From a virus, in the IMG/VR virus record IMGVR_UViG_3300041586_000126, positions 1 to 64,000 of that record: a stretch of 64,000 nt of DNA, one strand, 5' to 3'. How positions within the stretch are numbered: the first letter of the stretch is position 1; the number at the start of each line of letters is the position of its first letter. This document shows positions 1 through 64,000 of this stretch, in pieces. The notes under the pieces are model-generated. The model was not told the DNA's origin and did no database searches. It was given only the letters and a program-made list of their open reading frames with translations. A program made the position numbers and the translations under genes.

Positions 1-2
1 GT

Positions 3-140
3 ACATTAATAACTACCCTACCCCAAGGCTTAACAGTAGGAGGTGATATTTATTTAACTAATACCCCTATCTCTAAAGAATATAGTAAAGAACAAATTAA
101 AACAATGGCTCCTGGAGTTAAAGGTGAAGTTTATATGTAA
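3..140 (+). CDS. C-terminal end of a leucine-rich-repeat-like protein (partial)
   Basis: Frame reads TLITTLPQGLTVGGDIYLTNTPISKEYSKEQIKTMAPGVKGEVYM*; the ITxLPxGLxVGGxLYL unit is typical of phage LRR-like proteins. Confidence 0.65.
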   Translation, partial: TLITTLPQGLTVGGDIYLTNTPISKEYSKEQIKTMAPGVKGEVYM

Positions 141-219
141 ATACATAATGATAAAATTAATAGAAAACTTGGCGATATTACTTCTCCTTCATATATTTAT
201 AACTGTATAAAAATAACTA

Positions 220-369
220 ATGACAACTATTCAAAGCATATTTACAAATTTACGCTCCTCGATGCAGGTCCATAATATATGGACGCTGTGTGGTGATGTG
301 ATTTGTGGTTTGGTGTTTAATAGTGAATATAAGCAACCGAGAAACATTTCCGGGTTTATTATGAGTTGA
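220..369 (+). CDS. 49-aa putative leader (attenuator) peptide
   Basis: ATG220..TGA369, MTTIQSIFTNLRSSMQVHNIWTLCGDVICGLVFNSEYKQPRNISGFIMS; 3' end carries a sequence complementary to the downstream terminator. Confidence 0.55.
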   Translation: MTTIQSIFTNLRSSMQVHNIWTLCGDVICGLVFNSEYKQPRNISGFIMS

Positions 370-394
370 TAATTTAAAAACATATCATTTATAT

Positions 395-426
395 AAACCC
401 GGATCTAAAAAATTCGGGTTTTTTTG
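395..426 (+). terminator. Intrinsic terminator with an alternative antiterminator pairing
   Basis: AAACCCGGA-loop-TTCGGGTTT followed by a T run; 349-359 TCCGGGTTTAT is the exact reverse complement of 393-403. Confidence 0.8.
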
Positions 427-446
427 TTAAAGTAAGTGTAAAAAAA

Positions 447-479
447 CTAGGAGATGTGAAATATAGTTCGTATATTTAC
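447..479 (+). promoter_or_regulatory. Repeated early promoter (Bacteroidetes -33/-7 type), first of ~20 copies
   Basis: Consensus (T/C)TAGG or TTGG-N~15-TTCGTATATTTAC; copies near 447, 639, 3697, 3979, 4480, 5869, 6191, 10841, 14709, 25792, 26957, 30053, 31286, 32899, 35146, 35843, 36368, 38304, 40819, 44419; resembles the TTG / TAnnTTTG sigma-A promoter of Bacteroidetes. Confidence 0.75.
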
Positions 480-496
480 GTATTAAAATTAGAGAT

Positions 497-634
497 ATGG
501 AAAAATTTAAAGACACTAAAGTATTTAAAATGCTAGCTGAAAGATGGAAAGGTAGAGACATGGAAACATATTTTATCGAAAAAAACAAAGCCTATCATGA
601 AAAACTAAAAATTGAAGTTAAAAACTTCACATAA
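497..634 (+). CDS. Small hypothetical protein (45 aa) between two promoter repeats
   Basis: MEKFKDTKVFKMLAERWKGRDMETYFIEKNKAYHEKLKIEVKNFT*, directly downstream of an early promoter. Confidence 0.6.
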   Translation: MEKFKDTKVFKMLAERWKGRDMETYFIEKNKAYHEKLKIEVKNFT

Positions 635-684
635 AAAATTAGGAGATGTGAAATATAGTTCGTATATTTACGTTATAAGAAATT

Positions 685-708
685 AAAGTTCATTGACATA
701 TTGGATAA
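685..708 (+). promoter_or_regulatory. boxA-like antitermination element (identical copy at 4528-4551)
   Basis: AAAGTTCATTGACATATTGGATAA occurs twice, each time between an early promoter and the first tRNA of a sub-array. Confidence 0.55.
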
Positions 709-714
709 TATTAA

Positions 715-802
715 GGAAGGTGAAGCAGTGACATGGAGTCGCGACTAGTCTTGAAAACTAGGTTTCGTTAATTCGGATGGGGTTCGAGTCCTCCTCCTTC
801 CT
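715..802 (+). tRNA. tRNA-Ser(TGA)
   Basis: GGAAGG..CCTTCC acceptor, CTAGT-CT-TGA-AA-ACTAG anticodon arm, long variable arm, GGTTCGAGTCC T arm. Confidence 0.9.
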
Positions 803-889
803 CAAAAGATTCTACCCTGATCTGAAAGTTGGCCTAACGGCCCAGCTGATATGCTTGGTAGAGGACATAGGAGTCCTGCTTCTATATTT

Positions 890-961
890 TAGCCTGTGGT
901 ATAACGGTTATTACATTTGACTTTGACTCAAATAATGGGAGTTCGATTCTCTCCAGGCTAA
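890..961 (+). tRNA. tRNA-Gln(TTG)
   Basis: TAGCCTG/CAGGCTA acceptor, TTTGA-CT-TTG-AC-TCAAA, GTTCGATTC T loop. Confidence 0.9.
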
Positions 962-989
962 CAATAATCAGAATAAAAGTAGATTAATT

Positions 990-1064
990 CGGGTAGTATT
1001 CTCGGGGTGAGAAGCTCGCTTTGGAAGCGAGAGGCGGGAAGTTCGACTCTTCTCTACCCGACCA
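990..1064 (+). tRNA. tRNA-Pro(TGG)
   Basis: CGGGTAG/CTACCCG-ACCA, CTCGC-TT-TGG-AA-GCGAG. Confidence 0.9.
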
Positions 1065-1228
1065 TTAGGAATATGGTAGGCATATCATATTAAATAAAAG
1101 ATTAAGCTTAATATCATAATAAGCTCTCTTAGCCATAGAGGTAACTGCTACAACAGGTTTAAATGTAATGATATCAAATCATTTAAATGTAGGTGGGTGT
1201 TATGTCCACAAAACTTTTATTTTATTTT

Positions 1229-1300
1229 GCCCTTGTAGCAAACCGGTGTAGGCAACTGTCTTTTAAACAGTGGGGCCAGGTTCGACTCCTGGCAGGGGCA
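1229..1300 (+). tRNA. tRNA-Lys(TTT)
   Basis: GCCCTTG/CAGGGGC acceptor, CTGT-CT-TTT-AA-ACAG, GGTTCGACTCC. Confidence 0.9.
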
Positions 1301-1358
1301 CAAAAGAGACTGTTATTAATTCATAGAAGGAATCAAGTCCGAAGCTTAGAATTAAATT

Positions 1359-1431
1359 TACCTCTTTGGTGTAATGGAAGCGTATAACTTTTACATAGTT
1401 AGGGAGATGGTTCAATTCCATCTATTGGTAC
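1359..1431 (+). pseudogene. Degenerate tRNA-Val(TAC)-like gene
   Basis: TGGTGTAATGG D arm, TAACT-TT-TAC-AT-AGTTA, GATGGTTCAATTCCATC T arm; acceptor stem has 2 mismatches. Confidence 0.5.
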
Positions 1432-1550
1432 TATATTTAAAACCGCTCGGGTTCAAACATAGAAATATGTGGAGGATAATTCAGTCACCCGCACCTCGTA
1501 AGAGACAACTATAGACTGACAAGTAAGGAAAGTGGGAGCCTTACAAACAT

Positions 1551-1624
1551 GGTGTTTGTAGTTCAATGGTAGAATGTTTGACTGTGAATCAAAAGACGAA
1601 GGATCGATACCTTCCTTACACCCA
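1551..1624 (+). tRNA. tRNA-His(GTG)
   Basis: G-1 start, TTTGA-CT-GTG-AA-TCAAA, ends CACCCA. Confidence 0.85.
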
Positions 1625-1629
1625 AAAAT

Positions 1630-1709
1630 GCCCGTGTGATGAAATTGGAAAACATATCTCTTTTAAGCGGAGACGCGTAAGCTTGTAGGTTCGAGTCCTA
1701 TCACGGGTA
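1630..1709 (+). tRNA. tRNA-Leu(TAA)
   Basis: GCCCGTG/CACGGGT acceptor, TCTCT-TT-TAA-GC-GGAGA, variable arm, GGTTCGAGTCC. Confidence 0.9.
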
Positions 1710-1799
1710 CAATAAGGAAGAGCTAGAGAGTCCTAAATGATATCTAAAATCTCCTAGCAGTTTTTAAGATTGGTTTTTGCTTTAAAAAATCCTTCAAAT

Positions 1800-1872
1800 A
1801 TTCCCGTAGCATAAATGGAAATGCCCTCGAATACGAATCGAGAGATTGAGAGTTCGAATCTCTCCGGGAATT
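1800..1872 (+). tRNA. tRNA-Arg(ACG)
   Basis: ATTCCCG/CGGGAAT acceptor, CTCGA-AT-ACG-AA-TCGAG, GAGAGTTCGAATCTCTC. Confidence 0.85.
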
Positions 1873-1895
1873 CGAACATATTTCTTTCTCTTTCC

Positions 1896-1913
1896 CATAT
1901 GTATAATAAAACA
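1896..1913 (+). promoter_or_regulatory. Shared promoter-like motif of homing-endonuclease genes (CATATGTATAAT-x-AAAACA)
   Basis: Same motif at 1896, 6718, 8058 and 19951, each ~20 nt upstream of an endonuclease ATG. Confidence 0.6.
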
Positions 1914-1917
1914 TAAT

Positions 1918-2535
1918 ATGGGTAGGAAAAAAGAAAATATAGAGTTAATATTAAATGGTCAAATAAAAGAACCATATAGTATTACCTTGAAAAGGCACAT
2001 GCTCCCACATTTGGGTGATAAATGTAGTAGTTGTAATCTTAATATGTGGCAGGGAAAAATTATAACCCTTGAACTGGATCATATTGATGGTGATAGGTGG
2101 AATAATAACATAAATAACGTTAGATTATTATGTCCTAATTGTCATTCTTTAACCCCTACATGGAAAAAGAAAAAAATTAAAAAAGAAAAAATATCTGAAG
2201 AAAAATTATTAGAAATTATTAAAACCAACCCCTATCAAAGTATTAATTTTATACTTTCTAATATTATTAAAGACCATAATACTGAATTTTACTATAAGAA
2301 AATAAAAAATCTATGTAGTGTTCACAATTTACCTGTACCAAAAAGGATTACAAAACCCTTTTATAGTTATGGCAAGTTTAACACTAAAAAAGAATATTAT
2401 TTAAGCTTATTAAAAAATTCTAAAATTGATTTTAATAAAAAAACTTGGGGTATAGAAGTATCTAAATTGTTAAAAATAACCCCTCAATATGCTTTAAATT
2501 TAGTAAAAAATCATTTTAGTCATTTATTAAAGTAA
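1918..2535 (+). CDS. HNH homing endonuclease
   Basis: CSSC...LELDHIDGDRWNNNINNVRLLCPNCH motif; start moved to ATG1918 because the upstream extension overlaps tRNA-Arg. Confidence 0.85.
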   Translation: MGRKKENIELILNGQIKEPYSITLKRHMLPHLGDKCSSCNLNMWQGKIITLELDHIDGDRWNNNINNVRLLCPNCHSLTPTWKKKKIKKEKISEEKLLEIIKTNPYQSINFILSNIIKDHNTEFYYKKIKNLCSVHNLPVPKRITKPFYSYGKFNTKKEYYLSLLKNSKIDFNKKTWGIEVSKLLKITPQYALNLVKNHFSHLLK

Positions 2536-2543
2536 CCAATAAT

Positions 2544-2618
2544 ATCTTTATAGTTCAATGGATAGAACCTTCGGCCACAAACCGAAAAATGGGAGTTCGA
2601 ATCTCTCTAAAGTTACTA
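2544..2618 (+). pseudogene. Decayed tRNA-Arg(ACG)-like gene (anticodon loop now CC-ACA-AA)
   Basis: TAGTTCAATGGATAGAAC D arm and TTCGG/CCGAA stem match tRNA-Arg(ACG); U33 lost, acceptor mismatch. Confidence 0.6.
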
Positions 2619-2627
2619 GTATTAATT

Positions 2628-2827
2628 GTTGACGTTTATAGACGTTTTAATGGACGAGGGTTCGATTCCCTCCGGCTCCACTCTGGTAATTAAAAAACAA
2701 GGGGCCGCTTGGAATTGACGTTAGAAAAAGTAAATAAATTGAGATTAGTATTTATCGCAAACGGAAACTTTGCAATAGCAGCCTAGCAATAGGCTTTAAA
2801 TCCTTAAACAAGGTTTATAGATTTAAC
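2628..2827 (+). ncRNA. ssrA: Circularly permuted (two-piece) tmRNA, tag (A)ANGNFAIAA*
   Basis: 3' half (GGACGAGGGTTCGATTCCCTCCGGCTCCA, 2652-2680) precedes the 5' half (GGGGCCG..GGAATTGAC, from 2701); G3-U70 pair; tag ORF 2757-2786; 2628-2643 pairs with 2813-2827. Confidence 0.9.
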
Positions 2828-2856
2828 GTACCGCCTGAAACGTAATTCAGGCAAAT

Positions 2857-2929
2857 GGCTCTATGATGTAACTGAATAGCATAGAAATCTTCTAAATTTC
2901 TTGTATGGGTTTGAATCCCATTAGAGTCT
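2857..2929 (+). tRNA. tRNA-Arg(TCT)
   Basis: GGCTCTA/TAGAGTC acceptor, GAAAT-CT-TCT-AA-ATTTC. Confidence 0.85.
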
Positions 2930-2944
2930 CAATTAATAAATAAA

Positions 2945-3017
2945 GGGGGTGTCGTCAATTGGCAGACAACTGGATTCCAATCCCAGCATAGTGTGGGTTC
3001 AAATCCTACCACCCTCG
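2945..3017 (+). tRNA. tRNA-Trp(CCA)
   Basis: GGGGGTG/CACCCTC with G discriminator, CTGG-A-TT-CCA-AT-C-CCAG. Confidence 0.8.
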
Positions 3018-3073
3018 CAATAATAAGGTTCGATTTATTATATTTGTACCACCATTAACTTAATTATTAAATC

Positions 3074-3583
3074 ATGAAAAATCGTTATGACAAAACCTTA
3101 GTAATTGACTCTAGTTATATTGCTAGGAGTATTATCACCACAGAAAGAGCATTTGTAGTCTCATATAAGGGAAATGCAGACATAATAGAGGAATACCCAG
3201 AAACATTTGGTGTTGTAAACCCAAATCTAACAATTTTTAAACCTTCTATTATTAGAGTACACACTTATGTAAAAATGAATTTTCAAAAAGTACCTCTAAC
3301 ACGTGAAAATATATTTAAAAGAGATGGGTATTTGTGTGTATATTGTGGTCACGATAAACGCAAGGATCTAACGATAGATCACGTTATACCTCAATCTAAA
3401 GGTGGGCCTAATACATGGGATAATTTAGTATCTGCTTGTATAAAATGTAATAATGAAAAAGCAAGTCTAACATTAAAGGAATATGGAAAATCTATTCCAA
3501 AACCAAAAAGACCCCATTATCTAATGTTATTAAAAAAAACATTATTTATACCGGATGAATGGAAACTTTATTTATTAATGTAG
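3074..3583 (+). CDS. McrA-like HNH endonuclease
   Basis: RENIFKRDGYLCVYCG...TIDHVIPQSKGGPNTWDNLVSACIKCNNEK. Confidence 0.9.
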   Translation: MKNRYDKTLVIDSSYIARSIITTERAFVVSYKGNADIIEEYPETFGVVNPNLTIFKPSIIRVHTYVKMNFQKVPLTRENIFKRDGYLCVYCGHDKRKDLTIDHVIPQSKGGPNTWDNLVSACIKCNNEKASLTLKEYGKSIPKPKRPHYLMLLKKTLFIPDEWKLYLLM

Positions 3584-3589
3584 AAAATT

Positions 3590-3663
3590 GAGCAAGATGT
3601 TTATGGTTGGACAGTTAGTTTGCAAAACTAATCTTTTAGTGGGTTCGATTCCCACCTTGCTCT
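3590..3663 (+). tRNA. tRNA-Cys(GCA)
   Basis: GAGCAAG/CTTGCTC with T discriminator, TTAGT-TT-GCA-AA-ACTAA; short D arm. Confidence 0.8.
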
Positions 3664-3751
3664 CAAAAATATAAGTACAAAACAAATACAAAAAAACTAG
3701 GTTACCCGGAATATAGTTCGTATATTTACACCTAATAAAAAAATAAAAGTT

Positions 3752-3961
3752 ATGAAAGAATATAAATTTAATGAGTCTGACACAAGATCAAATATTGATA
3801 AAATAAAATCAATTTTTTTTGATTATGCAGAAGGGATTAGTTATTTAGAGATTAAATTAGAAGATTTAGATATTATTGCTAAGAGAATTGAGATAGAAGT
3901 AATGAATATACAAGATGATAATGAATTTGTTGGATTGAAAGATTTAAATAAGAAACTTTAA
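3752..3961 (+). CDS. Hypothetical early protein
   Basis: ORF behind an early promoter repeat; shares the MKEYK start with the next gene. Confidence 0.65.
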   Translation: MKEYKFNESDTRSNIDKIKSIFFDYAEGISYLEIKLEDLDIIAKRIEIEVMNIQDDNEFVGLKDLNKKL

Positions 3962-4033
3962 AATTAATATACAACAAATTAGACTACCTGAAGTATTGTT
4001 CGTATATTTACACCTAATAAAAAAATAAAAGTT

Positions 4034-4468
4034 ATGAAAGAATATAAAGTAGAAGTTACAAAAAATAGTACAGAATGGTACAACATGGAAGGTAAACGTC
4101 ATAGAGAAGATGGACCTGCTATAGAGTATAAAGGTGGAGATAAATTTTACTTCATTAATGGTAAACACCACCGAGAAGATGGACCTGCTATAGAGTATGT
4201 AAATGGAGATAAATGGTACTACATTAACGGTAAATATCACAGAGAAGATGGACCTGCTATAGAGTATGTAAATGGAAATAAATGGTACTACATTAACGGT
4301 AAACATCACAGAGAAGATGGACCTGCTGTAGAGTATTCAAGTGGAACTAAATCTTACTATATTAATGGTGAACTTTTAACTGAAAAAGAATTCAACAACA
4401 GAACCAAGCCATGTATAGATAAGGTGGTAGAGATTGACGGAGTAAAGTATAAACTATCTAAACTATAA
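4034..4468 (+). CDS. HREDGPA-repeat protein
   Basis: Four 23-aa repeats HREDGPAIEY..G.K.YYING; paralog at 29669. Confidence 0.85.
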   Translation: MKEYKVEVTKNSTEWYNMEGKRHREDGPAIEYKGGDKFYFINGKHHREDGPAIEYVNGDKWYYINGKYHREDGPAIEYVNGNKWYYINGKHHREDGPAVEYSSGTKSYYINGELLTEKEFNNRTKPCIDKVVEIDGVKYKLSKL

Positions 4469-4560
4469 TCATATAAAGACTAGGCTACCCGGAATATAGT
4501 TCGTATATTTACGGAATAGAAAATAAAAAAGTTCATTGACATATTGGATAAAATTAAATT

Positions 4561-4633
4561 GCTCATGTGGTGGAATGGTATACACGGCTGTTTTAGAAGC
4601 AGTATTTTGCAGGTTCGAATCCTGCCATGAGTA
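4561..4633 (+). tRNA. tRNA-Leu(TAG) with short variable loop
   Basis: GCTCATG/CATGAGT acceptor, TGGTGGAATGGTATACAC D arm, GCTGT-TT-TAG-AA-GCAGT. Confidence 0.85.
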
Positions 4634-4639
4634 CAAATT

Positions 4640-4937
4640 TTCTTTCAAGTCCTGACCTAACTGTGGGTTTGGTTGCAACCAAAACTACGGGACCGTAAGG
4701 GGAAAGAACTTCTAATTGTTATTAAAGTAAGTACCGGTATCTAGCTGCGGTTAATCACTGTGTTGATGGGAAAACTTGTAAGGTGTTGATGGGCCTTATA
4801 ACTACGCTAGACAATTAATACGCGTTAAAAGTTTAGATACTAGTCCGTACAGAGGTACTGGTTAGAATTAGAAGTAAAACATAAAGTTAGACGTTCGAAG
4901 GAGAACTTAAAAGGTATTCAAATCACCATTCTAACTT
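4640..4937 (+). ncRNA. Putative structured non-coding RNA(s) in the tRNA array
   Basis: Nested complementary arms: 4640-4646/4702-4708, 4708-4717/4866-4875, 4730-4735/4854-4859, 4737-4744/4833-4840, 4884-4891/4930-4937; no ORF. Confidence 0.45.
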
Positions 4938-4980
4938 AATTTATTGTGGATAAATAGTTGAAAATTTTTATCCTCAACAT

Positions 4981-5052
4981 GCTCATTTATTTTAATTGGT
5001 AGAATCCCAATCTTGTAAATTGGAGGAAAAAGTTCGAATCTTTTAATGAGCT
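4981..5052 (+). tRNA. tRNA-Thr(TGT)
   Basis: GCTCATT/AATGAGC acceptor, CCAAT-CT-TGT-AA-ATTGG. Confidence 0.85.
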
Positions 5053-5112
5053 CTAAAGTAAACACCCCCTATGGGCAGAGTGATCTTAGGGAGATCAATG
5101 TTTACTTTTAAT

Positions 5113-5185
5113 GCGAGTGTAGCTCAATTGGTAGAGTGCTATCTTTCCACGTTAGAAGTTGGGGGTTCGAACCCCCCCACTCGCT
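5113..5185 (+). tRNA. tRNA-Gly(TCC)
   Basis: GCGAGTG/CACTCGC acceptor, TAGCTCAATTGGTAGAG, TT-TCC-AC loop. Confidence 0.9.
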
Positions 5186-5303
5186 CAAAAGCCCGAAGTA
5201 CAAGGGATCGAAGATAGGTGTTGCCTCTGCTACAAGCACACTCACCTCCAAATCGTAGGTTGGTACAGTTGGTAACTCTGGGAATATTACAAAAGTTACA
5301 AAT

Positions 5304-5375
5304 GCTCCTGTCGACAACTGGCTAAGTCACTACCCTTTCACGGTAGAGTAGAGGGATCGATACCCTCCGGGAGTA
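5304..5375 (+). tRNA. tRNA-Glu(TTC)
   Basis: GCTCCTG/CGGGAGT acceptor, CTACC-CT-TTC-AC-GGTAG. Confidence 0.9.
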
Positions 5376-5380
5376 CAATT

Positions 5381-5453
5381 GGGGATATGGTGAAATTGGC
5401 TATCATAGTAGATTTGCATTCTACTGTTCCGAGTTCGAACCTCGGTTTCTCCA
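5381..5453 (+). tRNA. tRNA-Ala(TGC)
   Basis: GGGGATA acceptor with G3-U70, GTAGA-TT-TGC-AT-TCTAC. Confidence 0.85.
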
Positions 5454-5527
5454 CAATTAGGAGATATCTACCTTAGGTAGGTGTTCTGTCAAGGTTTTTA
5501 AGGTTGAACCAGTAATCAACCTTAACC

Positions 5528-5602
5528 GGTCTATTAGTGAACTGGCTATCATGCTACCCTGTCACGGTAGAGTAGAGGGATCGAAACCTTCATAGACCGC
5601 CA
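5528..5602 (+). tRNA. tRNA-Asp(GTC)
   Basis: GGTCTAT/ATAGACC-GCCA, CTACC-CT-GTC-AC-GGTAG. Confidence 0.9.
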
Positions 5603-5605
5603 AAT

Positions 5606-5676
5606 TGCGTTAAGGTGTAAAGGTTGCATGGGACTCTCATAAGGTCTACGGGGTGGTTCGAATCCACATTACGCAA
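5606..5676 (+). tRNA. tRNA-Met(CAT), possibly initiator-like
   Basis: TGCGT/ACGCA acceptor, GGACT-CT-CAT-AA-GGTCT. Confidence 0.75.
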
Positions 5677-5737
5677 CTAAATAGTTTTATAGGTCGTTCT
5701 GTCCTTGAGTTCTATTTCAAAACTCTAAAAAAGGCAA

Positions 5738-5813
5738 GGTCCCTTAGCTCAGTCTGGTAAGTAGCAACTCGCTCATAACGAGAAGGTCACAGGTTCAAAT
5801 CCTGTAGGGACCA
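5738..5813 (+). tRNA. tRNA(CAT), probably Ile2 (lysidine type)
   Basis: GGTCCCTTAGCTCAG...AGGGACCA resembles bacterial tRNA-Ile2; CTCG-CT-CAT-AA-CGAG. Confidence 0.8.
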
Positions 5814-5928
5814 CAAAAATATTTATCCAATATACTTCTAATTATTTATTATCTTTCCTTGACCCCTGCTTGGGTACCATACTTATGGTTCGTATATTCG
5901 ATTAAATAATTAAAACAAACTAAATATT

Positions 5929-6174
5929 ATGAGTAAAATATTGTATTTTTCATCCGAAGGATGTCAACCCTGTAAAATGTTATCACCTACAATGCAAAAC
6001 AGTGGTTTGCCTTATGAAAAAATTAATGTAGATAATGACACCTATCTAACAAACAAATACGGAGTTAGAAATGTCCCTACCCTAATAAAAATAGATAATG
6101 TGGGTAATGAAATTGGTAGAATGGTGGGTAATAATTCTTTAAATATAATTAAAAATTGGTACAACCAGTTGTAA
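5929..6174 (+). CDS. Thioredoxin/glutaredoxin-like protein
   Basis: CQPCK active site, YGVRNVPTLI motif. Confidence 0.85.
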   Translation: MSKILYFSSEGCQPCKMLSPTMQNSGLPYEKINVDNDTYLTNKYGVRNVPTLIKIDNVGNEIGRMVGNNSLNIIKNWYNQL

Positions 6175-6240
6175 AAAATAGCGATTATATTTGGATAAGT
6201 AATAAATAATTCGTATATTAAATAAATAATAAATAAAATT

Positions 6241-6705
6241 ATGGCAAAGTTTCAATCAAGTAAAGTTTATGATGGATACAGCACAGTATTCCGTCAATGG
6301 AGAGCAACAAATACTCACTGTTCATTTATTCACGGTTATGGTGTTTCATTCAAAATATATTTTGAAGGGGAATTAGATGAAAAAAATTGGGTTATGGATT
6401 TTGGAATGGCCAAGCGTGCTAAAACATTAATAGATGGTAGGCAACCCAAGGATTATTTCGATTTTATATTTGACCACACTATGATTATAGCAGAAGATGA
6501 TCCTGAAGTAGAAGCATTTAAGCAAATGGGAGAAGCGGGAGTAGCACAAGTAAGAATAATCCCAGCTACCGGTGCAGAGAAATTTGCTGAATTTATCTTT
6601 AATAAGGTTAACCCCTTCGTATTAGAAGAAACAGATGGTCGAGTTAGGGTTACTAAAGTGAAGTTTATGGAACATGGAAAAAATGCAGCATATTACTGCG
6701 AATAG
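6241..6705 (+). CDS. queD: 6-carboxy-5,6,7,8-tetrahydropterin synthase
   Basis: HCSFIHGY, WVMDFG, FDHT, TGAEKFAE motifs. Confidence 0.9.
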   Translation: MAKFQSSKVYDGYSTVFRQWRATNTHCSFIHGYGVSFKIYFEGELDEKNWVMDFGMAKRAKTLIDGRQPKDYFDFIFDHTMIIAEDDPEVEAFKQMGEAGVAQVRIIPATGAEKFAEFIFNKVNPFVLEETDGRVRVTKVKFMEHGKNAAYYCE

Positions 6706-6737
6706 ATAGGAGGGGTGCATATGTATAATAAAACACC

Positions 6738-7220
6738 ATGCATCCTATGAGAAAATGTAATAAATGTAAAGAATCCTTAGATTATTCTGAATTTGCAAAA
6801 AACTGTTCCCAAATTGATGGGTATGAAAATTATTGTAAATCCTGCAAAAATAAATATAACCAAGCTAAGTATGGAAACAAATACACTAAATTATACCATA
6901 AAAAAGCAGGTTATGGTATTTACAAAATAGAGAATAAGAAAAATGGAGAAATTTATATTGGTAAAGGTTGGCTAAATGAACGTAAAGTCGACCATTTTAC
7001 TAAATTAAAAGCTCAAAGACATTCTAACCAATACTTACAAGAGAGTTATAATAATGTCTCCCACGAATTACTTGAATTCTCAGTTATTGAAATATGTGAA
7101 CCCAATCTTGGATCACTGAAGGAGAGGTATTATATTATAGAAGAATATTTAAAGAATAGCGAAAAATTATTAAACCAACACGTCACTTTAAGATGGCGTA
7201 GTGAAACAAAAACCACTTAA
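6738..7220 (+). CDS. GIY-YIG homing endonuclease with N-terminal Zn ribbon
   Basis: CNKC..CKSC then GIYKIENKKNGEIYIG; sits between queD and queE. Confidence 0.8.
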   Translation: MHPMRKCNKCKESLDYSEFAKNCSQIDGYENYCKSCKNKYNQAKYGNKYTKLYHKKAGYGIYKIENKKNGEIYIGKGWLNERKVDHFTKLKAQRHSNQYLQESYNNVSHELLEFSVIEICEPNLGSLKERYYIIEEYLKNSEKLLNQHVTLRWRSETKTT

Positions 7221-7232
7221 AAAAATCAATAA

Positions 7233-8021
7233 ATGGAAACAAATCAATTAAAACGAATCCCAGATTACGATAAGGTATTACCTATTGTAGAAGTTTACAC
7301 AGCAGTACAGTCAGAAGGGTCTAGAGCAGGATACCCAACAGTAGTTATACGTACAACCGGATGCACTCACAGGTGTTTTTTCCGTGACGGAGGGTGGTGT
7401 GACTCCTGGTATACTTCAATCCACCCCGAAAAAGGTCAATTTACCTTTAATGATATTATTGATATGTACAAGAAAAACCCACACATATCAGAGATGATGC
7501 TAACGGGTGGTTCACCTACACTTCACCCTGCCCTAGTAAATGAATTAACCCACTTTGCCCATGAAAATAATATATTTATTACTATTGAGACTGAAGGAAG
7601 CCACTTCCTCCCCACTGACTATCCTATTAATCTTTTATCTATTAGTCCTAAGTTTTCTAATTCTATCCCAGTTTTAGGAGTAAAAACACCACAAGGGGGA
7701 ATTACAGATGAAAGAATGATTAATCAACATAATAAACTCCGAGTTAATTATGAAGCAATAAAAAAGTCAATAGAATACCATTCAGATTACCACATAAAAC
7801 CAGTATGGAGTGGACAAGACGAGGGTGCCTTAGCTGAAATTTTAGATTTTATTAAAATTATGGAGGTACCTCAAAATAAAGTATGGTTTATGCCTAGTGG
7901 TGATTCAAGAGAAGGGTTATTTAAATCGTATCCTTTAGTATTCAATTGGGTGAGGGATAATGGATACCGTATGACTTGGCGCCCCCACATCATAGCCTTT
8001 GAAGCACAGAGATGCGTGTAG
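7233..8021 (+). CDS. queE: 7-carboxy-7-deazaguanine synthase (radical SAM)
   Basis: QSEG..G.P.V.IRTTGCTHRC...WCDS, LTGGSP, TIETEG, SISPK. Confidence 0.9.
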   Translation: METNQLKRIPDYDKVLPIVEVYTAVQSEGSRAGYPTVVIRTTGCTHRCFFRDGGWCDSWYTSIHPEKGQFTFNDIIDMYKKNPHISEMMLTGGSPTLHPALVNELTHFAHENNIFITIETEGSHFLPTDYPINLLSISPKFSNSIPVLGVKTPQGGITDERMINQHNKLRVNYEAIKKSIEYHSDYHIKPVWSGQDEGALAEILDFIKIMEVPQNKVWFMPSGDSREGLFKSYPLVFNWVRDNGYRMTWRPHIIAFEAQRCV

Positions 8022-8077
8022 ATAACGTTTAACAACGTATGAGAAGTTTGATTCTACCATATGTATAATCAAAACAC

Positions 8078-8731
8078 ATGGTAGAACATATTTATACTTG
8101 TGGACATTGTAAGTCCTCTTTCATCAAAAATTACATAATGTCAAAAGGTAATTGGAGAGATGGAATTCTTTACCCTACTAAAAAATATTGTTCTAAAGAA
8201 TGTAGACAAGCTGAGCGTGCCAAAGAGCATAATTATAAAAATTGTAAAGTTTGTGATATATCCTTTAGAGTAGGACCCAGTAGTAATAATATATTTTGTA
8301 GTAAAAAATGTTATGGTTCAAGAATGAATACACACCCTAAAGAATTTGGAATGGCTGAACGCTCAGCTAAGATGAGGGAAAGTTGGGATGAAAATGCTTG
8401 GAAAAAATCAATCCAAACTAGAAAAGATAATGGAAACATTATTGATTGGGATATAGCTGAATGGAAGCAATATTGGCGTAGATGTAATGATTTAACACGT
8501 AAAATGCGTGTAAAATTACTTGGAGATTGGGATGGTATTGATTATATTGACGGCAAGAATATATTACATAATTTAATGTTACCTATAACACATGCCGAAT
8601 ATCCAACTCTTGACCACGTTATACCTAGAAGTCAAGGATTTAGAGAAGGTTTAACACCTTATGAAATTAGTAATCCAAAGAATTTAAAATGGACTACTAG
8701 AAGAAATAATAGTAAGAAATACAACAAATAA
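8078..8731 (+). CDS. HNH homing endonuclease with CxxC/CSxxC Zn repeats
   Basis: YCSKEC and FCSKKC repeats, TLDHVIPRS...NPKNLKW..RRNN. Confidence 0.8.
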   Translation: MVEHIYTCGHCKSSFIKNYIMSKGNWRDGILYPTKKYCSKECRQAERAKEHNYKNCKVCDISFRVGPSSNNIFCSKKCYGSRMNTHPKEFGMAERSAKMRESWDENAWKKSIQTRKDNGNIIDWDIAEWKQYWRRCNDLTRKMRVKLLGDWDGIDYIDGKNILHNLMLPITHAEYPTLDHVIPRSQGFREGLTPYEISNPKNLKWTTRRNNSKKYNK

Positions 8732-8732
8732 T

Positions 8733-8867
8733 TTGGATAAGCAAGAAGCACTTAATATATTAGGAGAAATAAAAGATAACATCAACATTTGTTGTGCTAT
8801 AACAATGTATCCTGATGAAGTATTAGTTTTAATAGATAAAATAGAAAGTTATATAAATGGAGAATAA
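8733..8867 (+). CDS. Small hypothetical protein (44 aa, TTG start)
   Basis: LDKQEALNILGEIKDNINICCAITMYPDEVLVLIDKIESYINGE*, fills the gap and overlaps the folE start. Confidence 0.45.
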   Translation: MDKQEALNILGEIKDNINICCAITMYPDEVLVLIDKIESYINGE

Positions 8868-9543
8868 ACGTAGAAAAATCCACGAAGAATTAGAAGTGGT
8901 ACAAGCAGGTTTTGCTAATGGTGTTGCTAAAGGTTTCCCATTATCTGAACAATCAAAACAATATATGATTGAGGATGCTACTAAGGCTTATGGTGACTTT
9001 TTAACAGCCTTAAGATGTGATTGGCAGAATGATCCTAATTCAATGGAAACTCCTCGACGCATAGCCAAAAAGTATGTTAATGAGCAGTGGGCAGGTAGGT
9101 ACAATAATCCACCAGCTATCACATCATTCCCTTCTGATGGGTATGACGGGCTTATCACGGAATGTAACATACCTTTAACAAGTATGTGCTCCCACCACCA
9201 CGAATCTATTTTAGGTAGAGTTCATATTTCATATATAGCTGGTATTGACGGAAGGGTAATTGGTTTATCCAAGTTAAATAGATTAGTTGAACATTTTGGA
9301 CGTCGCGGAGCTATTCAAGAACAGCTTACAATGGCTATCCACCAGGCTGTAGATAAAGTATGTGAAGGTAATCAAGGAGTTGCTGTACAAATAGTAGCAA
9401 GTCACCAATGCGTAAGCTGTAGAGGAACCAACCACCAAGGAGCAGCTATGATCACAACCAAGCTATCAGGAAATTATTTTACTAAACCCGAAGTAAGGTT
9501 TGAATTTTTTGATGCTATAAAAAGTGCGGCATTGTTAAAATAA
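8857..9543 (+). CDS. folE: GTP cyclohydrolase I
   Basis: ETPRRIAK, SMCSHHH, IGLSKLNR, IQEQLT, HQCVSCRG. Confidence 0.95.
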   Translation: MENKRRKIHEELEVVQAGFANGVAKGFPLSEQSKQYMIEDATKAYGDFLTALRCDWQNDPNSMETPRRIAKKYVNEQWAGRYNNPPAITSFPSDGYDGLITECNIPLTSMCSHHHESILGRVHISYIAGIDGRVIGLSKLNRLVEHFGRRGAIQEQLTMAIHQAVDKVCEGNQGVAVQIVASHQCVSCRGTNHQGAAMITTKLSGNYFTKPEVRFEFFDAIKSAALLK

Positions 9544-9549
9544 ATAAAT

Positions 9550-9951
9550 ATGATATTAAAAGATAACAAAGTAATACTAAACTGGGGTGATATAGATTTT
9601 CTTATAAAAGAAATAGTATATAAAATTCTACTAGAAACCCCAACAGTAGACTCCGTACATGGTATTACACGAGGAGGTTTAATCCCCGCAACAATGATAT
9701 CACACCAAACAGGTTTACCTTACGTGAATGTTATTGGTCCTAATACTTTAGTAATAGATGACATAGCGGATAGTGGAAAAACCTTAGAAAAATCACCAGG
9801 TGTTTACACAGCAGTTTTACTTTATAAACCTCACACTAGTACTTTTAAACCTAACATATGGGGCAATGAACATGAGGGAGATCAATTTATATATTTTCCT
9901 TGGGAAAGGGAAGATGCAGTCCCAATGGCCGATTATCTAAATAAAAAATAA
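9550..9951 (+). CDS. Purine phosphoribosyltransferase (Gpt-like)
   Basis: GITRGGLIPA, LVIDDIADSGKT PRPP loop, FPWE end. Confidence 0.85.
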   Translation: MILKDNKVILNWGDIDFLIKEIVYKILLETPTVDSVHGITRGGLIPATMISHQTGLPYVNVIGPNTLVIDDIADSGKTLEKSPGVYTAVLLYKPHTSTFKPNIWGNEHEGDQFIYFPWEREDAVPMADYLNKK

Positions 9952-10067
9952 ACACCAAAACAAGATTTAGGCAAGGTTAAAGTTGACCCTAAAAAGGTCA
10001 TTATAACCAAGCCAGTAATGATTCGAGAGAACTTTTCTAAAATAACTAAATAAATAAATTATAAATT

Positions 10068-10265
10068 ATGAATTATTGGCAAGTAGATGTAAGATTAACA
10101 ATGGAACATGAAACGGGTAGAACCCAACACACCATTGAGAAATATTTAGTAGATGCAGTTTCACCCACTGATGCTGAAGCTAAAGTCTTTAAAGATTTTG
10201 AAGGAGAAAGTAATTTTTCAATTACTAAAATAGTTAAAACTAAAATTATAAAAATTATACAATAA
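10068..10265 (+). CDS. DUF4494-like protein
   Basis: EKYLVDAVSPTDAEAKV...ITKIVKTKI pattern typical of this Bacteroidetes family. Confidence 0.7.
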   Translation: MNYWQVDVRLTMEHETGRTQHTIEKYLVDAVSPTDAEAKVFKDFEGESNFSITKIVKTKIIKIIQ

Positions 10266-10810
10266 TGGGAAAACAAACAGAATTAGACTTTGGATTTTCT
10301 ACCCAAGCAAACCCAGCAGCAATACCTTTTATAAGTGAAGTAGAGATGTTTAATAATTTAATGGGTAAATCTTATCAAAACAGAACTACACCCACTATTG
10401 ACCTCAAAGATGCTCAATTTGTAATTGATTTCATAGATGAAGAATTAAACGAATTAAAACAAGCAGTAAAAGAGGGAGATATTGTTGAAGTTTTAGATGC
10501 TTTGTTAGACATTACTTATGTATGTTTAGGGAATGGGTCTCTAGTTTTTGGTTTAAAAGACAAAATAGAAGCAGGGTACGCCGAGGTTCAAGCTTCTAAT
10601 ATGTCTAAAATATGCTCTACTTTATACGAGGCTGAAGAAACGGTAAGGGTAAGAAGTGAACAACAAGCAGAAAAATGTCATTATGTAAAACTAATGGACA
10701 AATATGTTGTGTACCGTAGTTCGGATAATAAGGTAATGAAGTCTATTAATTTTAAACAACCCAACCTTCGTCAGTTTTTTACACAAGAAGAGCTAGACAA
10801 AGATTATTAG
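10265..10810 (+). CDS. MazG-like / phosphoribosyl-ATP pyrophosphohydrolase-family NTP pyrophosphatase
   Basis: FIDEELNEL...EVLDALLDITYV...EVQASNMSK. Confidence 0.85.
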   Translation: MGKQTELDFGFSTQANPAAIPFISEVEMFNNLMGKSYQNRTTPTIDLKDAQFVIDFIDEELNELKQAVKEGDIVEVLDALLDITYVCLGNGSLVFGLKDKIEAGYAEVQASNMSKICSTLYEAEETVRVRSEQQAEKCHYVKLMDKYVVYRSSDNKVMKSINFKQPNLRQFFTQEELDKDY

Positions 10811-10887
10811 TATAAAATTAGTACCATAATATAAAAAACCCTAGGCTCCTATATGGAGCCTTGGTATATTAGAATAAATAAGTTATA

Positions 10888-12618
10888 ATGTACAAAAAAG
10901 CATACGCAACTAGAATAAAAAACAATAAATATAAAATTTATTTGTGGGACCAAGGAGGGTATAATGAAATTGAGTGGACAAACTGTGCTTATGTAGAATG
11001 CAAAAGTAATCAATTTACTCATAGAGGAATTAATGATGAATATTTACTTAAAACTCCTAACTGGTATAAAACAGACCCCCATTTACATTTCCATGATATG
11101 CCTCCTTATCAAAAGTTTCTTATTGAGAAATATGGAGCAGATGATACTCCCTCTACAGGACATAGAGAATTATTTTTTGATATTGAGTGTGAAATAGGAG
11201 GAGCACTTACCGAAGAATATATTGAAACAGCTCCCATGCCCATCACCTCAATCGCTTATTGGGATAAAACACCTGATAAATGGGTCATTTTAATATTAGA
11301 TAAAAAAAACGAATTACTACCTAAAGAGATTAATGGTAAGGAAATTATACCTGTAAGGACTGAAAGAGATTTACTGTTAAAGTTTATAGAACATTTTACA
11401 AACATTAGCCCAGATATCTTAGTTGGATATAATAGTGATTTCTTTGACATCCCCTACTTATATTATAGGATATGTAATGTTCTAGGGAGAGAATACGCTG
11501 ACTACCTTTCCCCTATTAATAAAGTAAATGCTAAAAAAGATAACCCCTACTTTCACAAACCAAACCAGTATGTAGATATTGTGGGTGTAGAATCTTTAGA
11601 TTATATCCGTTTACATAAAAAATACCATTGGAAAGATGAACCAAGTTGGAAATTAGATGCTATTGGTTTAAAATACGCTAATTTAGGAAAGGTTGAATAT
11701 CAAGGAAATTTGGACCATTTATTTTCTACTGACTTAAATAAATTTATTGAATACAACTTTCGTGACGTTGAAATATTACAAAAGTTAGATGAAAAATTAC
11801 AATATATTGCTTTAACTAAAAATTTATCTCATAAAGGTAAACATAATTATAGTGAAGTATATGCTAATAGCAAAACACAGGATGGTGCTATTTCAGCCTA
11901 TTTATTATCTCAAAATATAATACCACCACCTAAGGAACGGAACCCTCAAAAGAAGGAAACTTATGCAGGTGGGTATTTGTTTTGTCCTAAAGCGGGGTTA
12001 TACAAATATATGTTTGATGAAGATTTAGTATCACTATATCCTTCAATAATAATGACGTTAAACATAGGTAAAGAAACTTTTATAGGTCGTATTATAGATG
12101 AAGATGATCGTAATAATAGATTAGGTCTTAATGATTTAAGATTAAAAGACCCTAAAGAAGAATTATTAGTAGAAAATGGTAGACAACAAAGAACAGTAGT
12201 TCCTGTTAGTAAATTAATCAAAATAATAGAAACCGAAAAATTATCAATATCTGCTAATGGTTCAATGTTTAGAACAGACAAAGAATCTGTATTATCAACT
12301 ATCCTAAAGAAATGGTTCGAAGAAAGAGTTACATATAAAAAAAGGATGCAAAAAGCATATAAGGTAGGAAATAAGGAAGATGGGGATCATTGGCATAGGA
12401 TGCAATATACTATGAAAATTCTCTTAAATTCACTCTATGGCGCAACCGCTCTTCCTTCTTTCCGTTATTCTATGAATTTCCAAATACTAAGTGAAGCCAT
12501 AACCCTTTCTGGGCATAGAATTATACAAGAAAGTGCCCTATGTGTCAACAAACATATAAACAAAATTGTGAGAAGTGAAGAATTAACTGAGGAATTCAAA
12601 AAATCCCTTAATATATAA
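10888..12618 (+). CDS. Family B DNA polymerase, N-terminal part (3'-5' exonuclease, motifs A and B)
   Basis: FFDIECE, GYNSDFFDIPY, YNFRDV, DLVSLYPSII, KILLNSLYG; lacks motif C. Confidence 0.93.
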   Translation: MYKKAYATRIKNNKYKIYLWDQGGYNEIEWTNCAYVECKSNQFTHRGINDEYLLKTPNWYKTDPHLHFHDMPPYQKFLIEKYGADDTPSTGHRELFFDIECEIGGALTEEYIETAPMPITSIAYWDKTPDKWVILILDKKNELLPKEINGKEIIPVRTERDLLLKFIEHFTNISPDILVGYNSDFFDIPYLYYRICNVLGREYADYLSPINKVNAKKDNPYFHKPNQYVDIVGVESLDYIRLHKKYHWKDEPSWKLDAIGLKYANLGKVEYQGNLDHLFSTDLNKFIEYNFRDVEILQKLDEKLQYIALTKNLSHKGKHNYSEVYANSKTQDGAISAYLLSQNIIPPPKERNPQKKETYAGGYLFCPKAGLYKYMFDEDLVSLYPSIIMTLNIGKETFIGRIIDEDDRNNRLGLNDLRLKDPKEELLVENGRQQRTVVPVSKLIKIIETEKLSISANGSMFRTDKESVLSTILKKWFEERVTYKKRMQKAYKVGNKEDGDHWHRMQYTMKILLNSLYGATALPSFRYSMNFQILSEAITLSGHRIIQESALCVNKHINKIVRSEELTEEFKKSLNI

Positions 12619-12735
12619 TATTTTTTTACATATACTGCGTTATAAATAATAGAATAAAACTAGACATATAACACGGCATACTAACATAGACAATACATTA
12701 AACACGCGTAAAATGCGCATAAATTAAATAAAAAT

Positions 12736-12999
12736 ATGGCTCTCAACAAACAAACAATTAGAAGCAATCAAACTATATATAGAGAAGGTGTAATTCTATC
12801 AAAAGAGGAAATTATTGAAATAAGTGAAAGCTGGAATGAAAACCAAACTTTATTTTTTAAAAAGATGCTAAAGCAAGGGGGGCAATGCTTAATAAATGGT
12901 TGTTCTTTTAAAATATTGATTAAACAAAGAGATGATTTAGATTCTTATGGTGAAAAGCCTAAAACAACACCCCTTATTCCCGGAGAAAGAACATTTTAA
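12736..12999 (+). CDS. Hypothetical protein between the polymerase halves
   Basis: 87-aa ORF with an A-rich start; no intein or endonuclease motif seen. Confidence 0.7.
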   Translation: MALNKQTIRSNQTIYREGVILSKEEIIEISESWNENQTLFFKKMLKQGGQCLINGCSFKILIKQRDDLDSYGEKPKTTPLIPGERTF

Positions 13000-13013
13000 A
13001 TAAAAATACTAAT

Positions 13014-13954
13014 ATGAAATTCTTACAAGAAGTTCCAGAATACATATGTCCGAGTACTGACGTTAACCACGTCGCGTACTCGGACACGTGACAGACTCAA
13101 TCTATATACATGCTGAGCCCCTACTGTTAAAGTTATACCCCAATTTTGAGGAATTTACTGATAAAGAAAAGGATAATATTCTAGAAAAAGTAGCCCTAAA
13201 ATATCAAGAAGTAATTAATAATGATTATGGTAGAATAACATGTGATGTTTTTAACGTGAAGGATCATAGATTAGAGATGAAAACTGAAGCTGTTATTCGT
13301 ACTGCTTATTTTAGAGCTACTAGAAGATATGCCCAGTGGATTACAAAACAGGAAGGAATAGAAAAAGAAATATTGGATATTAAGGGATTAGAATTTATGA
13401 AAGCTAATTTTCCTCCAATATTAGGGAAATTCTTCAATAGTATTCTTGAACAAGTATTAAAAGGGGAAAAAAAAGATAATATTATAGAACAAATTAAAGT
13501 GTTTAAAAAACAAATAATTGATGGGGAAATCCCTCTTACTAAACTAGGAAATCCTACATCTGTTAAAAAGTTGAGTAAATATAGTGGAACAAATGCAAGA
13601 GCAGGGGAAATGTTCACCGAAATATTAAAAGGAGCCCCAGCTCCTGTAAAGGCCGCTATCCGATATAATGATTTATTAAAATTGTGGCAGTTAGATAAAA
13701 AGCATGACTTAATAACTCAATCGGATAAAGTAAAATGGATATACTTAAGAGATAATCCCTATAAAATAGAATCACTAGCATTTCAAGACCATGATATACC
13801 CGAAAAAATACAAGAATTTTTAAATAAGTATGCTAACCGTAGAATAGTATTTGAGACTATATTACTAAATAAATTAGAAGGGTTTTTTGGGGATCTTGAA
13901 TGGTCTCTTGATTTGAATCCCTATTTAAACAATTTTTCTTTCTTTGAAATTTAA
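13014..13954 (+). CDS. Family B DNA polymerase, C-terminal part (motif C, thumb), interrupted by 5 nt in YSDT|DS
   Basis: ATG13014 MKFLQEVPEYICPSTDVNHVAYSDT-TGA(13089-91); frame resumes GAC13094 DSIYIHAEP..RRYA..DIKGLE; needs recoding (hop) or is a lesion. Confidence 0.85.
13043..13093 (+). promoter_or_regulatory. Candidate translational-bypass signal: stem-loop, take-off ACG, stop TGA, landing ACA
   Basis: TGTCCGAGTAC (13047-57) is the exact reverse complement of GTACTCGGACA (13076-86); inner GACGT/ACGTC stem. Confidence 0.65.
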
Positions 13955-13962
13955 AACAAATT

Positions 13963-14694
13963 ATGATAAACAGAAACTTATTACAAAGCACAATATCTAA
14001 ATATTTTCTAGGTGATTTACATAAATCAGTTAAATGGAGAATTAAAGATAACACATTAACCGTTTATGCCCAAAGTGAAGGATTAGTATGTAAAACTTTA
14101 TTAAACAAATTCCCTGTACAAGATAGTGAAATAGGAGTATTTGATACAGATAAATTAGTTAAGCTTTTGTCTATTACTAATGGTGACTTATTAATGAGTC
14201 TAAGTGGTAACAAGGCATTAAAAAATGTTATGTACATTGAAGATGCTAATTTTAATTTAACTTATACTTTAGCAGACCCTTTAGCAATAGGTAAAACTAG
14301 TTGGGTAACCGATCCTGAATTTGATGTTGAATTGGATTTAAGTGACGATGATATATCTCATTTAATAAAAGCTAAAGGAGCATTAGACGCTACTAGTGTT
14401 CTTATTAAAACCACAGAAAATTTAAATGGAACTCTAGTGTGTGAATTTATGTTTAGTCCGGAGGCAATAGAAGATAATTATAGTAATAAGATATCATATC
14501 AAATTCAGGGCAACATTAAAGAAGAAGGAATGCGTCTTCCGTTTAATGCTCTAAAGTTTAGTGAAATATTAAAAAATAACAAAGACATGACTACCGCTAA
14601 ACTATTTATAGCAAATAGTGGTATGATGAAAATGGAATTCACGTCTGAGCATATAGAAAGTACTTATTACCTACTACGAAACGAGTTAAACTAA
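13963..14694 (+). CDS. Putative sliding clamp (gp45/PCNA-like)
   Basis: 243 aa, two-domain beta-rich pattern, GMMKMEF...STYYL C-terminus, adjacent to polymerase, clamp loader nearby. Confidence 0.7.
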   Translation: MINRNLLQSTISKYFLGDLHKSVKWRIKDNTLTVYAQSEGLVCKTLLNKFPVQDSEIGVFDTDKLVKLLSITNGDLLMSLSGNKALKNVMYIEDANFNLTYTLADPLAIGKTSWVTDPEFDVELDLSDDDISHLIKAKGALDATSVLIKTTENLNGTLVCEFMFSPEAIEDNYSNKISYQIQGNIKEEGMRLPFNALKFSEILKNNKDMTTAKLFIANSGMMKMEFTSEHIESTYYLLRNELN

Positions 14695-14763
14695 ATATTA
14701 TAAGGAATTTGGTACCCCATATTAGGGTTTGTATATTTAAGTATAATATTAAAATCATTATAA

Positions 14764-15087
14764 ATGACAAAGAAAAGAAAGTCTATTAAAACCATTACTG
14801 ATCCTTTATTGGAACCCTATTTCATTACAAAAGATGAATATAGTTATACAATAAAGATGAACGTAACTTCAGATAAAACACATTTTAGATCCAAACAATC
14901 TACCCCTAAAACATACGAAAAATCCTTATTTTACCATCCTACTATGGAAGCGGCCTTAATAAAGATTTCAGTACTAAAATCCCACGATAAGGATTACAAG
15001 AGTTTAAGTGAGTACATAGAAAATTATAAACAAGTAACATTAAATTTAAAACAATACGTAAATGAGAGAACTAAAAGCATTTTATGA
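14764..15087 (+). CDS. Hypothetical protein
   Basis: ORF after an early promoter, overlaps the groES start. Confidence 0.65.
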   Translation: MTKKRKSIKTITDPLLEPYFITKDEYSYTIKMNVTSDKTHFRSKQSTPKTYEKSLFYHPTMEAALIKISVLKSHDKDYKSLSEYIENYKQVTLNLKQYVNERTKSIL

Positions 15088-15364
15088 TGCATGCATCGTT
15101 AAACCCATAGAAATAGAAGAGACTGTTTATGGTAACATCATCGTTCCTGATATGGGAAAGGATACAAATACCTTTGGGGAAGTAATTGCTGTAGGGCCTG
15201 GTAGGTATACTATCAGTGGAGTACTATTAGTACCACAAGTAAAAATAGGCGATAAAGTAGTACTCCCTACTCAGGGTTTCACAAAATTACCATTTGAAGG
15301 GGTAGAGTACTACATCGGGCCAGAGAACCAGGTGCTCGCAAAAGTTCAAGAAATAACTAAATAA
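15062..15364 (+). CDS. groES: Co-chaperonin GroES
   Basis: GNIIVPD, GEVIAVGPG, VKIGDKV. Confidence 0.93.
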   Translation: MRELKAFYDACIVKPIEIEETVYGNIIVPDMGKDTNTFGEVIAVGPGRYTISGVLLVPQVKIGDKVVLPTQGFTKLPFEGVEYYIGPENQVLAKVQEITK

Positions 15365-15374
15365 TAAGTAAGAA

Positions 15375-17009
15375 ATGGAAACAAAAATTCATTATGGTAA
15401 AGATGCCAGAACAAAGTTACAAAACGGTATAGATAAACTAGCAGATGCTGTAGTATCTACTTTAGGACCAAATGGTCGAAATGTAGTAATATTTAGAGGG
15501 TCTCAAGATGCTCCACAATCTACTAAGGATGGTGTTACGGTGGCTAAAGCTTTTTTATTAGATGATCCTAGTGAAGAATTAGGAGTGTTACTAATTAAAC
15601 AAGCAGCAGTTAAAACCGCCGAAAAAGCAGGTGATGGTACAACTACATCTACTTTATTAGCTAGGGAAATGATTCGTAAGGGTTTATCTCATTTAGATAA
15701 TGGGGAAAATGCTGTTGAAATTAAAAGACAAATTGAAGGAGCTATTAAAGAAGTAGTAGCAGACTTAAGGAGTAATGTATCTGAAAATATATCATCCGAG
15801 GATCAACTGGAACAGATAGCTACAATTTCTGCAAATAATGACATTGAAACAGGTAAATTAATTGCTCAGGCCATTAATAAAGTAGGATTAGAGGGTGTAG
15901 TACATATAGAGGAATCCAAAACTGGGGATACTTACCTTGAAACCGTTGAAGGAATGCAGTTTGATCGTGGGTATAAGTCACCTTACTTTGTTACAGATAA
16001 CAACACTATGTCCTGTACTTTAGATAACCCCTCAATATTAATTTTAGATCAAAGGTTAAATACCGTGAAGGAATTATTACCTATACTTGAAGCAGTATCT
16101 AGCCAAGGAAAATCTCTATTAATTATTGCCGAGGATATTGATAATGAAGCACTAGCCACTCTAATTGTAAACAAGATGAGAGGTACGTTTAATGTATGTG
16201 CTGTTAAATCTCCTGATTTTGGGGAAAGAAGAAAACTTATTTTGGAAGATATTGCTAATCTAACAGGTGGTGTGGTATTTAGTAAAGATAAAGGTATGAA
16301 GCTGGACAAATTCAGTTGGGATTGGTTTGGTGAAGCTCGAATAGCAACCATTACAAAAGAACAAACTACTATAGTAGATGGTAAGGGAGATGCTGAGGTA
16401 ATAGGAAAACGAGTTGACGAGTTACAAATGCAAATCGAAAAAAGTAAAACTCCTTACGAAAAAGAACAACTACAAAATAGATTATCTAAATTTGTTGGTG
16501 GTGTAGCTATTGTTCACGTTGGGGGAGGAACTGAAACTGAGATGTTGGAAAAAAAGGATAGAGTTGATGATGCACTTCATGCTACAAAAGCAGCTATTGA
16601 AGAGGGTATTGTACCTGGAGGTGGTAAAGCATTGTTAGTTGCACGTGAAGCCATTACTCGTGGTAGTATAGGTGCAAAAATTGTATATGATGCTTGTGGT
16701 ATGCCCTTTGAGCAAATCTTAGCGAATGCTGGTATTACCAAAACTGATTCTAGTATACTAGCACGAGATATTATCAAAAATGATGGTACATGGTTTTCAT
16801 ATAATCTTAGAACATCTGAAGTTGAAAATTTTAAAGAAGCAGGTATTATTGATCCTACTAAAGTTACGAGATTAGCACTTGAAAACGCCGCCTCTGTAGC
16901 AGGAACAGTTCTATTAACTGAATGTACTTTAACTCAAGATAAAACATCTCAATTAGAAAAAATGAGAATGTTAGATTCTAACTCCCAAATGGGAGGAGGA
17001 ATGATGTAA
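15375..17009 (+). CDS. groEL: Chaperonin GroEL
   Basis: TLGPNGRNV, TKDGVTVA, AGDGTTT, EGMQFDRGY, GGGMM tail. Confidence 0.97.
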   Translation: METKIHYGKDARTKLQNGIDKLADAVVSTLGPNGRNVVIFRGSQDAPQSTKDGVTVAKAFLLDDPSEELGVLLIKQAAVKTAEKAGDGTTTSTLLAREMIRKGLSHLDNGENAVEIKRQIEGAIKEVVADLRSNVSENISSEDQLEQIATISANNDIETGKLIAQAINKVGLEGVVHIEESKTGDTYLETVEGMQFDRGYKSPYFVTDNNTMSCTLDNPSILILDQRLNTVKELLPILEAVSSQGKSLLIIAEDIDNEALATLIVNKMRGTFNVCAVKSPDFGERRKLILEDIANLTGGVVFSKDKGMKLDKFSWDWFGEARIATITKEQTTIVDGKGDAEVIGKRVDELQMQIEKSKTPYEKEQLQNRLSKFVGGVAIVHVGGGTETEMLEKKDRVDDALHATKAAIEEGIVPGGGKALLVAREAITRGSIGAKIVYDACGMPFEQILANAGITKTDSSILARDIIKNDGTWFSYNLRTSEVENFKEAGIIDPTKVTRLALENAASVAGTVLLTECTLTQDKTSQLEKMRMLDSNSQMGGGMM

Positions 17010-17044
17010 ACACTTAATCAATTAATCAATAAATAATAATAAAA

Positions 17045-17212
17045 ATGAGTAAACAAGAAATTTTTGAAGCAATGGAAGGTCATTTTCATACTTTAGCAGA
17101 AAACAATTCAGGGACTACAAAATCCTCACAACAAAGAGCACGTTCTGCGGCTATGTCAATCAAGAAACTGGTTACAGATTATAAAAAAGCATCTGTAGAA
17201 GAATCTAAATAA
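17045..17212 (+). CDS. Histone H1-like (Hc1-like) small basic protein
   Basis: MSKQEIFEAMEGHFHTLAENNSGTTKSSQQRARSAAMSIKKLVTDYKKASVEESK; RAR..A..IKKL...Y+K.S pattern. Confidence 0.7.
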   Translation: MSKQEIFEAMEGHFHTLAENNSGTTKSSQQRARSAAMSIKKLVTDYKKASVEESK

Positions 17213-17219
17213 TTTAATT

Positions 17220-17251
17220 GAGGGAGTGTTAGGCTCCCTCATTTATTTTTT
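17220..17251 (+). terminator. Intrinsic terminator
   Basis: GAGGGAG-loop-CTCCCTC followed by ATTTATTTTTT. Confidence 0.75.
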
Positions 17252-17258
17252 GTATATT

Positions 17259-17531
17259 ATGGATATGGAAGACACTAAAATCATGGAATTCCCAATGCTT
17301 ATTGCTAGAAGACAACCACCATCAGATCGTTGGAGGCTAGTTAGTGATGAACCTGACGGGACTATATATAAAACATTAACAGATACTCTCGAGGCATATA
17401 TGTCTAAAACAGAGTTTAAGGGTGATTACAAACTATCACCTTTAGAAGGAAAATTATTTGCTATAAATGTAGAGGAAGTAATTATGGAAAAACCAATAGA
17501 AAAAAAATTCTCATTATACGGTGAGTATTGA
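17259..17531 (+). CDS. Hypothetical protein
   Basis: ORF; start moved downstream of the terminator. Confidence 0.65.
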   Translation: MDMEDTKIMEFPMLIARRQPPSDRWRLVSDEPDGTIYKTLTDTLEAYMSKTEFKGDYKLSPLEGKLFAINVEEVIMEKPIEKKFSLYGEY

Positions 17532-17534
17532 TTT

Positions 17535-18452
17535 ATGGATAATACAGAAAACACATTACTGAACGAAAAACATAGGCCCTCTAGTTTAGATAACTATGTT
17601 GGCAATGCTAACTTAAAATTATCAATTGCTGCCCAACTAGAAAACAATGATATACAGAACTATTTATTTTATGGTACAGCGGGAGTAGGTAAAACTACAT
17701 TAGCTAAAATCATTGTAGGTAAACTTAATTGTGATTATCTTTACATCAATGCGAGTGATGAAAGAGGAATTGAGACTATTAGGGATAAGGTATCAAGTTT
17801 TGCAAGTGTTGCATCTTTTAAACCAATTAAAGTAGTAATTTTAGATGAAGCCGATTTTTTAACAATACAGGCTCAAGCATCACTCAGAAATATTATTGAA
17901 ACATTTTCACGTACTACTAGGTTTATTTTAACCTGTAATTACGTGGAAAGAATTATAGACCCCTTACAATCAAGATGTCAAACCTTTAAAATAATACCAC
18001 CTACAAAAAAAGAAGTAGCAGAACATATAGCAAATATTTGTGATATTGAAAGCATTAGTTATGAACCAAATGCCATTGGAAAAATCGTTAACAGGTTTTA
18101 TCCTGATATACGCAAAATGCTTAATACAATTCAATCAAGTAGTACTGGAGGGGAATTAAAGATTGATGATTCTTTACTTATCTCAACGGGTTATATGTCT
18201 GCTATTGTAGGTGAATTACAATTAAAAACACCCCAAATTAAAAAAATAAGGCAAATATTAGCTAATTCAAATATTGATGATTTTGAGGATTTATTTAGAT
18301 ACTTGTTTGAAAATGCAGAGGAATACCTCCCAGGTAAAATGGGTACAGCAGCAATTTTAATAAATGATCATCAATATAAGGCTAATTTTCGCTTAGATAA
18401 AGAAATTAATATAATAAGTTGCATCCACAGTTTAATAGAATCAAAAAACTAA
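17535..18452 (+). CDS. Clamp loader AAA+ subunit (RFC/gp44-like)
   Basis: EKHRP, GTAGVGKTT, INASDERGIETIR, ILDEAD, LQSRC. Confidence 0.93.
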   Translation: MDNTENTLLNEKHRPSSLDNYVGNANLKLSIAAQLENNDIQNYLFYGTAGVGKTTLAKIIVGKLNCDYLYINASDERGIETIRDKVSSFASVASFKPIKVVILDEADFLTIQAQASLRNIIETFSRTTRFILTCNYVERIIDPLQSRCQTFKIIPPTKKEVAEHIANICDIESISYEPNAIGKIVNRFYPDIRKMLNTIQSSSTGGELKIDDSLLISTGYMSAIVGELQLKTPQIKKIRQILANSNIDDFEDLFRYLFENAEEYLPGKMGTAAILINDHQYKANFRLDKEINIISCIHSLIESKN

Positions 18453-18471
18453 CAATAAATAATAAATAATT

Positions 18472-18717
18472 ATGAACCAAAAATCAACACCACAACTAAA
18501 TATAGATTTAAGTAATACCACAGGAATTTTAAACTCTGAGGGTGGGAGTATTTTCGTAAGTGGAGTAATTCTAAGAAAAATTTCTAAATTTATAGCAGGA
18601 ACAGATAGTGATGCTATTATGCCCATCCCTGTATTTTATGATCCTCTTTCAATGAAAATCCTAGGAGAAGGTATACCCGTAGAGTTAAGGGAAGAATTAA
18701 AGGATGAACTTATATAA
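18472..18717 (+). CDS. Hypothetical protein
   Basis: ORF in the replication operon. Confidence 0.7.
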   Translation: MNQKSTPQLNIDLSNTTGILNSEGGSIFVSGVILRKISKFIAGTDSDAIMPIPVFYDPLSMKILGEGIPVELREELKDELI

Positions 18718-19131
18718 ATGAAAAATATATTTTGTTGGATTAAGGAGATAAATTCAAAAAAATCTCCTGCATCCTCCTTTACTGAGGCTGAATGGGATTT
18801 ATTTAATGCCTTCATGATACATAAATTTATGTCTCAAAATACTCAATATATAGAAGTAGTTAATATGGCACAAGCCATTCCTACCCTAGAAAAAGTTATG
18901 ATATATAATGTGTATAAGGAGTTTATTCCCCGAAATAACAATTGGAGCAAATACATTAAATCTTCAGTTAAACGAATTAACACCCAATTAGCAGATCACT
19001 TAAGGGATCACTTTCAATGTTCATCAAGGGAGATAACAGAATACTTAAAATTATTGGATACCACAGAAATAAATCGTATATTAACGAATAGAGGTATAGA
19101 TAAAAAGGAACTTAAACAATTGTTAAAATGA
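18718..19131 (+). CDS. Putative small clamp-loader subunit (gp62-like)
   Basis: FNAFMIHKFMS...IEVVN...KYIK pattern, position next to the gp44-like gene. Confidence 0.6.
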   Translation: MKNIFCWIKEINSKKSPASSFTEAEWDLFNAFMIHKFMSQNTQYIEVVNMAQAIPTLEKVMIYNVYKEFIPRNNNWSKYIKSSVKRINTQLADHLRDHFQCSSREITEYLKLLDTTEINRILTNRGIDKKELKQLLK

Positions 19132-19355
19132 CAACACTACTTTATAAAATGCTATTATCATCTGCAGAAGCGGACAAAGCAAAATCAATGTTATCCCTGG
19201 ATTTATTAGGTAAACATGCAGTTGGAATAGGTGACCATTCTACAGGAGATTTTTATAAAAACGCAGAAGAAGCACTTTCAATGTTAGTAGATGCGGATGA
19301 TAGATTGGAAACCTTACATAAATATTTTACTAAAACAACACAAATCAATGGGTAG
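19128..19355 (+). CDS. Hypothetical protein
   Basis: ORF with AVGIGDHSTGDFY motif. Confidence 0.7.
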   Translation: MTTLLYKMLLSSAEADKAKSMLSLDLLGKHAVGIGDHSTGDFYKNAEEALSMLVDADDRLETLHKYFTKTTQING

Positions 19356-19923
19356 TTCAATTACTAAATACGAAGAAATTATGAGTGATAGAGAAATTAT
19401 GAACGCAAAAAATCAAAGTAGAGATTCTTTAACAGGGGGGACATACACATTCCCAACTACTGGATCACCAACTATGTGTGAGACATTTTCAACATCAGCA
19501 ACCCTACCAAGTATGTATGAGAGATTTTCACCAGCAACAACCCTACCAAATGGTACTGGGTTTTCACCCAAAGAATTTTTAAGTGACGAAGCAAAGACGA
19601 CAATACATTTTGAACATAAATATCCAGAATTAGCAAATGAGTTTAAAAACATACAACAAGAGCAATACGAATTATTTTCACGGAAAATGATTTCATATGG
19701 GAGGGGTAATATCTCCTTAGGGGGTAACTTAGAAAATAAAGAAGATAAACAACTCTCCCTAACCTCTATATGGATTAGGATGATTGATAAAATGAATAGG
19801 TTAAAAAATATGGTGGTTAAAAACCACACCAACCCCCTAGAAGATGAATCTATAGAAGATACCTGGAGGGATATTTCAAATTATGCTTTAATAGCTTTAT
19901 TAGTAGGGAAAGATAAATGGTGA
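19348..19923 (+). CDS. Nucleotide-modification-associated (DUF1599/Nmad1-like) all-alpha protein
   Basis: K..SYG..NI...IRMIDKMNRL...ESIEDTWRDISNYAL. Confidence 0.7.
   Translation: MGSSITKYEEIMSDREIMNAKNQSRDSLTGGTYTFPTTGSPTMCETFSTSATLPSMYERFSPATTLPNGTGFSPKEFLSDEAKTTIHFEHKYPELANEFKNIQQEQYELFSRKMISYGRGNISLGGNLENKEDKQLSLTSIWIRMIDKMNRLKNMVVKNHTNPLEDESIEDTWRDISNYALIALLVGKDKW
19473..19550 (+). repeat. Imperfect 39-bp in-frame tandem duplication
   Basis: TATGTGTGAGACATTTTCAACATCAGCAACCCTACCAAG / TATGTATGAGAGATTTTCACCAGCAACAACCCTACCAAA. Confidence 0.75.
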
Positions 19924-19973
19924 TAACCTATCATTTTTCGACAAAATCCCCATATGTATAATAAAACATAGAT

Positions 19974-20639
19974 ATGAAAAATAAAATATGTACTAAATGT
20001 CATAAAAATTTAAGCTTAAGTTCCTTTAATAAATTAAAAATTTCTAAGGATGGTTTAGCTTATGAGTGTAAGTTATGTGGTGGGGAAAGAAATAAAAAGT
20101 ATAATAAAGATAATAAGGAGAAAATATCACTTACCCATAAAAAACACTATCAAAAAAATAAAAAAACAATAATTGAAAATTCAAAGGTATACAATGAAAA
20201 AAATTATGAAAAAATTAAAGAATATAAAAAATCATACTTAGAAAACCCCACAAATAAAGAAATACAAAAACTAAATGTCAAAGAGTGGAGAACAGAAAAT
20301 ATAGAACATCATAGAAAAACTAGAAGAGAATATATGAGGGATTACAGAAAAACAAACCCCAATTATATTTTAAAAGAAAATGTAAGTCATTACATTAGAA
20401 GGGTTTTAAATGGTGGAAAAAGTGGTTCATATGAAAAATATTTAGGTTGTAATATTGAGGAATATAAGAAATATTTAGAAAATCAATTTGATGAAAAAAT
20501 GACTTGGGAAAGTTATGGTAAGGATGGGTATTGGGAAATTGACCATATTATACCTACTAGTAAGGGGGGTAGCTTCCATTATACTAATACTAGACCCTTA
20601 TCAATTTTTGAAAATCGAAGTAAAAAAGACAAATTATAG
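19974..20639 (+). CDS. HNH homing endonuclease
   Basis: CTKC..CKLC, LGCNIEE...MTWESYG...WEIDHIIP..GG.FHYTN.RPL...NRSK. Confidence 0.88.
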   Translation: MKNKICTKCHKNLSLSSFNKLKISKDGLAYECKLCGGERNKKYNKDNKEKISLTHKKHYQKNKKTIIENSKVYNEKNYEKIKEYKKSYLENPTNKEIQKLNVKEWRTENIEHHRKTRREYMRDYRKTNPNYILKENVSHYIRRVLNGGKSGSYEKYLGCNIEEYKKYLENQFDEKMTWESYGKDGYWEIDHIIPTSKGGSFHYTNTRPLSIFENRSKKDKL

Positions 20640-20642
20640 GTT

Positions 20643-21611
20643 ATGGCTAAGAAATTACCACAAATAGTAAAAGATATTAGGAATAACCCACCTACACCGG
20701 TTAATTATGCATTTCAAAAGAATATATCATATTCCCAAATGTCAATTTATAGGGATTGCCAATATCGTTGGAAATTACAATATAAGGACAAGAAACGTAA
20801 ATTTACATCTAGTATACATACTGTTTTTGGGAGTGCAATTCATGAGGTAATGCAACATTATTTGGATGTTATGTACAACAAAAATGGGGTTATAGCAAAT
20901 AAAATAGATATTGAAGAATTATTCCGAGAAAAGTATATAGGGGAATACCAAAAACAATATAAGGCCAATAAGGGTAATCATTTCTCTAATGCCGAGGAAA
21001 TGAGGGAGTTTTTTGAAGATGGTATTGGAATTCTAAATTGGTTTAAGAAGAAAAAAAGTGGATATTTTAGTAAAAGAGGAACCTATTTAGTAGGTTGTGA
21101 AATACCTATTATCATTCCCCCTAATAAAATGTCGAATAATGTATTATATACGGGGTATTTAGATGTTGTTATGTACCACGAACCAACAGATACATTTAAG
21201 ATAATCGATATAAAGACATCAACTAAATCATGGGGGGATCAAGATAAAAAGAATGAGAATAAACAATTTCAACTACTATTATACAAACAATATTTCTCTG
21301 AACAATACTCAATACCTCTAGATAAGATTGATATTGAGTTTTTTATATTAAAAAGAAAAGTATTAGATTGGGATGATGATAAATTGAGATCACCACACCA
21401 ATCCTATAGGGTGCAAACCTTTACACCCCCTAGTGGTAAAATAAAATTAAATAGAGCAAAATTAGCAGTTAATAGTTTTATCAATGAATGTTTTAATTCT
21501 AATGGAAAAATTAAAGAAAAAGAATACCCTAAATCACCAAGTAAGTGGGGTTGTAAGTTTTGTCCTTATTCTCATGATGAATTATGTGGTGCCGGAAAAT
21601 TATTTGACTAA
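20643..21611 (+). CDS. PD-(D/E)XK nuclease (Cas4/RecB-like, Fe-S cysteines)
   Basis: SYSQ....C, FGSAIHE, GYLDVV, IIDIKTS, QLLLY, CKFCPY...C. Confidence 0.88.
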   Translation: MAKKLPQIVKDIRNNPPTPVNYAFQKNISYSQMSIYRDCQYRWKLQYKDKKRKFTSSIHTVFGSAIHEVMQHYLDVMYNKNGVIANKIDIEELFREKYIGEYQKQYKANKGNHFSNAEEMREFFEDGIGILNWFKKKKSGYFSKRGTYLVGCEIPIIIPPNKMSNNVLYTGYLDVVMYHEPTDTFKIIDIKTSTKSWGDQDKKNENKQFQLLLYKQYFSEQYSIPLDKIDIEFFILKRKVLDWDDDKLRSPHQSYRVQTFTPPSGKIKLNRAKLAVNSFINECFNSNGKIKEKEYPKSPSKWGCKFCPYSHDELCGAGKLFD

Positions 21612-21703
21612 CATAACTCTTAATTGTGTTTAAACGATAATATGTATCTTAATATAGTTATATATATGTATAATCGTAAATAATAATATTTAAAATAACA
21701 ATT

Positions 21704-21892
21704 ATGTCAGACGAAAAAAAAATGATACTAACTAGTGTCAAAGTGAAAAGTGATTTATTTCAAGAATTTAGAGTTGAATGTGTAAGAAGAAAATTTAGTT
21801 TTCAAAAACTTGCCGACCGTGCACTATTTTTATACTTAACAAACGAGGACTTTAGAAAGCAGATCTCCAATCAAACAAACATAGAAATATAA
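21704..21892 (+). CDS. Small ribbon-helix-helix-like regulator
   Basis: LTSVKV strand followed by two helices. Confidence 0.55.
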   Translation: MSDEKKMILTSVKVKSDLFQEFRVECVRRKFSFQKLADRALFLYLTNEDFRKQISNQTNIEI

Positions 21893-21927
21893 TAACCTAA
21901 GTAAAATTAAACAAATAATAAATAAAT

Positions 21928-23391
21928 ATGCCTAACATTCAAAATGCCCATTTTCATCACGTTGAGCAAAATCAACGTAAGAAGATAATTTTAGTCTGTG
22001 ACGATATCAGAGTGCATTCTGGAGTAGCAACCATTGCAAAAGAAATTGTAATACATACCTCCCACCACTTTAATTGGGTAAATGTAGCGGGAGCGATACA
22101 ACACCCCGAAAAAGGTAAAAAACTAGACATATCAATCTCTATAAATAAGGAAGCTGGAATAGAAGATTCATCAGTATTTCTATATTGTGTGGAAGGATAT
22201 GCTCAACCCCAAGAACTACAACATATTTTATCAATTGAAAAACCTGATGCTGTAATGTTAATAACAGATCCAAGGTATTTTAGACATATTTTTAATATGG
22301 AAGATGAAATTAGAAAACATTGTCCCTTAGTTTATTTAAATATATGGGATAATTATCCAGTTCCCATGTATAACAAACCTTATTATGAGGCTTGCGATTT
22401 ATTGATGGGTATTTCAAAACAGACTGTTAACATCAATAAATTAGTTTTAAAAGATTGTGATAATAGCAAAAGGGTATTTAAATATATCCCACATGGGTTA
22501 AACCATAATCAATTTTATCCTATAACAAAAAGCAACACTGAATACACTGAATTTATTAATTTCAGAAATAATATTGTAGGGGGTGAGGATGTTGATTTTA
22601 TAATGTTTTTTAACTCTAGAAATATTCGCAGAAAACAAATCCCAGATACCATGTTAGCTTTTAAAGCATTCTTAGATTCTCTCCCTAAAGAAAAAGCAGA
22701 TAAATGTAGATTTATACTACATACTGAATTATCTACAGATCACGGGACAGATTTGAATGCCGTAGCCGAATATTTATTTAGTGGAAAATATGAAAAAAAT
22801 ATTATATTTTCTCATAATAAATTATCAAGACAACAACTAAATTGGTTATACAACCTAGCTGATGTGCAAATCCTACTTACCTCTAATGAGGGTTGGGGGT
22901 TGACTATTACGGAGGCTATTCTAACAGGTACCCCTATAATTGCTAATGTAACAGGAGGTATGCAAGACCAAATGAGATTTGTTGATGACAAAGGAAAATG
23001 GTTCACTCCTAGTGCTAATATACCTTCTAATCACAGGGGCACTTATAAAGAACATGGTGAATGGGCATTTCCAGTTTATCCTACTTCAAGATCAATTCAA
23101 GGCTCACCTCAAACCCCATATATTTTTGATGATAGATGTACTTGGGAAGATGCATCTAAAAGAATAGAAGAGGTATATAAGTTAACAGACAAAGAACGTA
23201 AAGAAAAAGGATTAAAAGGTAGAGAATGGGCGATAGGTAAAGAAGCAGGGTTTACAGCCGAACATCAAGCACAAAGAGTAATGGAAGCATTTGAAGAATT
23301 ATTTTTAGTTTGGGAACCTAGAAAGGATTTCGAAATAGTAAATGCAACCGAATATAAAGGAAGAACATTAAATCATAAAGTTATATATTAA
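21928..23391 (+). CDS. Glycosyltransferase (GT-B, family 4-like)
   Basis: YIPHG, SRNIRRK, LYNLADV..SNEGWGLTITEAILTGTPII. Confidence 0.9.
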   Translation: MPNIQNAHFHHVEQNQRKKIILVCDDIRVHSGVATIAKEIVIHTSHHFNWVNVAGAIQHPEKGKKLDISISINKEAGIEDSSVFLYCVEGYAQPQELQHILSIEKPDAVMLITDPRYFRHIFNMEDEIRKHCPLVYLNIWDNYPVPMYNKPYYEACDLLMGISKQTVNINKLVLKDCDNSKRVFKYIPHGLNHNQFYPITKSNTEYTEFINFRNNIVGGEDVDFIMFFNSRNIRRKQIPDTMLAFKAFLDSLPKEKADKCRFILHTELSTDHGTDLNAVAEYLFSGKYEKNIIFSHNKLSRQQLNWLYNLADVQILLTSNEGWGLTITEAILTGTPIIANVTGGMQDQMRFVDDKGKWFTPSANIPSNHRGTYKEHGEWAFPVYPTSRSIQGSPQTPYIFDDRCTWEDASKRIEEVYKLTDKERKEKGLKGREWAIGKEAGFTAEHQAQRVMEAFEELFLVWEPRKDFEIVNATEYKGRTLNHKVIY

Positions 23392-24665
23392 TGAACAAAC
23401 CAGTTTTTATAATCAGTTCACCAGTAGATACCTACTCAGGTTACGGAGGAAGAAGTAGAGATCTCATAAAATCCATAATAGAACTAGATAAATATGATGT
23501 TAAATTATTATCCCAAAAGTGGGGAGACACCCCAACAGGTTTTATAGATAACCATGACGAGTGGAAGTTCTTACAACCACTAATTATTCAAAATCTACAA
23601 TCTAAACCTGATATTTGGATGCAAATCACCATTCCAAGTGAATTTCAAGCAGTAGGTAAATATAATATAGGATGTACTGCAGGAATCGAGAGCACGGGGT
23701 GTGCTGTGAGTTGGATTGAAGGGTTAAATAAAATGGACATTAATTTAGTATCATCCCAACACAGCAAAAAAGTATTTGAAAGTATTAAATTTGAACAGAG
23801 AGATAAGATTACAAATACAGTTCAAGGGGTAATCAAACTAGAAAAACCAATTGAAGTAGTATTTGAGGGAGTAGACCTAGATACCTATTTTTACAAAACC
23901 CCACAGGATGTAAATTTAAATCTTGAAGAAATTAAAGAATCATTCTGTTTCCTATTTGTAGGTCATTGGATGGGTGGTGATATAGGGCATGATAGAAAAA
24001 ATGTTGGAGTCTTAGTAAGAAACTTCTTTGAAACGTTTAAGAACAAAAATATAACACCTGCTTTAATATTAAAATCAAGTGTGGGGAGAAATAGTTATTT
24101 AAGTCGGGAAGAATTACTACAAAAAATCAAAGTTATTAAAAACCAATACCCATCAGACACTAAATTACCTAATATTTATATTCTTAATGGAGGTCTATCG
24201 GATGAACAAATGAATGATTTATATAACCACCCCAAAATTAAAGCGATGGTTAGTTTTACTAAGGGTGAGGGTTATGGTAGACCCCTAGCAGAGTTTGGTA
24301 TAAGCAAAAAACCAATAATAGCATCAGGTTGGTCAGGTCAAGTCGATTTTCTAACTCCTGGAAATTGTATTTTATTACCGGGTAGCTTAGAGCCGGTACA
24401 CCATAGTGCAGCTAACCAGTGGTTACTAAAAGAAACACATTGGTTTAAGGTTGATGATAAAGCCTCTATGGATGCTTTTAGGGATGTTTATACTAATTAC
24501 AAGAAACACCTAATAGGAAGTAAAAAACACGGTCATTACATAAAAACAAATTTTTCATTTGGGGCTATGAAAGCGGTAGTAGGAAATATTTTAGACCTAC
24601 ATATCCCCCCTTTCCCTCAAGAAGTTAAATTATCTTTACCAAAATTAATAACACCCAAACTATAA
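23391..24665 (+). CDS. Glycosyltransferase (GT-B, family 4-like)
   Basis: SGYGGRSR, DRKNVG, TKGEGYGRPLAEF..SKKPIIASGWSG. Confidence 0.88.
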   Translation: MNKPVFIISSPVDTYSGYGGRSRDLIKSIIELDKYDVKLLSQKWGDTPTGFIDNHDEWKFLQPLIIQNLQSKPDIWMQITIPSEFQAVGKYNIGCTAGIESTGCAVSWIEGLNKMDINLVSSQHSKKVFESIKFEQRDKITNTVQGVIKLEKPIEVVFEGVDLDTYFYKTPQDVNLNLEEIKESFCFLFVGHWMGGDIGHDRKNVGVLVRNFFETFKNKNITPALILKSSVGRNSYLSREELLQKIKVIKNQYPSDTKLPNIYILNGGLSDEQMNDLYNHPKIKAMVSFTKGEGYGRPLAEFGISKKPIIASGWSGQVDFLTPGNCILLPGSLEPVHHSAANQWLLKETHWFKVDDKASMDAFRDVYTNYKKHLIGSKKHGHYIKTNFSFGAMKAVVGNILDLHIPPFPQEVKLSLPKLITPKL

Positions 24666-24669
24666 TAAT

Positions 24670-25116
24670 ATGGCAAACCATGATGAAATAATTAAATGTG
24701 CAAAATCCGGTGGCGATTTATGTTACAAAATAGAGGTAAGCAAAGATATAACGCAATATATGAGTTTATCGTGTGGTTTTTGGACCAACACATTAATGAA
24801 AATTGGGACCGATTTTTATGAGGAGCAGGTAGGCCTACTTCCTGAAATATATAAAGATTTATTATGGTTAGACCCCAATACTGAGTTAATATGGATTCCC
24901 AATACTATAAATATCCCTGAATTGGGGATGGTTTACGCTTCAGGAAATAATAAAGAAGAATGGTGTTGGTCGGCAGTCAAAGCGGTATTAAACGAAGAAG
25001 AATTAAATTCAGATGATTCTAAACCAAAATACAAAATGGATATGTCTACGTTATCCAAATTCAACGAGCGTGATTACATAGATGCTTTGAGTTACATAGG
25101 AATATTACCCACCTAA
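24670..25116 (+). CDS. Hypothetical protein
   Basis: ORF in the glycosyltransferase cluster. Confidence 0.7.
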   Translation: MANHDEIIKCAKSGGDLCYKIEVSKDITQYMSLSCGFWTNTLMKIGTDFYEEQVGLLPEIYKDLLWLDPNTELIWIPNTINIPELGMVYASGNNKEEWCWSAVKAVLNEEELNSDDSKPKYKMDMSTLSKFNERDYIDALSYIGILPT

Positions 25117-25128
25117 ACTAAAATAAAT

Positions 25129-25785
25129 ATGAAAATATCATACGGTATCACTTGTTGTGATGAACATAAAGAATTATTACATCTAATTAACTTTATAACT
25201 CCCCTCATAGATGAAGAGGATGAAATTGTAGTAGTATATGATCAAAATAGAGTAACACCTCAAGTTTTAGCAATACTAGAAGAATATAAACATCTTATTA
25301 ATAGTTTTTCATTCGATTTTCAACAGAACTTCCTAGATAATAAAAACTATTTGGGAACTAAATGTAATGGAGAATACATATTTCAAATAGATGCTGACGA
25401 AATACCACATGAGGTTTTAATAACTAATTTAAAATCTATTTTAGAGGAAAATGATATTGATATGCTAGTTATTCCCCGTAAAAATATTGTAGAAGGTATA
25501 ACTCCGGAACATATTAAAAAATGGGGTTGGAATGTAAATGAAAAAGGTTGGGTGAATTGGGCTGACCAACAAAAGCGAATATACAAAAATACACCCGACA
25601 TACAATGGACAGGACACCCAGTTCACGGTATGGTTACGGGGTATAAAACATTTGCAAGTTTACCATTAGAGGAACAATTTAGTATAGAACATAATAAACA
25701 GGTTAAAAGGCAAGAGTCACAAAATATGAGATATTCTAATATAGAAAAAGGAATTGAATTAAAATCCTTTAGAAAAAAGCATTAA
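25129..25785 (+). CDS. Glycosyltransferase family 2
   Basis: ISYGIT..DE, IFQIDADE (DxD), W.GHPVH. Confidence 0.88.
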   Translation: MKISYGITCCDEHKELLHLINFITPLIDEEDEIVVVYDQNRVTPQVLAILEEYKHLINSFSFDFQQNFLDNKNYLGTKCNGEYIFQIDADEIPHEVLITNLKSILEENDIDMLVIPRKNIVEGITPEHIKKWGWNVNEKGWVNWADQQKRIYKNTPDIQWTGHPVHGMVTGYKTFASLPLEEQFSIEHNKQVKRQESQNMRYSNIEKGIELKSFRKKH

Positions 25786-25842
25786 ATTTTACTAGGATAT
25801 ATCAACACTGTTACGTACATTCCCACAAATTAAATTATAAAT

Positions 25843-26169
25843 ATGAACCTAAAAATGATCCCTTGTAATAAATGTAACCAGGATATGCCTGAATTGAGAT
25901 GGTCTCAATATCAGTATACCTTTTGTGTTGCATGTTCAGAATCAGGGCTGGGTAATAAACCCCAAAAGGCCATTACAGTACTAATGGGGGAAGGAGACCA
26001 TACTTGGATTGAAACCATAATAATGTCGGATTCAGATTATGCTTCTTACTTAAATGTTAAGGAAGAGGAGTATAAAAGGAATAATAGAATTAAAGAAGAT
26101 GTAGATATCATAGAAGATGATAAAAATTTACAAGGCCCCTTTAAGATTATTACCCTTAAAGACGAGTAA
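25843..26169 (+). CDS. Zn-finger hypothetical protein
   Basis: CNKC..MPELR....CVAC. Confidence 0.65.
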   Translation: MNLKMIPCNKCNQDMPELRWSQYQYTFCVACSESGLGNKPQKAITVLMGEGDHTWIETIIMSDSDYASYLNVKEEEYKRNNRIKEDVDIIEDDKNLQGPFKIITLKDE

Positions 26170-26171
26170 TT

Positions 26172-26789
26172 ATGCCAGCAGCTAAACCCCTTTCCAAATC
26201 CCAAATTGTAGCCGCTCAGGCAAAAACACTATCAAATTTAAGTGCTTCAAGATATCTTCATGTCTCGTATCAACACTATAAAAGATGGGCTAAATTATAT
26301 GACCTATTCGAATCCCACAAAAACCAAGCTGGGGTAGGGGTACCTAAATTCTTAAAAGGCCCTAAAAAAATGCCTCACATGGTTGAGATAATTGAGGGAA
26401 GGATTTCAGCTTCACATTTTAACCCTAACAAACTAAAGTATGCTCTTATAGAACAGGGGTACATACTAGAAGAATGTTCAATATGTAAATTTAAAGAAAG
26501 ACGAGTTTTAGATTATAGAATACCTTTACTTTTACATTTTAGAGATAAAAATAGTAATAACTACAATTTAACTAATGTTCAATTATTATGTTATAATCAC
26601 TATTTTCTTTCTGTAGGTGATATATTCAATAAAAAGGATGAAAAGCAAATAGAATCACAACAAGAACATTATGGTACCACTGAAAAAATAGAGTGGGAAG
26701 TTGATGCTTATCATTTACAACGTCTAAAAGAATTAGGGTTAGATGGAGATGATATGGATGATACTAACCAATACATAAGTAGAATATAA
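26172..26789 (+). CDS. HNH-like Zn-binding protein
   Basis: CSIC...LLLHFRDKNSNN..LTNVQLLCYNH. Confidence 0.65.
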   Translation: MPAAKPLSKSQIVAAQAKTLSNLSASRYLHVSYQHYKRWAKLYDLFESHKNQAGVGVPKFLKGPKKMPHMVEIIEGRISASHFNPNKLKYALIEQGYILEECSICKFKERRVLDYRIPLLLHFRDKNSNNYNLTNVQLLCYNHYFLSVGDIFNKKDEKQIESQQEHYGTTEKIEWEVDAYHLQRLKELGLDGDDMDDTNQYISRI

Positions 26790-26944
26790 TGAAGAATAAA
26801 AAACATAATCATTTTATAGATGATTACGACACCCAAAAATCAAAACATCTAGAAAGATTGGCAACTAAATCTTTAAGGGATGATGAAAAATACAAGAAAT
26901 TAAAAGGTAAACCTCTAAAAGGTGATTTCTTAGATAATTTTTAA
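26789..26944 (+). CDS. Small hypothetical protein (51 aa)
   Basis: TAATG-coupled ORF MKNKKHNHFIDDYD...GDFLDNF*. Confidence 0.55.
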   Translation: MKNKKHNHFIDDYDTQKSKHLERLATKSLRDDEKYKKLKGKPLKGDFLDNF

Positions 26945-27007
26945 TGCCACAAACGGTAGGATACCGCATATATATTTCGTATATTTACACATAAATAAGA
27001 ACATAAT

Positions 27008-27364
27008 ATGAAAACCGAAATCTGTTTAGAATTCCAAGAAGAAAAACACCCCAGCTCTAAATTCGAACATTATCTAGAATTTGAAGACTCAGAGGATATG
27101 GAAGAAATGTTTGAAGATGATAACAAATCCTTATCGAATTTAATAGTAGATATTGCTCTGAAAAATCTTGATACTACTACTGAGGAAATACCCGTTATTT
27201 CTATTTACACAAAAAACAATGATACTACCTATGAAGTTATAATAGATCGCAATGATATGATTGAGACTTTAGAAGCAAATTTAGAAATAATGGAGGATTT
27301 TGAAGATTATGAACGTTGTCAAAAAATAACAGATGCTTTATATTATCTAACAAAAGAAAACTAA
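27008..27364 (+). CDS. Acidic hypothetical protein with UVR-like C-terminus
   Basis: EDFEDYERCQKI motif; early promoter upstream. Confidence 0.65.
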   Translation: MKTEICLEFQEEKHPSSKFEHYLEFEDSEDMEEMFEDDNKSLSNLIVDIALKNLDTTTEEIPVISIYTKNNDTTYEVIIDRNDMIETLEANLEIMEDFEDYERCQKITDALYYLTKEN

Positions 27365-27378
27365 ATTAAATAAAGGTT

Positions 27379-28650
27379 ATGACTGATTTAAAATTATTTA
27401 TTGAAGAAATGAGAGCTACTAGTAGCTCTACCGAGAAATCTGCCATTATAGCACGTAGCTCGACGTTTATACACGAAGTACTAGAAGCAACGTACAACCC
27501 GTATAAACAATATTATACCACAAGTAAAACATGTCTAAAAAATAGTGAATTGGTAGCTTATGGCAATACTACTCCATTACTTTCACTATTGAAAATGTTA
27601 AATACTCGGGAAGTAACAGGACATGATGCAATAAAATTGGTAAATAGATTTGCTCAATCTAATATTGATTGGGATTTGATTTATAAAATCATTGATAAAG
27701 ATTTAGATATTAGAATTGGTGCTAAAGGTATTAATAAAGGTGTTCCAGGTTTAATCCCAACATTTTCCGTTGCATTAGCAAAAGAATATGAAGATGGGAA
27801 ATGTGAGTGGAAAGATGGATGGTTTGCTTCTCGAAAATTAGATGGTGTTAGATGTTTAGCTCGTGTAAATGAAGAAGGAAAATGTACCTTATTCAGCAGA
27901 ACAGGTAAAGAATTTACCACATTAGATAAAGTAAAAGAAGCAATAGAAGCAACGGGTGTAACTAGTATTACATTTGATGGAGAAATTTGTTTAGTAGATA
28001 AAGATGGTAATGAAGATTTTCAAGGTGTTATGAAACAATTAAGACGCAAAGACCATCAAATCCAAAACCCCGCTTATATAATATTTGATGTATTAGATAA
28101 TATTGATTTTGATAATGCTAAAGGTAATATACCTCTAAAGACTCGATTACAAAAAATAAGAAGTTGGTTGGCACTTACAGGAAACAATAATAGTAACATT
28201 TTACGTTATACCGAGCAAGTCAAAATAGAAGATAATAATCATTTTGAGCTTTGGTCTGAAATGTCTAATCAAAACGGTTGGGAAGGTGTTATGTTGCGTA
28301 AGAATGTTGGTTATGAGGGTAAACGAACTAAAAATTTAGTTAAAGTTAAAAAATTCTTTGATAATGAATATAAGGTGGTTGGTTTTGATATTGATAACCA
28401 TGAAGTAGTTAGAGATGGCAAGTCAGTTACTATGCAAATGCTATCCCAAGTATATATTGAACATAAAGGATATAAAGTAAAAGTTGGCAGTGGTTTTACA
28501 CAAGAACAACGTTTGAAATATATGGATGGAAGTATTATGGGTAAAACAATTTGTGTACAATATTTTAGTGAAACTAAAAATGATAAAGGTGGTATTAGTT
28601 TAAGATTTCCAACATTAAAACACATATATGATGGTAAAAGAGATATGTAA
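27379..28650 (+). CDS. ATP-dependent DNA ligase
   Basis: SRKLDGVR (adenylated K), FDGEI, EGVMLR, KVK, VGSGF, SLRFP. Confidence 0.95.
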   Translation: MTDLKLFIEEMRATSSSTEKSAIIARSSTFIHEVLEATYNPYKQYYTTSKTCLKNSELVAYGNTTPLLSLLKMLNTREVTGHDAIKLVNRFAQSNIDWDLIYKIIDKDLDIRIGAKGINKGVPGLIPTFSVALAKEYEDGKCEWKDGWFASRKLDGVRCLARVNEEGKCTLFSRTGKEFTTLDKVKEAIEATGVTSITFDGEICLVDKDGNEDFQGVMKQLRRKDHQIQNPAYIIFDVLDNIDFDNAKGNIPLKTRLQKIRSWLALTGNNNSNILRYTEQVKIEDNNHFELWSEMSNQNGWEGVMLRKNVGYEGKRTKNLVKVKKFFDNEYKVVGFDIDNHEVVRDGKSVTMQMLSQVYIEHKGYKVKVGSGFTQEQRLKYMDGSIMGKTICVQYFSETKNDKGGISLRFPTLKHIYDGKRDM

Positions 28651-28779
28651 TATACAAAATGGAGATTGGATTATTTATGGTGGGAAACGCAAAATATGTT
28701 ATGGTACCCACCATAATGGGAATATTTTAATTAAAATGAATGGTAGATTAGTACAAGTACCCAAATTAAATATAAATTT

Positions 28780-29412
28780 ATGAAATTAAATGCAAACATC
28801 CCAAGCTTCAAAGGATTTGTTAGAAAATCCTATTTTACAAAGCTAGAAGAAGATAACACAGAATTTTATAACGTTTATGTTTTTGGAATACAATCATGTT
28901 CCGGTAAGATACTTACGTTCCACGTTATGACAGATAGTGGAATGCTTAGAAGTAGAGTTCCTTTATCCGAAATATACGCAAAGGAGCCAACAAGTGATAT
29001 ACCCTTTAACTACAAACAGCTATGGGATTGCTTTAGTGAAAACGTTGCCATAGTAGAATATGAGTTTTTAGCTTTCCACAGGGCAGAAATAGTTCTTAGA
29101 GATGGTACAAAGGTTTGGGGTACTTACATCTTTACAGTAGATTGGTTTAACAATCCATACAGTGATGAGCCATCTGACTATAAATGTGGCCATGTATTTG
29201 AAGGGGATGAAGGTTACTTATTGTGTATGCCAAATAACAGGATATTTTGGAGAGATAGCAATTGGGTTACAAAAAACCTTCCTGACAACCTAAAACAGTT
29301 TAAGGTAGACACAGAGCTTCTTTCAGTAGAAAACCAATCAGACAAGTGGGTAACAGAGGATAGTAATTCATTTTATTACGATATACATGAAAGAAAGCAA
29401 GACATAAAATAA
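28780..29412 (+). CDS. Conserved phage hypothetical protein
   Basis: QLWDCFS, YIFTVDW, KCGH, PNNRI motifs. Confidence 0.75.
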   Translation: MKLNANIPSFKGFVRKSYFTKLEEDNTEFYNVYVFGIQSCSGKILTFHVMTDSGMLRSRVPLSEIYAKEPTSDIPFNYKQLWDCFSENVAIVEYEFLAFHRAEIVLRDGTKVWGTYIFTVDWFNNPYSDEPSDYKCGHVFEGDEGYLLCMPNNRIFWRDSNWVTKNLPDNLKQFKVDTELLSVENQSDKWVTEDSNSFYYDIHERKQDIK

Positions 29413-29428
29413 CTAAAATAACATTGGT

Positions 29429-29614
29429 ATGAAAAGATACATCAAGAGTAAATTAATAGAATTATCAAGACCATTAAGAATATGGTTTGGCAAATGTTTT
29501 TTATATATGATTGGAAAACATGGGACTCATGAATTTAAAGATGATATAATTCTTTATAACGAATTAAAAAGGTGGGTTGACTCAGGAGGTAAACCGACAA
29601 CACCTTTCCTTTAA
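29429..29614 (+). CDS. Hypothetical protein
   Basis: 61-aa ORF. Confidence 0.5.
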   Translation: MKRYIKSKLIELSRPLRIWFGKCFLYMIGKHGTHEFKDDIILYNELKRWVDSGGKPTTPFL

Positions 29615-29668
29615 TTAACCCTAACCAACCTATATGAGTATGTTTTAAAAATTTAAAATATAAAAGTT

Positions 29669-30034
29669 ATGAAAGAATATAAAGTAGTAGTTACAGAATA
29701 TAGCACAAAATGGTTCAATTTAGAAGGTCAACTTCATAGAGAAGACGGACCAGCTGTTGAATACACAGATGGTGGTAGAGAGTATTATATTAATGATAAG
29801 ATTCATAGAGAAGACGGACCCGCTGTAGAGCATGCAAATGGAGATAAATGGTATTATATTAATGATAAGCTTCACAGAGAAGATGGCCCGGCTGTTGAAT
29901 ATGTAGATGAAGATAAATTATACTTCATTAATGGTAAAAAATTAACCGAAAAAAAATTCAAAAATACAAACAAAACCTGTGAAGGCAAGGTTGTAGAAAT
30001 AGAAGGTGTAAAGTATAAATTAACTAAAATATAA
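29669..30034 (+). CDS. HREDGPA-repeat protein (paralog of 4034-4468)
   Basis: Three HREDGPAVE repeats; same MKEYKV start and C.GKVVEI.GVKYKL end. Confidence 0.85.
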   Translation: MKEYKVVVTEYSTKWFNLEGQLHREDGPAVEYTDGGREYYINDKIHREDGPAVEHANGDKWYYINDKLHREDGPAVEYVDEDKLYFINGKKLTEKKFKNTNKTCEGKVVEIEGVKYKLTKI

Positions 30035-30106
30035 AAGTCTATTAAATATAACTTGGTTGAGCCAAATATTGTTCGTATATTTACACTTAATAAGAAAATA
30101 AAGGTT

Positions 30107-30529
30107 ATGAAAGAACAAAGAGGAAGACCAGCAGAAAAGCCCCCAGTTGTATTAGATAAGTGGGTTCAAACCTTTTATGAGGTACCATCCAAACCTGAAC
30201 TAGGTTATAAGTCTGTTTGGCATTTTGACAATTCTATCAGTTCAAAGGGTGCCTATAAAGTAGAATATACCTTACCTAAGGGACATAGGCCACTTAAAGT
30301 AAAACTTGAAAAGGGAAAAGCATATAGTCAACAACCTGTTGTGATGGTATTTAAGACCTCAGACCGTTTAAACTCTAAAACCAAAATGAAAATTTGGAAC
30401 AACGAGAATATAGATTATATATTATCAACTAGTAATTTAATAGGTATCCCAGCAAAAGCAATTATATTAGATATAGGTGTGGGGCGTAAAATAATAGAGA
30501 TGTATAAACAAAAATATAATTTAACTTAA
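30107..30529 (+). CDS. Hypothetical early protein
   Basis: Start reset to the ATG after the promoter/leader repeat. Confidence 0.7.
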   Translation: MKEQRGRPAEKPPVVLDKWVQTFYEVPSKPELGYKSVWHFDNSISSKGAYKVEYTLPKGHRPLKVKLEKGKAYSQQPVVMVFKTSDRLNSKTKMKIWNNENIDYILSTSNLIGIPAKAIILDIGVGRKIIEMYKQKYNLT

Positions 30530-30565
30530 TTACTATATATTTATAATAAATAAAATAAAATAATA

Positions 30566-31249
30566 ATGGGTAGATATAAATTAACAAATAAATCAGAGGG
30601 AATGAGTAATGACGAATTTTCTAATGCAAAGGAACAAGATAGATTAGATGCTCACCCTGATAGAGATAAAATAATTAAAATGCGAGCTCTACTTAAAAAA
30701 GAAAAAGATGCTAGAGAGAATAATGTTGAAGAAGGTGAAGCTGTGGATTTAGCAATTGAAGCATCACAAAAAAAAGCAGGTATTCGTGAGAATGATATTG
30801 AAGATAATATAGAAAGGCGTATTGAAGACTTATCTCAAGAACCTACAAAACGTAAATTTCTAGATGATTTTTTAGATCTATATAAAGGATTAATAGGTGA
30901 AGATCCCTATTTTGTCAAATCAGTATTTAATTATTTGAATACTGGAATGGATAATCAAAACCAACAAAAAACCATGGGAGAATCATCAGATGGTTATGTA
31001 GAAGAAATTAGCGAAACCGATTCAAATGCCCTAGGTAGTATTGTAAAAATTCTAAGGGATAATCAGATATCAATAAGTGATATTAATGGTTTCTACAAAA
31101 CCCATAAACAGGATATTATAAAAGGAGATATAAATCCTTTTGATGAAGAAGATGTAATGATGAATTATAATGAATACAGTTCAATTAATTCTGAGGATTT
31201 TAGTGACCTAAGAGAACATTTTAGTAGATTCCTAAAACCCTACCAATAA
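30566..31249 (+). CDS. Hypothetical acidic protein (late-type promoter)
   Basis: TATTTATAAT upstream; LREHFSRF C-terminus. Confidence 0.65.
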   Translation: MGRYKLTNKSEGMSNDEFSNAKEQDRLDAHPDRDKIIKMRALLKKEKDARENNVEEGEAVDLAIEASQKKAGIRENDIEDNIERRIEDLSQEPTKRKFLDDFLDLYKGLIGEDPYFVKSVFNYLNTGMDNQNQQKTMGESSDGYVEEISETDSNALGSIVKILRDNQISISDINGFYKTHKQDIIKGDINPFDEEDVMMNYNEYSSINSEDFSDLREHFSRFLKPYQ

Positions 31250-31336
31250 TATATTTTAAAATTATTTAAAAAAGGGTGGGTATCATTAGGATACCCACTA
31301 CTATTTTTGTATATTAACGTATTAAATAAAGGTATA

Positions 31337-31486
31337 ATGAGAAAAGTTAGAGAATATAAAGGTTGTGAATTTGAGTCTCCTATGTTTAGACAAATAATGG
31401 CAGAAAGGGAGAAGGGGTTAAATGGATCTTCAATAATGGATGGTACATTTGAATATAAACCCAAAAGAGGAAAGCATAAAATATAA
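31337..31486 (+). CDS. Small hypothetical protein (49 aa)
   Basis: MRKVREYKGCEFESPMF...; follows the early promoter at 31286. Confidence 0.5.
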   Translation: MRKVREYKGCEFESPMFRQIMAEREKGLNGSSIMDGTFEYKPKRGKHKI

Positions 31487-31505
31487 TCACTTAAATCAAC
31501 ATAAC

Positions 31506-31661
31506 ATGAACCCAGATGAAAGAAAACTAAAATTGGACGAGCTAAGATTAAAAATAACAGCATATAAACTCCAGCAAAACCCACTCTTAGGTAATAATAA
31601 ATATAATATTCAAAAACTACAACAAGAGATAGATAATCTCCCTCCAAAAAATAATATATGA
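31506..31661 (+). CDS. Small hypothetical protein
   Basis: MNPDERKLKL..., coupled to the next gene. Confidence 0.5.
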   Translation: MNPDERKLKLDELRLKITAYKLQQNPLLGNNKYNIQKLQQEIDNLPPKNNI

Positions 31662-31867
31662 ACTATAACATAATATACAAAGACCAAAACGCATATAGAA
31701 TAGTAGACGAAATATCTATTTCTAACTTCCAAAATAAGGATGGAAGCATTCATCAACAGGTCTTAGGGATGTATGTTCACGACTTAAGATGTGATAGAGT
31801 ATTTCAAAAAGATAATAAGTTTTTGATATGCTCCCTAATCCCCGATGTTATATATGAAGAAGTCTAA
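31658..31867 (+). CDS. Hypothetical protein
   Basis: ORF track. Confidence 0.6.
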   Translation: MNYNIIYKDQNAYRIVDEISISNFQNKDGSIHQQVLGMYVHDLRCDRVFQKDNKFLICSLIPDVIYEEV

Positions 31868-32195
31868 CACTTGTAGTTGGTGTCACAAATCAACAGGATT
31901 ACCAGAGGTTTTTGCTTCTCAAGTCCCCATATTAGAATGGTTAGAGGAAAAAATAGACTTATATTGTAAATATAAAGATATTAGCCGAGATGAATTGTGG
32001 GGGGAAAATAGTGATTGGAGTCAATTAAATTTAGGTAAAAATTGGGAATCGGAGTTATTAGCTTATGATGAATTAGCCAATACAATCTCCAGAAGGGTTA
32101 TATGTAAAGAATGCCTAATTCAAGACGATGCCCTATTTAAAAAATACTATATAATGTTAGATGATGACGAGAATATAGAGTTTGAAGAACCTTAA
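31845..32195 (+). CDS. Hypothetical Zn-binding protein
   Basis: CSWC...CKEC. Confidence 0.6.
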   Translation: MLYMKKSNTCSWCHKSTGLPEVFASQVPILEWLEEKIDLYCKYKDISRDELWGENSDWSQLNLGKNWESELLAYDELANTISRRVICKECLIQDDALFKKYYIMLDDDENIEFEEP

Positions 32196-32877
32196 TATGA
32201 TAAATAAAAGTGTTTTGATATGGGCTGGCTACTATGATGATAGGTGGAACGCAACAAATTGGATTGAAGGTGGGATTAATGATAGCGAGTATTCTATAAT
32301 TAAATTAGCCTATAAACTCCAAAGTAAAGGTTATGATGTAACAGTAGCTGGTAATGTTAAAAGTGAACTGTTATGGGGTATCAAATGGGTTAATGAAGAT
32401 ATACTTTTATCAAATCGGGGTCCTAGAGGTTTAAATGAAGCATTCGATTTAAGAGTAAAAGATCACTATAACATACTAATAGGATGTAATTATATACACT
32501 TTATAAGACATCTAGAAGATGTAAATATCTCGTTTGATAAGGCATACTTTTGGATGCATCAAGATGGGTATTACCCTTGGTATAAAGGAAATGAATTAAA
32601 TCAATGTAAAGATTATTTTAAACACCCCAAACTAAAAGCTATAATAGGGATAAGTAAAACCCACGCTAAAACACTTAAAAAAAGTGCAAAAAATATATTC
32701 CACTACACACCCCTAGATTCTAATAAATACATACACTTTATTACACATCCACTTGATTTAAAGGATAATACGGAATCACAAACCCCACCATTAATGAACG
32801 AAACACTACATATGTGGTTAGAAAAATCAAATTGGGATTTGACCATGAATGAATGGATTAGTATGTTTGAGAATTAA
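32182..32877 (+). CDS. Glycosyltransferase-like protein (N-terminal GT-B domain, apparently shortened)
   Basis: GGI..SE..II.LA..L...GYDVTV.G, FWMH, W.....EW. Confidence 0.55.
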   Translation: MKNLNMINKSVLIWAGYYDDRWNATNWIEGGINDSEYSIIKLAYKLQSKGYDVTVAGNVKSELLWGIKWVNEDILLSNRGPRGLNEAFDLRVKDHYNILIGCNYIHFIRHLEDVNISFDKAYFWMHQDGYYPWYKGNELNQCKDYFKHPKLKAIIGISKTHAKTLKKSAKNIFHYTPLDSNKYIHFITHPLDLKDNTESQTPPLMNETLHMWLEKSNWDLTMNEWISMFEN

Positions 32878-32952
32878 AAATAGTAATGCATGTCATATTT
32901 GGCTCCCCGCAATAGGGTTCGTATATTTACACATAAGTTAATAAATATTATC

Positions 32953-33084
32953 ATGAGCGGAAATACAAAGTTTTTTAATAGGGTGCTTTGCATACAAAAT
33001 TATTATGATATATATAATGAAGTTTATTTTTATAGGTTTTGGGTGCTTGGATTTTACTTTGATACTGACAAAAATTCTTTATAA
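32953..33084 (+). CDS. Small hypothetical protein ending in the first TAAC core of the repeat array
   Basis: MSGNTKFF...DKNSL*; early promoter at 32899. Confidence 0.5.
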   Translation: MSGNTKFFNRVLCIQNYYDIYNEVYFYRFWVLGFYFDTDKNSL

Positions 33085-33128
33085 CGGTTTGGGTATGGTT
33101 AGATTTTTAACGGATTAAATATAAAAAT

Positions 33129-33266
33129 ATGAATGAAGAAGCAGAATTTGCAGTAGAAATACTGAAAGAATACGCAAAACAAAACCAGGTATTACCAAGA
33201 AGTACTTGTGACTTATCTAAATTAGAGGAATGGCTAATTATAGAGCTACTTAGAGTTAAAAATTAA
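33129..33266 (+). CDS. Small cassette protein (45 aa)
   Basis: MNEEAEFAVEILKEYAKQNQVLPRSTCDLSKLEEWLIIELLRVKN*. Confidence 0.6.
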   Translation: MNEEAEFAVEILKEYAKQNQVLPRSTCDLSKLEEWLIIELLRVKN

Positions 33267-33392
33267 CTATACCCGTTGTTGTGGGTACGTTGTGCGAACA
33301 TAATTGACATCACTTAGATAATCATAGTGATAGAATGATACTAAAGCATTGTGCCTAACAAATTAGAATATGAATAGTAAAAATTACGGCTT

Positions 33393-33536
33393 ATGGATCA
33401 ATTACCTTTAGACTTTAACTTGGTTATGTTATTATATGACCTTGATGAATTATTGACATTATTAGAAACCGATACTAAAAAATGGCAATGGTTAATAGAT
33501 GAACTGAACAAACAATTAAAAGAACAGATTGAGTAA
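33393..33536 (+). CDS. Small cassette protein (47 aa)
   Basis: MDQLPLDFNLVMLLYDLDELLTLLETDTKKWQWLIDELNKQLKEQIE*. Confidence 0.5.
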   Translation: MDQLPLDFNLVMLLYDLDELLTLLETDTKKWQWLIDELNKQLKEQIE

Positions 33537-33677
33537 TTTTTATTATTTATATTCTGTGTTGTGCGGTCTTTTTAATGTCGACACAACGCATTGTATAAGA
33601 AATGTTGATGTTAGCACCGATGTTCATTTGAAATACTAAATGGCTTTTTATTGGAATGGAATTAGTTAGAAATTAAG

Positions 33678-33932
33678 ATGAAAACAGAAGGAAATATGAT
33701 TACGGATTGGTTAGACCAAAACCGAAACCCAGAAATAGACCGTTTTATTGAAAAAAACCTTGCCATTACTGAAAAAATTCGTTTGGCATTAGCAGAAAAA
33801 GAGTGGAATTGGTATGGTAATGAGGTGAGGGAGTTAGAAGATATAAAAAGAATAAATAAAGAGGTTATGGGAAAAATGACTTTTACAAATCAATTCTTCA
33901 AGAACATTTTAAACACAACCCACATAAAATAA
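33678..33932 (+). CDS. Hypothetical protein resembling the N-terminus of an XRE/HigA-like regulator, without HTH
   Basis: PEIDRFIEKNLAITEKIRLALAEKEW then diverges. Confidence 0.55.
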   Translation: MKTEGNMITDWLDQNRNPEIDRFIEKNLAITEKIRLALAEKEWNWYGNEVRELEDIKRINKEVMGKMTFTNQFFKNILNTTHIK

Positions 33933-33988
33933 TACGTATATATTTAACTTAATATGGCTAATATTAGTAATATTGGAATTAGAACATT

Positions 33989-34174
33989 ATGGAGAAGAAT
34001 AGAAAAGAAATCATAGCAAAATTAAATATACTTGCTAATGGTAATAAAAGCCAATGGTTTGCAGATGCCACTTGGAGAGCAGAAAATAGTGTATGGTTGA
34101 TAAAATTACAAGCCACCACTATAAAAATTTTAAGGGCATTAAGAAAGAATAATACACACACAAAACAACATTAA
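33989..34174 (+). CDS. Hypothetical protein resembling the N-terminus of an XRE/HigA-like regulator, without HTH
   Basis: SQWFADATWRAENSVWL..ATTIKILRALRK then stops. Confidence 0.55.
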   Translation: MEKNRKEIIAKLNILANGNKSQWFADATWRAENSVWLIKLQATTIKILRALRKNNTHTKQH

Positions 34175-34203
34175 TAATTAATAATTAAAATTCGGTAAAA
34201 CAC

Positions 34204-34350
34204 ATGAGTAAATCAAGCCCAAAACAACGGTTGACACAATTAGTAGAATGGATGTCTACATTGAAACCACAACGTAGTAGACCAATTAAAAACGAGGATA
34301 CTAAACAACCACCAACACGTAGTTATAATGTTAGAATAAAAAATATGTAA
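34204..34350 (+). CDS. Small hypothetical protein (48 aa)
   Basis: MSKSSPKQRLTQLVEWMSTL..., TAATG-coupled to the next ORF. Confidence 0.5.
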   Translation: MSKSSPKQRLTQLVEWMSTLKPQRSRPIKNEDTKQPPTRSYNVRIKNM

Positions 34351-34754
34351 TGGAAAGTAATCTTAAAGTATGGAATGAAGTATTTACTATATTGGCTTGG
34401 AATTGTAAAGCGGATAAATCTGGTAAAATGATTTTGGATAAGGGTATTTACTACAACGATGTTTTATCAAAGTATTGCATTACTGAAAGAACTAGCGAGA
34501 TAAGTGAAGTAGAAATATATAAAAAAGTATATGCAACAACAACACTAAAAGATCTGGCAATGGTAATCCTGGAGATAAGTCGAGATGGGATAATATCAGA
34601 TAACAACAAACAATACGATGCATTAGTAATGGTACATCAGTGCATCAACTTCAGTCTAGCTATACCGAATACATTAATGCGTGGGTATGGAATACGAGCA
34701 CAGGCAACGATGTTGGGTGTACAAAATGATATATTAAAAGTAATAAGTATGTAG
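34350..34754 (+). CDS. Hypothetical protein
   Basis: ORF; C-terminus NTLMRGYGIRAQA. Confidence 0.6.
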   Translation: MESNLKVWNEVFTILAWNCKADKSGKMILDKGIYYNDVLSKYCITERTSEISEVEIYKKVYATTTLKDLAMVILEISRDGIISDNNKQYDALVMVHQCINFSLAIPNTLMRGYGIRAQATMLGVQNDILKVISM

Positions 34755-35145
34755 AGCATGTAGGTGTACGTAAGGGTACGTAAGGGTGTCCAACGATTCA
34801 AAGTGTGGGTAACGGTGGTGGATTGGTGGTGGTGGGAGTGTAAATTGATATGACATGTGGAAAGCAGTAGGGATGGTATGTGGAGTGGTGGAGGCGTGTC
34901 GCTAACCCATTCACACACCACACAACCACTCTTCGAAATCTCTAAAAATATATACGAACCACACATGAACAATGCATTATCCACAACCTACCCACAATAA
35001 AATTGAAGTATACTCTATTGCTACATGTGAACATTCTTTTTATTCACAATGTTTGGCGCCTCCAAATGTGAATAATGCAATACCCGCTACTTCGCGCGAG
35101 ACCGAATGTTTCATGTCCTGTTGTTAAATGCTTATGCGATAGGAC
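34755..35145. other. Non-coding G/T-rich then C/A-rich segment (possible terminal-repeat boundary)
   Basis: Abrupt compositional skew switch near 34900; no credible ORF. Confidence 0.4.
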
Positions 35146-35199
35146 TTGGAGGCACCGGCAATTGTTCGTATATTTACACCTAATAAAAAAATAAAGGTT

Positions 35200-35688
35200 A
35201 TGAGCAAGTCAAGCGAAATGTATAGTAAGTATGGAGTGGAGAAAGCAACAGCAATGCTATGTAAATCCGAAGATAATGATTGCGTTGTTAGAGCGGTTAT
35301 GAATGCATTTCAGGTTGATTATTTAGATGCACATAATTTTTGTGAAAACAAATTGCTACGCCAATACAAGATGGGAACATACGTTGATAGGTATTTACCT
35401 TACATCCACACCGCATTTAATAAGTCTGTTGTGAGACTGGGTGTTACACGTGGACTTAAGCATAAGGTTAAAGTATACAACAGCATTTTTGATAGAACTG
35501 CTACTAGTACTCAGATTAAACAAATACCAATGAAGGTAGGGGAGTTTGTTAAGGCAAACCCAACCGGGAATTTTTTAATCACAGTAAGAGGTCATGCGAT
35601 ATCGCTCGTAAACGGTGTAATATCAGGTAACAGGGGCGATGGATTGAAAGTAAATAGAGAAATAATGTCAGCATATAAAATTAACTAA
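35200..35688 (+). CDS. Hypothetical early protein
   Basis: NDCVVRA...GHA....G motif; start after the promoter/leader repeat. Confidence 0.7.
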   Translation: MSKSSEMYSKYGVEKATAMLCKSEDNDCVVRAVMNAFQVDYLDAHNFCENKLLRQYKMGTYVDRYLPYIHTAFNKSVVRLGVTRGLKHKVKVYNSIFDRTATSTQIKQIPMKVGEFVKANPTGNFLITVRGHAISLVNGVISGNRGDGLKVNREIMSAYKIN

Positions 35689-35700
35689 ATAAATAATATT

Positions 35701-35841
35701 ATGATACATGAATTTAACAAGTGGATGCAACGGATTGGAAATGTTTATTACTCCGATAATAATAGAATGGCCGAGGCGTTTATACGTTTAGAGCAAACAC
35801 CATTACCGCATGAAAATATTATTAAGAATAAATGCAAATAA
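35701..35841 (+). CDS. Small hypothetical protein (46 aa)
   Basis: MIHEFNKWMQRIGNVYYSDN... Confidence 0.45.
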   Translation: MIHEFNKWMQRIGNVYYSDNNRMAEAFIRLEQTPLPHENIIKNKCK

Positions 35842-35906
35842 ACTTGGTTGAGCCAAATGATGTTCGTATATTTACACCTAATAAGAAAATAAAGGTATAA
35901 TAATAC

Positions 35907-36177
35907 AATTCGTAAGCGTATCCAAGCGGGCAGTAGGGGATAACGAATTAAAATAAATTGTATAATAAGCTAGAAATAGTCAACTTAAGATAAGGCTAGA
36001 GTAAAGTACGAAAGAATACCCGAAAGGGGAATAACGAAGCTCAGCGGTACCAATCAAACGCCTCCACGTGGCGGTACTGGAAAATGGTTATGAACCTCGG
36101 CCGAGGAAAGTAACCAAAACTAAGTTTGAATAATGGTAACTGAAGAATGTTGGTTCGATCCCAACACACCCCCACCA
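35907..36177 (+). ncRNA. Putative structured ncRNA ending in a T-loop hairpin and ACCA
   Basis: Multiple hairpins with GAAA tetraloops (GCTA-GAAA-TAGT, CCC-GAAA-GGG), CGGTAC/GTACTG, TGGTTA/TAACCA; transcribed from the promoter at 35843, which lacks an ATG. Confidence 0.55.
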
Positions 36178-36181
36178 TAAG

Positions 36182-36294
36182 GTGAAGCATTTAGGATACC
36201 GGATGCGTAAGTTATAACAGATCTGCAGGTCTAGAAGTGGTTTGGTTAAAGTCGTACAGGTACAGACACAAGGTTCGAATCCTTGCACTTCACA
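36182..36294 (+). ncRNA. tRNA-like RNA (acceptor and T arm, non-canonical centre)
   Basis: GTGAAG/CTTCAC stem and CAAGG-TTCGAAT-CCTTG; ~112 nt, no standard D or anticodon arm. Confidence 0.55.
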
Positions 36295-36415
36295 AATATA
36301 AACCCCCTATATTCGTAGTCGCGAGTAGGGATGCTTCACAATGACGTGAAACCAAGCCGTGAGGGACTTGGTGGGTATAGTTCGTATATTTACACCTAAT
36401 AAAAAAATAAAAGTT

Positions 36416-36772
36416 ATGAAATTCAAACAATTAAATACATCTCAAGATATGTTAAGTCTTAACCCATTACCAACACCATTATCGTTTAAGAAGATAGCAG
36501 ATACTATGGATGAAGGAGATGTAATGTCGTTTAGATATAATTCCACTGACTATGAGATGGAAATATTTCTAGTATCTAGTAATAAAAAATATATGCATGT
36601 AAAAACCCTACATAAAATAAATTCATTAAGAGGAACTATGAATGTGGGTGATATCAGCAAAACATATATTAAAATGTTTACACACAACATGATGGGCATT
36701 AAATCGAAAGCTAAAATACCGGTGGGCGAGATTACCGATGTTACGATAACAATAAGAAATCTAAGGTGGTAA
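36416..36772 (+). CDS. Hypothetical early protein
   Basis: Start reset after the promoter/leader repeat. Confidence 0.65.
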   Translation: MKFKQLNTSQDMLSLNPLPTPLSFKKIADTMDEGDVMSFRYNSTDYEMEIFLVSSNKKYMHVKTLHKINSLRGTMNVGDISKTYIKMFTHNMMGIKSKAKIPVGEITDVTITIRNLRW

Positions 36773-36774
36773 TG

Positions 36775-37128
36775 CATGCGGATGGACGTGGGTACTGAGG
36801 CGGTACTTACGCCTTATGTATTACGGGGGTGTAACGTACTGGGACGGTTATATCGTGGGCGGGCGGTACGGCGTATGCTGTGTATATCCATGCGCGCTGC
36901 TGTCCGTATATAACGTGGCGTGCGTAGAAAATGGTGGATGGTGACAAATCTATCTCGTACAACTTTACACCCCCGGGAAGTATATACAAATATACTACAC
37001 TCCCCACATTCTAAACCGCGCATTAGCGTTTGGTAAAAACCCAAAACCCAATCAATTCAGAATACCCAAAAAATCTCTCTCAAAAAATTTTTACGTAAGG
37101 AGAAACGGCCGTATCACCTTGCGTATAC
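36775..37128. other. GC-elevated non-coding segment with a G-to-C skew switch (candidate genome terminus/pac region)
   Basis: G-rich 36775-36945, C/A-rich 36960-37080, AAAAAATTTTT at ~37082; convergent transcription. Confidence 0.45.
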
Positions 37129-37446
37129 TTATTTTTTCAATTGGGTTATAGATGTAAAACCATTCCAAAGTGGTTGTTTTGAAATTTCCATTAAATCTAC
37201 TTCTATATCTTCACTATCCAAAGTTATTTCAGAGATGGTTCCACCTTTTGTTTTATATTTTATCAGATATTTAGGTAGGATATTAGAATTATCAACCCAT
37301 TTCCAACCTAAAAGCAACCTACAAAATAGTCGATTAATGGCATTTGGTTTTGTACCTATATAAAATTCTAATTTCACACCTTCTCTATTACCTATTACAT
37401 AACCCCCAGCGTGTGTGTGTATATTTCTTGCTACAAATCCTAACAT
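37129..37446 (-). CDS. Hypothetical protein
   Basis: First of three minus-strand ORFs. Confidence 0.6.
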   Translation of the reverse strand: MLGFVARNIHTHAGGYVIGNREGVKLEFYIGTKPNAINRLFCRLLLGWKWVDNSNILPKYLIKYKTKGGTISEITLDSEDIEVDLMEISKQPLWNGFTSITQLKK

Positions 37447-37466
37447 ATTATATTGTGGTTTATTTA

Positions 37467-37856
37467 TTACTTTAAACGTGATAATGTGAAATTTATCGAC
37501 GTGATTTGTTCAAAAATGTTTTCAAACGCTGTTGAATTCATTTTATCCGTAGCATTCACGGCATTTTTTTGATTATCCAAGAGTGTGTGGATGTGACTAA
37601 TTTTTTCTTCTAACGAGTGCATAATTTTAGCATCATTTTCCTCATATTTCTCAATAGAATGCTCGATATCCTCCAGTCTACTTATGATGTCAACGATATG
37701 TTTTTCTACATCGTTAAATCCCGTAGATGACGTAGAATTACCATTGTATATGTTGGTTTTTGAACCGAAAAACTTATAGTAAACGATAATAGCTAAGTTT
37801 ACCTCTAAAATAAATAAAACTGTTAGTAAAATGGCTGTGTAAGTGATAGTAATCAT
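37467..37856 (-). CDS. Membrane-anchored coiled-coil protein
   Basis: N-terminal hydrophobic helix plus heptad region. Confidence 0.6.
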   Translation of the reverse strand: MITITYTAILLTVLFILEVNLAIIVYYKFFGSKTNIYNGNSTSSTGFNDVEKHIVDIISRLEDIEHSIEKYEENDAKIMHSLEEKISHIHTLLDNQKNAVNATDKMNSTAFENIFEQITSINFTLSRLK

Positions 37857-37868
37857 AATTTTGTTGTT

Positions 37869-38159
37869 TTAAATTGTTTGGTTAATAATGTCGTGCTGTG
37901 TTAATTCTTTAATATAAACTCCTTTATTGAAAAATGCTATTGTAGGGTAGTATTTAATTACACCTGGTAAAAATTTGCAACTCTTAACGTGTTTTAGGGA
38001 ATCCACTATTATTATTGTGTGAATATTTTCTAATTTACGTAAATGTGGTAGGAGTTTTCTACAAGCACCACACCCATCGGATTTAAACATCACTATTAGG
38101 TTATCCATTCCCACGTAATGTTCTAAATCATCACCCTGTAATTCTATTATATCATTCAT
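37869..38159 (-). CDS. Thioredoxin-like protein
   Basis: VMF.SDGCGACR...YPTIAFF.KG. Confidence 0.75.
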   Translation of the reverse strand: MNDIIELQGDDLEHYVGMDNLIVMFKSDGCGACRKLLPHLRKLENIHTIIIVDSLKHVKSCKFLPGVIKYYPTIAFFNKGVYIKELTQHDIINQTI

Positions 38160-38379
38160 ATTGATAATATATGACTTTATTTTAGATAAACCACATTATT
38201 TTGGTGAGATTGTGTATATATGTATTTATTTATTAAGGGAGCGTTAGCAAGTTAGTTTAAGGTTTTTTTATTTTTATATCTTTAATAATAATGCATAGGA
38301 GACTTGGCTTCCCCGGCAATATTTCGTATATTCACGTGTTCGAATGGTTCGAGGCATTAATAATTAAAAATAAAGGTTT

Positions 38380-39189
38380 ATGTTAGATTACAAAAGCAAT
38401 GAGTTCAAAAGTTTAGAAGAGTTAAAGAAAATAGCTCCTAGTATTTTCACAAAGTCCGGATCCTCTGATACTTCCGAAAAGTATACTCACATTCCAACTA
38501 ATAAAGTGATTGGAGATATGGAATTATTAGGATGGCGTGTTGTAGATGCTAAACAAGTAGCTGCAAGAACACAAGCTACTATGGGATTTCAAAAACATTT
38601 AGTTGTTTTTAGAAATGCTGATGTTGTAATTAGTGGAGAGGATGGAGATACTGTTTACCCTCAAATATTACTTACTAACTCACATGATGGTAAAAATTCA
38701 TTTAAATTTACTGCGGGTTTATTTAGAATGATTTGTGAGAATGGTTTAGTTATATCAACCGAAACCTTCGAAGATATTAAGGTTCGTCATATGGGATACG
38801 ATTTCGAAACACTACAAGGTGTTATTAAAGAGATGGTTTTAAAGTTGCCTTTAACTGTTGATTCAATGAACAAAATGAAAGAAATTGAATTATCTGAGGA
38901 TCAGATGTTTGATCTAGCGAAATCATTTTTAGACATAAGAATTGAAGGATCTAGCAATTCATTTAATGATTCAGCTATTTATGATGTTTTAATACCTCAA
39001 AGAAATGCTGATGAAGGAATGGGATTATGGGAAGTTTTTAATAGAGTTCAAGAGAATATTATTGAAGGAAATTTTAAATATAATACCTCCAATGGTAAAA
39101 CCCGTCAAGCTCGAGTTATTAAGAATTTTAAGCAAGATCATGATTTGAATAAAAAATTATTTTCAAGAGCTTTAGAATTTGTAGTATAA
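38380..39189 (+). CDS. DUF932/DUF945-family protein
   Basis: APSIF, KY.HIPT, KHLVVFR, LTNSHDG..SF....GLFR.IC.NGL, LWEVFNRVQEN. Confidence 0.85.
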   Translation: MLDYKSNEFKSLEELKKIAPSIFTKSGSSDTSEKYTHIPTNKVIGDMELLGWRVVDAKQVAARTQATMGFQKHLVVFRNADVVISGEDGDTVYPQILLTNSHDGKNSFKFTAGLFRMICENGLVISTETFEDIKVRHMGYDFETLQGVIKEMVLKLPLTVDSMNKMKEIELSEDQMFDLAKSFLDIRIEGSSNSFNDSAIYDVLIPQRNADEGMGLWEVFNRVQENIIEGNFKYNTSNGKTRQARVIKNFKQDHDLNKKLFSRALEFVV

Positions 39190-39827
39190 TGAATAATTTT
39201 AAGTATATATTATTATTATGTACCTTTGGGGCGTGTAGCCCCGAAGATATTAATGAATCAGTTTGTGTAGATGGGTTATGCAATTCTGAATTCTATATAG
39301 ATACATTAGTTCAACCTAATACTTATCAAGATGTTAATGGATATTGGCATGTTTTTTATTATGGGTTAGGATATTTCACAATTCAGGGGAAATTAGATGA
39401 AATCAATGCAGAAATTAACGGTGTTCCCTTAATTGAAACACAGTATGATTCTGATTATTGGGTAGTGTTTGATAGTATTAATTTTAAAGTACCTACCTAC
39501 TCAGTACTAAGTTGGTTTACAGGAGGCGATTTTAATACTCCAATTTCTATAGGAAATATTGAATATACTTTATCAGATATAGCACAAATAAGTCCTCCTT
39601 TAAATATTTCGGGGTATCAAATTCCTAAACATTTTTGTTGGGAGTGCCCCTATGCTGAGAGTTTATTAGGTACATACAGTAAATATAATTATAAACCTAG
39701 ACAGCAAATATTTTTGGATAATGAGATGATAGGTGATACTTTACAGATATTTATAAAAACTACTTTTAATAATGATATAGGTCCTAGGGAAGTTATAGAA
39801 AAATCATTTAAAATAGTAGTGGATTGA
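39189..39827 (+). CDS. Putative lipoprotein
   Basis: Signal peptide with lipobox FGAC. Confidence 0.65.
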   Translation: MNNFKYILLLCTFGACSPEDINESVCVDGLCNSEFYIDTLVQPNTYQDVNGYWHVFYYGLGYFTIQGKLDEINAEINGVPLIETQYDSDYWVVFDSINFKVPTYSVLSWFTGGDFNTPISIGNIEYTLSDIAQISPPLNISGYQIPKHFCWECPYAESLLGTYSKYNYKPRQQIFLDNEMIGDTLQIFIKTTFNNDIGPREVIEKSFKIVVD

Positions 39828-40120
39828 AACCTTGCCTACTCCATATGCCATAATGACACATAATAACACGTGTTTTAACGTGTTTTAACGCGTAAATACT
39901 CGTATGTGCCATATATAGCATCTTAAAATAATATTACGTTAAATTACAGTATAATTTTTTTAAAACATATATAATGGGAAAAATAATAGTAATGAAGAAA
40001 ACCATTGATTGGCTTGTAATGAGCAAACAATTTGAGGCTGTTGATAATTTAATGGGAGCGGGTTTAGATTGGCAAACTATAAACATGGAAGATGAATCAA
40101 TATATTATAAATTAAATTAA

Positions 40121-40384
40121 ATGAACAAAAGAAAGCCGAGAGTAATACCAACAGTTAAGCCAACTGACAGAGTTAACCTAAATGAAGAATTATATCTATC
40201 CAAACCATCTTCTGATGGTAGAGATGTATTAATTAATGTCTTAATGTCTACTATTAAAGTGATGGAGGAAATGTGGGATTACCACCCATCTAACCCAAAT
40301 AAAATAGATATAATAAGTGAATATTCAAAATTAGAAATAATCAGGGAAGACCTTGAAAAATATTTGGATGCGATGGATATCTAA
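40121..40384 (+). CDS. Hypothetical protein
   Basis: MWDYHPSNP motif. Confidence 0.6.
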   Translation: MNKRKPRVIPTVKPTDRVNLNEELYLSKPSSDGRDVLINVLMSTIKVMEEMWDYHPSNPNKIDIISEYSKLEIIREDLEKYLDAMDI

Positions 40385-40399
40385 TGTATATTTATAATC

Positions 40400-40813
40400 A
40401 TGATAGATGCCAATAAAATTTTTGACCTATTTTCTGAGGGTTCAGATATTAAAAACAGACTACTTGAAGATTTAATAGAAGACCCATTAACTAAAATAGG
40501 TATGTTTGTTAAATTAATACAAAACCACGAAATATTTTATAGGAAATTAAGTCAGTTTTTATCAAAAGATAATCCTGATTATGATGTTGAACAAACTAAA
40601 ACATCGTCCAGTTTTGCGGTTTATAATAGAGCTTGGTTTTATATAAAGCAAATTGATTTGAAAAATAAAGACCACTTAGAAGCAATATTAAAATTTAAAA
40701 GTGAACCCCTCTTAGATACTTTAAGTAAAGCACTTCAATATTTTGAGAATACAGAGCAATATATAATATGCGCTCAATTGCTAACTATAATAAATCTTAA
40801 AAAAAATATATAA
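40400..40813 (+). CDS. Hypothetical protein with UVR-like C-terminus
   Basis: YFENTEQYIICA; TATTTATAAT upstream. Confidence 0.65.
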   Translation: MIDANKIFDLFSEGSDIKNRLLEDLIEDPLTKIGMFVKLIQNHEIFYRKLSQFLSKDNPDYDVEQTKTSSSFAVYNRAWFYIKQIDLKNKDHLEAILKFKSEPLLDTLSKALQYFENTEQYIICAQLLTIINLKKNI

Positions 40814-40869
40814 AATAACTAGGATATTAGAGAAACTTTACATACCTTTGCTATACCGAAATATTAGAA

Positions 40870-40955
40870 AATAAGGGTTAAGAAGATAGGGAATAAGGGA
40901 ATAAGGGAATAAGGGAATAAGGAATAGGGGTTAAGGAGATAGGGAATGGGGGGAA
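40870..40955 (+). repeat. Purine-rich tandem repeat (AGGGAATA)x4 with flanking 21-bp repeats
   Basis: 40888-40919; outer repeats 40874-40894 and 40927-40947. Confidence 0.8.
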
Positions 40956-41010
40956 CAACCTTACCATTTTATGTACACTTATTTTCCATTTCAATATTTA
41001 TAATTAAAAC

Positions 41011-41607
41011 ATGTACACATTATACAAAGATAAGTCTGAAATTTTCGAATGTAAAGTAATGGTAGAGGGGGCTGATTTAAAAAATGCCCAAGCTAGATTA
41101 ATATTAGAAAATGATGAATATTCATTATTATTTAAAGGTAATATAGATTCTGATGGTAAATGTTCTATAGATATCAGACAACTAAAATTTTTATCTGAGA
41201 ACCTTAAAGGTAAAATGAAATTAGAAGTTATAGTGGATAATGATACTTATTTTATACCTTATGAAGATGACTTTATAGTAGATGTAAGTAAAAAAGTAAG
41301 AGTAGAGGTAATACAAACAACTTCACCCTTAATTAGTGATAAAAAAGTTGTAGTAAAAGTTAATAACCCTAACAAACTTATTAAGTCTCCTAAGATTTTA
41401 AATACTTTACCTATATTTGAAATTGCGATTAAAGAAGCATATGATGCTATAAACGATGATACTATTAAGAATTTAAAACCCTTGGTTAAAAAGTTTTTAA
41501 TAAAAGAAATGTTACAAGAAGTAATTGATAAATATAAAATACCATCATCAGATATAAGTAAATTTAATAGAGGGATAATACAGGAAATCAGAAAAAATAA
41601 GTTATAA
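41011..41607 (+). CDS. Hypothetical (probable virion) protein
   Basis: Late-type promoter upstream; beta-rich N-terminal half. Confidence 0.7.
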   Translation: MYTLYKDKSEIFECKVMVEGADLKNAQARLILENDEYSLLFKGNIDSDGKCSIDIRQLKFLSENLKGKMKLEVIVDNDTYFIPYEDDFIVDVSKKVRVEVIQTTSPLISDKKVVVKVNNPNKLIKSPKILNTLPIFEIAIKEAYDAINDDTIKNLKPLVKKFLIKEMLQEVIDKYKIPSSDISKFNRGIIQEIRKNKL

Positions 41608-41610
41608 CAC

Positions 41611-41823
41611 ATGGAAAATAATTTAGAATTTGAAAATATACAAGATACATATCAGAGACTAATACAAGTTGTTGATAATATATTATATGATGGGAGTGGA
41701 AACTTATTAGAACTATCCCTAAATAGTATTGAAAACTTAGAAGCCTACATAATATATAAGGCAAATACCCAAATGCTTAATCAAATAAATTTTATTAATC
41801 TAAGAAATGAAATATGGATTTAA
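41611..41823 (+). CDS. Hypothetical protein
   Basis: IQDTYQRLIQ...YDGSG motif. Confidence 0.6.
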   Translation: MENNLEFENIQDTYQRLIQVVDNILYDGSGNLLELSLNSIENLEAYIIYKANTQMLNQINFINLRNEIWI

Positions 41824-42023
41824 CAATACCAGAAGCAATAATAGCCTTAGAAACAACTAACGCAGAATTATTAGCCAGCGTTAATATATCTAAAAATAAT
41901 ATTGATAGTAGAATAGCAGAAGCCGTGGTTTTATCTGAAAATAAAGCTATTGAACCCTTGTTTGGGGTTGTAACTAATCAGTTGATTACTCAAACCCTAT
42001 TAATAAATTTAATAACATTATAA
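41814..42023 (+). CDS. Hypothetical protein
   Basis: ORF track, coupled to neighbours. Confidence 0.6.
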   Translation: MDLTIPEAIIALETTNAELLASVNISKNNIDSRIAEAVVLSENKAIEPLFGVVTNQLITQTLLINLITL

Positions 42024-42026
42024 AAT

Positions 42027-42635
42027 ATGCCAACTACAGAAGAACTTTTATTAGCCATATCCAATGCCGCAACAGCACAAACCTTAGCTGTAGCAGCTTC
42101 AAAAACTTCAGTTGATAACTTAACTGATAGTTATGTTGATACTAAAAATAAAGTTGATAATGAGCTTAATAATGTAGATAACACTTCAGATTTATCCAAA
42201 CCTCTAAGTGAGGCAGATATATTAGCTTTAAATTTAAAAGTAAATATTAGTGATTTATCTACTATAAATGGTCAATCTATTGTTGGTGGGAGTCCTTTAG
42301 TTATAGCAAGAAGTCTAACTGAATTAGAAACTTTACCCTATGAAGATAGAGGGGCATTAAGGACTCCCATCCCTCCATTACCTTCTTCGGATGATTCTGT
42401 TATAGTTGAGGGAATTGGACTTTTAATTTTTGTAGATTCCTTTACGGAACCAGATGATGATGAAACCTCTTTTATAGCTGTTGACCCCGTAAGTCTTTTA
42501 CCTATTGGACAATGGCTTTTAAATCTAGCGGCACCTGATCTAGCGGATTCATGGGCTACGGATGAAAGACATCTTAGAGATGAACTAGATGAGGATGAAA
42601 TAAGTAGACTTAGCATGTTTTTTACAACAAAATAA
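42027..42635 (+). CDS. Tail-fibre-associated protein
   Basis: LNNVDNTSDLSKPLS and TINGQSI motifs common in phage fibre proteins. Confidence 0.6.
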   Translation: MPTTEELLLAISNAATAQTLAVAASKTSVDNLTDSYVDTKNKVDNELNNVDNTSDLSKPLSEADILALNLKVNISDLSTINGQSIVGGSPLVIARSLTELETLPYEDRGALRTPIPPLPSSDDSVIVEGIGLLIFVDSFTEPDDDETSFIAVDPVSLLPIGQWLLNLAAPDLADSWATDERHLRDELDEDEISRLSMFFTTK

Positions 42636-42658
42636 ATATTATATAAATTAAAACTATT

Positions 42659-44101
42659 ATGAGATTAACAACAAGAAGATTATTAAATGCTATTAAATCT
42701 ACATCGGTACTAGGCGTGGAATTAGAAGAAAGATTAGCTGATGAAGGAACTACCTCGGGTTTTCTTGAAGCGTTAGCTATGCGAAGTGAAACTAGAAGTT
42801 TGGCCGCAAGTCCTACTGCATTAGCAGCTATAATTTCAAGTGCTAGAGCAACTAATTCTATTTTTGCAGCCGCTAGTATAAATAATTCTACTGCTGCTCA
42901 AGCTGTAGTATTAAGTCCCCTAGCAATGAGTATGGTTTCAAATTCATTACCTGCTTTAATTACGGTAATAGAAAACTCAATTTCCTGGAAGTTATTTTAT
43001 GAAAGTTCATTTTATGAAAATAATATAGTAACCATAACAGCATTGTTTGCGGGTAGAAATCCTAGTAATTATAGTTCTATGAATTCCTTAATTGCGGACG
43101 TTGTGGCTATGGCTGAAATATCAGTAAGTAGTAGGGCAATGATGGCTATTGTTCAAAGTGCACCAACAATGGCTATTGTAGTACAAAGTACAAATGCAAT
43201 GGAAAATATTGCAACATCATCTGGGGCCATGAATATATTTGCAAACTCTGATTTAAGTATGAATTTACTATCACAAAGCCCAATAGCTTTATCTCAAGTA
43301 ACTAATGAAGCTAGGCAAATAGTATCATCCATACCCTCTGCTATTAAAATAGTTTCATCATATTCTGCAGTTTGGTTAGGTTTAATTAGTAATTCATCTA
43401 CTTTAGAATCAAATTTATTTAATATAATAACAGGTATAGCGGATTTAGATAAAGCCCTATATTTTAATTCAGTTGAAAATATATTTGATGATGGGGATGC
43501 TATGGCTAAAATAGCAAATATTCTACCTATTATACAAGCTATTACACGTGTGCCTTCGGCCTTAACTTTATTAACTAATAGCCCAAATTTAGGAATAGCT
43601 CTAGCTAACCCTATTACCGTTGGAGTATTAGCAAATGATACGCCCACACTAGTATCTCTTATTCAAAATACAACAGCATTTCCACTATTATTATCAAGCT
43701 CTACTGCTAAAGCAGCTATATTTTCTTCAACCGCTGCTATTGATGCCATAGCGGGAAGTTCGGAAGCTATATCAACTTTAACTGCACTTAAACTAACAAA
43801 AATTGCACCAGCTTTACCAGATGCTCTACCAGCCGTCTTCCAGACATATGGAATACCAGGGAAAACTTTAATACTTACAGTAGTAGCTAACTCGATTGTA
43901 GCAACGTTTGTAGAATTTGAATTTAACGGAACACCTCAATTCGGTTCGAATGCGGGGGTAGGTATCCAAACACCAGGAACTTCATTATCATCAGGACCTG
44001 TTGCACATATTGCGGCCTATACAGATTTAACATGGAATGTAAAAGCCATTGCGGCAACAGCGGGTGCTCAACCTATTATTACTTATGTAGATTTTAATTA
44101 A
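42659..44101 (+). CDS. Ala/Ser-rich helical-repeat protein (probable virion accessory)
   Basis: ~10-aa repeats AM.AI..S.. Confidence 0.65.
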   Translation: MRLTTRRLLNAIKSTSVLGVELEERLADEGTTSGFLEALAMRSETRSLAASPTALAAIISSARATNSIFAAASINNSTAAQAVVLSPLAMSMVSNSLPALITVIENSISWKLFYESSFYENNIVTITALFAGRNPSNYSSMNSLIADVVAMAEISVSSRAMMAIVQSAPTMAIVVQSTNAMENIATSSGAMNIFANSDLSMNLLSQSPIALSQVTNEARQIVSSIPSAIKIVSSYSAVWLGLISNSSTLESNLFNIITGIADLDKALYFNSVENIFDDGDAMAKIANILPIIQAITRVPSALTLLTNSPNLGIALANPITVGVLANDTPTLVSLIQNTTAFPLLLSSSTAKAAIFSSTAAIDAIAGSSEAISTLTALKLTKIAPALPDALPAVFQTYGIPGKTLILTVVANSIVATFVEFEFNGTPQFGSNAGVGIQTPGTSLSSGPVAHIAAYTDLTWNVKAIAATAGAQPIITYVDFN

Positions 44102-44104
44102 TAT

Positions 44105-44413
44105 ATGCCTTTTAATGAAACTAAGGTTCCTCACAAATGGGGTAATGCCCCTGTAATATGGGGTAATAACCCCTTCATATGGAGTGATGTCTTTTACATA
44201 ATAAAAGAAATTATTAATGGAGGGTCTTACCAAGAGGGTTTTAGGGCGTTATCTAAAGAAAAAAAGGAGAAATTTATTAAAGTGGTTTTAACTTTAAAGG
44301 GTATTAAATACGAAGATAAAAAAACAAAATTTAAAAAATATAAAGTGACCGTTAAAGATATAGAAATGGTTATAAAAGAAGTAAAAGTAAGAATGTTAGA
44401 AAATAAAATCTAA
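44105..44413 (+). CDS. Hypothetical protein
   Basis: W-G-N-x-P-x-x-W repeats at the N-terminus. Confidence 0.65.
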   Translation: MPFNETKVPHKWGNAPVIWGNNPFIWSDVFYIIKEIINGGSYQEGFRALSKEKKEKFIKVVLTLKGIKYEDKKTKFKKYKVTVKDIEMVIKEVKVRMLENKI

Positions 44414-44480
44414 AATAACTAGGATATTAAAGAAACTTTACGTACCTTTACTGTATAATAAAATAATAAAAACAATAACT

Positions 44481-44663
44481 ATGAGAAACAAAAATTTATT
44501 TGAGAAAAAATTATTACAAATATCATCAACTCTAATAGAGCTTAAACGTATGACTAGTGATTCTAGAGAATCCGTTTCAAGTTTTATTAAAAAAATTGAA
44601 TCTACCGAAGGGGTTGTTGAGGATTTACAATCAATGGTTGAGCAGGATAATACAATTAGTTAA
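44481..44663 (+). CDS. Small coiled-coil protein
   Basis: ORF after an early promoter. Confidence 0.55.
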   Translation: MRNKNLFEKKLLQISSTLIELKRMTSDSRESVSSFIKKIESTEGVVEDLQSMVEQDNTIS

Positions 44664-44680
44664 ATTAAAAATAATAAGTT

Positions 44681-45457
44681 ATGATATTTACACCAGAACA
44701 AATCCAATCTAATTGGGAAGAATTTTTAGGCAATATTTCAGACTATATAGCAGAGCCTAGACAACAAAAATTACTTGACTTTTATAAAAAATTTGAAGAC
44801 CGTGTAATACTAATGCCCGCGGCCAATCATAAAAAATATCATTCGGCATTTCCTGGAGGATATGTTGACCATGTCAATAGGGTTGTTAGGGGCGCATTAG
44901 CCACATCTGATATGTGGGAGAGTTTTGGTTGTGATATGTCTACCTTTACTAAGGAAGAATTAGTATTTTCAGCAATAAATCATGATCTGGGTAAAATGGG
45001 TTCCGAGGAACATGAAGCATATATACCTCAGACAGATAAATGGCGTAAAGAAAAATTGGAGGAAGATTATACTTTTAATACAGCTTTACCATTTGCATCG
45101 GTTCCAGATAGAGGATTATTTTTACTACAACAGCATGATGTTAAATATAGCTTTAATGAGATGGTAGCAATCCAAACCCATGATGGAATATATGACCCCG
45201 CTAATGAAAAATATCTAAAGGGATTTATGCCAGAAACCAAACCTCGTACATCTTTACCTTTCATTTTACACCAAGCAGATATGATGGCTGCAAGGATTGA
45301 ATTTGAAATTGAATGGTTGCCTAAATTTTCTAAGCAGGAGAAAAAGGTTTTAAATAAACCAGAACAATCTAAACAAACCAACCCAACAATTAAAACTAAA
45401 GCTTTTAGTAAGGTAGGTAGTGTAGGGTTAATGAATATGTTAGATACTATCACATAA
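44681..45457 (+). CDS. HD-domain phosphohydrolase
   Basis: H.AFPGGYVDH, HDLGK, HDG, HQAD. Confidence 0.88.
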   Translation: MIFTPEQIQSNWEEFLGNISDYIAEPRQQKLLDFYKKFEDRVILMPAANHKKYHSAFPGGYVDHVNRVVRGALATSDMWESFGCDMSTFTKEELVFSAINHDLGKMGSEEHEAYIPQTDKWRKEKLEEDYTFNTALPFASVPDRGLFLLQQHDVKYSFNEMVAIQTHDGIYDPANEKYLKGFMPETKPRTSLPFILHQADMMAARIEFEIEWLPKFSKQEKKVLNKPEQSKQTNPTIKTKAFSKVGSVGLMNMLDTIT

Positions 45458-45572
45458 CTTATTAAAAATAATGTGGATACGTCAAATAGGGGTTGTATGT
45501 TACCGGTAGAACATAACCCCCTTATAAACAAATATCATTTGTCAATGTAAGATTAAAAAGCATTAAATACTT

Positions 45573-45845
45573 ATGATACTTAAAATAGTTATTATATTAG
45601 GTGTATTGGTCGTTATCTTAGGATATACGACCTTTAACTTATTCCGAAAATACGGCAAATTAATGGACATTGTAATATCCCAAAATAAATTTCTTAATAA
45701 AATAGAAGAAAACATTACATCCAGTAATAACCGTTTAAAAAAAATAGATGAAAAAGGATCTTTTGAAAGCGATGATGAAATAGGTTGGTTTTTCAATGAG
45801 ATTAAAGATATTCAAAATAATTTATTACAGTTTAGAAAAAGTTAA
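45573..45845 (+). CDS. Membrane protein
   Basis: N-terminal TM helix; GSFESDDEIGWFF. Confidence 0.7.
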   Translation: MILKIVIILGVLVVILGYTTFNLFRKYGKLMDIVISQNKFLNKIEENITSSNNRLKKIDEKGSFESDDEIGWFFNEIKDIQNNLLQFRKS

Positions 45846-45847
45846 TA

Positions 45848-46561
45848 ATGGAGGAAATAAAAAAAACACGCAAACCTAAGAGCAAAAATTACTTCACCCA
45901 GGATACTGAAAATGCTATTGTATTATATAATAATACTGAGTGTTCTGATATGAGAAGTAGAATATACGATAAAGAAATCCACTATGCATTCTTTAAACTT
46001 ACTCAAAATATCATTCATACTTTTAAATTTTATCACACTGAAGTAGAAAATTTAGAACACCTACAACATGAGATAATTATTTTTCTTTTATCAAAGATCC
46101 ATAAATTTGACCCAACACGAGGTACTAAGGCGTATTCCTATTTTGGTACTATAGTAAAACGTTGGTTAATATTATATACCACTAAGAATTATTCTAAAAA
46201 GATAAAAAAAGTACCCATCGATATATTAATGGATGAAAACTCGACCCATACTTGTAAAATTGGTGACGAAGAAGTCAAAACAGATCTTGACAAATATATT
46301 GAAATCTATTTGGAGCATGTTACTAAAAACATTTATACATTTTTCCCAAAAAAGAATGATGCTCAAATTGCGGATGCTATATTAGAATTATTTCGTAAAA
46401 GAGAAATTATTGAGATATTTAACAAAAAAGCACTTTATATTTACATTCGTGAGATAGTTGATGTAAAAACTCCTAAAATTACCAAAATAGCTAATAAGTT
46501 ACACGTTATTTTTAAACAACAATACATACCTTTTTTAGAAAATGGGTATGCTAAATTCTAA
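45848..46561 (+). CDS. Putative late sigma factor (gp55-like)
   Basis: KNYFT, KFDP.RG.KAYSYFGTIVKR region-2-like motif; precedes the structural module. Confidence 0.65.
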   Translation: MEEIKKTRKPKSKNYFTQDTENAIVLYNNTECSDMRSRIYDKEIHYAFFKLTQNIIHTFKFYHTEVENLEHLQHEIIIFLLSKIHKFDPTRGTKAYSYFGTIVKRWLILYTTKNYSKKIKKVPIDILMDENSTHTCKIGDEEVKTDLDKYIEIYLEHVTKNIYTFFPKKNDAQIADAILELFRKREIIEIFNKKALYIYIREIVDVKTPKITKIANKLHVIFKQQYIPFLENGYAKF

Positions 46562-46577
46562 TTCCTTTCTACTTTCA

Positions 46578-46587
46578 TATTTATAAT
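46578..46587 (+). promoter_or_regulatory. Putative late promoter TATTTATAA
   Basis: Recurs upstream of ATGs at 194, 30538, 40389, 40995, 46578, 49690, 59200, 63786. Confidence 0.55.
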
Positions 46588-46594
46588 AAAAATT

Positions 46595-46948
46595 ATGGGA
46601 GCATTAGATAGCGTTATATTTGGTGATAAAAAATTTTCAGATATATTAAGTGAAATATATAATAATCAAAAATCCAAACAACAACAAATTGGGGGGCTTA
46701 TTTCAGAATTAAAACCTCTTATTAAAGATATAGGAGATGCAACTCTACTTGTACCCCTTATTAAAGAATATATGGAAATAGGTGTTCGTAATGATGAACA
46801 GCTAATCAAAATGGCTACTATTATACAACGTGTAGTTAACAATTCAAGCAGCGATGATGCCTCAGGTATAACAGATGCTGAAAAAGATCAATTAATGGCT
46901 GAACTTGATAAACTTAATGAAAATTACGAAGCCAATAAAGATAAATAA
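46595..46948 (+). CDS. Hypothetical protein
   Basis: VPLIKEYMEIGVRNDEQL.K.A.I.QR; first gene of the late block. Confidence 0.7.
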   Translation: MGALDSVIFGDKKFSDILSEIYNNQKSKQQQIGGLISELKPLIKDIGDATLLVPLIKEYMEIGVRNDEQLIKMATIIQRVVNNSSSDDASGITDAEKDQLMAELDKLNENYEANKDK

Positions 46949-48240
46949 TGTTAAAAACAGGCATATCATATTTAAATAACTCGGCAACATCCAATATGGA
47001 CAACTCACAGTTGTCTAACCTTAATAGTGGTGATTTTATTGTAGCTCGAGTACTTGATATCTCTATAAATAGCGACTCAGAAATATTTTCTATTACAGGG
47101 GGGTGGAGTGGGATTGGCTCTATAAAATTTCAACAAATTACTAAATCACTTTTACCTTCTACTAAAAGTCAGGAAAATACTACCTTTGCAACTCCTTGTA
47201 ATGGACAATTTAAATCTTTTCCACTAGTAAATGAAATGGTACTTATTTTTAAAGGACCTTCTACTAAAAATACTCAAACTACCAACACTAAAACTTTTTA
47301 CTATCTAAATACTTTTTCGCTTTGGAATAACCAACATGCAAACCCCTTCCCTGATGTGTATTTTAATGATATAACATTATCACCTTCTATGAATAAGAGT
47401 AATGCTGATATACAAGCAGGTAGTGTGAGAAAAATATCAAAATCCATAACATCAATAAATCTAAATGGTAATAGTGGGGGTAAGTTCATAGAAAAAGGGA
47501 ACATTCACCCTATTTTACCTTTTGCGGGGGATAGTATATTTGAAGGTAGATTTGGTAATAGTATTAGATTAGGAAGTACTTCCAACAATAACGGACTACA
47601 AAACAACTGGTCGTCTGCAGGAGAAAATGGTGACCCCATTACTATATTTAAAAATGGTCAATCCCCTTTTAATAATTCAAAAGGATTTGAACATATAGTT
47701 GAAAATATAAATACTGATCCTTCATCGATGTATTTAACTTCTACCCAAAAAATACCTATTAGAGTTGCAACGGCAACACAAAACGTAGGTGAAGGAGTTA
47801 CTATACCCTTTAATAATTTAATATCACAAACCCCTATATCCCCACAATCTTTTAACACACCTCAAGTAATACTAAATTCAGAAAGGCTTTTATTCAATAC
47901 AACAGTTGATAGTATAATATTTTCAGCTCAAAAATCGTTTATTGCAGAATCTAAAGAAGATATGGGGTTAAAATCCTTAAAGGGTAACGTAACTTTAGTA
48001 GCTGATAAGGGTGTTGTATCTTTAGGTAAAAAAGATGCAAATCAATCCTCTATTAGAGGTGATGACTTTGCTATTCAATTTGATGCTCTTGTAGGTACGT
48101 TAAAAAATCTATGCTTAGCTCTATCTAAAGAATCATCAACTCCTATTGCTGCATCCGCTTCAGAACTATTAATAAAAACTTTAGAGGGGATACAGCAAGC
48201 AACACCTAATTTTTTGTCTAAACAAGTAAAACTTAATTAA
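46948..48240 (+). CDS. Baseplate hub/spike (gp5/VgrG-like) protein
   Basis: OB-fold FPLVNEMV, GD.IFEGRFGNSIRLGS, beta-helix-like C-terminus. Confidence 0.7.
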   Translation: MLKTGISYLNNSATSNMDNSQLSNLNSGDFIVARVLDISINSDSEIFSITGGWSGIGSIKFQQITKSLLPSTKSQENTTFATPCNGQFKSFPLVNEMVLIFKGPSTKNTQTTNTKTFYYLNTFSLWNNQHANPFPDVYFNDITLSPSMNKSNADIQAGSVRKISKSITSINLNGNSGGKFIEKGNIHPILPFAGDSIFEGRFGNSIRLGSTSNNNGLQNNWSSAGENGDPITIFKNGQSPFNNSKGFEHIVENINTDPSSMYLTSTQKIPIRVATATQNVGEGVTIPFNNLISQTPISPQSFNTPQVILNSERLLFNTTVDSIIFSAQKSFIAESKEDMGLKSLKGNVTLVADKGVVSLGKKDANQSSIRGDDFAIQFDALVGTLKNLCLALSKESSTPIAASASELLIKTLEGIQQATPNFLSKQVKLN

Positions 48241-48241
48241 C

Positions 48242-49684
48242 ATGGTTATTTTTACAGAAAACATGCTACTTGATTTAGGGAAATTATTCTTAAAGACACA
48301 ACAAGGTCAAAATCTTATAGCAAAATCCGAAGGGATTAATAGTGATGTAAAATCATACAAGGCATCGGCCGAGGTTTTAAAAAAATATGTTCCTGAGATG
48401 CAAACCTTTACTACAACTGGTAGGGTATATGATAAACAAACAGGTCTTCCCTTAAAGGGTATTGAAGTAAAACCTCAATTTACTTTATATCCTGTAATTC
48501 GAGTAAAAAGAACAGCTGAGGAACTACTTGAAAAGAAAAATGCAAATAAAGGAGAATATAAATTTATAAAAGATAACAATTCCCCCAATTTTACTAAAAC
48601 AGATGAAGAAGGTAGATTTGAAATTCAATTTTCAATACCCACTCTACCCTCACTAGGTAATAAATCACTAGTTAAACCAACTATTTTTTATAATGAAAAG
48701 GAATATGCACCTGCTATACAAAGTTTAATAAATGGTGATAACGAAATACCCCAAGAATTACCCATATTTGGTTTAATAAATCTAGATTTAGCCTCAAAAC
48801 AATCATTAAGACAAATAGAAGAGGAACTTGCATCTGTATCTGAAAAAGCTGCAAACACCGCTTTGGATGCTACTGAACTATTAATCAATGCAACCAGACG
48901 TAAAGTAATGGGTATGGCTACTGTTATACAAACTAAATTATTCCCATTAGCTTTTCAATTAATGATTCTATTTGGTATAGCTAAAATCGAGCAGGCTTCT
49001 AATAATCAAGAAACTTGTCCTAGTGGTGAAGTATTAAAAAGCATAATTAAAAGAAGAAATAGTGTAGTACGACAATTAAATAACATATATAGTGTTATTA
49101 TAGCTAATACTCTTTTAGCGGGTTTATTATTATATTTGAGTACTTTATTAAAACAATCACAAATATTAATTTCATCTATCCCAATTCCCTTAGGAGCACC
49201 TGTAGGGGTAGGTGTACCTTACTCAGTAGTAGCTAAGCTAGAAGATATAAAAAAACAAATCGACAAATTAATAAATATAGCAGATAATACTAAAAAAGCT
49301 TTGTTAATTTCTTTAGTCTTTTTAATAATATCTTTATTGTTAATTTTAAAATATTTAAAAGCAATTGATGGGTTAATAGATAAATGTACTATAGAGCCTA
49401 ATAGTGGGGAAACCATGATAGAATTAAATGCTGAATTACTAGCATTATCCAGTTTACAAGCGGAGCAAGGAAATCCTGTTATTACTAAAGTAAATGGGTT
49501 TATTATGTCTGTGCAGGTAGTTGATAAATCTAATGTTGACGATTATTTTAGAAGACAAGCAATAGCTAAAAACTCTCAGGGTATTACCATATTAAAAGGA
49601 GAACCTTCATTTAGTGCCGGAGATCAAATATTAATAGACGAATTAGTATTTTATATTCAACAAAACAATTTAAAAGCAGATTAA
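48242..49684 (+). CDS. Hypothetical virion-associated protein
   Basis: ORF in the structural module. Confidence 0.65.
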   Translation: MVIFTENMLLDLGKLFLKTQQGQNLIAKSEGINSDVKSYKASAEVLKKYVPEMQTFTTTGRVYDKQTGLPLKGIEVKPQFTLYPVIRVKRTAEELLEKKNANKGEYKFIKDNNSPNFTKTDEEGRFEIQFSIPTLPSLGNKSLVKPTIFYNEKEYAPAIQSLINGDNEIPQELPIFGLINLDLASKQSLRQIEEELASVSEKAANTALDATELLINATRRKVMGMATVIQTKLFPLAFQLMILFGIAKIEQASNNQETCPSGEVLKSIIKRRNSVVRQLNNIYSVIIANTLLAGLLLYLSTLLKQSQILISSIPIPLGAPVGVGVPYSVVAKLEDIKKQIDKLINIADNTKKALLISLVFLIISLLLILKYLKAIDGLIDKCTIEPNSGETMIELNAELLALSSLQAEQGNPVITKVNGFIMSVQVVDKSNVDDYFRRQAIAKNSQGITILKGEPSFSAGDQILIDELVFYIQQNNLKAD

Positions 49685-49702
49685 TTTAATATTTATAATT
49701 AT

Positions 49703-50104
49703 ATGAAACTAAGTCAATTAAAACAAATAGTAAAAGAAGCCGTAAAAGAGGCAATACAGGAAGAAATGAAAGACATTTTATTGGAAGCAGTACGTTCTTC
49801 TAAACAAACAATTTATGAAAACCAAATGTCTACACCTACAACAAATGTAGTGGCACCAATATCTAACAATTATGAATCATATTCACCACTCCCTGAAACC
49901 GATAGATTGAAACTAAGAGAAAACATGATGAGTGTACTGGATGGAATGAGACCAGGAGCTAACGGTACTCTAAATGCCACTACCTCAAACATTCAACCTT
50001 TACAAATGGTAGGAAGTATGGATACTACAAGCCCAAATGGTCAATTACCTCAAGGAGATGTATCTATAGAAATGATTAATAATATAATGCAAGGAAAAAT
50101 ATAA
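49703..50104 (+). CDS. Hypothetical virion protein
   Basis: LKQIVKEAVKEAIQEE start. Confidence 0.65.
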   Translation: MKLSQLKQIVKEAVKEAIQEEMKDILLEAVRSSKQTIYENQMSTPTTNVVAPISNNYESYSPLPETDRLKLRENMMSVLDGMRPGANGTLNATTSNIQPLQMVGSMDTTSPNGQLPQGDVSIEMINNIMQGKI

Positions 50105-50107
50105 TAT

Positions 50108-50515
50108 ATGGCATTTGGGGCAATACAACAATTTCCAAACGATACCCAACCTAGAGTAGGGATAGGAGTTAATATACCATTTAATGAAGGTGGAGTATTC
50201 ACCCCTAATTACCTAACAGCTACCGCTATTAAAAATAACTTAATAAACTATTTTTTAACAAATCCGGGAGAAAGACCGGGTAACCCATCATTTGGGGGAG
50301 GTTTAAGAGCATTTATTTTTGAGCAAATAGTAAGTGAAAATATAGATTTTTTAAGGGAGGATATTTCAACTAAAGTTGGAATGAAATTCCCAAATATAGT
50401 AATTAATAACTTAGATGTATTACGTTCTGAAGATAGTAATACTATAACAGTACAATTATCTTATATTGTAGTAAACACATCTATTAGAGATGAAATAGTA
50501 TTAAATTTCGCATAA
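50108..50515 (+). CDS. Baseplate protein gp25-like
   Basis: IKNNL.N..LT.PGER..NP.FG..L...IFE. Confidence 0.85.
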   Translation: MAFGAIQQFPNDTQPRVGIGVNIPFNEGGVFTPNYLTATAIKNNLINYFLTNPGERPGNPSFGGGLRAFIFEQIVSENIDFLREDISTKVGMKFPNIVINNLDVLRSEDSNTITVQLSYIVVNTSIRDEIVLNFA

Positions 50516-52356
50516 TGGCAACAAAAAGAAATATAAATTACATAAATAAAGAGTTCTCAGAATTTAGGTCTCAGCTTATTAATTATTCGCAAACCTATTT
50601 TCCAACAACCTATACTGACTTTACAGACTCCTCACCAGGAATGATGTTTATAGAACAAGCTGCTTATGTTAGTGATGTTTTATCTTTTTACTTGGATAAT
50701 CAAGTCCAAGAAAATTTTATGCAATATGTAAGGCAAAGTGATAATTTATATGATTTAGCCTATATGTACGGTTATAAACCTAAAGTAACAGGCTTAGCCG
50801 AAACTACAATGGAATTTTTTCAACAACTCCCTTCTATACAGGTAGGAGATGTTTTCCAACCTGATTATAACTACTGCGTTAATATACCTAGTAATACTGT
50901 CATTACAACCCAAACAGCATCCCCTATAAGTTTTACAATAGAAGATCCTGTAAACTTTTCAGTATCTAGCTCAAATGATCCTACGGAAGTGTCAGTGGCT
51001 CAGATGAATGATAGTCAACCCCTATATTATCTATTAAGAAAAACAAGAAAAGGATTTTCTGGGAAAATTAATACTGAAAGTTTCAGTTTTTCGGCACCAC
51101 AAGAATTTCAAACTATAACTTTATCATCCCCTAATATAGCGGGAATTATAGATGTGATAGATTCAGAGGGTAATAAGTGGTATGAAGTAGACTACTTAGC
51201 TCAAGATTTAGTATATGATAGTTTAAGAAATACTAATATTAATAGTCCTAAAACTTCTGAGGATACTGATACCCCATTTTTACTACAAACTAAAAATGTA
51301 CAAAATAGATTTGCAACTCGTTTTCTGTCTTCTACTCAATTACAAATACAATTTGGGTCAGGTAACCCTTTAAACACCACTGAGGATGTTATTCCTAATT
51401 CTATGAATGTAGGCTTAGGTTTACCTTTCGAACAGAATAAACTAACGGCTGCTTACAGCCCCACTAATTTTATATTTACCAATACCTACGGTGTATCACC
51501 TACTAATACAACCTTAACAATCAGATATTATACTGGAGGTGGGGTTGTTTCGAATGTGTTATCAAATTCCGTTAATTTATTAAATAAAAATGATATTACC
51601 TTTAATACAAGAAGATTAAATTCTAATACTTCAAACTATATATTTAATACCATAGCTGCTAATAATGTAGTAGCGGCGAGTGGGGGGCAAGATGGAGATA
51701 CAATTGAAGAAATTAGACAGAATTCTATTTCTCAATTCTCTACACAAATGAGAAATGTAACTCGAGATGACTATTTAGTAAGAGCATTAAGTATGCCTTC
51801 AAAATATGGTGTAGTATCTAAAGCTTTAACTCAAAAACCTAATGCTGAAAGCTCTAATACTACTTTAGAACTATATGTTTTAACTAATGATTTAAATAAC
51901 AAATTAACAATTTCCTCTAATTCACTAAAAGAAAATCTTCGTACTTATATTAATCAATACCGAATGATTGGCGATACTATAAGCATTAAAGATGCTTTTA
52001 TAATTAATTTTGGAATTCAATTTGAAATAATAACATATCCTAATTTTAATAATAATGAAGTGACTGAGAGGTGTATATCATCTTTACAAGATTATTTCCA
52101 AATAGATAAATGGCAAATTAACCAACCCATAATTTTATCTAGTCTTTTTGTATTACTAGATTCACTAGAAGGAGTACAAACGGTTAGAACAATTACAGTT
52201 GAGAACATAGCAGGAACACTATCTGGATATTCACCTTGGGCTTATGATATGGATGGGGCTAATCAAAATGGTACTATATTCCCATCTCTAGACCCTAGTA
52301 TATTTGAATTAAAATATCCTAACACTGACATTAAAGGAAGAGTAGTAAACATATAA
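50515..52356 (+). CDS. Baseplate wedge protein (gp6/J-like)
   Basis: Y.NKEF..FR..L, DFT..SPG.MFIE, FG.G, GG.DGDTIEEIR, Q.R.VT..DY. Confidence 0.85.
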   Translation: MATKRNINYINKEFSEFRSQLINYSQTYFPTTYTDFTDSSPGMMFIEQAAYVSDVLSFYLDNQVQENFMQYVRQSDNLYDLAYMYGYKPKVTGLAETTMEFFQQLPSIQVGDVFQPDYNYCVNIPSNTVITTQTASPISFTIEDPVNFSVSSSNDPTEVSVAQMNDSQPLYYLLRKTRKGFSGKINTESFSFSAPQEFQTITLSSPNIAGIIDVIDSEGNKWYEVDYLAQDLVYDSLRNTNINSPKTSEDTDTPFLLQTKNVQNRFATRFLSSTQLQIQFGSGNPLNTTEDVIPNSMNVGLGLPFEQNKLTAAYSPTNFIFTNTYGVSPTNTTLTIRYYTGGGVVSNVLSNSVNLLNKNDITFNTRRLNSNTSNYIFNTIAANNVVAASGGQDGDTIEEIRQNSISQFSTQMRNVTRDDYLVRALSMPSKYGVVSKALTQKPNAESSNTTLELYVLTNDLNNKLTISSNSLKENLRTYINQYRMIGDTISIKDAFIINFGIQFEIITYPNFNNNEVTERCISSLQDYFQIDKWQINQPIILSSLFVLLDSLEGVQTVRTITVENIAGTLSGYSPWAYDMDGANQNGTIFPSLDPSIFELKYPNTDIKGRVVNI

Positions 52357-52358
52357 TT

Positions 52359-53528
52359 ATGGCTGTATACAAATTATTTCCCTCACAAGATGCTTCTATA
52401 TATAGTGGTAATCCTTCTATGAACACCGGACTTGATCCTATTTTAGATGTAGCTAACTACGTTACAGATATAAACCCTGTATCCAGAGTAGCAAGATCTT
52501 TAGTTAAGTTTGATCAATCCGAAATAGAAGATGTGATTGATTCAATATCTAAGGTAACAGGTTCTTGGGATAACTGGTCAGGAAGTTTAAAATTAAATGT
52601 AGCTAAGGCAACTAATGTTATTTTAGAATCAAAAATTGAAGTATACCCCATATCAGGCTCATGGAATAATGGTTCTGGGCAACATATGGATAATCCCGTT
52701 AATCATACAGGAACAAGCTGGGTATTTTCAGATTTTTCAGGTTCAAATAAATGGCCAACTTTAAATCTTCCTCCCTTAGTTACATCCTCTTATTCTGGAA
52801 GTAGTAATGCTGGTGGGGGAACCTGGTTTACAGGTTCAGGTGGTTATGATGGGGTTGGTTCTTTAGAATTTACTCAATCTTTTAATTTAAGAAGCAATAA
52901 GGATTTAGATATTAATGTAACAGATGCTTTAAAGGTATGGTACTCTTCATCTAAAAATATAAATGAAGGTTTAACTGAAATACCAAATGAAGGGTTTATA
53001 ATTAAATGGGAAGACAGTAAGGAATTTTCAACAGAAAGATCAATATCCCCCCAATTAAGTTATTACTCTATTGATACTAATACTATTTACCCCCCTCAAC
53101 TAGAAATAAAATGGGATGATTCTGTTTATGAGACTGGGTCTTTAAGTGTAATAGATACCCCACATTTGTTTGTAGCATTGGACAACAACCCGGGTATATT
53201 TTATAGTGAAAGTATAAATAATTTTAGACTAAATGTTCGCCCTGAATTTCCAAAACGTAGTTTTCAAACATCCTCTATTTATACAACTAATTACGCCCTA
53301 CCATCACAATCCCTTTATGCAATTAAAGATTTAGATACTAATGAATTTGTAATAAATTTTGATAAATCATTTACCAACATTAGTTGTGACTCTACTGGAA
53401 GCTTTTTTACTGTTTACATGAGTGGTTTGGAGCCCGAAAGATACTATAGTATATTAATACAGACTAACATAAATGGACAGACCATAGTGATGGATGAAAA
53501 CTACTACTTTAAAGTAGTTAACGGATAG
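52359..53528 (+). CDS. Structural protein
   Basis: D..IY, R.LV.F, W..G.G, T.TIYPP.LE.KW.D, GLEPERYY. Confidence 0.7.
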   Translation: MAVYKLFPSQDASIYSGNPSMNTGLDPILDVANYVTDINPVSRVARSLVKFDQSEIEDVIDSISKVTGSWDNWSGSLKLNVAKATNVILESKIEVYPISGSWNNGSGQHMDNPVNHTGTSWVFSDFSGSNKWPTLNLPPLVTSSYSGSSNAGGGTWFTGSGGYDGVGSLEFTQSFNLRSNKDLDINVTDALKVWYSSSKNINEGLTEIPNEGFIIKWEDSKEFSTERSISPQLSYYSIDTNTIYPPQLEIKWDDSVYETGSLSVIDTPHLFVALDNNPGIFYSESINNFRLNVRPEFPKRSFQTSSIYTTNYALPSQSLYAIKDLDTNEFVINFDKSFTNISCDSTGSFFTVYMSGLEPERYYSILIQTNINGQTIVMDENYYFKVVNG

Positions 53529-53535
53529 ATATAAA

Positions 53536-53985
53536 ATGGAGAATAATAATAAAATAAATTTAGTACGAGAAGTATATTCAAAAACAGGATATCCTAAAAT
53601 AATTGATACAAAATTTAATCAGTTAGGGAATATTTCTGTTAATGAACAACTTAATGCTTCAATTACTGTAGATCAATTTTTTGAAACTTACACTCAATTA
53701 TTTTACGATATCCCCTCTTACGGTAATATAAACTCACATGAATACTTAATCACAACAAGCACAGAATATATTGGTTTTGAAGCAGATAACGCCATTATAA
53801 ACGCATTACAATCAGAAATAACACAATTAAGAAGAGATTTATTACAATCTCAAATTGATATGGCCGAAACCTTATCAGGAAATAATTTGGGTATTGACCT
53901 AAACTCCCTAGAAGATGAAAATCTTCAAGGTAATGCCTTTAAGGAAATTCAATCAAGAATTCAACAATCAACAATAGTTAATTAA
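53536..53985 (+). CDS. Structural protein
   Basis: FF..Y..LFYDIP..G..NSHEYL. Confidence 0.65.
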   Translation: MENNNKINLVREVYSKTGYPKIIDTKFNQLGNISVNEQLNASITVDQFFETYTQLFYDIPSYGNINSHEYLITTSTEYIGFEADNAIINALQSEITQLRRDLLQSQIDMAETLSGNNLGIDLNSLEDENLQGNAFKEIQSRIQQSTIVN

Positions 53986-56900
53986 TGGAAGAATTAAATA
54001 GTATAACAATCAATCCTGTAGATCCTACTACATTTGAATATCAAGAATATTTAGATAGGGATATTAATTTAATATCTTCTTCAAGGTTAGATACTACATT
54101 CACCCCTACTACTGATTACATAGAGTATTATGTATATGATAATTCGGAGCAATTAATATTTCCTAATCCCAATTCTACTTTAGAAATTTATGACCAAAGA
54201 GATTACAATGTATTAAATGGGGATGTTATTTTATCCCCTGATGGTAACTTAGAAGATTTAGGTTTTGATGAAGGTACTTTTTATTCCACATATAATTTTT
54301 ATAGAAAACAATTAGAATCAGACCAGTTTATTAGGTATTATATCTGTGAAATTAGTAGTGATAGGACTGAAATTAGATTAAAAAGTGCGACTATACCTAA
54401 TGATTTACTTATAAGTTCCTCAAATTCTTTCATAAGATATAGAGATGAAGCTGATTATTTTGTAGATTTTTTACTTAACTTTGGGGGTGACCAACAAGTA
54501 ATAGCTAATAACTTAAAATTAGATACAGTAACTGAAGTTGATCCTTCTTTATTAGTTAAGTTATATGAACCTTTACCTGCTAATTTTAACTTAAAAGATA
54601 CTTTATGGGTAGTTGAGGAAATTTCTTCCCCTCAAGCCTATAGTGTAACCTTCCCACCTATAATTTTTGCTCCTAACGATTCTCAAATTATTAAGGGTCC
54701 AAATTATAGTATATCAATAACTCAACAAACAGGTGAATCCTCACAGTTATTTAACTATGATACCCTACTAAGTTCAAACGTAACTAGCTCTTCTGATCAA
54801 CTTAAAAATCTCCTAAGTAGAAAAGAAATAAGTATAAACGTAGATTATAAAAATTATAATAACTTTATTAAATTTAGTTCGGCACAAACCCGTTTAGAAA
54901 ATTTCTATTATAAAGTAGGATTAATACAATCTACTACGGGTCAGATAGATTCTTTACCCTTAAATGATGCTTTTTACAGTGCTAGTAAAGCCGAGTTATC
55001 AACTAATATTGAAAAAATAATCACAAGTTTTGATGGTTATGAGTATTTTTTATATTACGATAGTGGGTCTGCATCATCATATCCTAAATCTACTACAACC
55101 CCTCCTTATATACTAATGCCTTCAGACAGTGTTATAGTAAAAACATGGTTAGGTAGTGCCGACCCCGAAAATTCTTTTTATGGAGGGCAAGCTTTAATCG
55201 CATCAGAGTATGATAATAATAATCAAGATTATTTATACAACACAATACCCGAATATTTAAGGTCTGACCCAAATAACGAAAAATATGAATTATTCGTGGA
55301 TATGGTGGCTCAACAGTACGATAACACATGGTTATATACTAAGAATATTACCACAAGATTTGACGCGGATAACCGTTTAGATTATGGTATTTCCAAGGAT
55401 TTAGTAGCGGATGCTATTAGGGATTTTGGTGTAAAGCTATATTCAAATAATTTTAATACTAATGACTTATATACTGCATTTTTAGGATTAACCCCTTCAG
55501 GTAGTGATTTCCCATTCCCCTATATGACGGGTTCAATAGATGGTGAAGTTAATACACCTACTGGGTATGAGTACATAGATACTCAAATATCAGCATCCAA
55601 TAATATAGTTCCATTGGACGATGTCAATAAGCGATTATATAAACGAATTTACCATAACATACCTTTACTACTTAAGAAAAAAGGCACAATAGCAGGAATA
55701 AGAGCTTTAATAACTGCATATGGTATTCCTAGCACTATTCTAAGAATAAACGAATTTGGTGGGAAGGATAGAAATGATTTTCAAGACTGGGATTATAGTC
55801 AAGATGTTTTTAATTACGCTTTTTATTCCGATGGGGTAAATAGTACTATGACTTCTTCATTTGAATTAAATAATGGTTTTACACAAACTAGACCTAAAAC
55901 TTTACAATTTAGATTTAAGACACCTGGGATACCTGAAGATTCAAATCCGATACGTCAAAACTTATGGGTTGGAGATAGTAATACATCCTTTATTACATTA
56001 GATTATAATGAATTAGGGATGACTACTTCAAGTTATAGTGGGTCGACTACCTCCGTATTAAATGCTTATGGAACTTTAACATTTTTTCCTGACGGTAATA
56101 ATGGATTAAATAAAACAGCGAGTATTGATTTACCCTTCTTTGATGGGGGATGGTGGTCAGTAATGGCAACAATAGACTATACAAATCATGAAATTCCTGC
56201 TTATTTATACTCTGCTAACAGAATTGGAGATCAAATTGGTCATTCTGCTGTAAGTAATGTGACCCATAACTGGCAGTATTTTAATTTGATAAATACTTCA
56301 AGTTTTCCATACCCTCATAATATGTCTGTAAATGGGGATGAAATAACTCCTTTTGTAGGTTCATATCAAGAAATAAGATATTGGAATACTCCTTTAAGTG
56401 AAAGTTTATTTTATGATTATGTAGTTAATCCCTATTCAACACAAGGTAATACCATTAATATTACCCCTAATGATCTAGCTTTTAGAGCAGACTTAGGAAC
56501 ACAGCTAATAACCTCAAGTAGAAAATCCATACATCCCAAAGTAACGGGGTCTTGGGAGATAACGGAATCATTTGCCTCTGGAGACAGTATGTTTTATGTA
56601 TCAGGTTCATTTGTAGAAAACAAAGAAACCATATTTTTAAATCAAGTACCTGGAGGTATTAAAAATAGGATAAATGATCAAATACGTATAGCTCAAGAAG
56701 CAACCCCTTCTGGCTCTACATTATCCCCTTATAGGTCAATTCAACAGGATAGTTACCCAAATGGGAGTAATCCAAGTATTAATTATCTAGAGGTAGCATT
56801 TTCACCTACAGATCAGGTTAATGATGATATTATAGCTCAAATTGGTGCTTTTAACCTAGGGGATTATATAGGTGACCCAAGACAAATAACTGAATCTGGT

Positions 56901-59165
56901 ACTTCTTATCCTGCTTTGGATGCCTTAAGAGATGAATATTTTACAAAATATATTAGCAGCTATAATATAAATGATTTTATTAGATTAATTTCATTTTTTG
57001 ATAATTCTCTATTTAAAATGATAGAGGATTTTACACCTGCTAGAACAACTTTATCTTCGGGGGTAGTAGTAAAACAAAATTTATTAGAAAGAAATAGACA
57101 AGCTCCTCCTATAGTATCATACACAACCCCTGAATACTCTGGGAGTGTTAAGTCATTCCCCAGAAATTACCAAGTTCCTGATTCTGATACTTCATTTCCA
57201 TCATATGGTAATACTAGTGGTTCTGCTATATATAAATTTAGTGGGGGAACCGGTGGAACCTTTGAACCATTTAACAACTTATTCTCAGCCCCGGCTAGCA
57301 CTAGTGGTTTAACCGAAACAGAAATTTCGTCCTCTAAATTTTTTGCCCAATATCCTGAGTTTGTACAGCAGTGGAGCGAATCTATAACACCTTCTTTAGG
57401 GATAACTCCTCCATATAATCAAGCTCACCCCGAATTAAATCAACAACCCCCTATAAATTATCCTAGAATTGATCAAAGAGAATTTTATAATGGAGAATTC
57501 GGAAATTCTATACAAGTAAAAGCAAATGAAATCTGTAAAGCATTTTTTGGGCAAGATTCTATTATAGATTATTTCTTTAGAATAGCATGGTTTAATAATA
57601 ATAACAAACAAGAACAAGAGTTTTTATCATCTGACTTTTTACCTTCTCCAGGAAATGTTTGGTTTTGGGCAGATACAGTTAATCAAGATGGTGAACTCAC
57701 ACAGAATTACCCACTTAATATAACACAAAATTTCCAAACATCGTCCTATGGAGCCAATTCTACTTTTTTTACAAATGCCTCTACTACTAGTGGTAATGGG
57801 AGTGGTGCTTCATTTTCCATTACAACAACAACAGACCCTGCAGCACTTTCCTGGTTAAAAGTAGTATCAACAAATCCAGGTAGTGGTTATAAAAAGAACG
57901 ATATCGTAACAATATCACAATCAACATTAATAGGCTTAGGTTTTCAATCAGCTACACAAGATTTAATTATAACTTTACTTACTCAGGATGTAGCAAATAA
58001 AGTAACTAATAAAGTATCATATATTAAAATGTCTAATGTTGATGATAATGGGGTAAAAATACTACCTTTTATTATTGATAGTAATTATGCAATATTTAAA
58101 CTAACGAGTGCCTCAGATTGGAGAAATGTTATAATTGAAGGATTTCAAACTTACTATATATCAAACACACTACAACAATCAGGTTCAACCTTAATAGTAA
58201 CTAGTGAGTTAGAAGGTTCAGAGGCGGTTAATTCTTTTGATACTAGTTTTTATGATTTAACCTTTAGTGCTAGTGGGGTATTTAGTTATTCTGCTACCTC
58301 TTCGGGGGAAGATCCTAATGTTATACCTTCTTCAGGAATTACAGAATCTATATCTCAAGGTTATTTCCCACCTATACCCTCATTTCCAACAGAATCATTC
58401 TTTAGAGGGTGGTCACAGGCTGATTATTTCCAAACATCTGCTACAGGGGATGTTTACCGAGTATCTTCAGGTAGTGGATTCAACACTGATACTTTTGGTA
58501 ATTTTAATACAGGTTCAACTGAATTTGATGGCGATGATACCAACACTGTAAGTAATATCCCATGGTTTATGAATGCCAAAGCTTCAACATACCATGCTTT
58601 AAGTGCTTCTTCTACAATAACAAACTCCCAAAGAATTGATAAATTATATCTATATGAAGGAGATATTACGGCATCATCCGTTCCAATAGGTCCAGCCTAT
58701 AACATATATACACCACCACCACCTGTAACAATTGACATCCAAATTGAAATGGTAACCCCAGTTAGTCCTATATTAACTACTACTTGTGTAAGTGGGTGGT
58801 CTATGCCTCCTGATAACTCCAACCTTGACGCTTCAATGAATATAAATGTAAACGGAGATCCTAACATACAATATTATATGGTATTTAAAAATTTAAATGA
58901 TGTTATAATCTCCCAACCTAGTTGGATTACGATTGTAGGTGATGGTAGTCCTTTAATGATACCGGGTTCTAATAATTTATATAGCGGGAATAGAACACTA
59001 ACTCTTAGGGCCTCACCTGGTGGAAACGTTGTTGTAGATGGACCAACTGAAGTAAGAAGTGTTAAAAGTGTTATAGTAAATAATGATGATCTTAATAATC
59101 AATCTTCTTGTACCTTAACACAAGAAATATATACCGAAGGTTCATCACAAGGGGGAGGACTTTAA
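53985..59165 (+). CDS. Large baseplate/tail protein (1726 aa)
   Basis: ISSDRTEIRL, LLKKKGT..GIR.L...YG, GSGY-type beta domains. Confidence 0.75.
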   Translation: MEELNSITINPVDPTTFEYQEYLDRDINLISSSRLDTTFTPTTDYIEYYVYDNSEQLIFPNPNSTLEIYDQRDYNVLNGDVILSPDGNLEDLGFDEGTFYSTYNFYRKQLESDQFIRYYICEISSDRTEIRLKSATIPNDLLISSSNSFIRYRDEADYFVDFLLNFGGDQQVIANNLKLDTVTEVDPSLLVKLYEPLPANFNLKDTLWVVEEISSPQAYSVTFPPIIFAPNDSQIIKGPNYSISITQQTGESSQLFNYDTLLSSNVTSSSDQLKNLLSRKEISINVDYKNYNNFIKFSSAQTRLENFYYKVGLIQSTTGQIDSLPLNDAFYSASKAELSTNIEKIITSFDGYEYFLYYDSGSASSYPKSTTTPPYILMPSDSVIVKTWLGSADPENSFYGGQALIASEYDNNNQDYLYNTIPEYLRSDPNNEKYELFVDMVAQQYDNTWLYTKNITTRFDADNRLDYGISKDLVADAIRDFGVKLYSNNFNTNDLYTAFLGLTPSGSDFPFPYMTGSIDGEVNTPTGYEYIDTQISASNNIVPLDDVNKRLYKRIYHNIPLLLKKKGTIAGIRALITAYGIPSTILRINEFGGKDRNDFQDWDYSQDVFNYAFYSDGVNSTMTSSFELNNGFTQTRPKTLQFRFKTPGIPEDSNPIRQNLWVGDSNTSFITLDYNELGMTTSSYSGSTTSVLNAYGTLTFFPDGNNGLNKTASIDLPFFDGGWWSVMATIDYTNHEIPAYLYSANRIGDQIGHSAVSNVTHNWQYFNLINTSSFPYPHNMSVNGDEITPFVGSYQEIRYWNTPLSESLFYDYVVNPYSTQGNTINITPNDLAFRADLGTQLITSSRKSIHPKVTGSWEITESFASGDSMFYVSGSFVENKETIFLNQVPGGIKNRINDQIRIAQEATPSGSTLSPYRSIQQDSYPNGSNPSINYLEVAFSPTDQVNDDIIAQIGAFNLGDYIGDPRQITESGTSYPALDALRDEYFTKYISSYNINDFIRLISFFDNSLFKMIEDFTPARTTLSSGVVVKQNLLERNRQAPPIVSYTTPEYSGSVKSFPRNYQVPDSDTSFPSYGNTSGSAIYKFSGGTGGTFEPFNNLFSAPASTSGLTETEISSSKFFAQYPEFVQQWSESITPSLGITPPYNQAHPELNQQPPINYPRIDQREFYNGEFGNSIQVKANEICKAFFGQDSIIDYFFRIAWFNNNNKQEQEFLSSDFLPSPGNVWFWADTVNQDGELTQNYPLNITQNFQTSSYGANSTFFTNASTTSGNGSGASFSITTTTDPAALSWLKVVSTNPGSGYKKNDIVTISQSTLIGLGFQSATQDLIITLLTQDVANKVTNKVSYIKMSNVDDNGVKILPFIIDSNYAIFKLTSASDWRNVIIEGFQTYYISNTLQQSGSTLIVTSELEGSEAVNSFDTSFYDLTFSASGVFSYSATSSGEDPNVIPSSGITESISQGYFPPIPSFPTESFFRGWSQADYFQTSATGDVYRVSSGSGFNTDTFGNFNTGSTEFDGDDTNTVSNIPWFMNAKASTYHALSASSTITNSQRIDKLYLYEGDITASSVPIGPAYNIYTPPPPVTIDIQIEMVTPVSPILTTTCVSGWSMPPDNSNLDASMNINVNGDPNIQYYMVFKNLNDVIISQPSWITIVGDGSPLMIPGSNNLYSGNRTLTLRASPGGNVVVDGPTEVRSVKSVIVNNDDLNNQSSCTLTQEIYTEGSSQGGGL

Positions 59166-59220
59166 TGTAGTCCATAATATTAAAAAAATAGTTTCAAAAT
59201 ATTTATAACAAAACAACGAA

Positions 59221-62200
59221 ATGCCAACACAAACCCCAGACATACAATATTACTTTAAGGAAACAACTAATCAAATATTAGTGTCAGGTTCTTCTCCAAT
59301 AAATACCCAATTAGAGTCTATTAAAGATCCCACAACAGTATTTGATCAAAATTATACTGCTAAAATATCGTCATTAGGGGCTAATATGTCTTATGTAGTC
59401 CAAAATGGTGTTGAGTTTACTAATTTAATATTAAACAACAACTTAACATACCCCTCACAAACAACAACCTCCACCACTACTGTTACTCTACCAAAAAATG
59501 GTAGCAAAAAGGGTATTAATGGTGAATTTCAAATAAGTTCTGCAGGAACTAATATTAATGAAATTATAGTTGTAAATACGGGTTTGGGGTACCAAGTAGG
59601 GGAAACAATTACATTCACTCAGTCAGAATTACTATCAGAGGGTTTTACAGGTATTTCCGGGGATATAATTATCACTCTAAGTGGAAACAACATAGTAGAA
59701 TCATCTACAATTATCCCACTTGAAAGTGACCAAGAACTATGGGTATATAGGGGATATAATACATCTAGTGGGGACGGTAATACTTATAGATATAACCCTC
59801 ACCTACATAGACCCTATAAAGCCTATATAGTAACAGAAACAGGATCAGGAATCCCTACATCTGCTTTTATACCAGTAGGTGGTCCCATAAGAAATACTAG
59901 TATAAATAGTAATGTAGACATACCTAGTTTTTTTCTAGAGGGAACACTAGCTTCATTAGGTAATGGGGTTTTAAATGGCACACCCCAAATTAATATTGCA
60001 GTAAGTGGATCATTTCAAGTATTCCATGAACAGATGTCAGTTTACCCTTGGGTTTTTACACAATACACCTCCTTACCTTCTCCCCCAACCCTAGGAGCAC
60101 AATGGCGTCTATATCTAGAAAATGCCGAAGTATCTTCATCCAATTATGAATTTAATACTACAACAACCCAAGCTCCTGGGAATTCTAAAATATCTTATAA
60201 CAGTTCAACTATAGCTTCCATAACTGAAGTTAAAGTAGGTCCTGAAACTGCATTGTATAATACTTTAATAACACTATCAAATTCAGTAACAACCTACGGT
60301 AAAGAACCTGGGATGATAAAAATACAACAAACCTCAGAAAATACAAATTTTATATTATTTGAAATAGATGCTGTAGTAGCAACATCATCTTCACCACTTA
60401 CTGTTGATTTTTATGTAGAATTAACTGTAAGTAATGCTATTATAGGTTCGGGGTATACTAGCTTAAATAACGACGAACCCTTAGAAATAACACTCTCTGA
60501 ATTTAGCGAACTTAAAAATAACCTCTTTCAACAACAAACTAGTGGTGTTAATTTTTCACCTCAAGTATATCAAAATAATACATTAATAAATGGTATTTAT
60601 ACTTATACAAGTAGTATAGTACCTCCCTTTGGAACTAATACTAATGGTAATAATGCAATAGGGACTACCCAATTTGGTTTATGTACTGCTTTAAATTATT
60701 TTGTAACATATAAGGCATCCCATAACCTCCAATTAGGTAACCCTCCCATAGACATATTGTTTTCTGCGAGTAATGCTACTATAACTCCAACCACCTTTAC
60801 TTTGGATAGTGGATATGGAGCACAATTTAATGCTTTAGCCGGTTCTCCATCTGCAGCAGGTTTTGATATAGAACCTGATGGTACTTATTCTTCCCCTACT
60901 TTAAATATAGAAATAATAAATACAAATGTAATAACTAATTTTTTACCACCTAACTTATTTTCAACAAGGTGGAAAGATACTTACATATCATACTCAGAAT
61001 CAATATCATCTAGTTTAGATGGTTTATATATATTTAATCAGTTACCACAGAATGATGTGGAGGTAACCGCCTCTATGTTTTTAACATCATGGACTGATAG
61101 CGATACTTCGGGTGCACAATACGCGGCAGCTATATATGGCACAAACTCATATGGGGAGGGTGATGCTGGCGGTGGTCCAACTTGGCCTACGGCATCAATT
61201 CGAATATATACAGGCAGTTATCCTAATTCTATCCCCTCAATAGGGGATGCATTTGCAGTCGAGGAAGTATTTCAAAATTCTGATATCCATGTTAATGGTT
61301 TAGCTATAACCATGAGTTATCTAATCCCTTCTCAATCAATTAATATTAGAGATTGTTTATCTTTAGCATTACAAGTGTCATCGGGTTCTGCAAACCCCTC
61401 TTCAGTAGAAAATTCTTTAGTAGTGCAAAACTACCAATTAGAATTTAACGTACAAGCCAGCCCTCTAGAAGGTGATGGTTTAGTTCCTACGTTTATAGAA
61501 AATGCTTTTGAGGGGACAAATGGATTTAGTAAAGCTTTGGATTGTCAGCCTTTTTTAAATAATGTTAATGAGGAACGCGAAAATAAAGATATACAAATAG
61601 TTAATTATTCAACAGGTATATACAAACCTTCAAATTTTGAATTAATAATAAGTGGGTCGGCACGAAAATCCACAGTACCTCTTTCAAACTACACACAGTT
61701 AGCTTCTATAAATAATAAATATGTAGGTAGTAGATCAACAGCCCAGGATTTTAATGTAGCTGTTGAACAAGATTCAACGGAATATACATATGGAAATGTA
61801 CCTGTAGTGGATTATCAAAATGCATTTTTTGCATATTGTGAGCAAATTACAGACCCTTACCCTGTAATAAATGATAAGATACAATTTAACATTAAGTATT
61901 TAATTAATGCTGGTGGTGATGTTAACAACCCTAACCTATCACCTTACACTGCTTTTGATATTGAGGGTACTTGGGTAGAGACGACAGACCCATTATCAAA
62001 ACAATATGGTAAAGTAGGTATGAATCAACAAGGAGGAGTTACCTCATATAATATATTAAATGGTGAACAAGAAATAGAAAAGGTAGCAAAACAATTAGTT
62101 CCTGTTTTATATTCTCAAACATCATCTAATGGTTATCAAAGTTTTATTCCTATAAAGGGAACAACTATCCCTGAATATAAACCCGCATTTACAAACTATG

Positions 62201-63783
62201 CAATGACTTTTAGGGGACCATTAAATAATTCATCTTCATTTAATTCTAAAGCCATAACATTGGATAATTTTATGGGTTCTAGTAATAATGCTGCATCCAA
62301 TTTAACAAGCGGAATAATATACGATCCTAATTTTACTTCTAGTATTTCATCATCTATAGTGTCTTCATCTGTGAGCTATGCATCACTAGGTGAAGTATAC
62401 TTCTCTGCAGACTCCGATAGTGATTATAATGTACCGGATTTATCTGCTCCGTATACCATAGAATTAACAACTACCTTCCCTACAACTCCCCCACAACAAT
62501 ATAGGACATCAACAGGAAATATATTTAGTCGTAGTAGTTTTAATGGGGGGAAAGTAGGTGAATTTAGTATATCAATGGAAAAAAATAGTGGTAGCTCATT
62601 TGTAGCAATACCAATACAACAAATCTCCCCTCCAACTTTAACTTTACATTATACTGGAGGTAATACATTGACACTCGATTTATTTACAATATACGGAAGT
62701 AGTAATGTTGGACTTATAAATAACAATAAAACATATAGAATTAACATGATGGCTAATCTTACTAGAGATGCTGCTACTCAATTAGGTCAGGATGCTTATG
62801 GAGCAATATATGCAACTTTAAACTTAGGTATAAAAAATGCAGATAGTGAAGTTATTCAATCCGAAACCCGATACAGATTTAAGGTTCAACAAAGCTACTT
62901 AGTGGAATCTATTGATCCTCCTAGAAATTATTGGAATCCTACAAACCGACCTACATTCCAAGGGGGTGCACAAATTATACCAATACAAAATGGTCCCTTT
63001 GTAGGTTTAACTATCAACCCTAATTTAACAGATCCAGGTCAATCAGAAAGTGCGGGTTCAATGACAGTACCTTTTTGGACATTTCCAACTTCTTCAACTT
63101 CAGAATTCCCTGATTCTTCTTTAAATTCACAAATAGAATTATCTAATTTAACACTAGTTAGTGGTGTTACTCAACCTGTGGGGAATGAATTCTATAATAA
63201 AGGTAATACTCAACAATCCTTAGTGTATAATCCAGGCCCAAGTACAAGATTTCCAGGTGGAGTTGAACCTGCAGATACTACAATGCCTAATTTTAACATA
63301 GAATGGAAAGTAGAAGAAGGAGATCAAATAAGATTTATTAATAGTGAAGATCAGGTGTATAATATTTTATCAGTTATCCCTCCTACTGAAAGATCTAACA
63401 GACAATTACTACTACTACTAGATAGGGAAGTACCTGCTTCTATAGATAAAGATTTCTTTTTATTAAGAAGGTGGATATTTGAACCGTCATCTATAATAAT
63501 AAATAAGGAATTTCCTTATGCTGAACTACCAATTAAAAAAGAGTTTCGACCTAATGTAAATTTAATTACTACAAATACCCCAATAGGTTCCACAGGTAAT
63601 GATGCTACGGGTTCAACTACAACTCAAGAACAATCTGGTAGTATAGTAACAGTATATGCTCCATTATTAAAAAAGAATAATACCCCATCAGGATTTTTAT
63701 TTCCATCATTCCCAATCCCTGAAATAGAACTTACACCTGATAAAGTAATGAGTGCACTAAGAGATAACAAGCTAATAGATTAA
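59221..63783 (+). CDS. Large Ser/Thr-rich structural protein (1520 aa)
   Basis: Late promoter upstream; SGS/TGS-rich, G.GY domain. Confidence 0.7.
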   Translation: MPTQTPDIQYYFKETTNQILVSGSSPINTQLESIKDPTTVFDQNYTAKISSLGANMSYVVQNGVEFTNLILNNNLTYPSQTTTSTTTVTLPKNGSKKGINGEFQISSAGTNINEIIVVNTGLGYQVGETITFTQSELLSEGFTGISGDIIITLSGNNIVESSTIIPLESDQELWVYRGYNTSSGDGNTYRYNPHLHRPYKAYIVTETGSGIPTSAFIPVGGPIRNTSINSNVDIPSFFLEGTLASLGNGVLNGTPQINIAVSGSFQVFHEQMSVYPWVFTQYTSLPSPPTLGAQWRLYLENAEVSSSNYEFNTTTTQAPGNSKISYNSSTIASITEVKVGPETALYNTLITLSNSVTTYGKEPGMIKIQQTSENTNFILFEIDAVVATSSSPLTVDFYVELTVSNAIIGSGYTSLNNDEPLEITLSEFSELKNNLFQQQTSGVNFSPQVYQNNTLINGIYTYTSSIVPPFGTNTNGNNAIGTTQFGLCTALNYFVTYKASHNLQLGNPPIDILFSASNATITPTTFTLDSGYGAQFNALAGSPSAAGFDIEPDGTYSSPTLNIEIINTNVITNFLPPNLFSTRWKDTYISYSESISSSLDGLYIFNQLPQNDVEVTASMFLTSWTDSDTSGAQYAAAIYGTNSYGEGDAGGGPTWPTASIRIYTGSYPNSIPSIGDAFAVEEVFQNSDIHVNGLAITMSYLIPSQSINIRDCLSLALQVSSGSANPSSVENSLVVQNYQLEFNVQASPLEGDGLVPTFIENAFEGTNGFSKALDCQPFLNNVNEERENKDIQIVNYSTGIYKPSNFELIISGSARKSTVPLSNYTQLASINNKYVGSRSTAQDFNVAVEQDSTEYTYGNVPVVDYQNAFFAYCEQITDPYPVINDKIQFNIKYLINAGGDVNNPNLSPYTAFDIEGTWVETTDPLSKQYGKVGMNQQGGVTSYNILNGEQEIEKVAKQLVPVLYSQTSSNGYQSFIPIKGTTIPEYKPAFTNYAMTFRGPLNNSSSFNSKAITLDNFMGSSNNAASNLTSGIIYDPNFTSSISSSIVSSSVSYASLGEVYFSADSDSDYNVPDLSAPYTIELTTTFPTTPPQQYRTSTGNIFSRSSFNGGKVGEFSISMEKNSGSSFVAIPIQQISPPTLTLHYTGGNTLTLDLFTIYGSSNVGLINNNKTYRINMMANLTRDAATQLGQDAYGAIYATLNLGIKNADSEVIQSETRYRFKVQQSYLVESIDPPRNYWNPTNRPTFQGGAQIIPIQNGPFVGLTINPNLTDPGQSESAGSMTVPFWTFPTSSTSEFPDSSLNSQIELSNLTLVSGVTQPVGNEFYNKGNTQQSLVYNPGPSTRFPGGVEPADTTMPNFNIEWKVEEGDQIRFINSEDQVYNILSVIPPTERSNRQLLLLLDREVPASIDKDFFLLRRWIFEPSSIIINKEFPYAELPIKKEFRPNVNLITTNTPIGSTGNDATGSTTTQEQSGSIVTVYAPLLKKNNTPSGFLFPSFPIPEIELTPDKVMSALRDNKLID

Positions 63784-63859
63784 CATATTTATAATATATA
63801 ACAAACATTTAAATCAAAAATATAAAAATTATAAATTTAATTACATAAACTAATAAAAT

Positions 63860-64000
63860 ATGGGTTACCTTAACAATTCAGTAATAACAATAGATGCTAT
63901 TTTAACTACCAAAGGTAGAGAATTACTAGCAGCTAACGATGGTTCATTTCGAATCACACAATTCGCCTTAGCAGATGACGAAATTGACTATACATTATAT
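63860..64000 (+). CDS. Structural protein (partial, N-terminus)
   Basis: MGYLNNSVITIDAILTTKGRELLAANDGSFRITQFALADDEIDYTLY. Confidence 0.75.
   Translation, partial: MGYLNNSVITIDAILTTKGRELLAANDGSFRITQFALADDEIDYTLY

What the first reader, a model, noticed from the sequence alone, without database searches (positions are those of the whole stretch)
220..426. Codon-diverse leader peptide with terminator/antiterminator in front of the tRNA array: a possible general tRNA-damage sensor
Seen: a 49-codon ORF uses 19 of 20 amino acids and many codons rare here (CGC, TCG, ACG, CTG, GTG, CCG, CAG, GTC). Its last codons (349-359, TCCGGGTTTAT) are exactly complementary to the 5' arm (393-403) of the intrinsic terminator that follows. 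Established: classical attenuation geometry, where a ribosome reaching the stop masks the antiterminator and a stalled ribosome allows read-through. Inference: rather than sensing one amino acid, this leader samples many tRNAs, so host anticodon nucleases or starvation would switch on read-through into the tRNA/tmRNA array. Caveat: early promoters at 447 and 639 lie downstream, so this would control only transcription from upstream (late-type motif at 194).
Basis: partly seen in the sequence, partly recalled or inferred. Interest (0 to 1): 0.75.

Follow-up and report, generated by a model that had tools for sequence, protein, structure and literature searches.

The report
Translation-sensing leader before phage tRNA array
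A conserved 49-codon mini-gene, whose last codons can pair with the transcription stop signal behind it, sits in front of the tRNA genes of this salt-lake flavobacterial-type phage and all its relatives; it probably lets transcription run on into the tRNA genes when ribosomes are slow, which is not tested here.

Summary
ORF 220-369 (49 codons, 19 amino acids), the exact 11-nt complementarity 349-359/393-403 and the terminator 395-425 are all there. The ORF's codon usage is the poorest of 1790 equal-sized windows of this genome.

Twelve distinct relatives (IMG/VR and JGI contigs) keep the same unit: same-class promoter, 46-51-codon ORF, hairpin domain spanning the stop codon, terminator, then a tRNA-Ser/Gln/Pro... 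array. In all twelve, the nascent RNA pairs the terminator's 5' arm with the ORF's last codons. This pairing covaries (CCGGG:CCCGG versus CCGAG:CUCGG, with the 3' arm following).

The ORF is coding (dN/dS 0.1-0.6). Codon usage is poor in 12 of 13 sequences. Fourteen of 18 family members use all 20 amino acids.

Corrections: only a 5-9-nt core of the 11-nt match is conserved. The upstream promoter is the same class as the tRNA promoters, not "late". Two such promoters lie behind the terminator here, but none does in relative L059.

Best reading (about 0.5): a ribosome-mediated attenuator of the bmrB/trp kind, reporting general decoding speed. The main rival is a plain small-protein gene with its own terminator.

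No expression data exist. This scan noted analogous leaders on other phage DNA; my searches found no published case.

The parts
169..199 (+). Promoter of the leader unit: TTGG (169-172), 19-nt spacer, TATATTTA (192-199). Same architecture as the tRNA-array promoters.
   Evidence: 187-199 is a one-mismatch copy of GTTCRTATATTTA, which has 11 exact copies in the window; conserved upstream of the ORF in all relatives.
220..369 (+). Leader ORF: 49 codons plus TGA (367-369). Member of a family of 46-51-aa peptides.
   Evidence: This is the only frame open in all 13 sequences. dN/dS 0.1-0.6. No Pfam or PHROG family.
253..315 (+). Rare-codon cluster (codons 12-32: CGC TCC TCG .. CAG GTC .. ACG CTG .. 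GTG .. TTG GTG). A ribosome stalled here would leave 349-359 free.
   Evidence: The mid-ORF position of the rare codons is kept in relatives; the first ten or so codons are nearly always common ones.
349..359 (+). Segment 1: codons 44-47 (TCC GGG TTT AT), the 5' strand of the antiterminator.
   Evidence: exact complement of 393-403. The core CCGGG/CCGAG is conserved and covaries.
349..403 (+). Antiterminator domain: a long hairpin that contains the stop codon in its 5' strand.
   Evidence: -21.1 kcal/mol here; -11 to -19 in relatives.
395..425 (+). Intrinsic terminator: 5' arm 395-404, loop 405-411, 3' arm 412-421, T-run to 425.
   Evidence: 100% paired in 13 sequences, with two covarying pairs. 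One of only 2-3 strong terminators in 87 kb.
448..478 (+). First downstream promoter (TAGG-N19-TATATTTA). It drives the 45-codon ORF 497-634.
   Evidence: This cassette is absent in relatives L053, L040 and L059.
640..670 (+). Second downstream promoter, directly in front of the tRNA array.
715..5814 (+). tRNA array that follows: a tRNA-Ser(UGA)-like gene at 715-801, 17 ARAGORN tRNAs, a permuted tmRNA at 2634-2786, and HNH genes in between.
   Evidence: The same array start (Ser, Gln, Pro, Lys, Val ...) is found in all relatives.

Best explanation
This is a ribosome-mediated transcription attenuator. A promoter of the phage's standard class (169-199) starts a short transcript whose 49-codon ORF is translated. 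The last codons of the ORF (349-359) and the 5' arm of the terminator (393-404) can pair, closing a hairpin domain that contains the stop codon. That pairing excludes the terminator hairpin (395-421). A ribosome that keeps pace with RNA polymerase occupies the last codons and the stop codon while the 3' arm is made. The 5' arm is then free, the terminator forms, and the transcript ends at about 425. If the ribosome lags or stalls in the rare-codon-rich middle of the ORF, or if nothing translates the ORF, the antiterminator forms first. Polymerase then reads on into the tRNA/tmRNA array. The ORF uses (nearly) every amino acid and many poorly used codons, so it would report overall decoding capacity rather than one amino acid. 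Shown here: the sequence elements, their conservation, the covariation, the coding status and the predicted alternative folds. Inferred: that the ribosome's position decides termination, and that read-through matters for tRNA output.
For: 1. Geometry: exact 11-nt complement, and the antiterminator is the MFE fold. With a ribosome masked at the stop codon, the full terminator forms in 12/12 distinct sequences. With a ribosome masked at codon 24, the nascent RNA forms the segment 1:2 pairing in 12/12.
2. Conservation: in 12/12 distinct relatives the nascent-RNA MFE pairs the terminator's 5' arm with ORF positions -22..+3 relative to the stop. After shuffling the upstream RNA this happens in only 0-8.5% of cases per sequence.
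3. Covariation: segment 1 / segment 2 / segment 3 read CCGGG / CCCGG / CGGG in some lineages and CCGAG / CUCGG / CGAG in others. On an alignment anchored at segment 1, 96% of cells are paired, against 51-55% when the partner is slid by one column; one pair is GC in 6 and AU in 4 sequences, and 10 of 500 shuffles reach the observed score. Between lineages A and B, UAU:AUA becomes UAG:CUA.
4. The antiterminator domain (-11 to -21 kcal/mol) is comparable to the terminator (-11 to -18) in every lineage.
5. The ORF is translated: it is the only frame open in all 13 sequences, indels are in frame, and dN/dS is 0.1-0.6.
6. Poor codon usage is a family trait: bottom 0-4% in 12 of 13 sequences, with the rare codons mid-ORF.
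7. 14 of 18 family members use all 20 amino acids and the rest use 19. The background chance of 20 in a 49-aa window is 1.1%.
8. The unit always sits directly before the tRNA array, although the upstream genes differ.
9. In L059 the only standard promoter lies upstream of the ORF, and no recognisable promoter lies between the terminator and tRNA-Ser. That is the classical attenuator layout.
10. There is a tested precedent for a leader of about 50 codons, rich in rare codons, that senses general translation rate: bmrB (PMC4191407).
Against: In this window two standard promoters (448-478 and 640-670) lie between the terminator and the array. Read-through could therefore add only a fraction of tRNA transcription here. 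Outside the window's own lineage the segment 1:2 core is short (5-9 nt), and the equilibrium fold is the terminator. The covariation rests on few independent events, and tail and terminator may be inherited together as one recombining module. The peptide has conserved residues (MxTIQNIH, W, SLCGD, YNxEPKQ), which suggests a function of its own. The consensus already contains 19 amino acids, so the use of all 20 is largely one inherited trait, and the permutation test is inflated by relatedness. The codon table of this genome was applied to the relatives. No RNA data exist. The nearest cultured phage lacks the element.
Confidence: 0.5

Rival explanations
1. An ordinary stand-alone gene for a small helical phage protein, with its own promoter and its own terminator. 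The terminator also insulates the tRNA promoters from upstream transcription. The pairing of the ORF tail with the terminator arm is a by-product, or serves only to stabilise the 3' end of the mRNA.
For: It has its own promoter and terminator, and separate promoters serve the array here. Purifying selection and conserved residues are seen across members that are 34-48% identical. AlphaFold gives one helix, residues 2-37, at modest confidence. Gene order in related phages can be conserved by descent alone.
Against: It does not explain why the variable C-terminal tail keeps its complementarity to the terminator arm through changes of sequence and register. It does not explain why codon usage is consistently among the worst in the genome. 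It does not explain why L059 has no promoter behind the terminator. No family or fold match was found, and pLDDT is 62 with a disordered tail.
Confidence: 0.27
2. A nascent-peptide-dependent arrest sensor. The conserved peptide stalls its own ribosome in response to a specific signal (a small molecule, a host factor or a phage factor). That stall, not tRNA supply, sets the terminator/antiterminator choice.
For: It has the same RNA geometry as the best explanation. Peptide residues are conserved (MxTIQNIH, W21, C24, K38/P40), which a pure codon sampler does not need. The precedents are arrest peptides such as TnaC, SecM and the Erm leaders (my own knowledge, not tested here).
Against: The residues nearest the stop codon, where arrest motifs usually lie, are the most variable part (ISGFIMS, GGTEV, TKTGI, DFDGV). 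No known arrest motif was recognised. The rare-codon enrichment is left unexplained.
Confidence: 0.13
3. A small non-coding or dual-function RNA of about 215 nt that acts in trans. The open frame would be incidental.
For: It is a discrete promoter-to-terminator unit, and 200-430 folds well in this lineage (z -4.5).
Against: The frame, start codon and stop codon are kept in all 13 sequences, with in-frame indels and dN/dS below 1. RNAalifold finds no conserved structure in the ORF body. There is no Rfam family; Thr_leader scores 26.9 bits against a threshold of 55.
Confidence: 0.05

Closest known systems
bmrB leader of bmrCD in Bacillus subtilis: ribosome-mediated transcriptional attenuation that senses translation rate (Reilman et al. 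2014, PMC4191407)
   Same: A leader ORF of about 50 codons (53 there, 49 here) with rare codons. There is a terminator and a less stable or competing antiterminator. Slow translation favours read-through. It senses general translation, not one amino acid.
   Different: There the terminator lies inside the ORF, and the regulated genes are a drug exporter without a promoter of their own. Here the terminator lies 25 nt behind the stop codon, the downstream genes are tRNAs, and in this lineage they have their own promoters. That case is tested; this one is not.
Classical leader-peptide attenuators of amino-acid operons (trpL, hisL, and the multivalent thrL and ilvL)
   Same: The order is promoter, short translated ORF, mutually exclusive antiterminator and terminator, then the structural genes. 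The ribosome's position decides the outcome.
   Different: There is no run of codons for one amino acid, and no clear 1:2 'protector' hairpin. Untranslated RNA is predicted to read through rather than terminate. Rfam's Thr_leader scores only 26.9 bits against 55, and only over the terminator.
Stress-induced long tRNA array (trn operon) of Anabaena PCC 7120 (PMC8421152, PMC10272220)
   Same: An extra, near-complete tRNA set whose expression rises when translation is impaired.
   Different: [quoted passage not shown] The words 'attenuat', 'leader' and 'terminator' do not occur in that paper's text. That system is cellular, not phage.
Earlier AI notes of this scan: leader-peptide attenuators in front of tRNA arrays of Caulobacter phiCbK-like, marine Bacteroidota and other large phages
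   Same: The same layout and the same proposed logic: a mini-ORF that spells out the amino acids of the array, followed by a switchable terminator.
   Different: Those are unrelated sequences, with leaders of 23-32 codons matched to sub-arrays. Here one conserved peptide family of 46-51 codons covers all 20 amino acids. Those notes are unchecked leads, not evidence.
rnTrpL/peTrpL of Sinorhizobium: an attenuator whose RNA and leader peptide have functions of their own (PMC6614838, PMC7968998; titles and abstracts seen)
   Same: It shows that a conserved, functional leader peptide and an attenuator role can coexist.
   Different: That is a Trp-specific attenuator in a bacterium. No trans function is shown for the phage element.

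Membership tests
Ribosome-mediated (leader-peptide) transcription attenuators | A short translated ORF in the transcript upstream of the regulated genes | tested here: met
   The 49-codon ORF is the only frame open in all 13 sequences. Indels are in frame and dN/dS is 0.1-0.6. Translation itself was not observed.
Ribosome-mediated (leader-peptide) transcription attenuators | An intrinsic terminator between the leader and the downstream genes | tested here: met
   10-bp stem plus T-run at 395-425. 100% paired, with two covarying pairs, in 13 sequences.
Ribosome-mediated (leader-peptide) transcription attenuators | An alternative structure that shares a strand with the terminator and is placed so that a translating ribosome can mask it | tested here: met
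   349-359 pairs with 393-403. This pairing is found in the nascent folds of 12/12 relatives, against 0-8.5% of shuffles. It covaries. Ribosome-mask folds switch the structure. All of this is in silico.
Ribosome-mediated (leader-peptide) transcription attenuators | Regulatory codons: a run of, or enrichment for, codons of the sensed amino acid (trp/his type) | tested here: not met
   There is no run of any codon. Instead the ORF uses 19-20 different amino acids and has a cluster of rare codons. This fits the bmrB type, not the trp/his type.
Ribosome-mediated (leader-peptide) transcription attenuators | Downstream genes depend on read-through, with no promoter of their own behind the terminator | tested here: inconclusive
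   Not met in the window, where promoters lie at 448-478 and 640-670. Met in relative L059, where the terminator is followed 20 nt later by the tRNA-Ser leader.
Ribosome-mediated (leader-peptide) transcription attenuators | Termination efficiency changes with translation of the leader | not testable with these tools
   No RNA run holds the region: the metatranscriptome run that was laid gave zero cover. No cultured phage carries the ORF family.
Rfam Thr_leader (RF00506) | Score at or above the family's gathering threshold | tested here: not met
   26.9 bits against 55, E 0.079, covering only 369-428, i.e. the terminator part.
Any described protein family (Pfam-A, PHROGs) | A significant profile match | tested here: not met
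   No Pfam hit. One PHROG hit of unknown function at E 0.024, for one relative only. The ESM Atlas gave no usable hit.

The most novel reading that the evidence does not exclude
The leader is a 'pan-tRNA sentinel'. It would be a mini-gene kept under selection to contain every amino acid at least once, many of them as poorly decoded NNG/NNC codons. Shortage or cleavage of any one tRNA species would stall the ribosome and open the terminator in front of a near-complete replacement tRNA set plus a tmRNA. The apparent conservation of the peptide would then largely reflect the need to keep single-copy codons (W, C, H, P, E, K, Y, D). The relocation of His in lineages A and C and in P0012, and of Trp in L061, hints at this.
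Probability: 0.3. Interest if true: 0.8.

Novelty: new variant of a known kind. Interest (0 to 1): 0.64.

Why it matters
Phage tRNA arrays are now discussed as a counter-measure to host tRNA depletion and anticodon nucleases, but how their expression is controlled is largely unknown. If this reading is right, the phage measures decoding capacity directly with a test ORF and couples the result to synthesis of its own tRNAs and tmRNA. That extends leader-peptide attenuation from amino-acid and drug-resistance genes to the translation machinery itself, in Bacteroidota-type phages where attenuation is little studied. The element is compact (about 260 nt), conserved, and has natural variants: with or without internal promoters, and with a strong or a weak antiterminator. 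It is therefore directly testable. This scan has noted analogous layouts in unrelated phages, which suggests a convergent and general strategy.

Tried and rejected
1. DNA search of 'phages' with window 1-1200: no match. tblastn of the peptide against 'phages': no match at E up to 1.
The DNA of the more distant family members P0006, P0008, P0011 and P0012 could therefore not be fetched, and their terminators could not be checked.
3. Genome-contig scan: no relative in prokaryote genomes.
4. The plain MAFFT alignment A4 puts segment 1 of the distant relatives one column out of register. The 7-pair test on it was uninformative (74.7% paired, against 75.8% at slide -1). I re-anchored the alignment at the segment 1 core (A7). 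That choice favours the structure and is declared as such.
5. A conserved RNA structure in the ORF body: RNAalifold finds none, so the long hairpin 222-330 seen is specific to this lineage.
6. The antisense ORF 231-383 is not conserved.
7. Control set of other terminators in the genome: too few exist, with only 2-3 strong ones in 87 kb.
8. A second leader in front of the later tRNA block (3580-4600): none found.
9. RtcB: none in the contig, which is estimated 54% complete.
10. Sequencing runs: DNA runs gave only variants already known (254 G>T). The laid metatranscriptome run gave no cover. The RNA runs hold only about 6% of the sampled words, so nothing can be said about expression.
11. The nearest cultured relative is Flavobacterium phage immuto, at 50% identity on a glycosyltransferase. 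It has only four tRNAs. An unrelated 51-codon ORF sits before its tRNA-Ser, without a terminator.

Full report
WHERE THE WINDOW LIES. The window is the first 64 kb of a single 87,192-bp viral contig. IMG/VR classes the contig as linear, and its completeness is estimated at 54%. It has 32% G+C and all its long ORFs lie on the + strand. DNA runs labelled salt-lake metagenome hold it. The nearest cultured relative is Flavobacterium phage immuto, at 50% amino-acid identity on a glycosyltransferase. Promoters have the form T(T/A)GG-N19-TATATTTA, and start codons sit in A-rich contexts without a Shine-Dalgarno sequence. From my own knowledge this fits a Bacteroidota host. The finding lies at the very start of the contig, between the truncated 3' end of a repeat-protein gene (3-140) and a tRNA array.

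ORF 220-369 has 49 codons and uses 19 of 20 amino acids. 349-359 is the exact reverse complement of 393-403. The terminator has stem 395-404/412-421 and a T-run to 425. The complementarity is in fact part of a hairpin of about 21 bp (349-403) that contains the TGA stop codon in its 5' strand. That hairpin is the MFE fold of 340-430. It is worth -21.1 kcal/mol, against -11.1 for the terminator. The rare-codon claim is also strong. CAI is 0.467, against 0.706 +/- 0.070 in 49-codon windows of 58 long ORFs, and none of 1790 windows is as low. GC3 is 0.41 against 0.21.

RELATIVES. Pattern and peptide scans of IMG/VR and JGI metagenomes found three close lineages: A (the window's own, e.g. L039), B/B' (L044, L053) and C (L040). 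They also found eight more distant contigs, L054-L061. An exhaustive profile search added peptide-only members P0006-P0012. Every locus has the same order: a same-class promoter; an ORF of 46-51 codons; a hairpin domain over the stop codon; a terminator; then tRNA-Ser, Gln, Pro, Lys, Val and so on. This holds although the upstream genes differ. No member was found in cultured phages or in prokaryote genomes.

THE ORF IS CODING.
- It is the only frame that stays open in all 13 sequences.
- Indels are multiples of three.
- dN/dS is 0.1-0.6 for most pairs.
- Conserved positions are MxTIQNI(H), W, SLCGD, (Y/F)NxE(Y/P)KQ. The last 5-7 residues vary.
- There is no Pfam, PHROG or Atlas match.
- AlphaFold gives one helix (residues 2-37) at pLDDT 62, with a disordered tail.

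THE RNA SWITCH IS CONSERVED. I folded each nascent transcript up to the terminator loop, i.e. before the 3' arm exists.
- The terminator's 5' arm pairs with ORF positions -22..+3 relative to the stop in 12 of 12 distinct sequences. With the upstream RNA dinucleotide-shuffled, this happens as strongly in only 0-8.5% of cases per sequence.
- The 11-nt match of the window is a lineage-specific extension. The shared core is 5-9 nt.
- The core covaries. Where the stem is CCCGG/CGGG, the ORF tail reads CCGGG (codons TCC GGG or ACC GGG). Where the stem is CUCGG/CGAG, the tail reads CCGAG (ACC GAG).
- L054 keeps the pairing in another register (GAUC.GAGU with ACUC.GAUC). Lineage B replaces A's UAU:AUA by UAG:CUA.
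- On an alignment anchored at the core, 96% of cells pair, against 51-55% when the partner is slid by one column. One pair is GC in 6 and AU in 4 sequences, and 10 of 500 shuffles reach the score. The unanchored MAFFT alignment misregisters this segment and was uninformative.
- The terminator itself pairs in 100% of cells, with two covarying pairs.
- The antiterminator domain is -11 to -21 kcal/mol and the terminator is -11 to -18 kcal/mol.
- Masking 30 nt around the stop codon (a terminating ribosome) gives the complete terminator in every sequence. Masking 30 nt at codon 24 gives the antiterminator pairing in every nascent RNA.
- The stop codon lies 25-32 nt before the 5' arm and 56-71 nt before the end of the T-run. 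A ribosome at the stop would therefore cover segment 1 but not segment 2. This last point is inference from typical ribosome footprints.

PROPERTIES OF THE LEADER AS A SENSOR.
- Poor codon usage is a family trait: bottom 0-4% of background windows in 12 of 13 sequences. The rare codons lie in the middle, and the first ten or so codons are nearly always common ones. The caveat is that the window genome's codon table was used for all sequences.
- In the window, 8 of the 13 synonymous-rare codons are NNG. By standard wobble rules (established knowledge), within the phage's own tRNA set only U34 tRNAs (Gln, Pro, Val, Leu, Thr, Ser) could read them.
- 14 of 18 distinct family members use all 20 amino acids and the other four use 19. 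Only 1.1% of 49-residue windows of this phage's proteins reach 20.
- A column-permutation null expects 3.3 of 18. That null ignores relatedness, and the family consensus already holds 19 different residues. I therefore treat this as one inherited and maintained property, not as many independent events.
- The relocation of His (lineages A, C and P0012) and of Trp (L061) when the canonical position is lost is suggestive, but each case alone is not significant.

- The promoter before the ORF (187-199) is a one-mismatch copy of the motif GTTCGTATATTTA. That motif occurs 11 times exactly in the window, including both 'early' promoters, with identical spacing to a T(T/A)GG element. It is not a different class.
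- In the window, two such promoters stand between the terminator and the array. One of them belongs to a duplicated cassette with a 45-codon ORF, which L053, L040 and L059 lack. Read-through can only supplement array transcription here.
- In L059 the standard promoter lies upstream of the leader. The terminator is followed 20 nt later by the conserved tRNA-Ser leader sequence, with no recognisable promoter. That is the textbook attenuator layout.
- Strong intrinsic terminators are rare in this genome, about 2-3 in 87 kb. This one is therefore unlikely to be incidental.

WHAT IS KNOWN. The closest tested mechanism is the bmrB leader of B. subtilis. It is a 53-codon ORF with rare codons, whose slow translation favours an antiterminator over a more stable terminator (PMC4191407). 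Classical trp/his/thr/ilv attenuators share the layout but use runs of cognate codons. Rfam's Thr_leader matches only the terminator part, below threshold. A stress-induced tRNA array is known in Anabaena, but it is controlled at the promoter (PMC8421152). Full-text searches for attenuators of phage tRNA genes found nothing. Earlier AI notes of this scan describe analogous leader-terminator units before tRNA arrays in unrelated phages. None overlaps this sequence family. They are leads, not evidence.

VERDICT. I rate the ribosome-mediated attenuator at about 0.5, a plain small-protein gene with an insulating terminator at about 0.27, a peptide-specific arrest sensor at about 0.13, and an sRNA at about 0.05. 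The specific trigger (tRNA damage versus any slowing of translation) cannot be told from sequence.

Noticed in passing
window 715-801: A tRNA-Ser(UGA)-like gene that ARAGORN does not call and Rfam scores only as a weak tRNA-Sec hit (35 bits). The homologous position in the relatives is called tRNA-Ser(tga) in nearly all of them. The D-arm or variable region looks altered here.
   Followed up: partly
window 2634-2786: A permuted tmRNA inside the tRNA array (Rfam RF04321, 58.5 bits against a threshold of 47). It would also be reached by read-through from the leader.
   Followed up: no
window 1846-2535 and 3074-3583: Two HNH endonuclease ORFs are inserted in the tRNA array. The first starts inside tRNA-Arg(acg), 1800-1873. 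Between tRNA-Val and tRNA-His the window lacks the Tyr/Phe/Asn/Ile/Met tRNAs that relatives L040 and L044 carry there.
   Followed up: partly
window 448-670: A duplicated promoter cassette (192-nt period) encloses a 45-codon ORF (497-634) with normal codon usage (CAI 0.72). The cassette is present in lineages A and B and absent in L053, L040 and L059.
   Followed up: partly
window, 11 sites from 466 to 36392: The promoter core GTTCGTATATTTA occurs 11 times exactly, all on the + strand and all in the first 37 kb. Each is preceded by T(T/A)GG 23 nt upstream of the TATATTTA box.
   Followed up: partly
L057 2716-2900 and L058 2716-2910: Between the terminator and tRNA-Ser these relatives carry an extra structured RNA of about 130 nt. 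It has two T-arm-like GGTTCGA(A/G)TCC motifs and its own promoter. ARAGORN does not call it.
   Followed up: no
L073 (NC_055915.1 20739-21005): Flavobacterium phage immuto has an unrelated 51-codon ORF with a similar promoter directly before its tRNA-Ser. It is followed by a small GTCGCA/TGCGAC hairpin but no T-run. This may be an analogous or degenerate arrangement.
   Followed up: partly
window 3-140, and L007 5300-5650: The upstream gene encodes tandem repeats of about 20 residues (..TSLPQGLTVGGDLNL..), LRR-like. It is cut by the contig start. Lineage C has a different gene at this place.
   Followed up: no
window 2544-2616: ARAGORN calls a tRNA-Cys with anticodon ACA (A34), which is unusual. 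Relatives show odd calls of the same kind: tRNA-His(atg) in L040 and tRNA-Phe(aaa) in L055.
   Followed up: no
G000 17215-17245 and genome-wide: Only about 2-3 strong canonical intrinsic terminators exist on the + strand of the 87-kb contig: 395-425, 17215-17245 and perhaps 78522-78544.
   Followed up: partly

Follow-up and report, generated by a model that had tools for sequence, protein, structure and literature searches.

In a family B DNA polymerase that is encoded by two genes, the second gene was found to have its catalytic motif C broken by five bases, TGACA, which begin with a stop codon and are entered by the 3' arm of a very stable RNA hairpin. Judging from the sequence and its relatives, we put at roughly 0.5 the probability that these bases are a miniature, hairpin-driven programmed translational bypass (a 'stop-hop'), by which ribosomes would pass over the stop and continue in the frame of the downstream part of the gene. 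The window, i.e., the whole stretch of 64,000 nucleotides analyzed here, belongs to a viral record of IMG/VR, 87 kb long and 54% complete, that stems from the metagenome of a salt lake. An initial annotation, made from the letters of the window, had already read the locus as a ribosomal hop, and this reading stands in part: the hairpin is associated with the insert and an assembly error was excluded at the level of contigs, but a match between the take-off codon and the landing codon holds in just one of the two lineages that carry the interruption.

A two-gene polymerase with a break in motif C

The features that the argument draws on are the following.

4981..5053, + strand: phage tRNA-Thr(UGU), by ARAGORN and the Rfam tRNA model
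10888..12618, + strand: PolB N piece, 576 aa, with the exonuclease domain and motifs A and B (Pfam DNA_pol_B 3e-24, DNA_pol_B_exo1 2e-19)
12736..12999, + strand: 87-aa ORF between the polymerase pieces, of no known family
13014..13088, + strand: first 25 codons (the leader) of the PolB C piece, starting at ATG 13014 and ending VAYSDT
13043..13090, + strand: RNA hairpin of 20 pairs (3 + 11 + 6), interrupted by a single A.C mismatch and a single bulged C, minimum-energy fold
13086..13088, + strand: proposed take-off codon ACG (Thr), the last frame-0 sense codon; rare, 5% of Thr codons
13088..13090, + strand: GTG overlapping the stop (GTGA), an alternative restart codon in frame with the C-piece remainder, (M)TDSIY...
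13089..13093, + strand: coding gap TGACA, 5 nt, comprising the stop TGA (13089-91) and the proposed landing triplet ACA (13091-93)
13094..13954, + strand: remaining part of the PolB C piece, beginning at the catalytic Asp that corresponds to RB69 D623 and including the thumb, by homology

The N piece shares 34% identity with residues 1-549 of the unsplit PolB of Microcystis phage Mel-JY01, and the remainder of the C piece shares 32% identity with residues 565-833 of the same protein; the leader, placed by way of its uninterrupted allele (protein P0121), aligns to RB69 gp43 around residues 606-622. Each gene thus corresponds by homology to its own part of an unsplit PolB and is conserved across relatives, which identifies the pair as a two-gene family B polymerase. 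More than 3,000 C-piece homologues are present in public data, and 118 of the 120 matches listed are 311 aa long with the leader included. Moreover, a separate C gene with its own ATG occurs in all of approximately 100 related IMG/VR loci, at a distance of 210-1915 nt from the N piece in the 87 loci measured. Division into N and C pieces is normal for this clade, but the five-base break is not: throughout those loci the motif Y-x-D-T-D-S runs uninterrupted, except in the window and in one further lineage (L019). The split gp43 (43A/43B) of Aeromonas phages 25 and 44RR is likewise a two-gene family B polymerase with variable intervening DNA and sometimes a homing endonuclease (PMC2988022); it accounts for the N/C split of the clade, but not for the extra break in motif C. 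A sliding-clamp-like gene lies downstream of the C piece, and a second polymerase gene was found nowhere in the 87-kb record (54% complete).

The 87-aa ORF between the two pieces gave no match in Pfam or PHROGs. An ORF of about this length is present in almost every inter-piece gap listed among the relatives, and it may encode an accessory subunit of the polymerase. The cargo around it varies, with cupin-like, cytidylyltransferase-like and methyltransferase-like genes in the gaps of loci L007-L109 and a GIY-YIG nuclease in L035, L028 and L031; in the window, no nuclease gene lies between the pieces. Among the C-piece relatives, one protein (P0002, from a 4.5-kb ENA contig) is 415 aa long and contains an internal tandem duplication of about 100 residues, which may be a real variant or an assembly artefact.

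Read from ATG 13014, frame 0 holds 25 codons ending V-A-Y-S-D-T, the last of them ACG at 13086-88, and then meets TGA at 13089-91; the downstream D-S-I-Y... lies in frame +2, from GAC at 13094-96 and the following TCA to 13954. This layout, down to its coordinates, is the one drawn in the initial annotation. Alignment to RB69 gp43 places the break between the equivalents of T622 and D623, and skipping TGACA gives a 311-aa protein identical at 311 of 311 positions to the uninterrupted sister protein P0121. TGA terminates just 3 of the 50 long ORFs in the window. At this C gene, gene callers annotate a truncated polymerase piece of 288 aa.

The reality of the five bases, on which the hop depends and for which the annotation had proposed a check against reads, was assessed at the contig level: they recur without differences in an independently made Logan contig (depth 11) from run X1, the probable source of the record. 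An assembly error was rejected on this exact recurrence and on the L019 junction, which is identical in three contig records of that lineage, all of this being contig-level evidence. Other ways around the stop were also rejected. No Rfam match at E <= 1 was found in 10500-14500, which speaks against an intron, a ribozyme or another known RNA. For a -1 frameshift, the frame of the C piece is open only from 13067, and a shift there would replace the conserved VAYSD strand. Hops from Asp to Asp or from Ser to Ser (GAC..GAC, GAT..GAT, UCG..UCU) would cost the motif its Thr-Asp.

Hairpin and insert in two lineages

The fold upstream of the stop contains a perfect 11-bp stem (13047-57 / 13076-86), to which the minimum-energy structure adds three further pairs (13043-45 / 13088-90), such that the 3' arm overlaps the take-off codon and reaches the second base of the stop codon. 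Its energy is -28.6 kcal/mol (z = -5.6), a value equalled by 0 of 200 shuffles, and no other 54-nt fold was as stable in a sliding scan of the window's + strand (21,316 folds, mean -5.6, sd 3.4); next in stability comes a local fold at 36856-36909, with -26.1 kcal/mol. Folding thereby bears out the 11-bp stem and the inner stem that the annotation had picked out. The same is true of the rare GC-ending codons said to precede the stop: in this window of 31.8% GC, the last six codons have within-family usages of 0.03, 0.07, 0.27, 0.04, 0.16 and 0.05 (that is, 3-27%), with a product of about 2e-7.

Three sister contigs (L004-L006) match the window at 99.6-99.7% identity over 6.9 kb, and the single gap in these alignments is the five bases. 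Of their approximately 16-21 mismatches with the window, five cluster within 13073-13085, and the comparison with public runs over 801 bases showed these to be five synonymous differences, at 13073, 13076, 13079, 13082 and 13085, standing beside the 5-nt deletion at 13089. Three of the five disrupt one G-C pair apiece, the remaining two replace G-C by G.U, and the uninterrupted allele folds at -8.0 kcal/mol (z = -0.85). The five bases are absent from L004-L006 and from runs X2 and X6, and present in X1, where the interrupted allele alone was assembled, in a contig of 21.6 kb. Within the lineage of the window the uninterrupted allele is the commoner one (5 contigs vs 2), and the window allele was found in one sample only. 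Sister phages that are almost identical lack the gap, so that this is a polymorphism which can be dispensed with and not a fixed regulatory device. In run X9, low-depth contigs break off on either side of the junction (window 13056-13129), and both alleles may coexist in that sample. The public runs listed as carrying this part of the window include none of RNA.

The second interrupted lineage, L019, differs from the window by approximately 25% of bases and has the same type of leader and the same hairpin, with an energy of -25.1 kcal/mol (z = -6.0). Its insert, located at the same codon as the gap of the window, is 6 nt long and in frame, and consists of TGA followed by 3 nt; in both carriers the stop thus stands directly 3' of the take-off codon (ACG-TGA in the window, ACA-TGA in L019). 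Five base differences separate the two hairpins: two change G-C to G-U, one changes U.G to U-A, and a double change creates A-U. None of them breaks a pair, and all keep or add pairs. The hairpin occurs only together with a stop-containing insert, in the window and in L019, and it is dismantled in the uninterrupted sister allele. The comparative test suggested in the annotation, namely that hairpin and insert should co-occur and co-vary, therefore came out in favor of the hop, with only two carriers to judge from.

Further carriers were not found when IMG/VR was scanned with the 3' arm, the 5' arm, the leader and Y-x-D-T-stop-NN(N)-D-S-x-Y patterns, nor did one metagenome scan, one genome scan and the GenBank phages yield a new case; scans with the motif pattern are necessarily narrow, since 14 fixed bases are required. 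Within the genome itself there is no second copy of the hairpin-arm/insert element. As to other differences between the two carriers, the N piece of L019 holds an intein-like insertion of about 430 aa, at about 180-1480 of L019, whose first residue is a Cys that follows ...VGYN and whose last residues, ...THN, precede a Cys; the N piece of the window lacks an insertion at that site.

When the window is compared with L019, the dN/dS of the C piece is 0.088 at a dS of 1.55, from which we infer that the piece is under strong purifying selection. Synonymous divergence falls to 0.46 in the leader, as against 1.4-1.6 in the flanks; because it is low across the whole leader, eight unpaired codons included, this could reflect recent exchange rather than RNA constraint. 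A tree uniting the window and L019 as one clade was not rejected (p-AU 0.61, log-likelihood 7 above the free tree), both branches being long, and for this reason the break may be old and, on the phylogeny, may predate the divergence of the two lineages. Horizontal transfer of a leader module between unrelated lineages is not needed as long as the one-clade tree stands, with the caveat of its long branches. An origin by a single hairpin-templated switch was rejected, as the 5' arm templates only an 11-mer, and the window and L019 share untemplated bases; these common bases make shared ancestry of the two interrupted alleles more likely.

A proposed translational bypass and competing readings

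In the reading that we favor, a ribosome would initiate at ATG 13014 and translate the 25 codons of the leader, the final six of which are rare and G/C-ending. It would then stall, its A site occupied by UGA, which is decoded poorly, and its peptidyl-tRNA-Thr paired with ACG. At this point the top of the hairpin would already be outside the ribosome, with the 11-nt 3' arm still within the mRNA channel, and zipping of the stem would draw the mRNA forward, each base of advance permitting another G/C-rich pair. The peptidyl-tRNA would release ACG and re-pair 5 nt downstream on ACA, and decoding would restart at GAC to give a single 311-aa chain with YSDTDS intact. Pairing of the exiting mRNA upstream has been proposed as a forward driver of bypassing, and for the 5' stem-loop of T4 gene 60 a distance of 26 nt is quoted (bioRxiv 10.1101/2024.12.09.627546); in the window, the loop's 5' side and the take-off codon lie 23 nt apart. 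Such a hop predicts the junction peptide ...AYSDTDSIYIHAEPLLLK (...AYSDTDSIY...), whereas restart predicts an (f)MTDSIY... N-terminus. If such a hop occurs, it must do so with an efficiency that suffices for the one polymerase found in the record. The further link to RF2 status or to the control of replication that the annotation suggested would be speculative.

Codon matching supports this course of events in the window. The phage tRNA-Thr(UGU) that the annotation had located at 4981 was confirmed by both ARAGORN and Rfam (4981-5053), and by standard wobble rules ACG and ACA should both be readable by it; in the window, a single tRNA that the phage itself encodes thus suits the triplet for take-off as well as that for landing. 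In L019, however, the take-off codon is ACA and the landing triplet UCU, which is not cognate to it, the middle base alone pairing by Watson-Crick. The rule that the codons for take-off and landing should match, as first formulated, consequently holds for the window and fails for L019, and since the L019 gap is 6 nt long and UCU is not cognate, one geometry combined with that rule does not cover both alleles. Either landing is relaxed for so short a hop, or the alleles differ in mechanism. A more specific proposal, which we regard as tentative and on balance unlikely, is that what carries the ribosome a measured 5 or 6 nt beyond the stop is the 20-bp hairpin at the mRNA exit and not renewed codon-anticodon pairing, in an allele that is dispensable and possibly selfish or nuclease-protective. 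It would explain the non-cognate landing of L019, because the exit hairpin rather than re-pairing would set the length of the hop.

Among the competing readings, termination at TGA followed by restart at the overlapping GTG survives best, and we consider it unlikely. The polymerase would then consist of the N piece, a 25-aa peptide bearing the first Asp, and a 288-aa C piece beginning Met-Thr-Asp-Ser, much as in the GTGA-coupled third subunit that the annotation had offered as an alternative. In the window this fits the sequence, for GTG 13088 overlaps TGA in the correct frame, the 288-aa protein is the one that gene callers already predict, and the essential metal-binding Asp (RB69 D623 equivalent) remains on the C piece. 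A further division would also not be without precedent: the polymerase already works as two pieces in more than 3,000 relatives, the split gp43 of T4-related phages is active (PMC2988022), and so is a Pfu polymerase that was split by accidental termination-reinitiation (PMC3061061). Nevertheless, the catalytic beta-hairpin would be cut open at its tip and gain two residues, a GTG behind a very stable stem makes a poor independent start, and the 20-bp hairpin, present only with the insert, would be left without a role. A further difficulty comes from L019, where the overlap of stop and start is not conserved. It has the same hairpin and the same TGA, but the ATG that overlaps this stop is in the wrong frame and reads Met-Ile-stop, and 55 codons pass before an in-frame start appears; restart there cannot yield the C piece, and with an in-frame TGA at that codon and no usable start behind it, L019 needs to be read on from the leader. 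The alternative of a coupled subunit is therefore tenable for the window and not for its relative.

It is also conceivable, and in our estimation decidedly improbable, that the two alleles are decoded differently or in some other way, e.g., by UGA readthrough in L019 with a two-residue insertion and by restart in the window, or by removal at the RNA level. L019 is in frame, such that plain readthrough would give a full-length chain, and no single simple rule covers both alleles. An odd tRNA is moreover encoded at 2544-2616, with the unusual anticodon loop CCACAAA, for which ARAGORN gives the anticodon ACA (Cys) and which has C instead of U at position 33; this tRNA might bear on UGN codons. 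Readthrough would, however, leave the frame of the window unrepaired, and the turn between the two catalytic Asp residues, which does not vary in any relative seen, would be disrupted by the two that are added. The search of 10500-14500 that found no known RNA family, intron or ribozyme weighs against removal from the RNA, and the hairpin and TGA position common to both alleles favor one mechanism.

Least probable of all, and very unlikely in our view, is that the interrupted allele is defective or merely tolerated (e.g., a complex mutation or a conversion patch riding with intact phages) and involves no decoding device: although the intact form is the commoner one (5 contigs vs 2, plus runs X2 and X6), the window allele comes from one sample and the X9 contigs stop on either side of the junction, X1 assembled the interrupted form only (depth 11, 21.6-kb contig), no other polymerase gene was found in the 87-kb record (54% complete), and a 25%-diverged lineage has the same design with pair-preserving changes in its hairpin. 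A dead gene is unlikely given the dN/dS of 0.088 (0.09 when rounded), the otherwise intact frame of L019 and the X1 assembly of the interrupted allele alone.

Relation to known recoding systems

To our knowledge, bench-supported, efficient programmed bypassing is confined to T4 gene 60 and its homologues, the yeast mitochondrial byps and, in part, the Hau3 terminase. The locus described here resembles T4 gene 60 in several respects. Both concern an essential replication enzyme of a T4-like phage that is split into two genes, with the insert a few dozen codons into the second gene and beside invariant catalytic residues. In both, the stop follows directly on the take-off codon, take-off and landing triplets are matched (here in the window only), an upstream stem-loop can form while the mRNA exits the ribosome, and the presence of the insert varies among close relatives. 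The differences are equally clear. The gap of gene 60 is 50 nt long and interrupts a topoisomerase, whereas the gap here has 5-6 nt and interrupts a polymerase, and the two share no sequence homology. There is no room here for an A-site take-off stem-loop, the nascent chain has only 25 residues, the upstream hairpin of the window is far stronger and is the dominant signal, and L019 lacks a cognate landing triplet.

In T4, the gene 60 insert shields the DNA from the MobA element's own nuclease (10.1101/2022.08.31.505936; PMC5009743). As the window has no adjoining nuclease gene, nuclease protection is for this locus an analogy only, and membership in the homologous T4 gene 60/MobA family, whose cassette sits in the gene for the topoisomerase large subunit together with MobA and homologous tails, was rejected, the host gene being a family B polymerase with no nuclease between its pieces. 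Two explanations for the presence of the element may be considered. It could be an insert that is tolerated or selfish, and it perhaps guards a conserved site of nuclease attack in the way that the insert of T4 gene 60 does; or it could serve to hold down the amount of the polymerase C piece.

In Streptomyces phage Hau3, the gene for the terminase provides the closest short example of natural bypass, with two 10-nt inserts (PMC10732093), and it shares with the present locus short non-coding blocks in an essential phage gene, a slow A-site codon, nearby RNA structure and insert-free relatives. There, however, the trigger is the rare sense codon UUA, for which a regulatory role via the host tRNA was proposed, and here it would be a stop codon; the present gap is half as long, and the Hau3 case has mass-spectrometry support from a UAA-substituted cassette in E. 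coli, whereas ours is built on sequence. Also comparable are the synthetic 'stop-hops' obtained in E. coli (Weiss et al. 1987, described in PMC5009743), in which peptidyl-tRNA likewise shifts from the pre-stop codon to a matching triplet just beyond (+5 or +6); those were engineered constructs that hopped at a low level and without stimulators. A review of 2016 knew of no natural in-frame stop-hop (Atkins, PMC5009743). If the bypass is confirmed, the element would be about the smallest possible, since it consists of a stop and just two further bases and its visible signal is a single large hairpin upstream. The same phage without gap and without hairpin offers a natural control, and because of it the model of exit-side pairing is directly testable with a cassette of approximately 100 nt.

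Inside the tRNA array of the phage there is also a match to permuted tmRNA (Rfam RF04321) at 2634-2786, which scores 58.5 bits against a gathering score of 47.

Follow-up and report, generated by a model that had tools for sequence, protein, structure and literature searches.

Small phage genes enclosed by complementary arms: an exchangeable cassette format in phages of marine and saline waters

Why would a phage enclose each of two neighbouring small genes between long inverted repeats? The question is raised by a 64,000-nt stretch of viral DNA (positions 1 to 64,000 of IMG/VR record IMGVR_UViG_3300041586_000126, hereafter the window), for which an earlier note had described an attC-like array of inverted repeats with genes inside the hairpins. 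The genome that carries both cassette units (G000) comprises 87,192 nt and 127 ORFs at 54% completeness; its PolB is of the T4 gp43 type, at approximately 30% identity, and the window phage is, to judge from its sequence, a distant T4-like myovirus. The stretch is present in 19 sequencing runs labelled salt lake metagenome, and the search that found them returned DNA runs only and zero RNA runs. Among cultured phages, the sole match to the 3-kb region is 144 nt of Flavobacterium phage 11b. Our analysis supports the idea of a cassette with the ORF in the loop, and clamped small-gene cassettes of this kind mark, we believe, an undescribed, exchangeable gene-cassette format in phages: no description of a clamp-around-ORF architecture was found in the literature searched, which covers few subscription-journal papers.

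The transcription unit in question opens with a promoter-like element on the plus strand (32899..32953; core GTTCGTATATTTACAC, approximately 20 nt before an ATG), which presumably resembles the Bacteroidetes -33/-7 promoter type. The promoter-like element previously proposed as a promoter, near 32899-32950, is real, in that blastn finds five near-identical copies of the element in the window, the other copies lying at approximately 30068-30110, 35161-35203, 35861-35896 and 36376-36421, with 29 invariant columns in the alignment (A3). A consensus scan for promoters returned 23 promoter-like sites against 26.8 expected, none of them above shuffles. Behind the element lies the first small ORF of the transcription unit (32954..33084, plus strand, 43 aa from the ATG), which stops, as had been noticed, in the first TAAC, its TAA falling within the TATAAC that opens unit 1; phage 11b holds an unannotated homologue of this ORF, likewise ending in TATAACG. 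The cassette units themselves lack this phage's repeated promoter element. The type 1 left arm, described below, does hold a TAGATTTT box 22 nt before the AUG, with the nearest TTG 23 nt upstream; a promoter inside the left arm was rejected as a general explanation, type 2 having no comparable box; for type 1 it may hold.

All strings quoted in the earlier note were found at their coordinates, and the arms said to enclose a 45-aa ORF (unit 1) and a 47-aa ORF (unit 2) are both real, being inverted repeats of 21-30 nt. The left arm of unit 1 (33080..33111, plus strand) consists of an outer AUAAC (33081-33085), an unpaired GGUUU and a core (33091-33111); we call it type 1, and homologous arms occur in loci L020, L024, L030, L090, L125 and L133. 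It is followed by cargo 1, the 45-aa ORF (33129..33266, plus strand), whose stop codon (33264-33266) lies within the right arm (33255..33283, plus strand; core 33255-33274, end GTTGTTGTG). Cargo 1 has homologues in seven protein clusters (62-91% identity, 22 invariant columns in alignment A2) and no match in PHROG. As plus-strand RNA, 33091-33111 and 33255-33274 form 20 pairs, 2 G.U among them, with one bulged A. In relatives, one extra A shifts the reading frame, so that the arm is translated as ..KKLTI, and the arm DNA is still kept. The linker between the two units (33284..33352, plus strand) is a degenerate linker hairpin (GTTGTGCGAACATAATTGACATCAC..) followed by ..ATTGTGCCTAAC leading into unit 2, and in the MFE structure it folds as a hairpin that is long but imperfect.

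Unit 2 begins with a left arm of type 2 (33353..33387, plus strand; ..TAAC-AAATTAGAATATGAATAGTAAAAATTAC), near-identical copies of which stand upstream of unrelated ORFs in L017, L049, L053, L055, L060 and other loci. Its cargo 2, the 47-aa ORF (33393..33536, plus strand), starts with an AUG 5 nt past the left arm, and its stop codon (33534-33536) lies within the right arm (33533..33563, plus strand; end GTGTTGTG); it has homologues in seven clusters (66-96% identity, 24 invariant columns in alignment A1). Over 30 nt (33358-33387 and 33533-33562) the arms are 83% complementary. The 5' half of the linker hairpin (33556..33587, plus strand; GTGTTGTGCGGTC-UUUUUAAU-GUCGACACAAC) overlaps the end of the right arm, and the linker's self-complementarity is borne out, GTTGTG..CACAAC at 33558-33587 folding as a hairpin. 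What had been taken for a third left end, CACAAC, is indeed present at 33582-33587, but it does not begin a third complete unit: it belongs to the linker hairpin, as its 3' half, after which a left-arm-like remnant (AACGCATTGTATAAGAAATGTTGATGTTAG) is kept in the window within a variable segment (33577..33640, plus strand). The term array does not fit either, as the genome holds two units, and a loose pattern run over the 87-kb genome finds one real copy of the hairpin motif, the only one beyond chance (15 loose matches against 12.6 expected in shuffles). Other high-scoring brackets, at 34878-35000, 36416-36772 and 17045-17212, are irregular pairings of a different kind and were not assigned to the cassette family. 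Rfam, searched over 30000-38000 at E<=1, gave nothing relevant and nothing in the units; outside the units, sub-threshold hits were an L20 leader (27.4 bits, cut-off 58.7) and an HDV-like ribozyme (24.2 bits, cut-off 44).

Could such pairing be fortuitous? Flank pairing was scored by duplex energy for all 127 ORFs, between the 58 nt upstream and the 67 nt that surround and follow the stop codon. The two units come first and third, and among 3000 mismatched flank pairs 0 and 2, respectively, reach their scores. Folded as RNA, the 561-nt region has a z of -3.9, with 0 of 100 shuffles folding equally well. In the predicted fold, a canonical unit forms a bracket with a hairpin next to it; its stem is built of 12-14 bp, a 2x2 loop and 9 bp, plus an outer helix of 6-9 bp, with a 3-nt bulge in the left arm on the coding strand. 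The right arm begins no later than the stop codon, and four cargo families of type 1 units end in an arm-encoded ..KKLTI. At the start codon the two types differ: type 1 units, such as unit 1 of the window, leave approximately 17-20 unpaired nt between stem and AUG, whereas the type 2 stem ends 5-9 nt before it, and in L049 and L055 UUAUG pairs with CGUAA just before the stop.

An alignment of 31 units was made after dropping L047, which had a wrong start, and nine more (eight without an AACG match and one of odd length); L095 and L139 are misplaced in it at the left end. In this alignment, 86% of the core-helix cells hold a pair. Sliding the partner by 1-3 columns leaves 33-51% paired, a figure that refers to the whole structure with all its helices. 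Nine of the 14 core pairs change on both sides (columns 28/334, for example, hold GC in 18 units, UA in 8, AU in 5 and are unpaired in none), and the covariation score is reached by 0 of 500 shuffles. What is more, left and right arms from the same unit pair more strongly (mean -15.7 kcal/mol) than mismatched arms do (-9.1 kcal/mol), and 0 of 10000 permutations reach the own-pair mean; several left arms that had been mis-set by a wrong ATG (e.g., L055, L077, L084) were kept in this test, and they lower the own-pair mean. Part of the covariation could stem from ancestral hairpins of differing sequence and not from compensatory change after ORF capture.

On which strand does the pairing matter? 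In blind DNA alignments of the arms of 16 units, with 348 Watson-Crick positions, 34 of the transition mismatches are G.U on the plus strand and 1 on the minus strand; one G.U is retained in 28 of the 31 units, and in 32 of 32 arm pairs, which had been pre-selected on sense energy, the sense strand gives a more stable duplex than the antisense strand. In other words, where an attC site would be expected to fold on the bottom strand, it is the coding strand that folds here. The alignments show that arm complementarity is maintained on the coding strand, and it is very probable that this sense-strand pairing is under selection. We also consider it likely that the pairing acts as RNA and not as ssDNA: because the folding strand is the coding strand, a reading at the level of RNA explains the strand asymmetry more simply. 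Folding of top-strand ssDNA is also compatible with such an asymmetry.

The cassette idea had been made to depend on similar units existing elsewhere, and they do. Altogether, the family hairpin is present at 74 loci from viruses and metagenomes, and their 67 cargo ORFs, unrelated small ORFs, fall into 33 clusters, giving at least 33 cargo families. These loci were mostly ascertained through the hairpin, with the U-run as part of the search pattern; 7 of 125 loci failed a stricter pattern, 12 had less than 150 nt upstream, and approximately 30 of the first 55 viral matches to a loose hairpin pattern, lacking family flanks and looking like chance, were left out of the counts. Ascertainment by an 18-nt left-arm word instead yielded 27 distinct loci, of which only 12 were units; the remaining 15 carry the word in unrelated sequence. 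The shared layout is [..ATTG-N5-]AAC-G, left arm, small ORFan, right arm, GTGTTGT.., a U-rich loop and ..ACAAC, with a unit size of approximately 200-270 nt and a near-invariant linker of 31 nt. The linker hairpin consensus, GTGTTGTATGTCTTTTTTAATTGCATACAAC, is identical in most family loci, its loop being TTTTAATTG; where its stems covary, GTT..AAC and the loop TTTTAAT(T)G persist, the loop across at least six different stems. That the arms would differ in sequence and share their ends is likewise confirmed, with AAC on the left and GTT at the start of the linker nearly invariant and the rest covarying. In 12 of 36 left ends, the stop of the upstream gene is the TAA of TAAC. The cargo proteins measure 27-68 aa, 7 of the 33 families being TM-like and 26 not hydrophobic, and none of the families matches a PHROG with known function.

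The phages that carry units are unrelated, range from approximately 30 kb to more than 87 kb, and hold 1-2 units per genome (one linker hairpin per record in G001-G005). The family is widespread in phages from marine and saline waters, salt-lake metagenomes included. A blastn search of 50,697 phage records with the canonical right arm plus hairpin (67 nt) gave zero matches, and its low-complexity filter may mask one; phage 11b does hold a related unit, around gene PHG11b_6, with a U-run after the right arm and the 5' half, and the fact that this phage is cultured makes experiments feasible. No host reservoir is seen, because the canonical linker hairpin, as a 26-nt pattern, has 0 matches in 185,579 prokaryote species genomes. 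The type 2 right-arm 21-mer has a single match in the same set, which we reject as chance, in repeated coding DNA of a Bacteroidia MAG.

Do the units also move? The earlier note had asked for a comparison of breakpoints across relatives, and those of gain, loss and exchange do coincide with the AAC/GTT ends. Units that are near-identical, at 97-100% over 208-234 nt, sit in unrelated flanks, the homology between them extending from the left AACG to the last AAC of the hairpin. Pairs with the same cargo (L053/L072, 99% over 225 nt; L089/L114, 100% over 234 nt; L075/L137, 100% over 208 nt; L024/L109, 99% over 228 nt) begin between -4 and +14 from the left-end AACG, a motif that was located by script and is off in some loci, and end 0 to +2 from the end of the hairpin. 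More than one downstream context is found in 7 of 31 cargo families. L006 and L009 have only the unit in common with the whole 87-kb genome, and L007 only the ORF of cargo 2, as a homologue without arms. By blastn, the window diverges from L001 inside the linker hairpin, and at the variable segment relatives hold 382-393 other bases with a 97-aa ORF; contigs of run X3 show the joint as 33563>33641 with 393 letters between. Contigs of four runs give joints 33102>33261, 33115>33258 and 33121>33258, with sides of only 21-25 nt, which we read as arms kept around other or unknown content, nothing more. In the unit copy of run X6, the flanks extend the pairing with different letters (GGTTGCTAAC / GTTAGCAACC), which points to selection on pairing beyond the unit boundary. 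Taken as a whole, the existence of the family and its exchange as cassettes is highly probable. Homology boundaries at conserved ends fit homologous and site-specific recombination alike, and for this reason cannot separate the two; we give a modest preference to exchange via general homology over a dedicated enzyme.

What might the clamp do? In the explanation that we propose, the arms would pair, in the early polycistronic mRNA, into a long-distance stem of 25-32 bp that closes each ORF, start region and stop codon included, in a loop of its own, with the linker hairpin stacking next to the stem. Such a clamp would most likely be a device for RNA processing, stability and insulation, namely a site of the kind that rRNA precursors and 23S IVS elements offer to a double-strand-specific nuclease of the RNase III type, the host being assumed to supply the enzyme; processing could then yield a context-independent, end-protected mini-mRNA for each portable ORFan. 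An RNase III-type processing stem takes about two turns or more of dsRNA, and the predicted stem, formed by distant complementary flanks, is long enough for this. No RNase III gene was found among the 44 window ORFs scanned against Pfam. As a specific role, the RNase III-type clamp is a tentative assignment that we would put clearly below an even chance. The second most likely role would be gating of translation, given that the type 2 stem can pair the AUG itself. At the same time, the conserved arms and the 31-nt linker could provide short identity between otherwise unrelated phages, whose general recombination would swap whole units with no dedicated integrase, as for the PeSL cassettes discussed below. 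We hold this whole package, an mRNA clamp around each ORFan plus PeSL-like swapping via conserved ends, to be slightly better than an even bet. An argument against it is that the invariance of AAC and GTT beside covarying stems, together with the kept loop TTTTAAT(T)G, suggests sequence-specific recognition. Such recognition is required neither by plain homologous recombination nor by a generic dsRNA nuclease.

The principal rival places the function in DNA. According to it, the folded top strand is a site like attC or the ends of IS200/IS605 elements, and a putative enzyme of phage or host would move the unit as a cassette after cutting at its AAC/GTT core. An attC site is laid out as R-box, bulge, long arm pair and variable centre, and the R-box-like AAC/GTT, the unpaired 3-nt bulge, the long arm pair and the variable centre of the units follow the same order; AAC and GTT stay fixed as the stems covary, both unit boundaries stand at ..AAC|, folding is strand-specific as in ssDNA systems, and the upstream stops at TAAC described above look as if units had landed at a fixed short target. 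Also in its favour, cargo-less hairpins gave 0 matches in viral contigs for each of two arm types, a search by exact patterns that would miss diverged forms. In attC, the core sites are R'' = RYYYAAC and R' = GTTRRRY, the hairpin is short (about 57-141 nt) and lies downstream of the cassette ORF, and the bottom strand folds, with extrahelical bases setting polarity. The units do resemble it in their AAC...GTT ends, the unpaired offset between outer and inner helix, cassette-wise exchange and single-strand-specific folding, and recognition would be via structure rather than sequence. However, the proposed attC membership fails on the consensus, as 3 of 31 units have RYYYAAC and none of the 31 has GTTRRRY (GTTGTAT being usual there), and the span from AAC to GTTGT is 180-267 nt (median 204) with the ORF inside the hairpin; moreover, it is the coding strand that folds, which for an mRNA needs no further assumption, and the units are found in lytic-type phage contigs only. 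The absence of an integrase noted earlier extends to three unit-bearing records, G000 (54% complete), G003 (98%) and G005 (85%), in which PF00589 has 0 matches at E<=1, with 14 of 14 controls positive, and the Y1 transposase PF01797 equally has 0 matches at E<=1. IS200/IS605 elements have strand-specific hairpin ends and boundaries beside a short fixed word, and the units are like them, and like PATE/REP elements, in having strand-specific hairpin ends and boundaries beside ..AAC|; they differ in having a local hairpin only at the right end, no Y1 transposase found, 1-2 copies per genome instead of many, and a canonical hairpin found in none of the 185,579 species genomes. The pairing that continues past the unit boundary in the X6 copy speaks against this reading as well, and we consider it unlikely. 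Its boldest form, to which we would give little weight, is that lytic phages infecting aquatic hosts of the Bacteroidota type may have their own integron-like system of cassettes, with ORFans in a folded single-strand site that is excised and inserted at the AAC/GTT core by a putative enzyme, neither IntI nor Y1 transposase, recognising the TTTTAAT(T)G loop. If true, structure-defined recombination sites would gain a new class, in which the loop contains the gene.

Other rivals keep the pairing in RNA or treat the arms as mobile ends. The stem could be a translation gate or pulse timer, closing once the right arm is transcribed and stopping initiation as in hok and aapA mRNAs, a precedent given in PMC6733600, so that the protein is made briefly or only after processing. 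The short distance from type 2 stem to AUG, with the start codon itself paired in L049 and L055, and the small cargo with its TM-like families are consistent with this, but the unpaired nucleotides before the AUG in type 1 units mean that start-site occlusion is not universal, and most cargo families are not hydrophobic; as the main function it is improbable. A U-run directly after the extended stem could instead mean a split intrinsic terminator or attenuator, in which the extended stem is followed by UCUUUUUUAAUU within 2-5 nt and transcription ends or is attenuated unless ribosomes on the cargo part the arms. In the window (33569-33573), the canonical linker and phage 11b alike, a U-run does come after the right arm and 5' half, and the stop codon lies 12-30 nt before it, so that a terminating ribosome would presumably cover the right arm. 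That said, its constancy in a set ascertained through the hairpin is circular, since the U-run belonged to the search pattern; unit 1 of the window and the X6 copy lack it, the terminator consensus scan finds none here on the plus strand (a single terminator-like site is on the minus strand), and downstream genes of the same operon need read-through. We regard this reading as quite unlikely. Finally, the arms could be terminal inverted repeats of a MITE- or MPME-like element, bound by a transposase acting in trans. Inverted repeats of 21-30 nt do flank a very small ORF, discrete units do appear in new contexts, and ultra-small mobile elements are known in mycobacteriophages, according to PMC3029335; against this, the right arm is not terminal, the unit continuing through the hairpin, no target-site duplication was present at the boundaries inspected, the same arms hold different cargo (33 clusters), G.U-only mismatches are unexpected for protein-bound double-stranded repeats, and the units are not multi-copy. 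Such an element is very improbable indeed.

The proposed RNA clamp with exchange at conserved ends bears on a general problem. Namely, small ORFans of early regions make up most of the phage "dark matter", and their acquisition, movement and expression are poorly understood. The format described here is a compact and recognisable packaging for them, approximately 200-270 nt long and made of clamp arms that covary and a 31-nt linker that hardly varies, whose combined signature of sequence and structure can be used to find and delimit ORFan cassettes in viromes. It would also show how portable genes can be insulated or clamped at the RNA level in nature, in hosts without Shine-Dalgarno-led initiation, as is the case in Bacteroidota. 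In addition, it offers a tractable test of whether cassettes flow among lytic phages by plain homology, as proposed for PeSLs, or through a structure-specific enzyme.

How do the units compare with systems already known? [quoted passage not shown] As there, small ORFans of a T4-like phage are flanked by intergenic motifs that are short and conserved, the insertions, deletions and replacements that distinguish close relatives have their ends in these motifs, even within a stem-loop, and no dedicated recombinase would be involved. PeSLs, as these sources present them, are direct repeats made of a sigma70-type early promoter and a terminator stem-loop, whereas our units are an inverted, covarying arm pair that encloses the ORF; their hairpin has its U-run in the loop and no U tail, the phage's repeated promoter lies elsewhere, and the family spans unrelated phages of approximately 30 kb to more than 87 kb. 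In architecture, the units recall the 23S rRNA IVS with its S23p ORF, which, in PMC4990558, has a stem of approximately 28 bp formed by terminal inverted repeats, an ORF in the loop and RNase III cleavage, and is regarded as a selfish element; in both cases a stem with a mismatch and a bulge closes the ORF-holding loop. The IVS belongs to bacterial rRNA helices and has one cargo family, whereas the units belong to phage mRNA operons and have at least 33. Finally, in small type I toxin mRNAs such as hok and aapA, a 5'-3' long-distance interaction controls translation and stability (PMC6733600), and the units resemble them in that predicted pairing of leader and 3' end, supported by covariation, encloses a small ORF. 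They differ from the toxin mRNAs in that no antisense RNA is known for them, that only 7 of 33 cargo families look membrane-active, and that their arms are portable and common to unrelated ORFs.

All repeat strings quoted in the earlier note are present in the window as it placed them, and two arm-bracketed units are confirmed. In unit 1, positions 33091-33111 pair with 33255-33274, giving as + strand RNA 20 pairs, 2 being G.U, and a single bulged A, and enclosing a 45-aa ORF (cargo 1); in unit 2, a 47-aa ORF (cargo 2) is enclosed by the pairing of 33358-33387 with 33533-33562 (30 nt, 83% complementary), and a linker hairpin, GTTGTGCGGTC..GTCGACACAAC, follows at 33558-33587. When upstream flanks were scored against downstream flanks, the two units ranked first and third among all 127 ORFs of the genome, and their scores were reached by 0 and 2 of 3000 mismatched flank pairs. 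Both ORFs are real genes: seven protein clusters are homologous to each of them, and the alignments have 22 invariant columns for cargo 1 and 24 for cargo 2.

As judged from sequence, units 1 and 2 belong to a wider family, the majority of whose loci were ascertained through the hairpin. Namely, a loose hairpin pattern gave 55 viral loci, approximately 25 of them with common conserved flanks, a stricter 26-nt pattern gave 70 metagenome loci, and a regular expression matched 118 of these 125, of which 12 were too short upstream. The 74 loci with the family hairpin and enough upstream sequence answer the earlier note's question of whether similar units exist elsewhere. Their cargo comprises 67 callable ORFs of 27-68 aa in 33 unrelated clusters, seven of which have the look of single-pass membrane peptides and none of which matches a PHROG of known function. 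The layout is constant: AAC-G, three bulged nt, a left arm in which TATG/TATA and TTAG are conserved (in two sequence classes, unit 1 being type 1 and unit 2 type 2), a short leader, the ORF, a right arm starting at the stop codon or earlier, and GTGTTGT, which doubles as the 5' half of a hairpin with a U-rich loop and a 3' half terminating in ACAAC. That AAC is in some loci followed at once by the next left arm, and a hairpin half is present directly upstream of 7/39 units. The literature searched, most subscription journals being outside its scope, yielded no description of such a bracketed-ORF architecture. A cultured system suited to testing the family is Flavobacterium phage 11b, a 144-nt stretch of which is the only match to cultured-phage DNA. 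At 1507-1640 this phage has an unannotated 43-aa ORF, a homologue of the window ORF 32954-33084 that likewise ends TATAACG, and at 1690-2000 its annotated next gene, PHG11b_6, is bracketed by a 13-bp long-range stem, then a hairpin with UUUUAAUU.

Alignments indicate that selection maintains the pairing of the arms and that it acts on the coding strand. Among 31 aligned units, 86% of core-helix cells are paired, while sliding the partners by one to three columns leaves 33-51% paired over the whole structure (all helices); both-side changes occur at 9 of the 14 core pairs and the covariation score was reached by none of 500 shuffles, the cell counts in the covariation tables being inflated by relatedness among units. 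Arms bind their own partners at -15.7 kcal/mol versus -9.1 kcal/mol for mismatched ones, with 0/10000 permutations as good. Moreover, arm alignments that took no account of pair type contain 34 transition mismatches that are G.U on the + strand and one that is G.U on the - strand, and one G.U position is kept in 28 of the 31 units. This asymmetry is naturally given by mRNA, and top-strand ssDNA could also give it; neither a cruciform in double-stranded DNA, nor an inverted repeat bound by protein, nor bottom-strand folding would.

The units behave as cassettes: they are discrete, occur in new contexts and keep constant ends around unrelated cargo, which bears out the cassette with an ORF in its loop proposed in the earlier note. 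In particular, two loci of ~6 kb each (L006 and L009), compared with all 87 kb of the genome, match it only at window 33358-33576 and 33094-33271, precisely units 2 and 1, and a further locus (L007) has only the cargo-2 ORF, without arms. Same-cargo loci with different neighbours are 97-100% identical across 208-234 nt, the homology beginning a few bases from the left AACG and stopping 0-2 bases past the hairpin's last C, which places exchange boundaries near the AAC/GTT ends, as had been anticipated, a pattern to be expected under homologous and site-specific exchange alike. Of the cargo families, 7/31 are seen in more than one downstream context, one of them in five. In the closest relative of the window (L001, ~98% identity), 382 extra bases carrying a 97-aa ORF replace 33577-33640, with the left breakpoint within the linker hairpin, and a contig from X3, a salt lake metagenome run, carries the same variant. 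An arm-encoded C-terminal tail, ..KKLTI, is common to several type 1 cargo families, and many type 2 families have a C-terminal ..(E)RK; exchange junctions are accordingly located within the arms as well. Separately, contigs of runs X3 and X6 skip 723 nt and join the leader of unit 1 (..AATATAAAAATATG, 33135) to an internal ATG of an 84-aa ORF (33855-33859), a deletion variant via a short word common to the two start codons.

The source is a single viral record of 87,192 nt, 54% complete according to CheckV, the window being its first 64 kb; the + strand carries nearly all genes, and the GC content is ~31%. Among the window's products are a family B DNA polymerase whose nearest matches are of the T4 gp43 type (~30% identity), a clamp loader, GroEL/GroES, ligase, baseplate proteins and 17 tRNAs, and we read the phage, from its genes, as a distant T4-like myovirus. 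The tRNA genes cluster at 890-5814, a stretch that also holds an HNH endonuclease gene (3074-3580), and genes for a 6-pyruvoyl-tetrahydropterin synthase (QueD-like), a radical SAM enzyme and GTP cyclohydrolase I are grouped at 6241-9540, the gene set expected for 7-deazaguanine synthesis, which may serve DNA modification. A 231-aa ORF at 32182-32877, without a Pfam or PHROG match, aligns solely with the N-terminal ~195 residues of a protein of 370 aa in the related locus L002 (41% identity), and is a truncated or else a shortened form. The stretch 34760-35130, GC-richer, lacking a convincing ORF and strongly self-complementary (~34813 with ~35006, predicted duplex -38 kcal/mol), matches no Rfam family and may be a structured non-coding RNA; a weak Rfam match at 36046-36111, to an HDV-like ribozyme, falls below threshold (24.2 bits versus a gathering score of 44, E = 0.36) and is probably due to chance.

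A promoter-like element of ~45 nt, with the core GTTCGTATATTTACAC and possibly akin to the Bacteroidetes -33/-7 promoter type, occurs in five copies, at 30068-30110, 32911-32947 (~32899-32950), 35161-35203, 35861-35896 and 36376-36421; an ATG follows ~20 nt downstream of the core, and small stem-loops lie 5' of some copies. Relatives differ by segments gained or lost between copies, as in the ~750 extra nt of L001 near 30044-30113 and the joint 35203>35851 in runs X2 and X3. By analogy with the promoter-early stem-loop (PeSL) cassettes of T4-type phages, genuine PeSL-type shuffling seems to take place next to the bracketed units.

What might the arms do? Their sense-strand complementarity is, across the units compared, maintained, and an early transcript would start at the promoter-like element at ~32899-32950, the paired arms closing each ORF into a loop. 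Gating of translation by a long-distance stem, as described for hok and aapA mRNAs (PMC6733600), fits type 2 units only, type 1 units having ~17-20 nt free ahead of the AUG. A terminator role for the extended stem is suggested by the U-run 3' of it, a feature in part built into the hairpin search pattern. The 23-25 bp interrupted helix and 6-9 bp outer helix would form a putative substrate for double-strand-specific RNases, which cut helices of such kind, RNase III having a length requirement. The nearest documented architecture is the 23S rRNA intervening sequence (PMC4990558), with a 28-bp stem of terminal inverted repeats and an ORF in the loop, excised by RNase III. Given this likeness and the type of substrate, we favour a processing, stability and insulation clamp, which would free a portable ORFan from dependence on its neighbours. 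Cassette exchange probably makes use of the conserved arms and 31-nt linker via general recombination of the phage, a route documented for PeSL motifs of T4-type phages (PMC2839356).

That said, certain sequence constancies are not explained by a clamp with homologous exchange, and because of them we keep a structure-specific DNA mechanism acting on the units, unlikely as we consider it. Namely, the AAC and GTT triplets are fixed while the hairpin stems covary. When units are ascertained by the left-arm word, the linker hairpin is present in 12/12, with at least six different stems; its loop motif TTTTAAT(T)G (window 33569-33577) recurs whichever of these stems carries it, and is present in phage 11b as well. 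ATTG stands ~5 nt 5' of the left AAC even in non-inherited flanks, even inside the upstream gene's last codons. Against attC, PF00589 (tyrosine recombinase) and PF01797 (the Y1 transposase of IS200/IS605 elements) lack a match both here and in two further phage records that carry units (98% and 85% complete), and the canonical linker hairpin is absent among 185,579 species genomes. Yet the units mirror the integron attC layout in their AAC/GTT box, unpaired offset, inner arm pair and variable centre. Membership in the attC class is not supported: unlike attC sites, which are hairpins of ~57-141 nt that fold on the bottom strand, the units fit RYYYAAC at 3/31 left ends and GTTRRRY at 0/31, span 180-267 nt with a gene inside, and, by their G.U pairs, fold on the coding strand.
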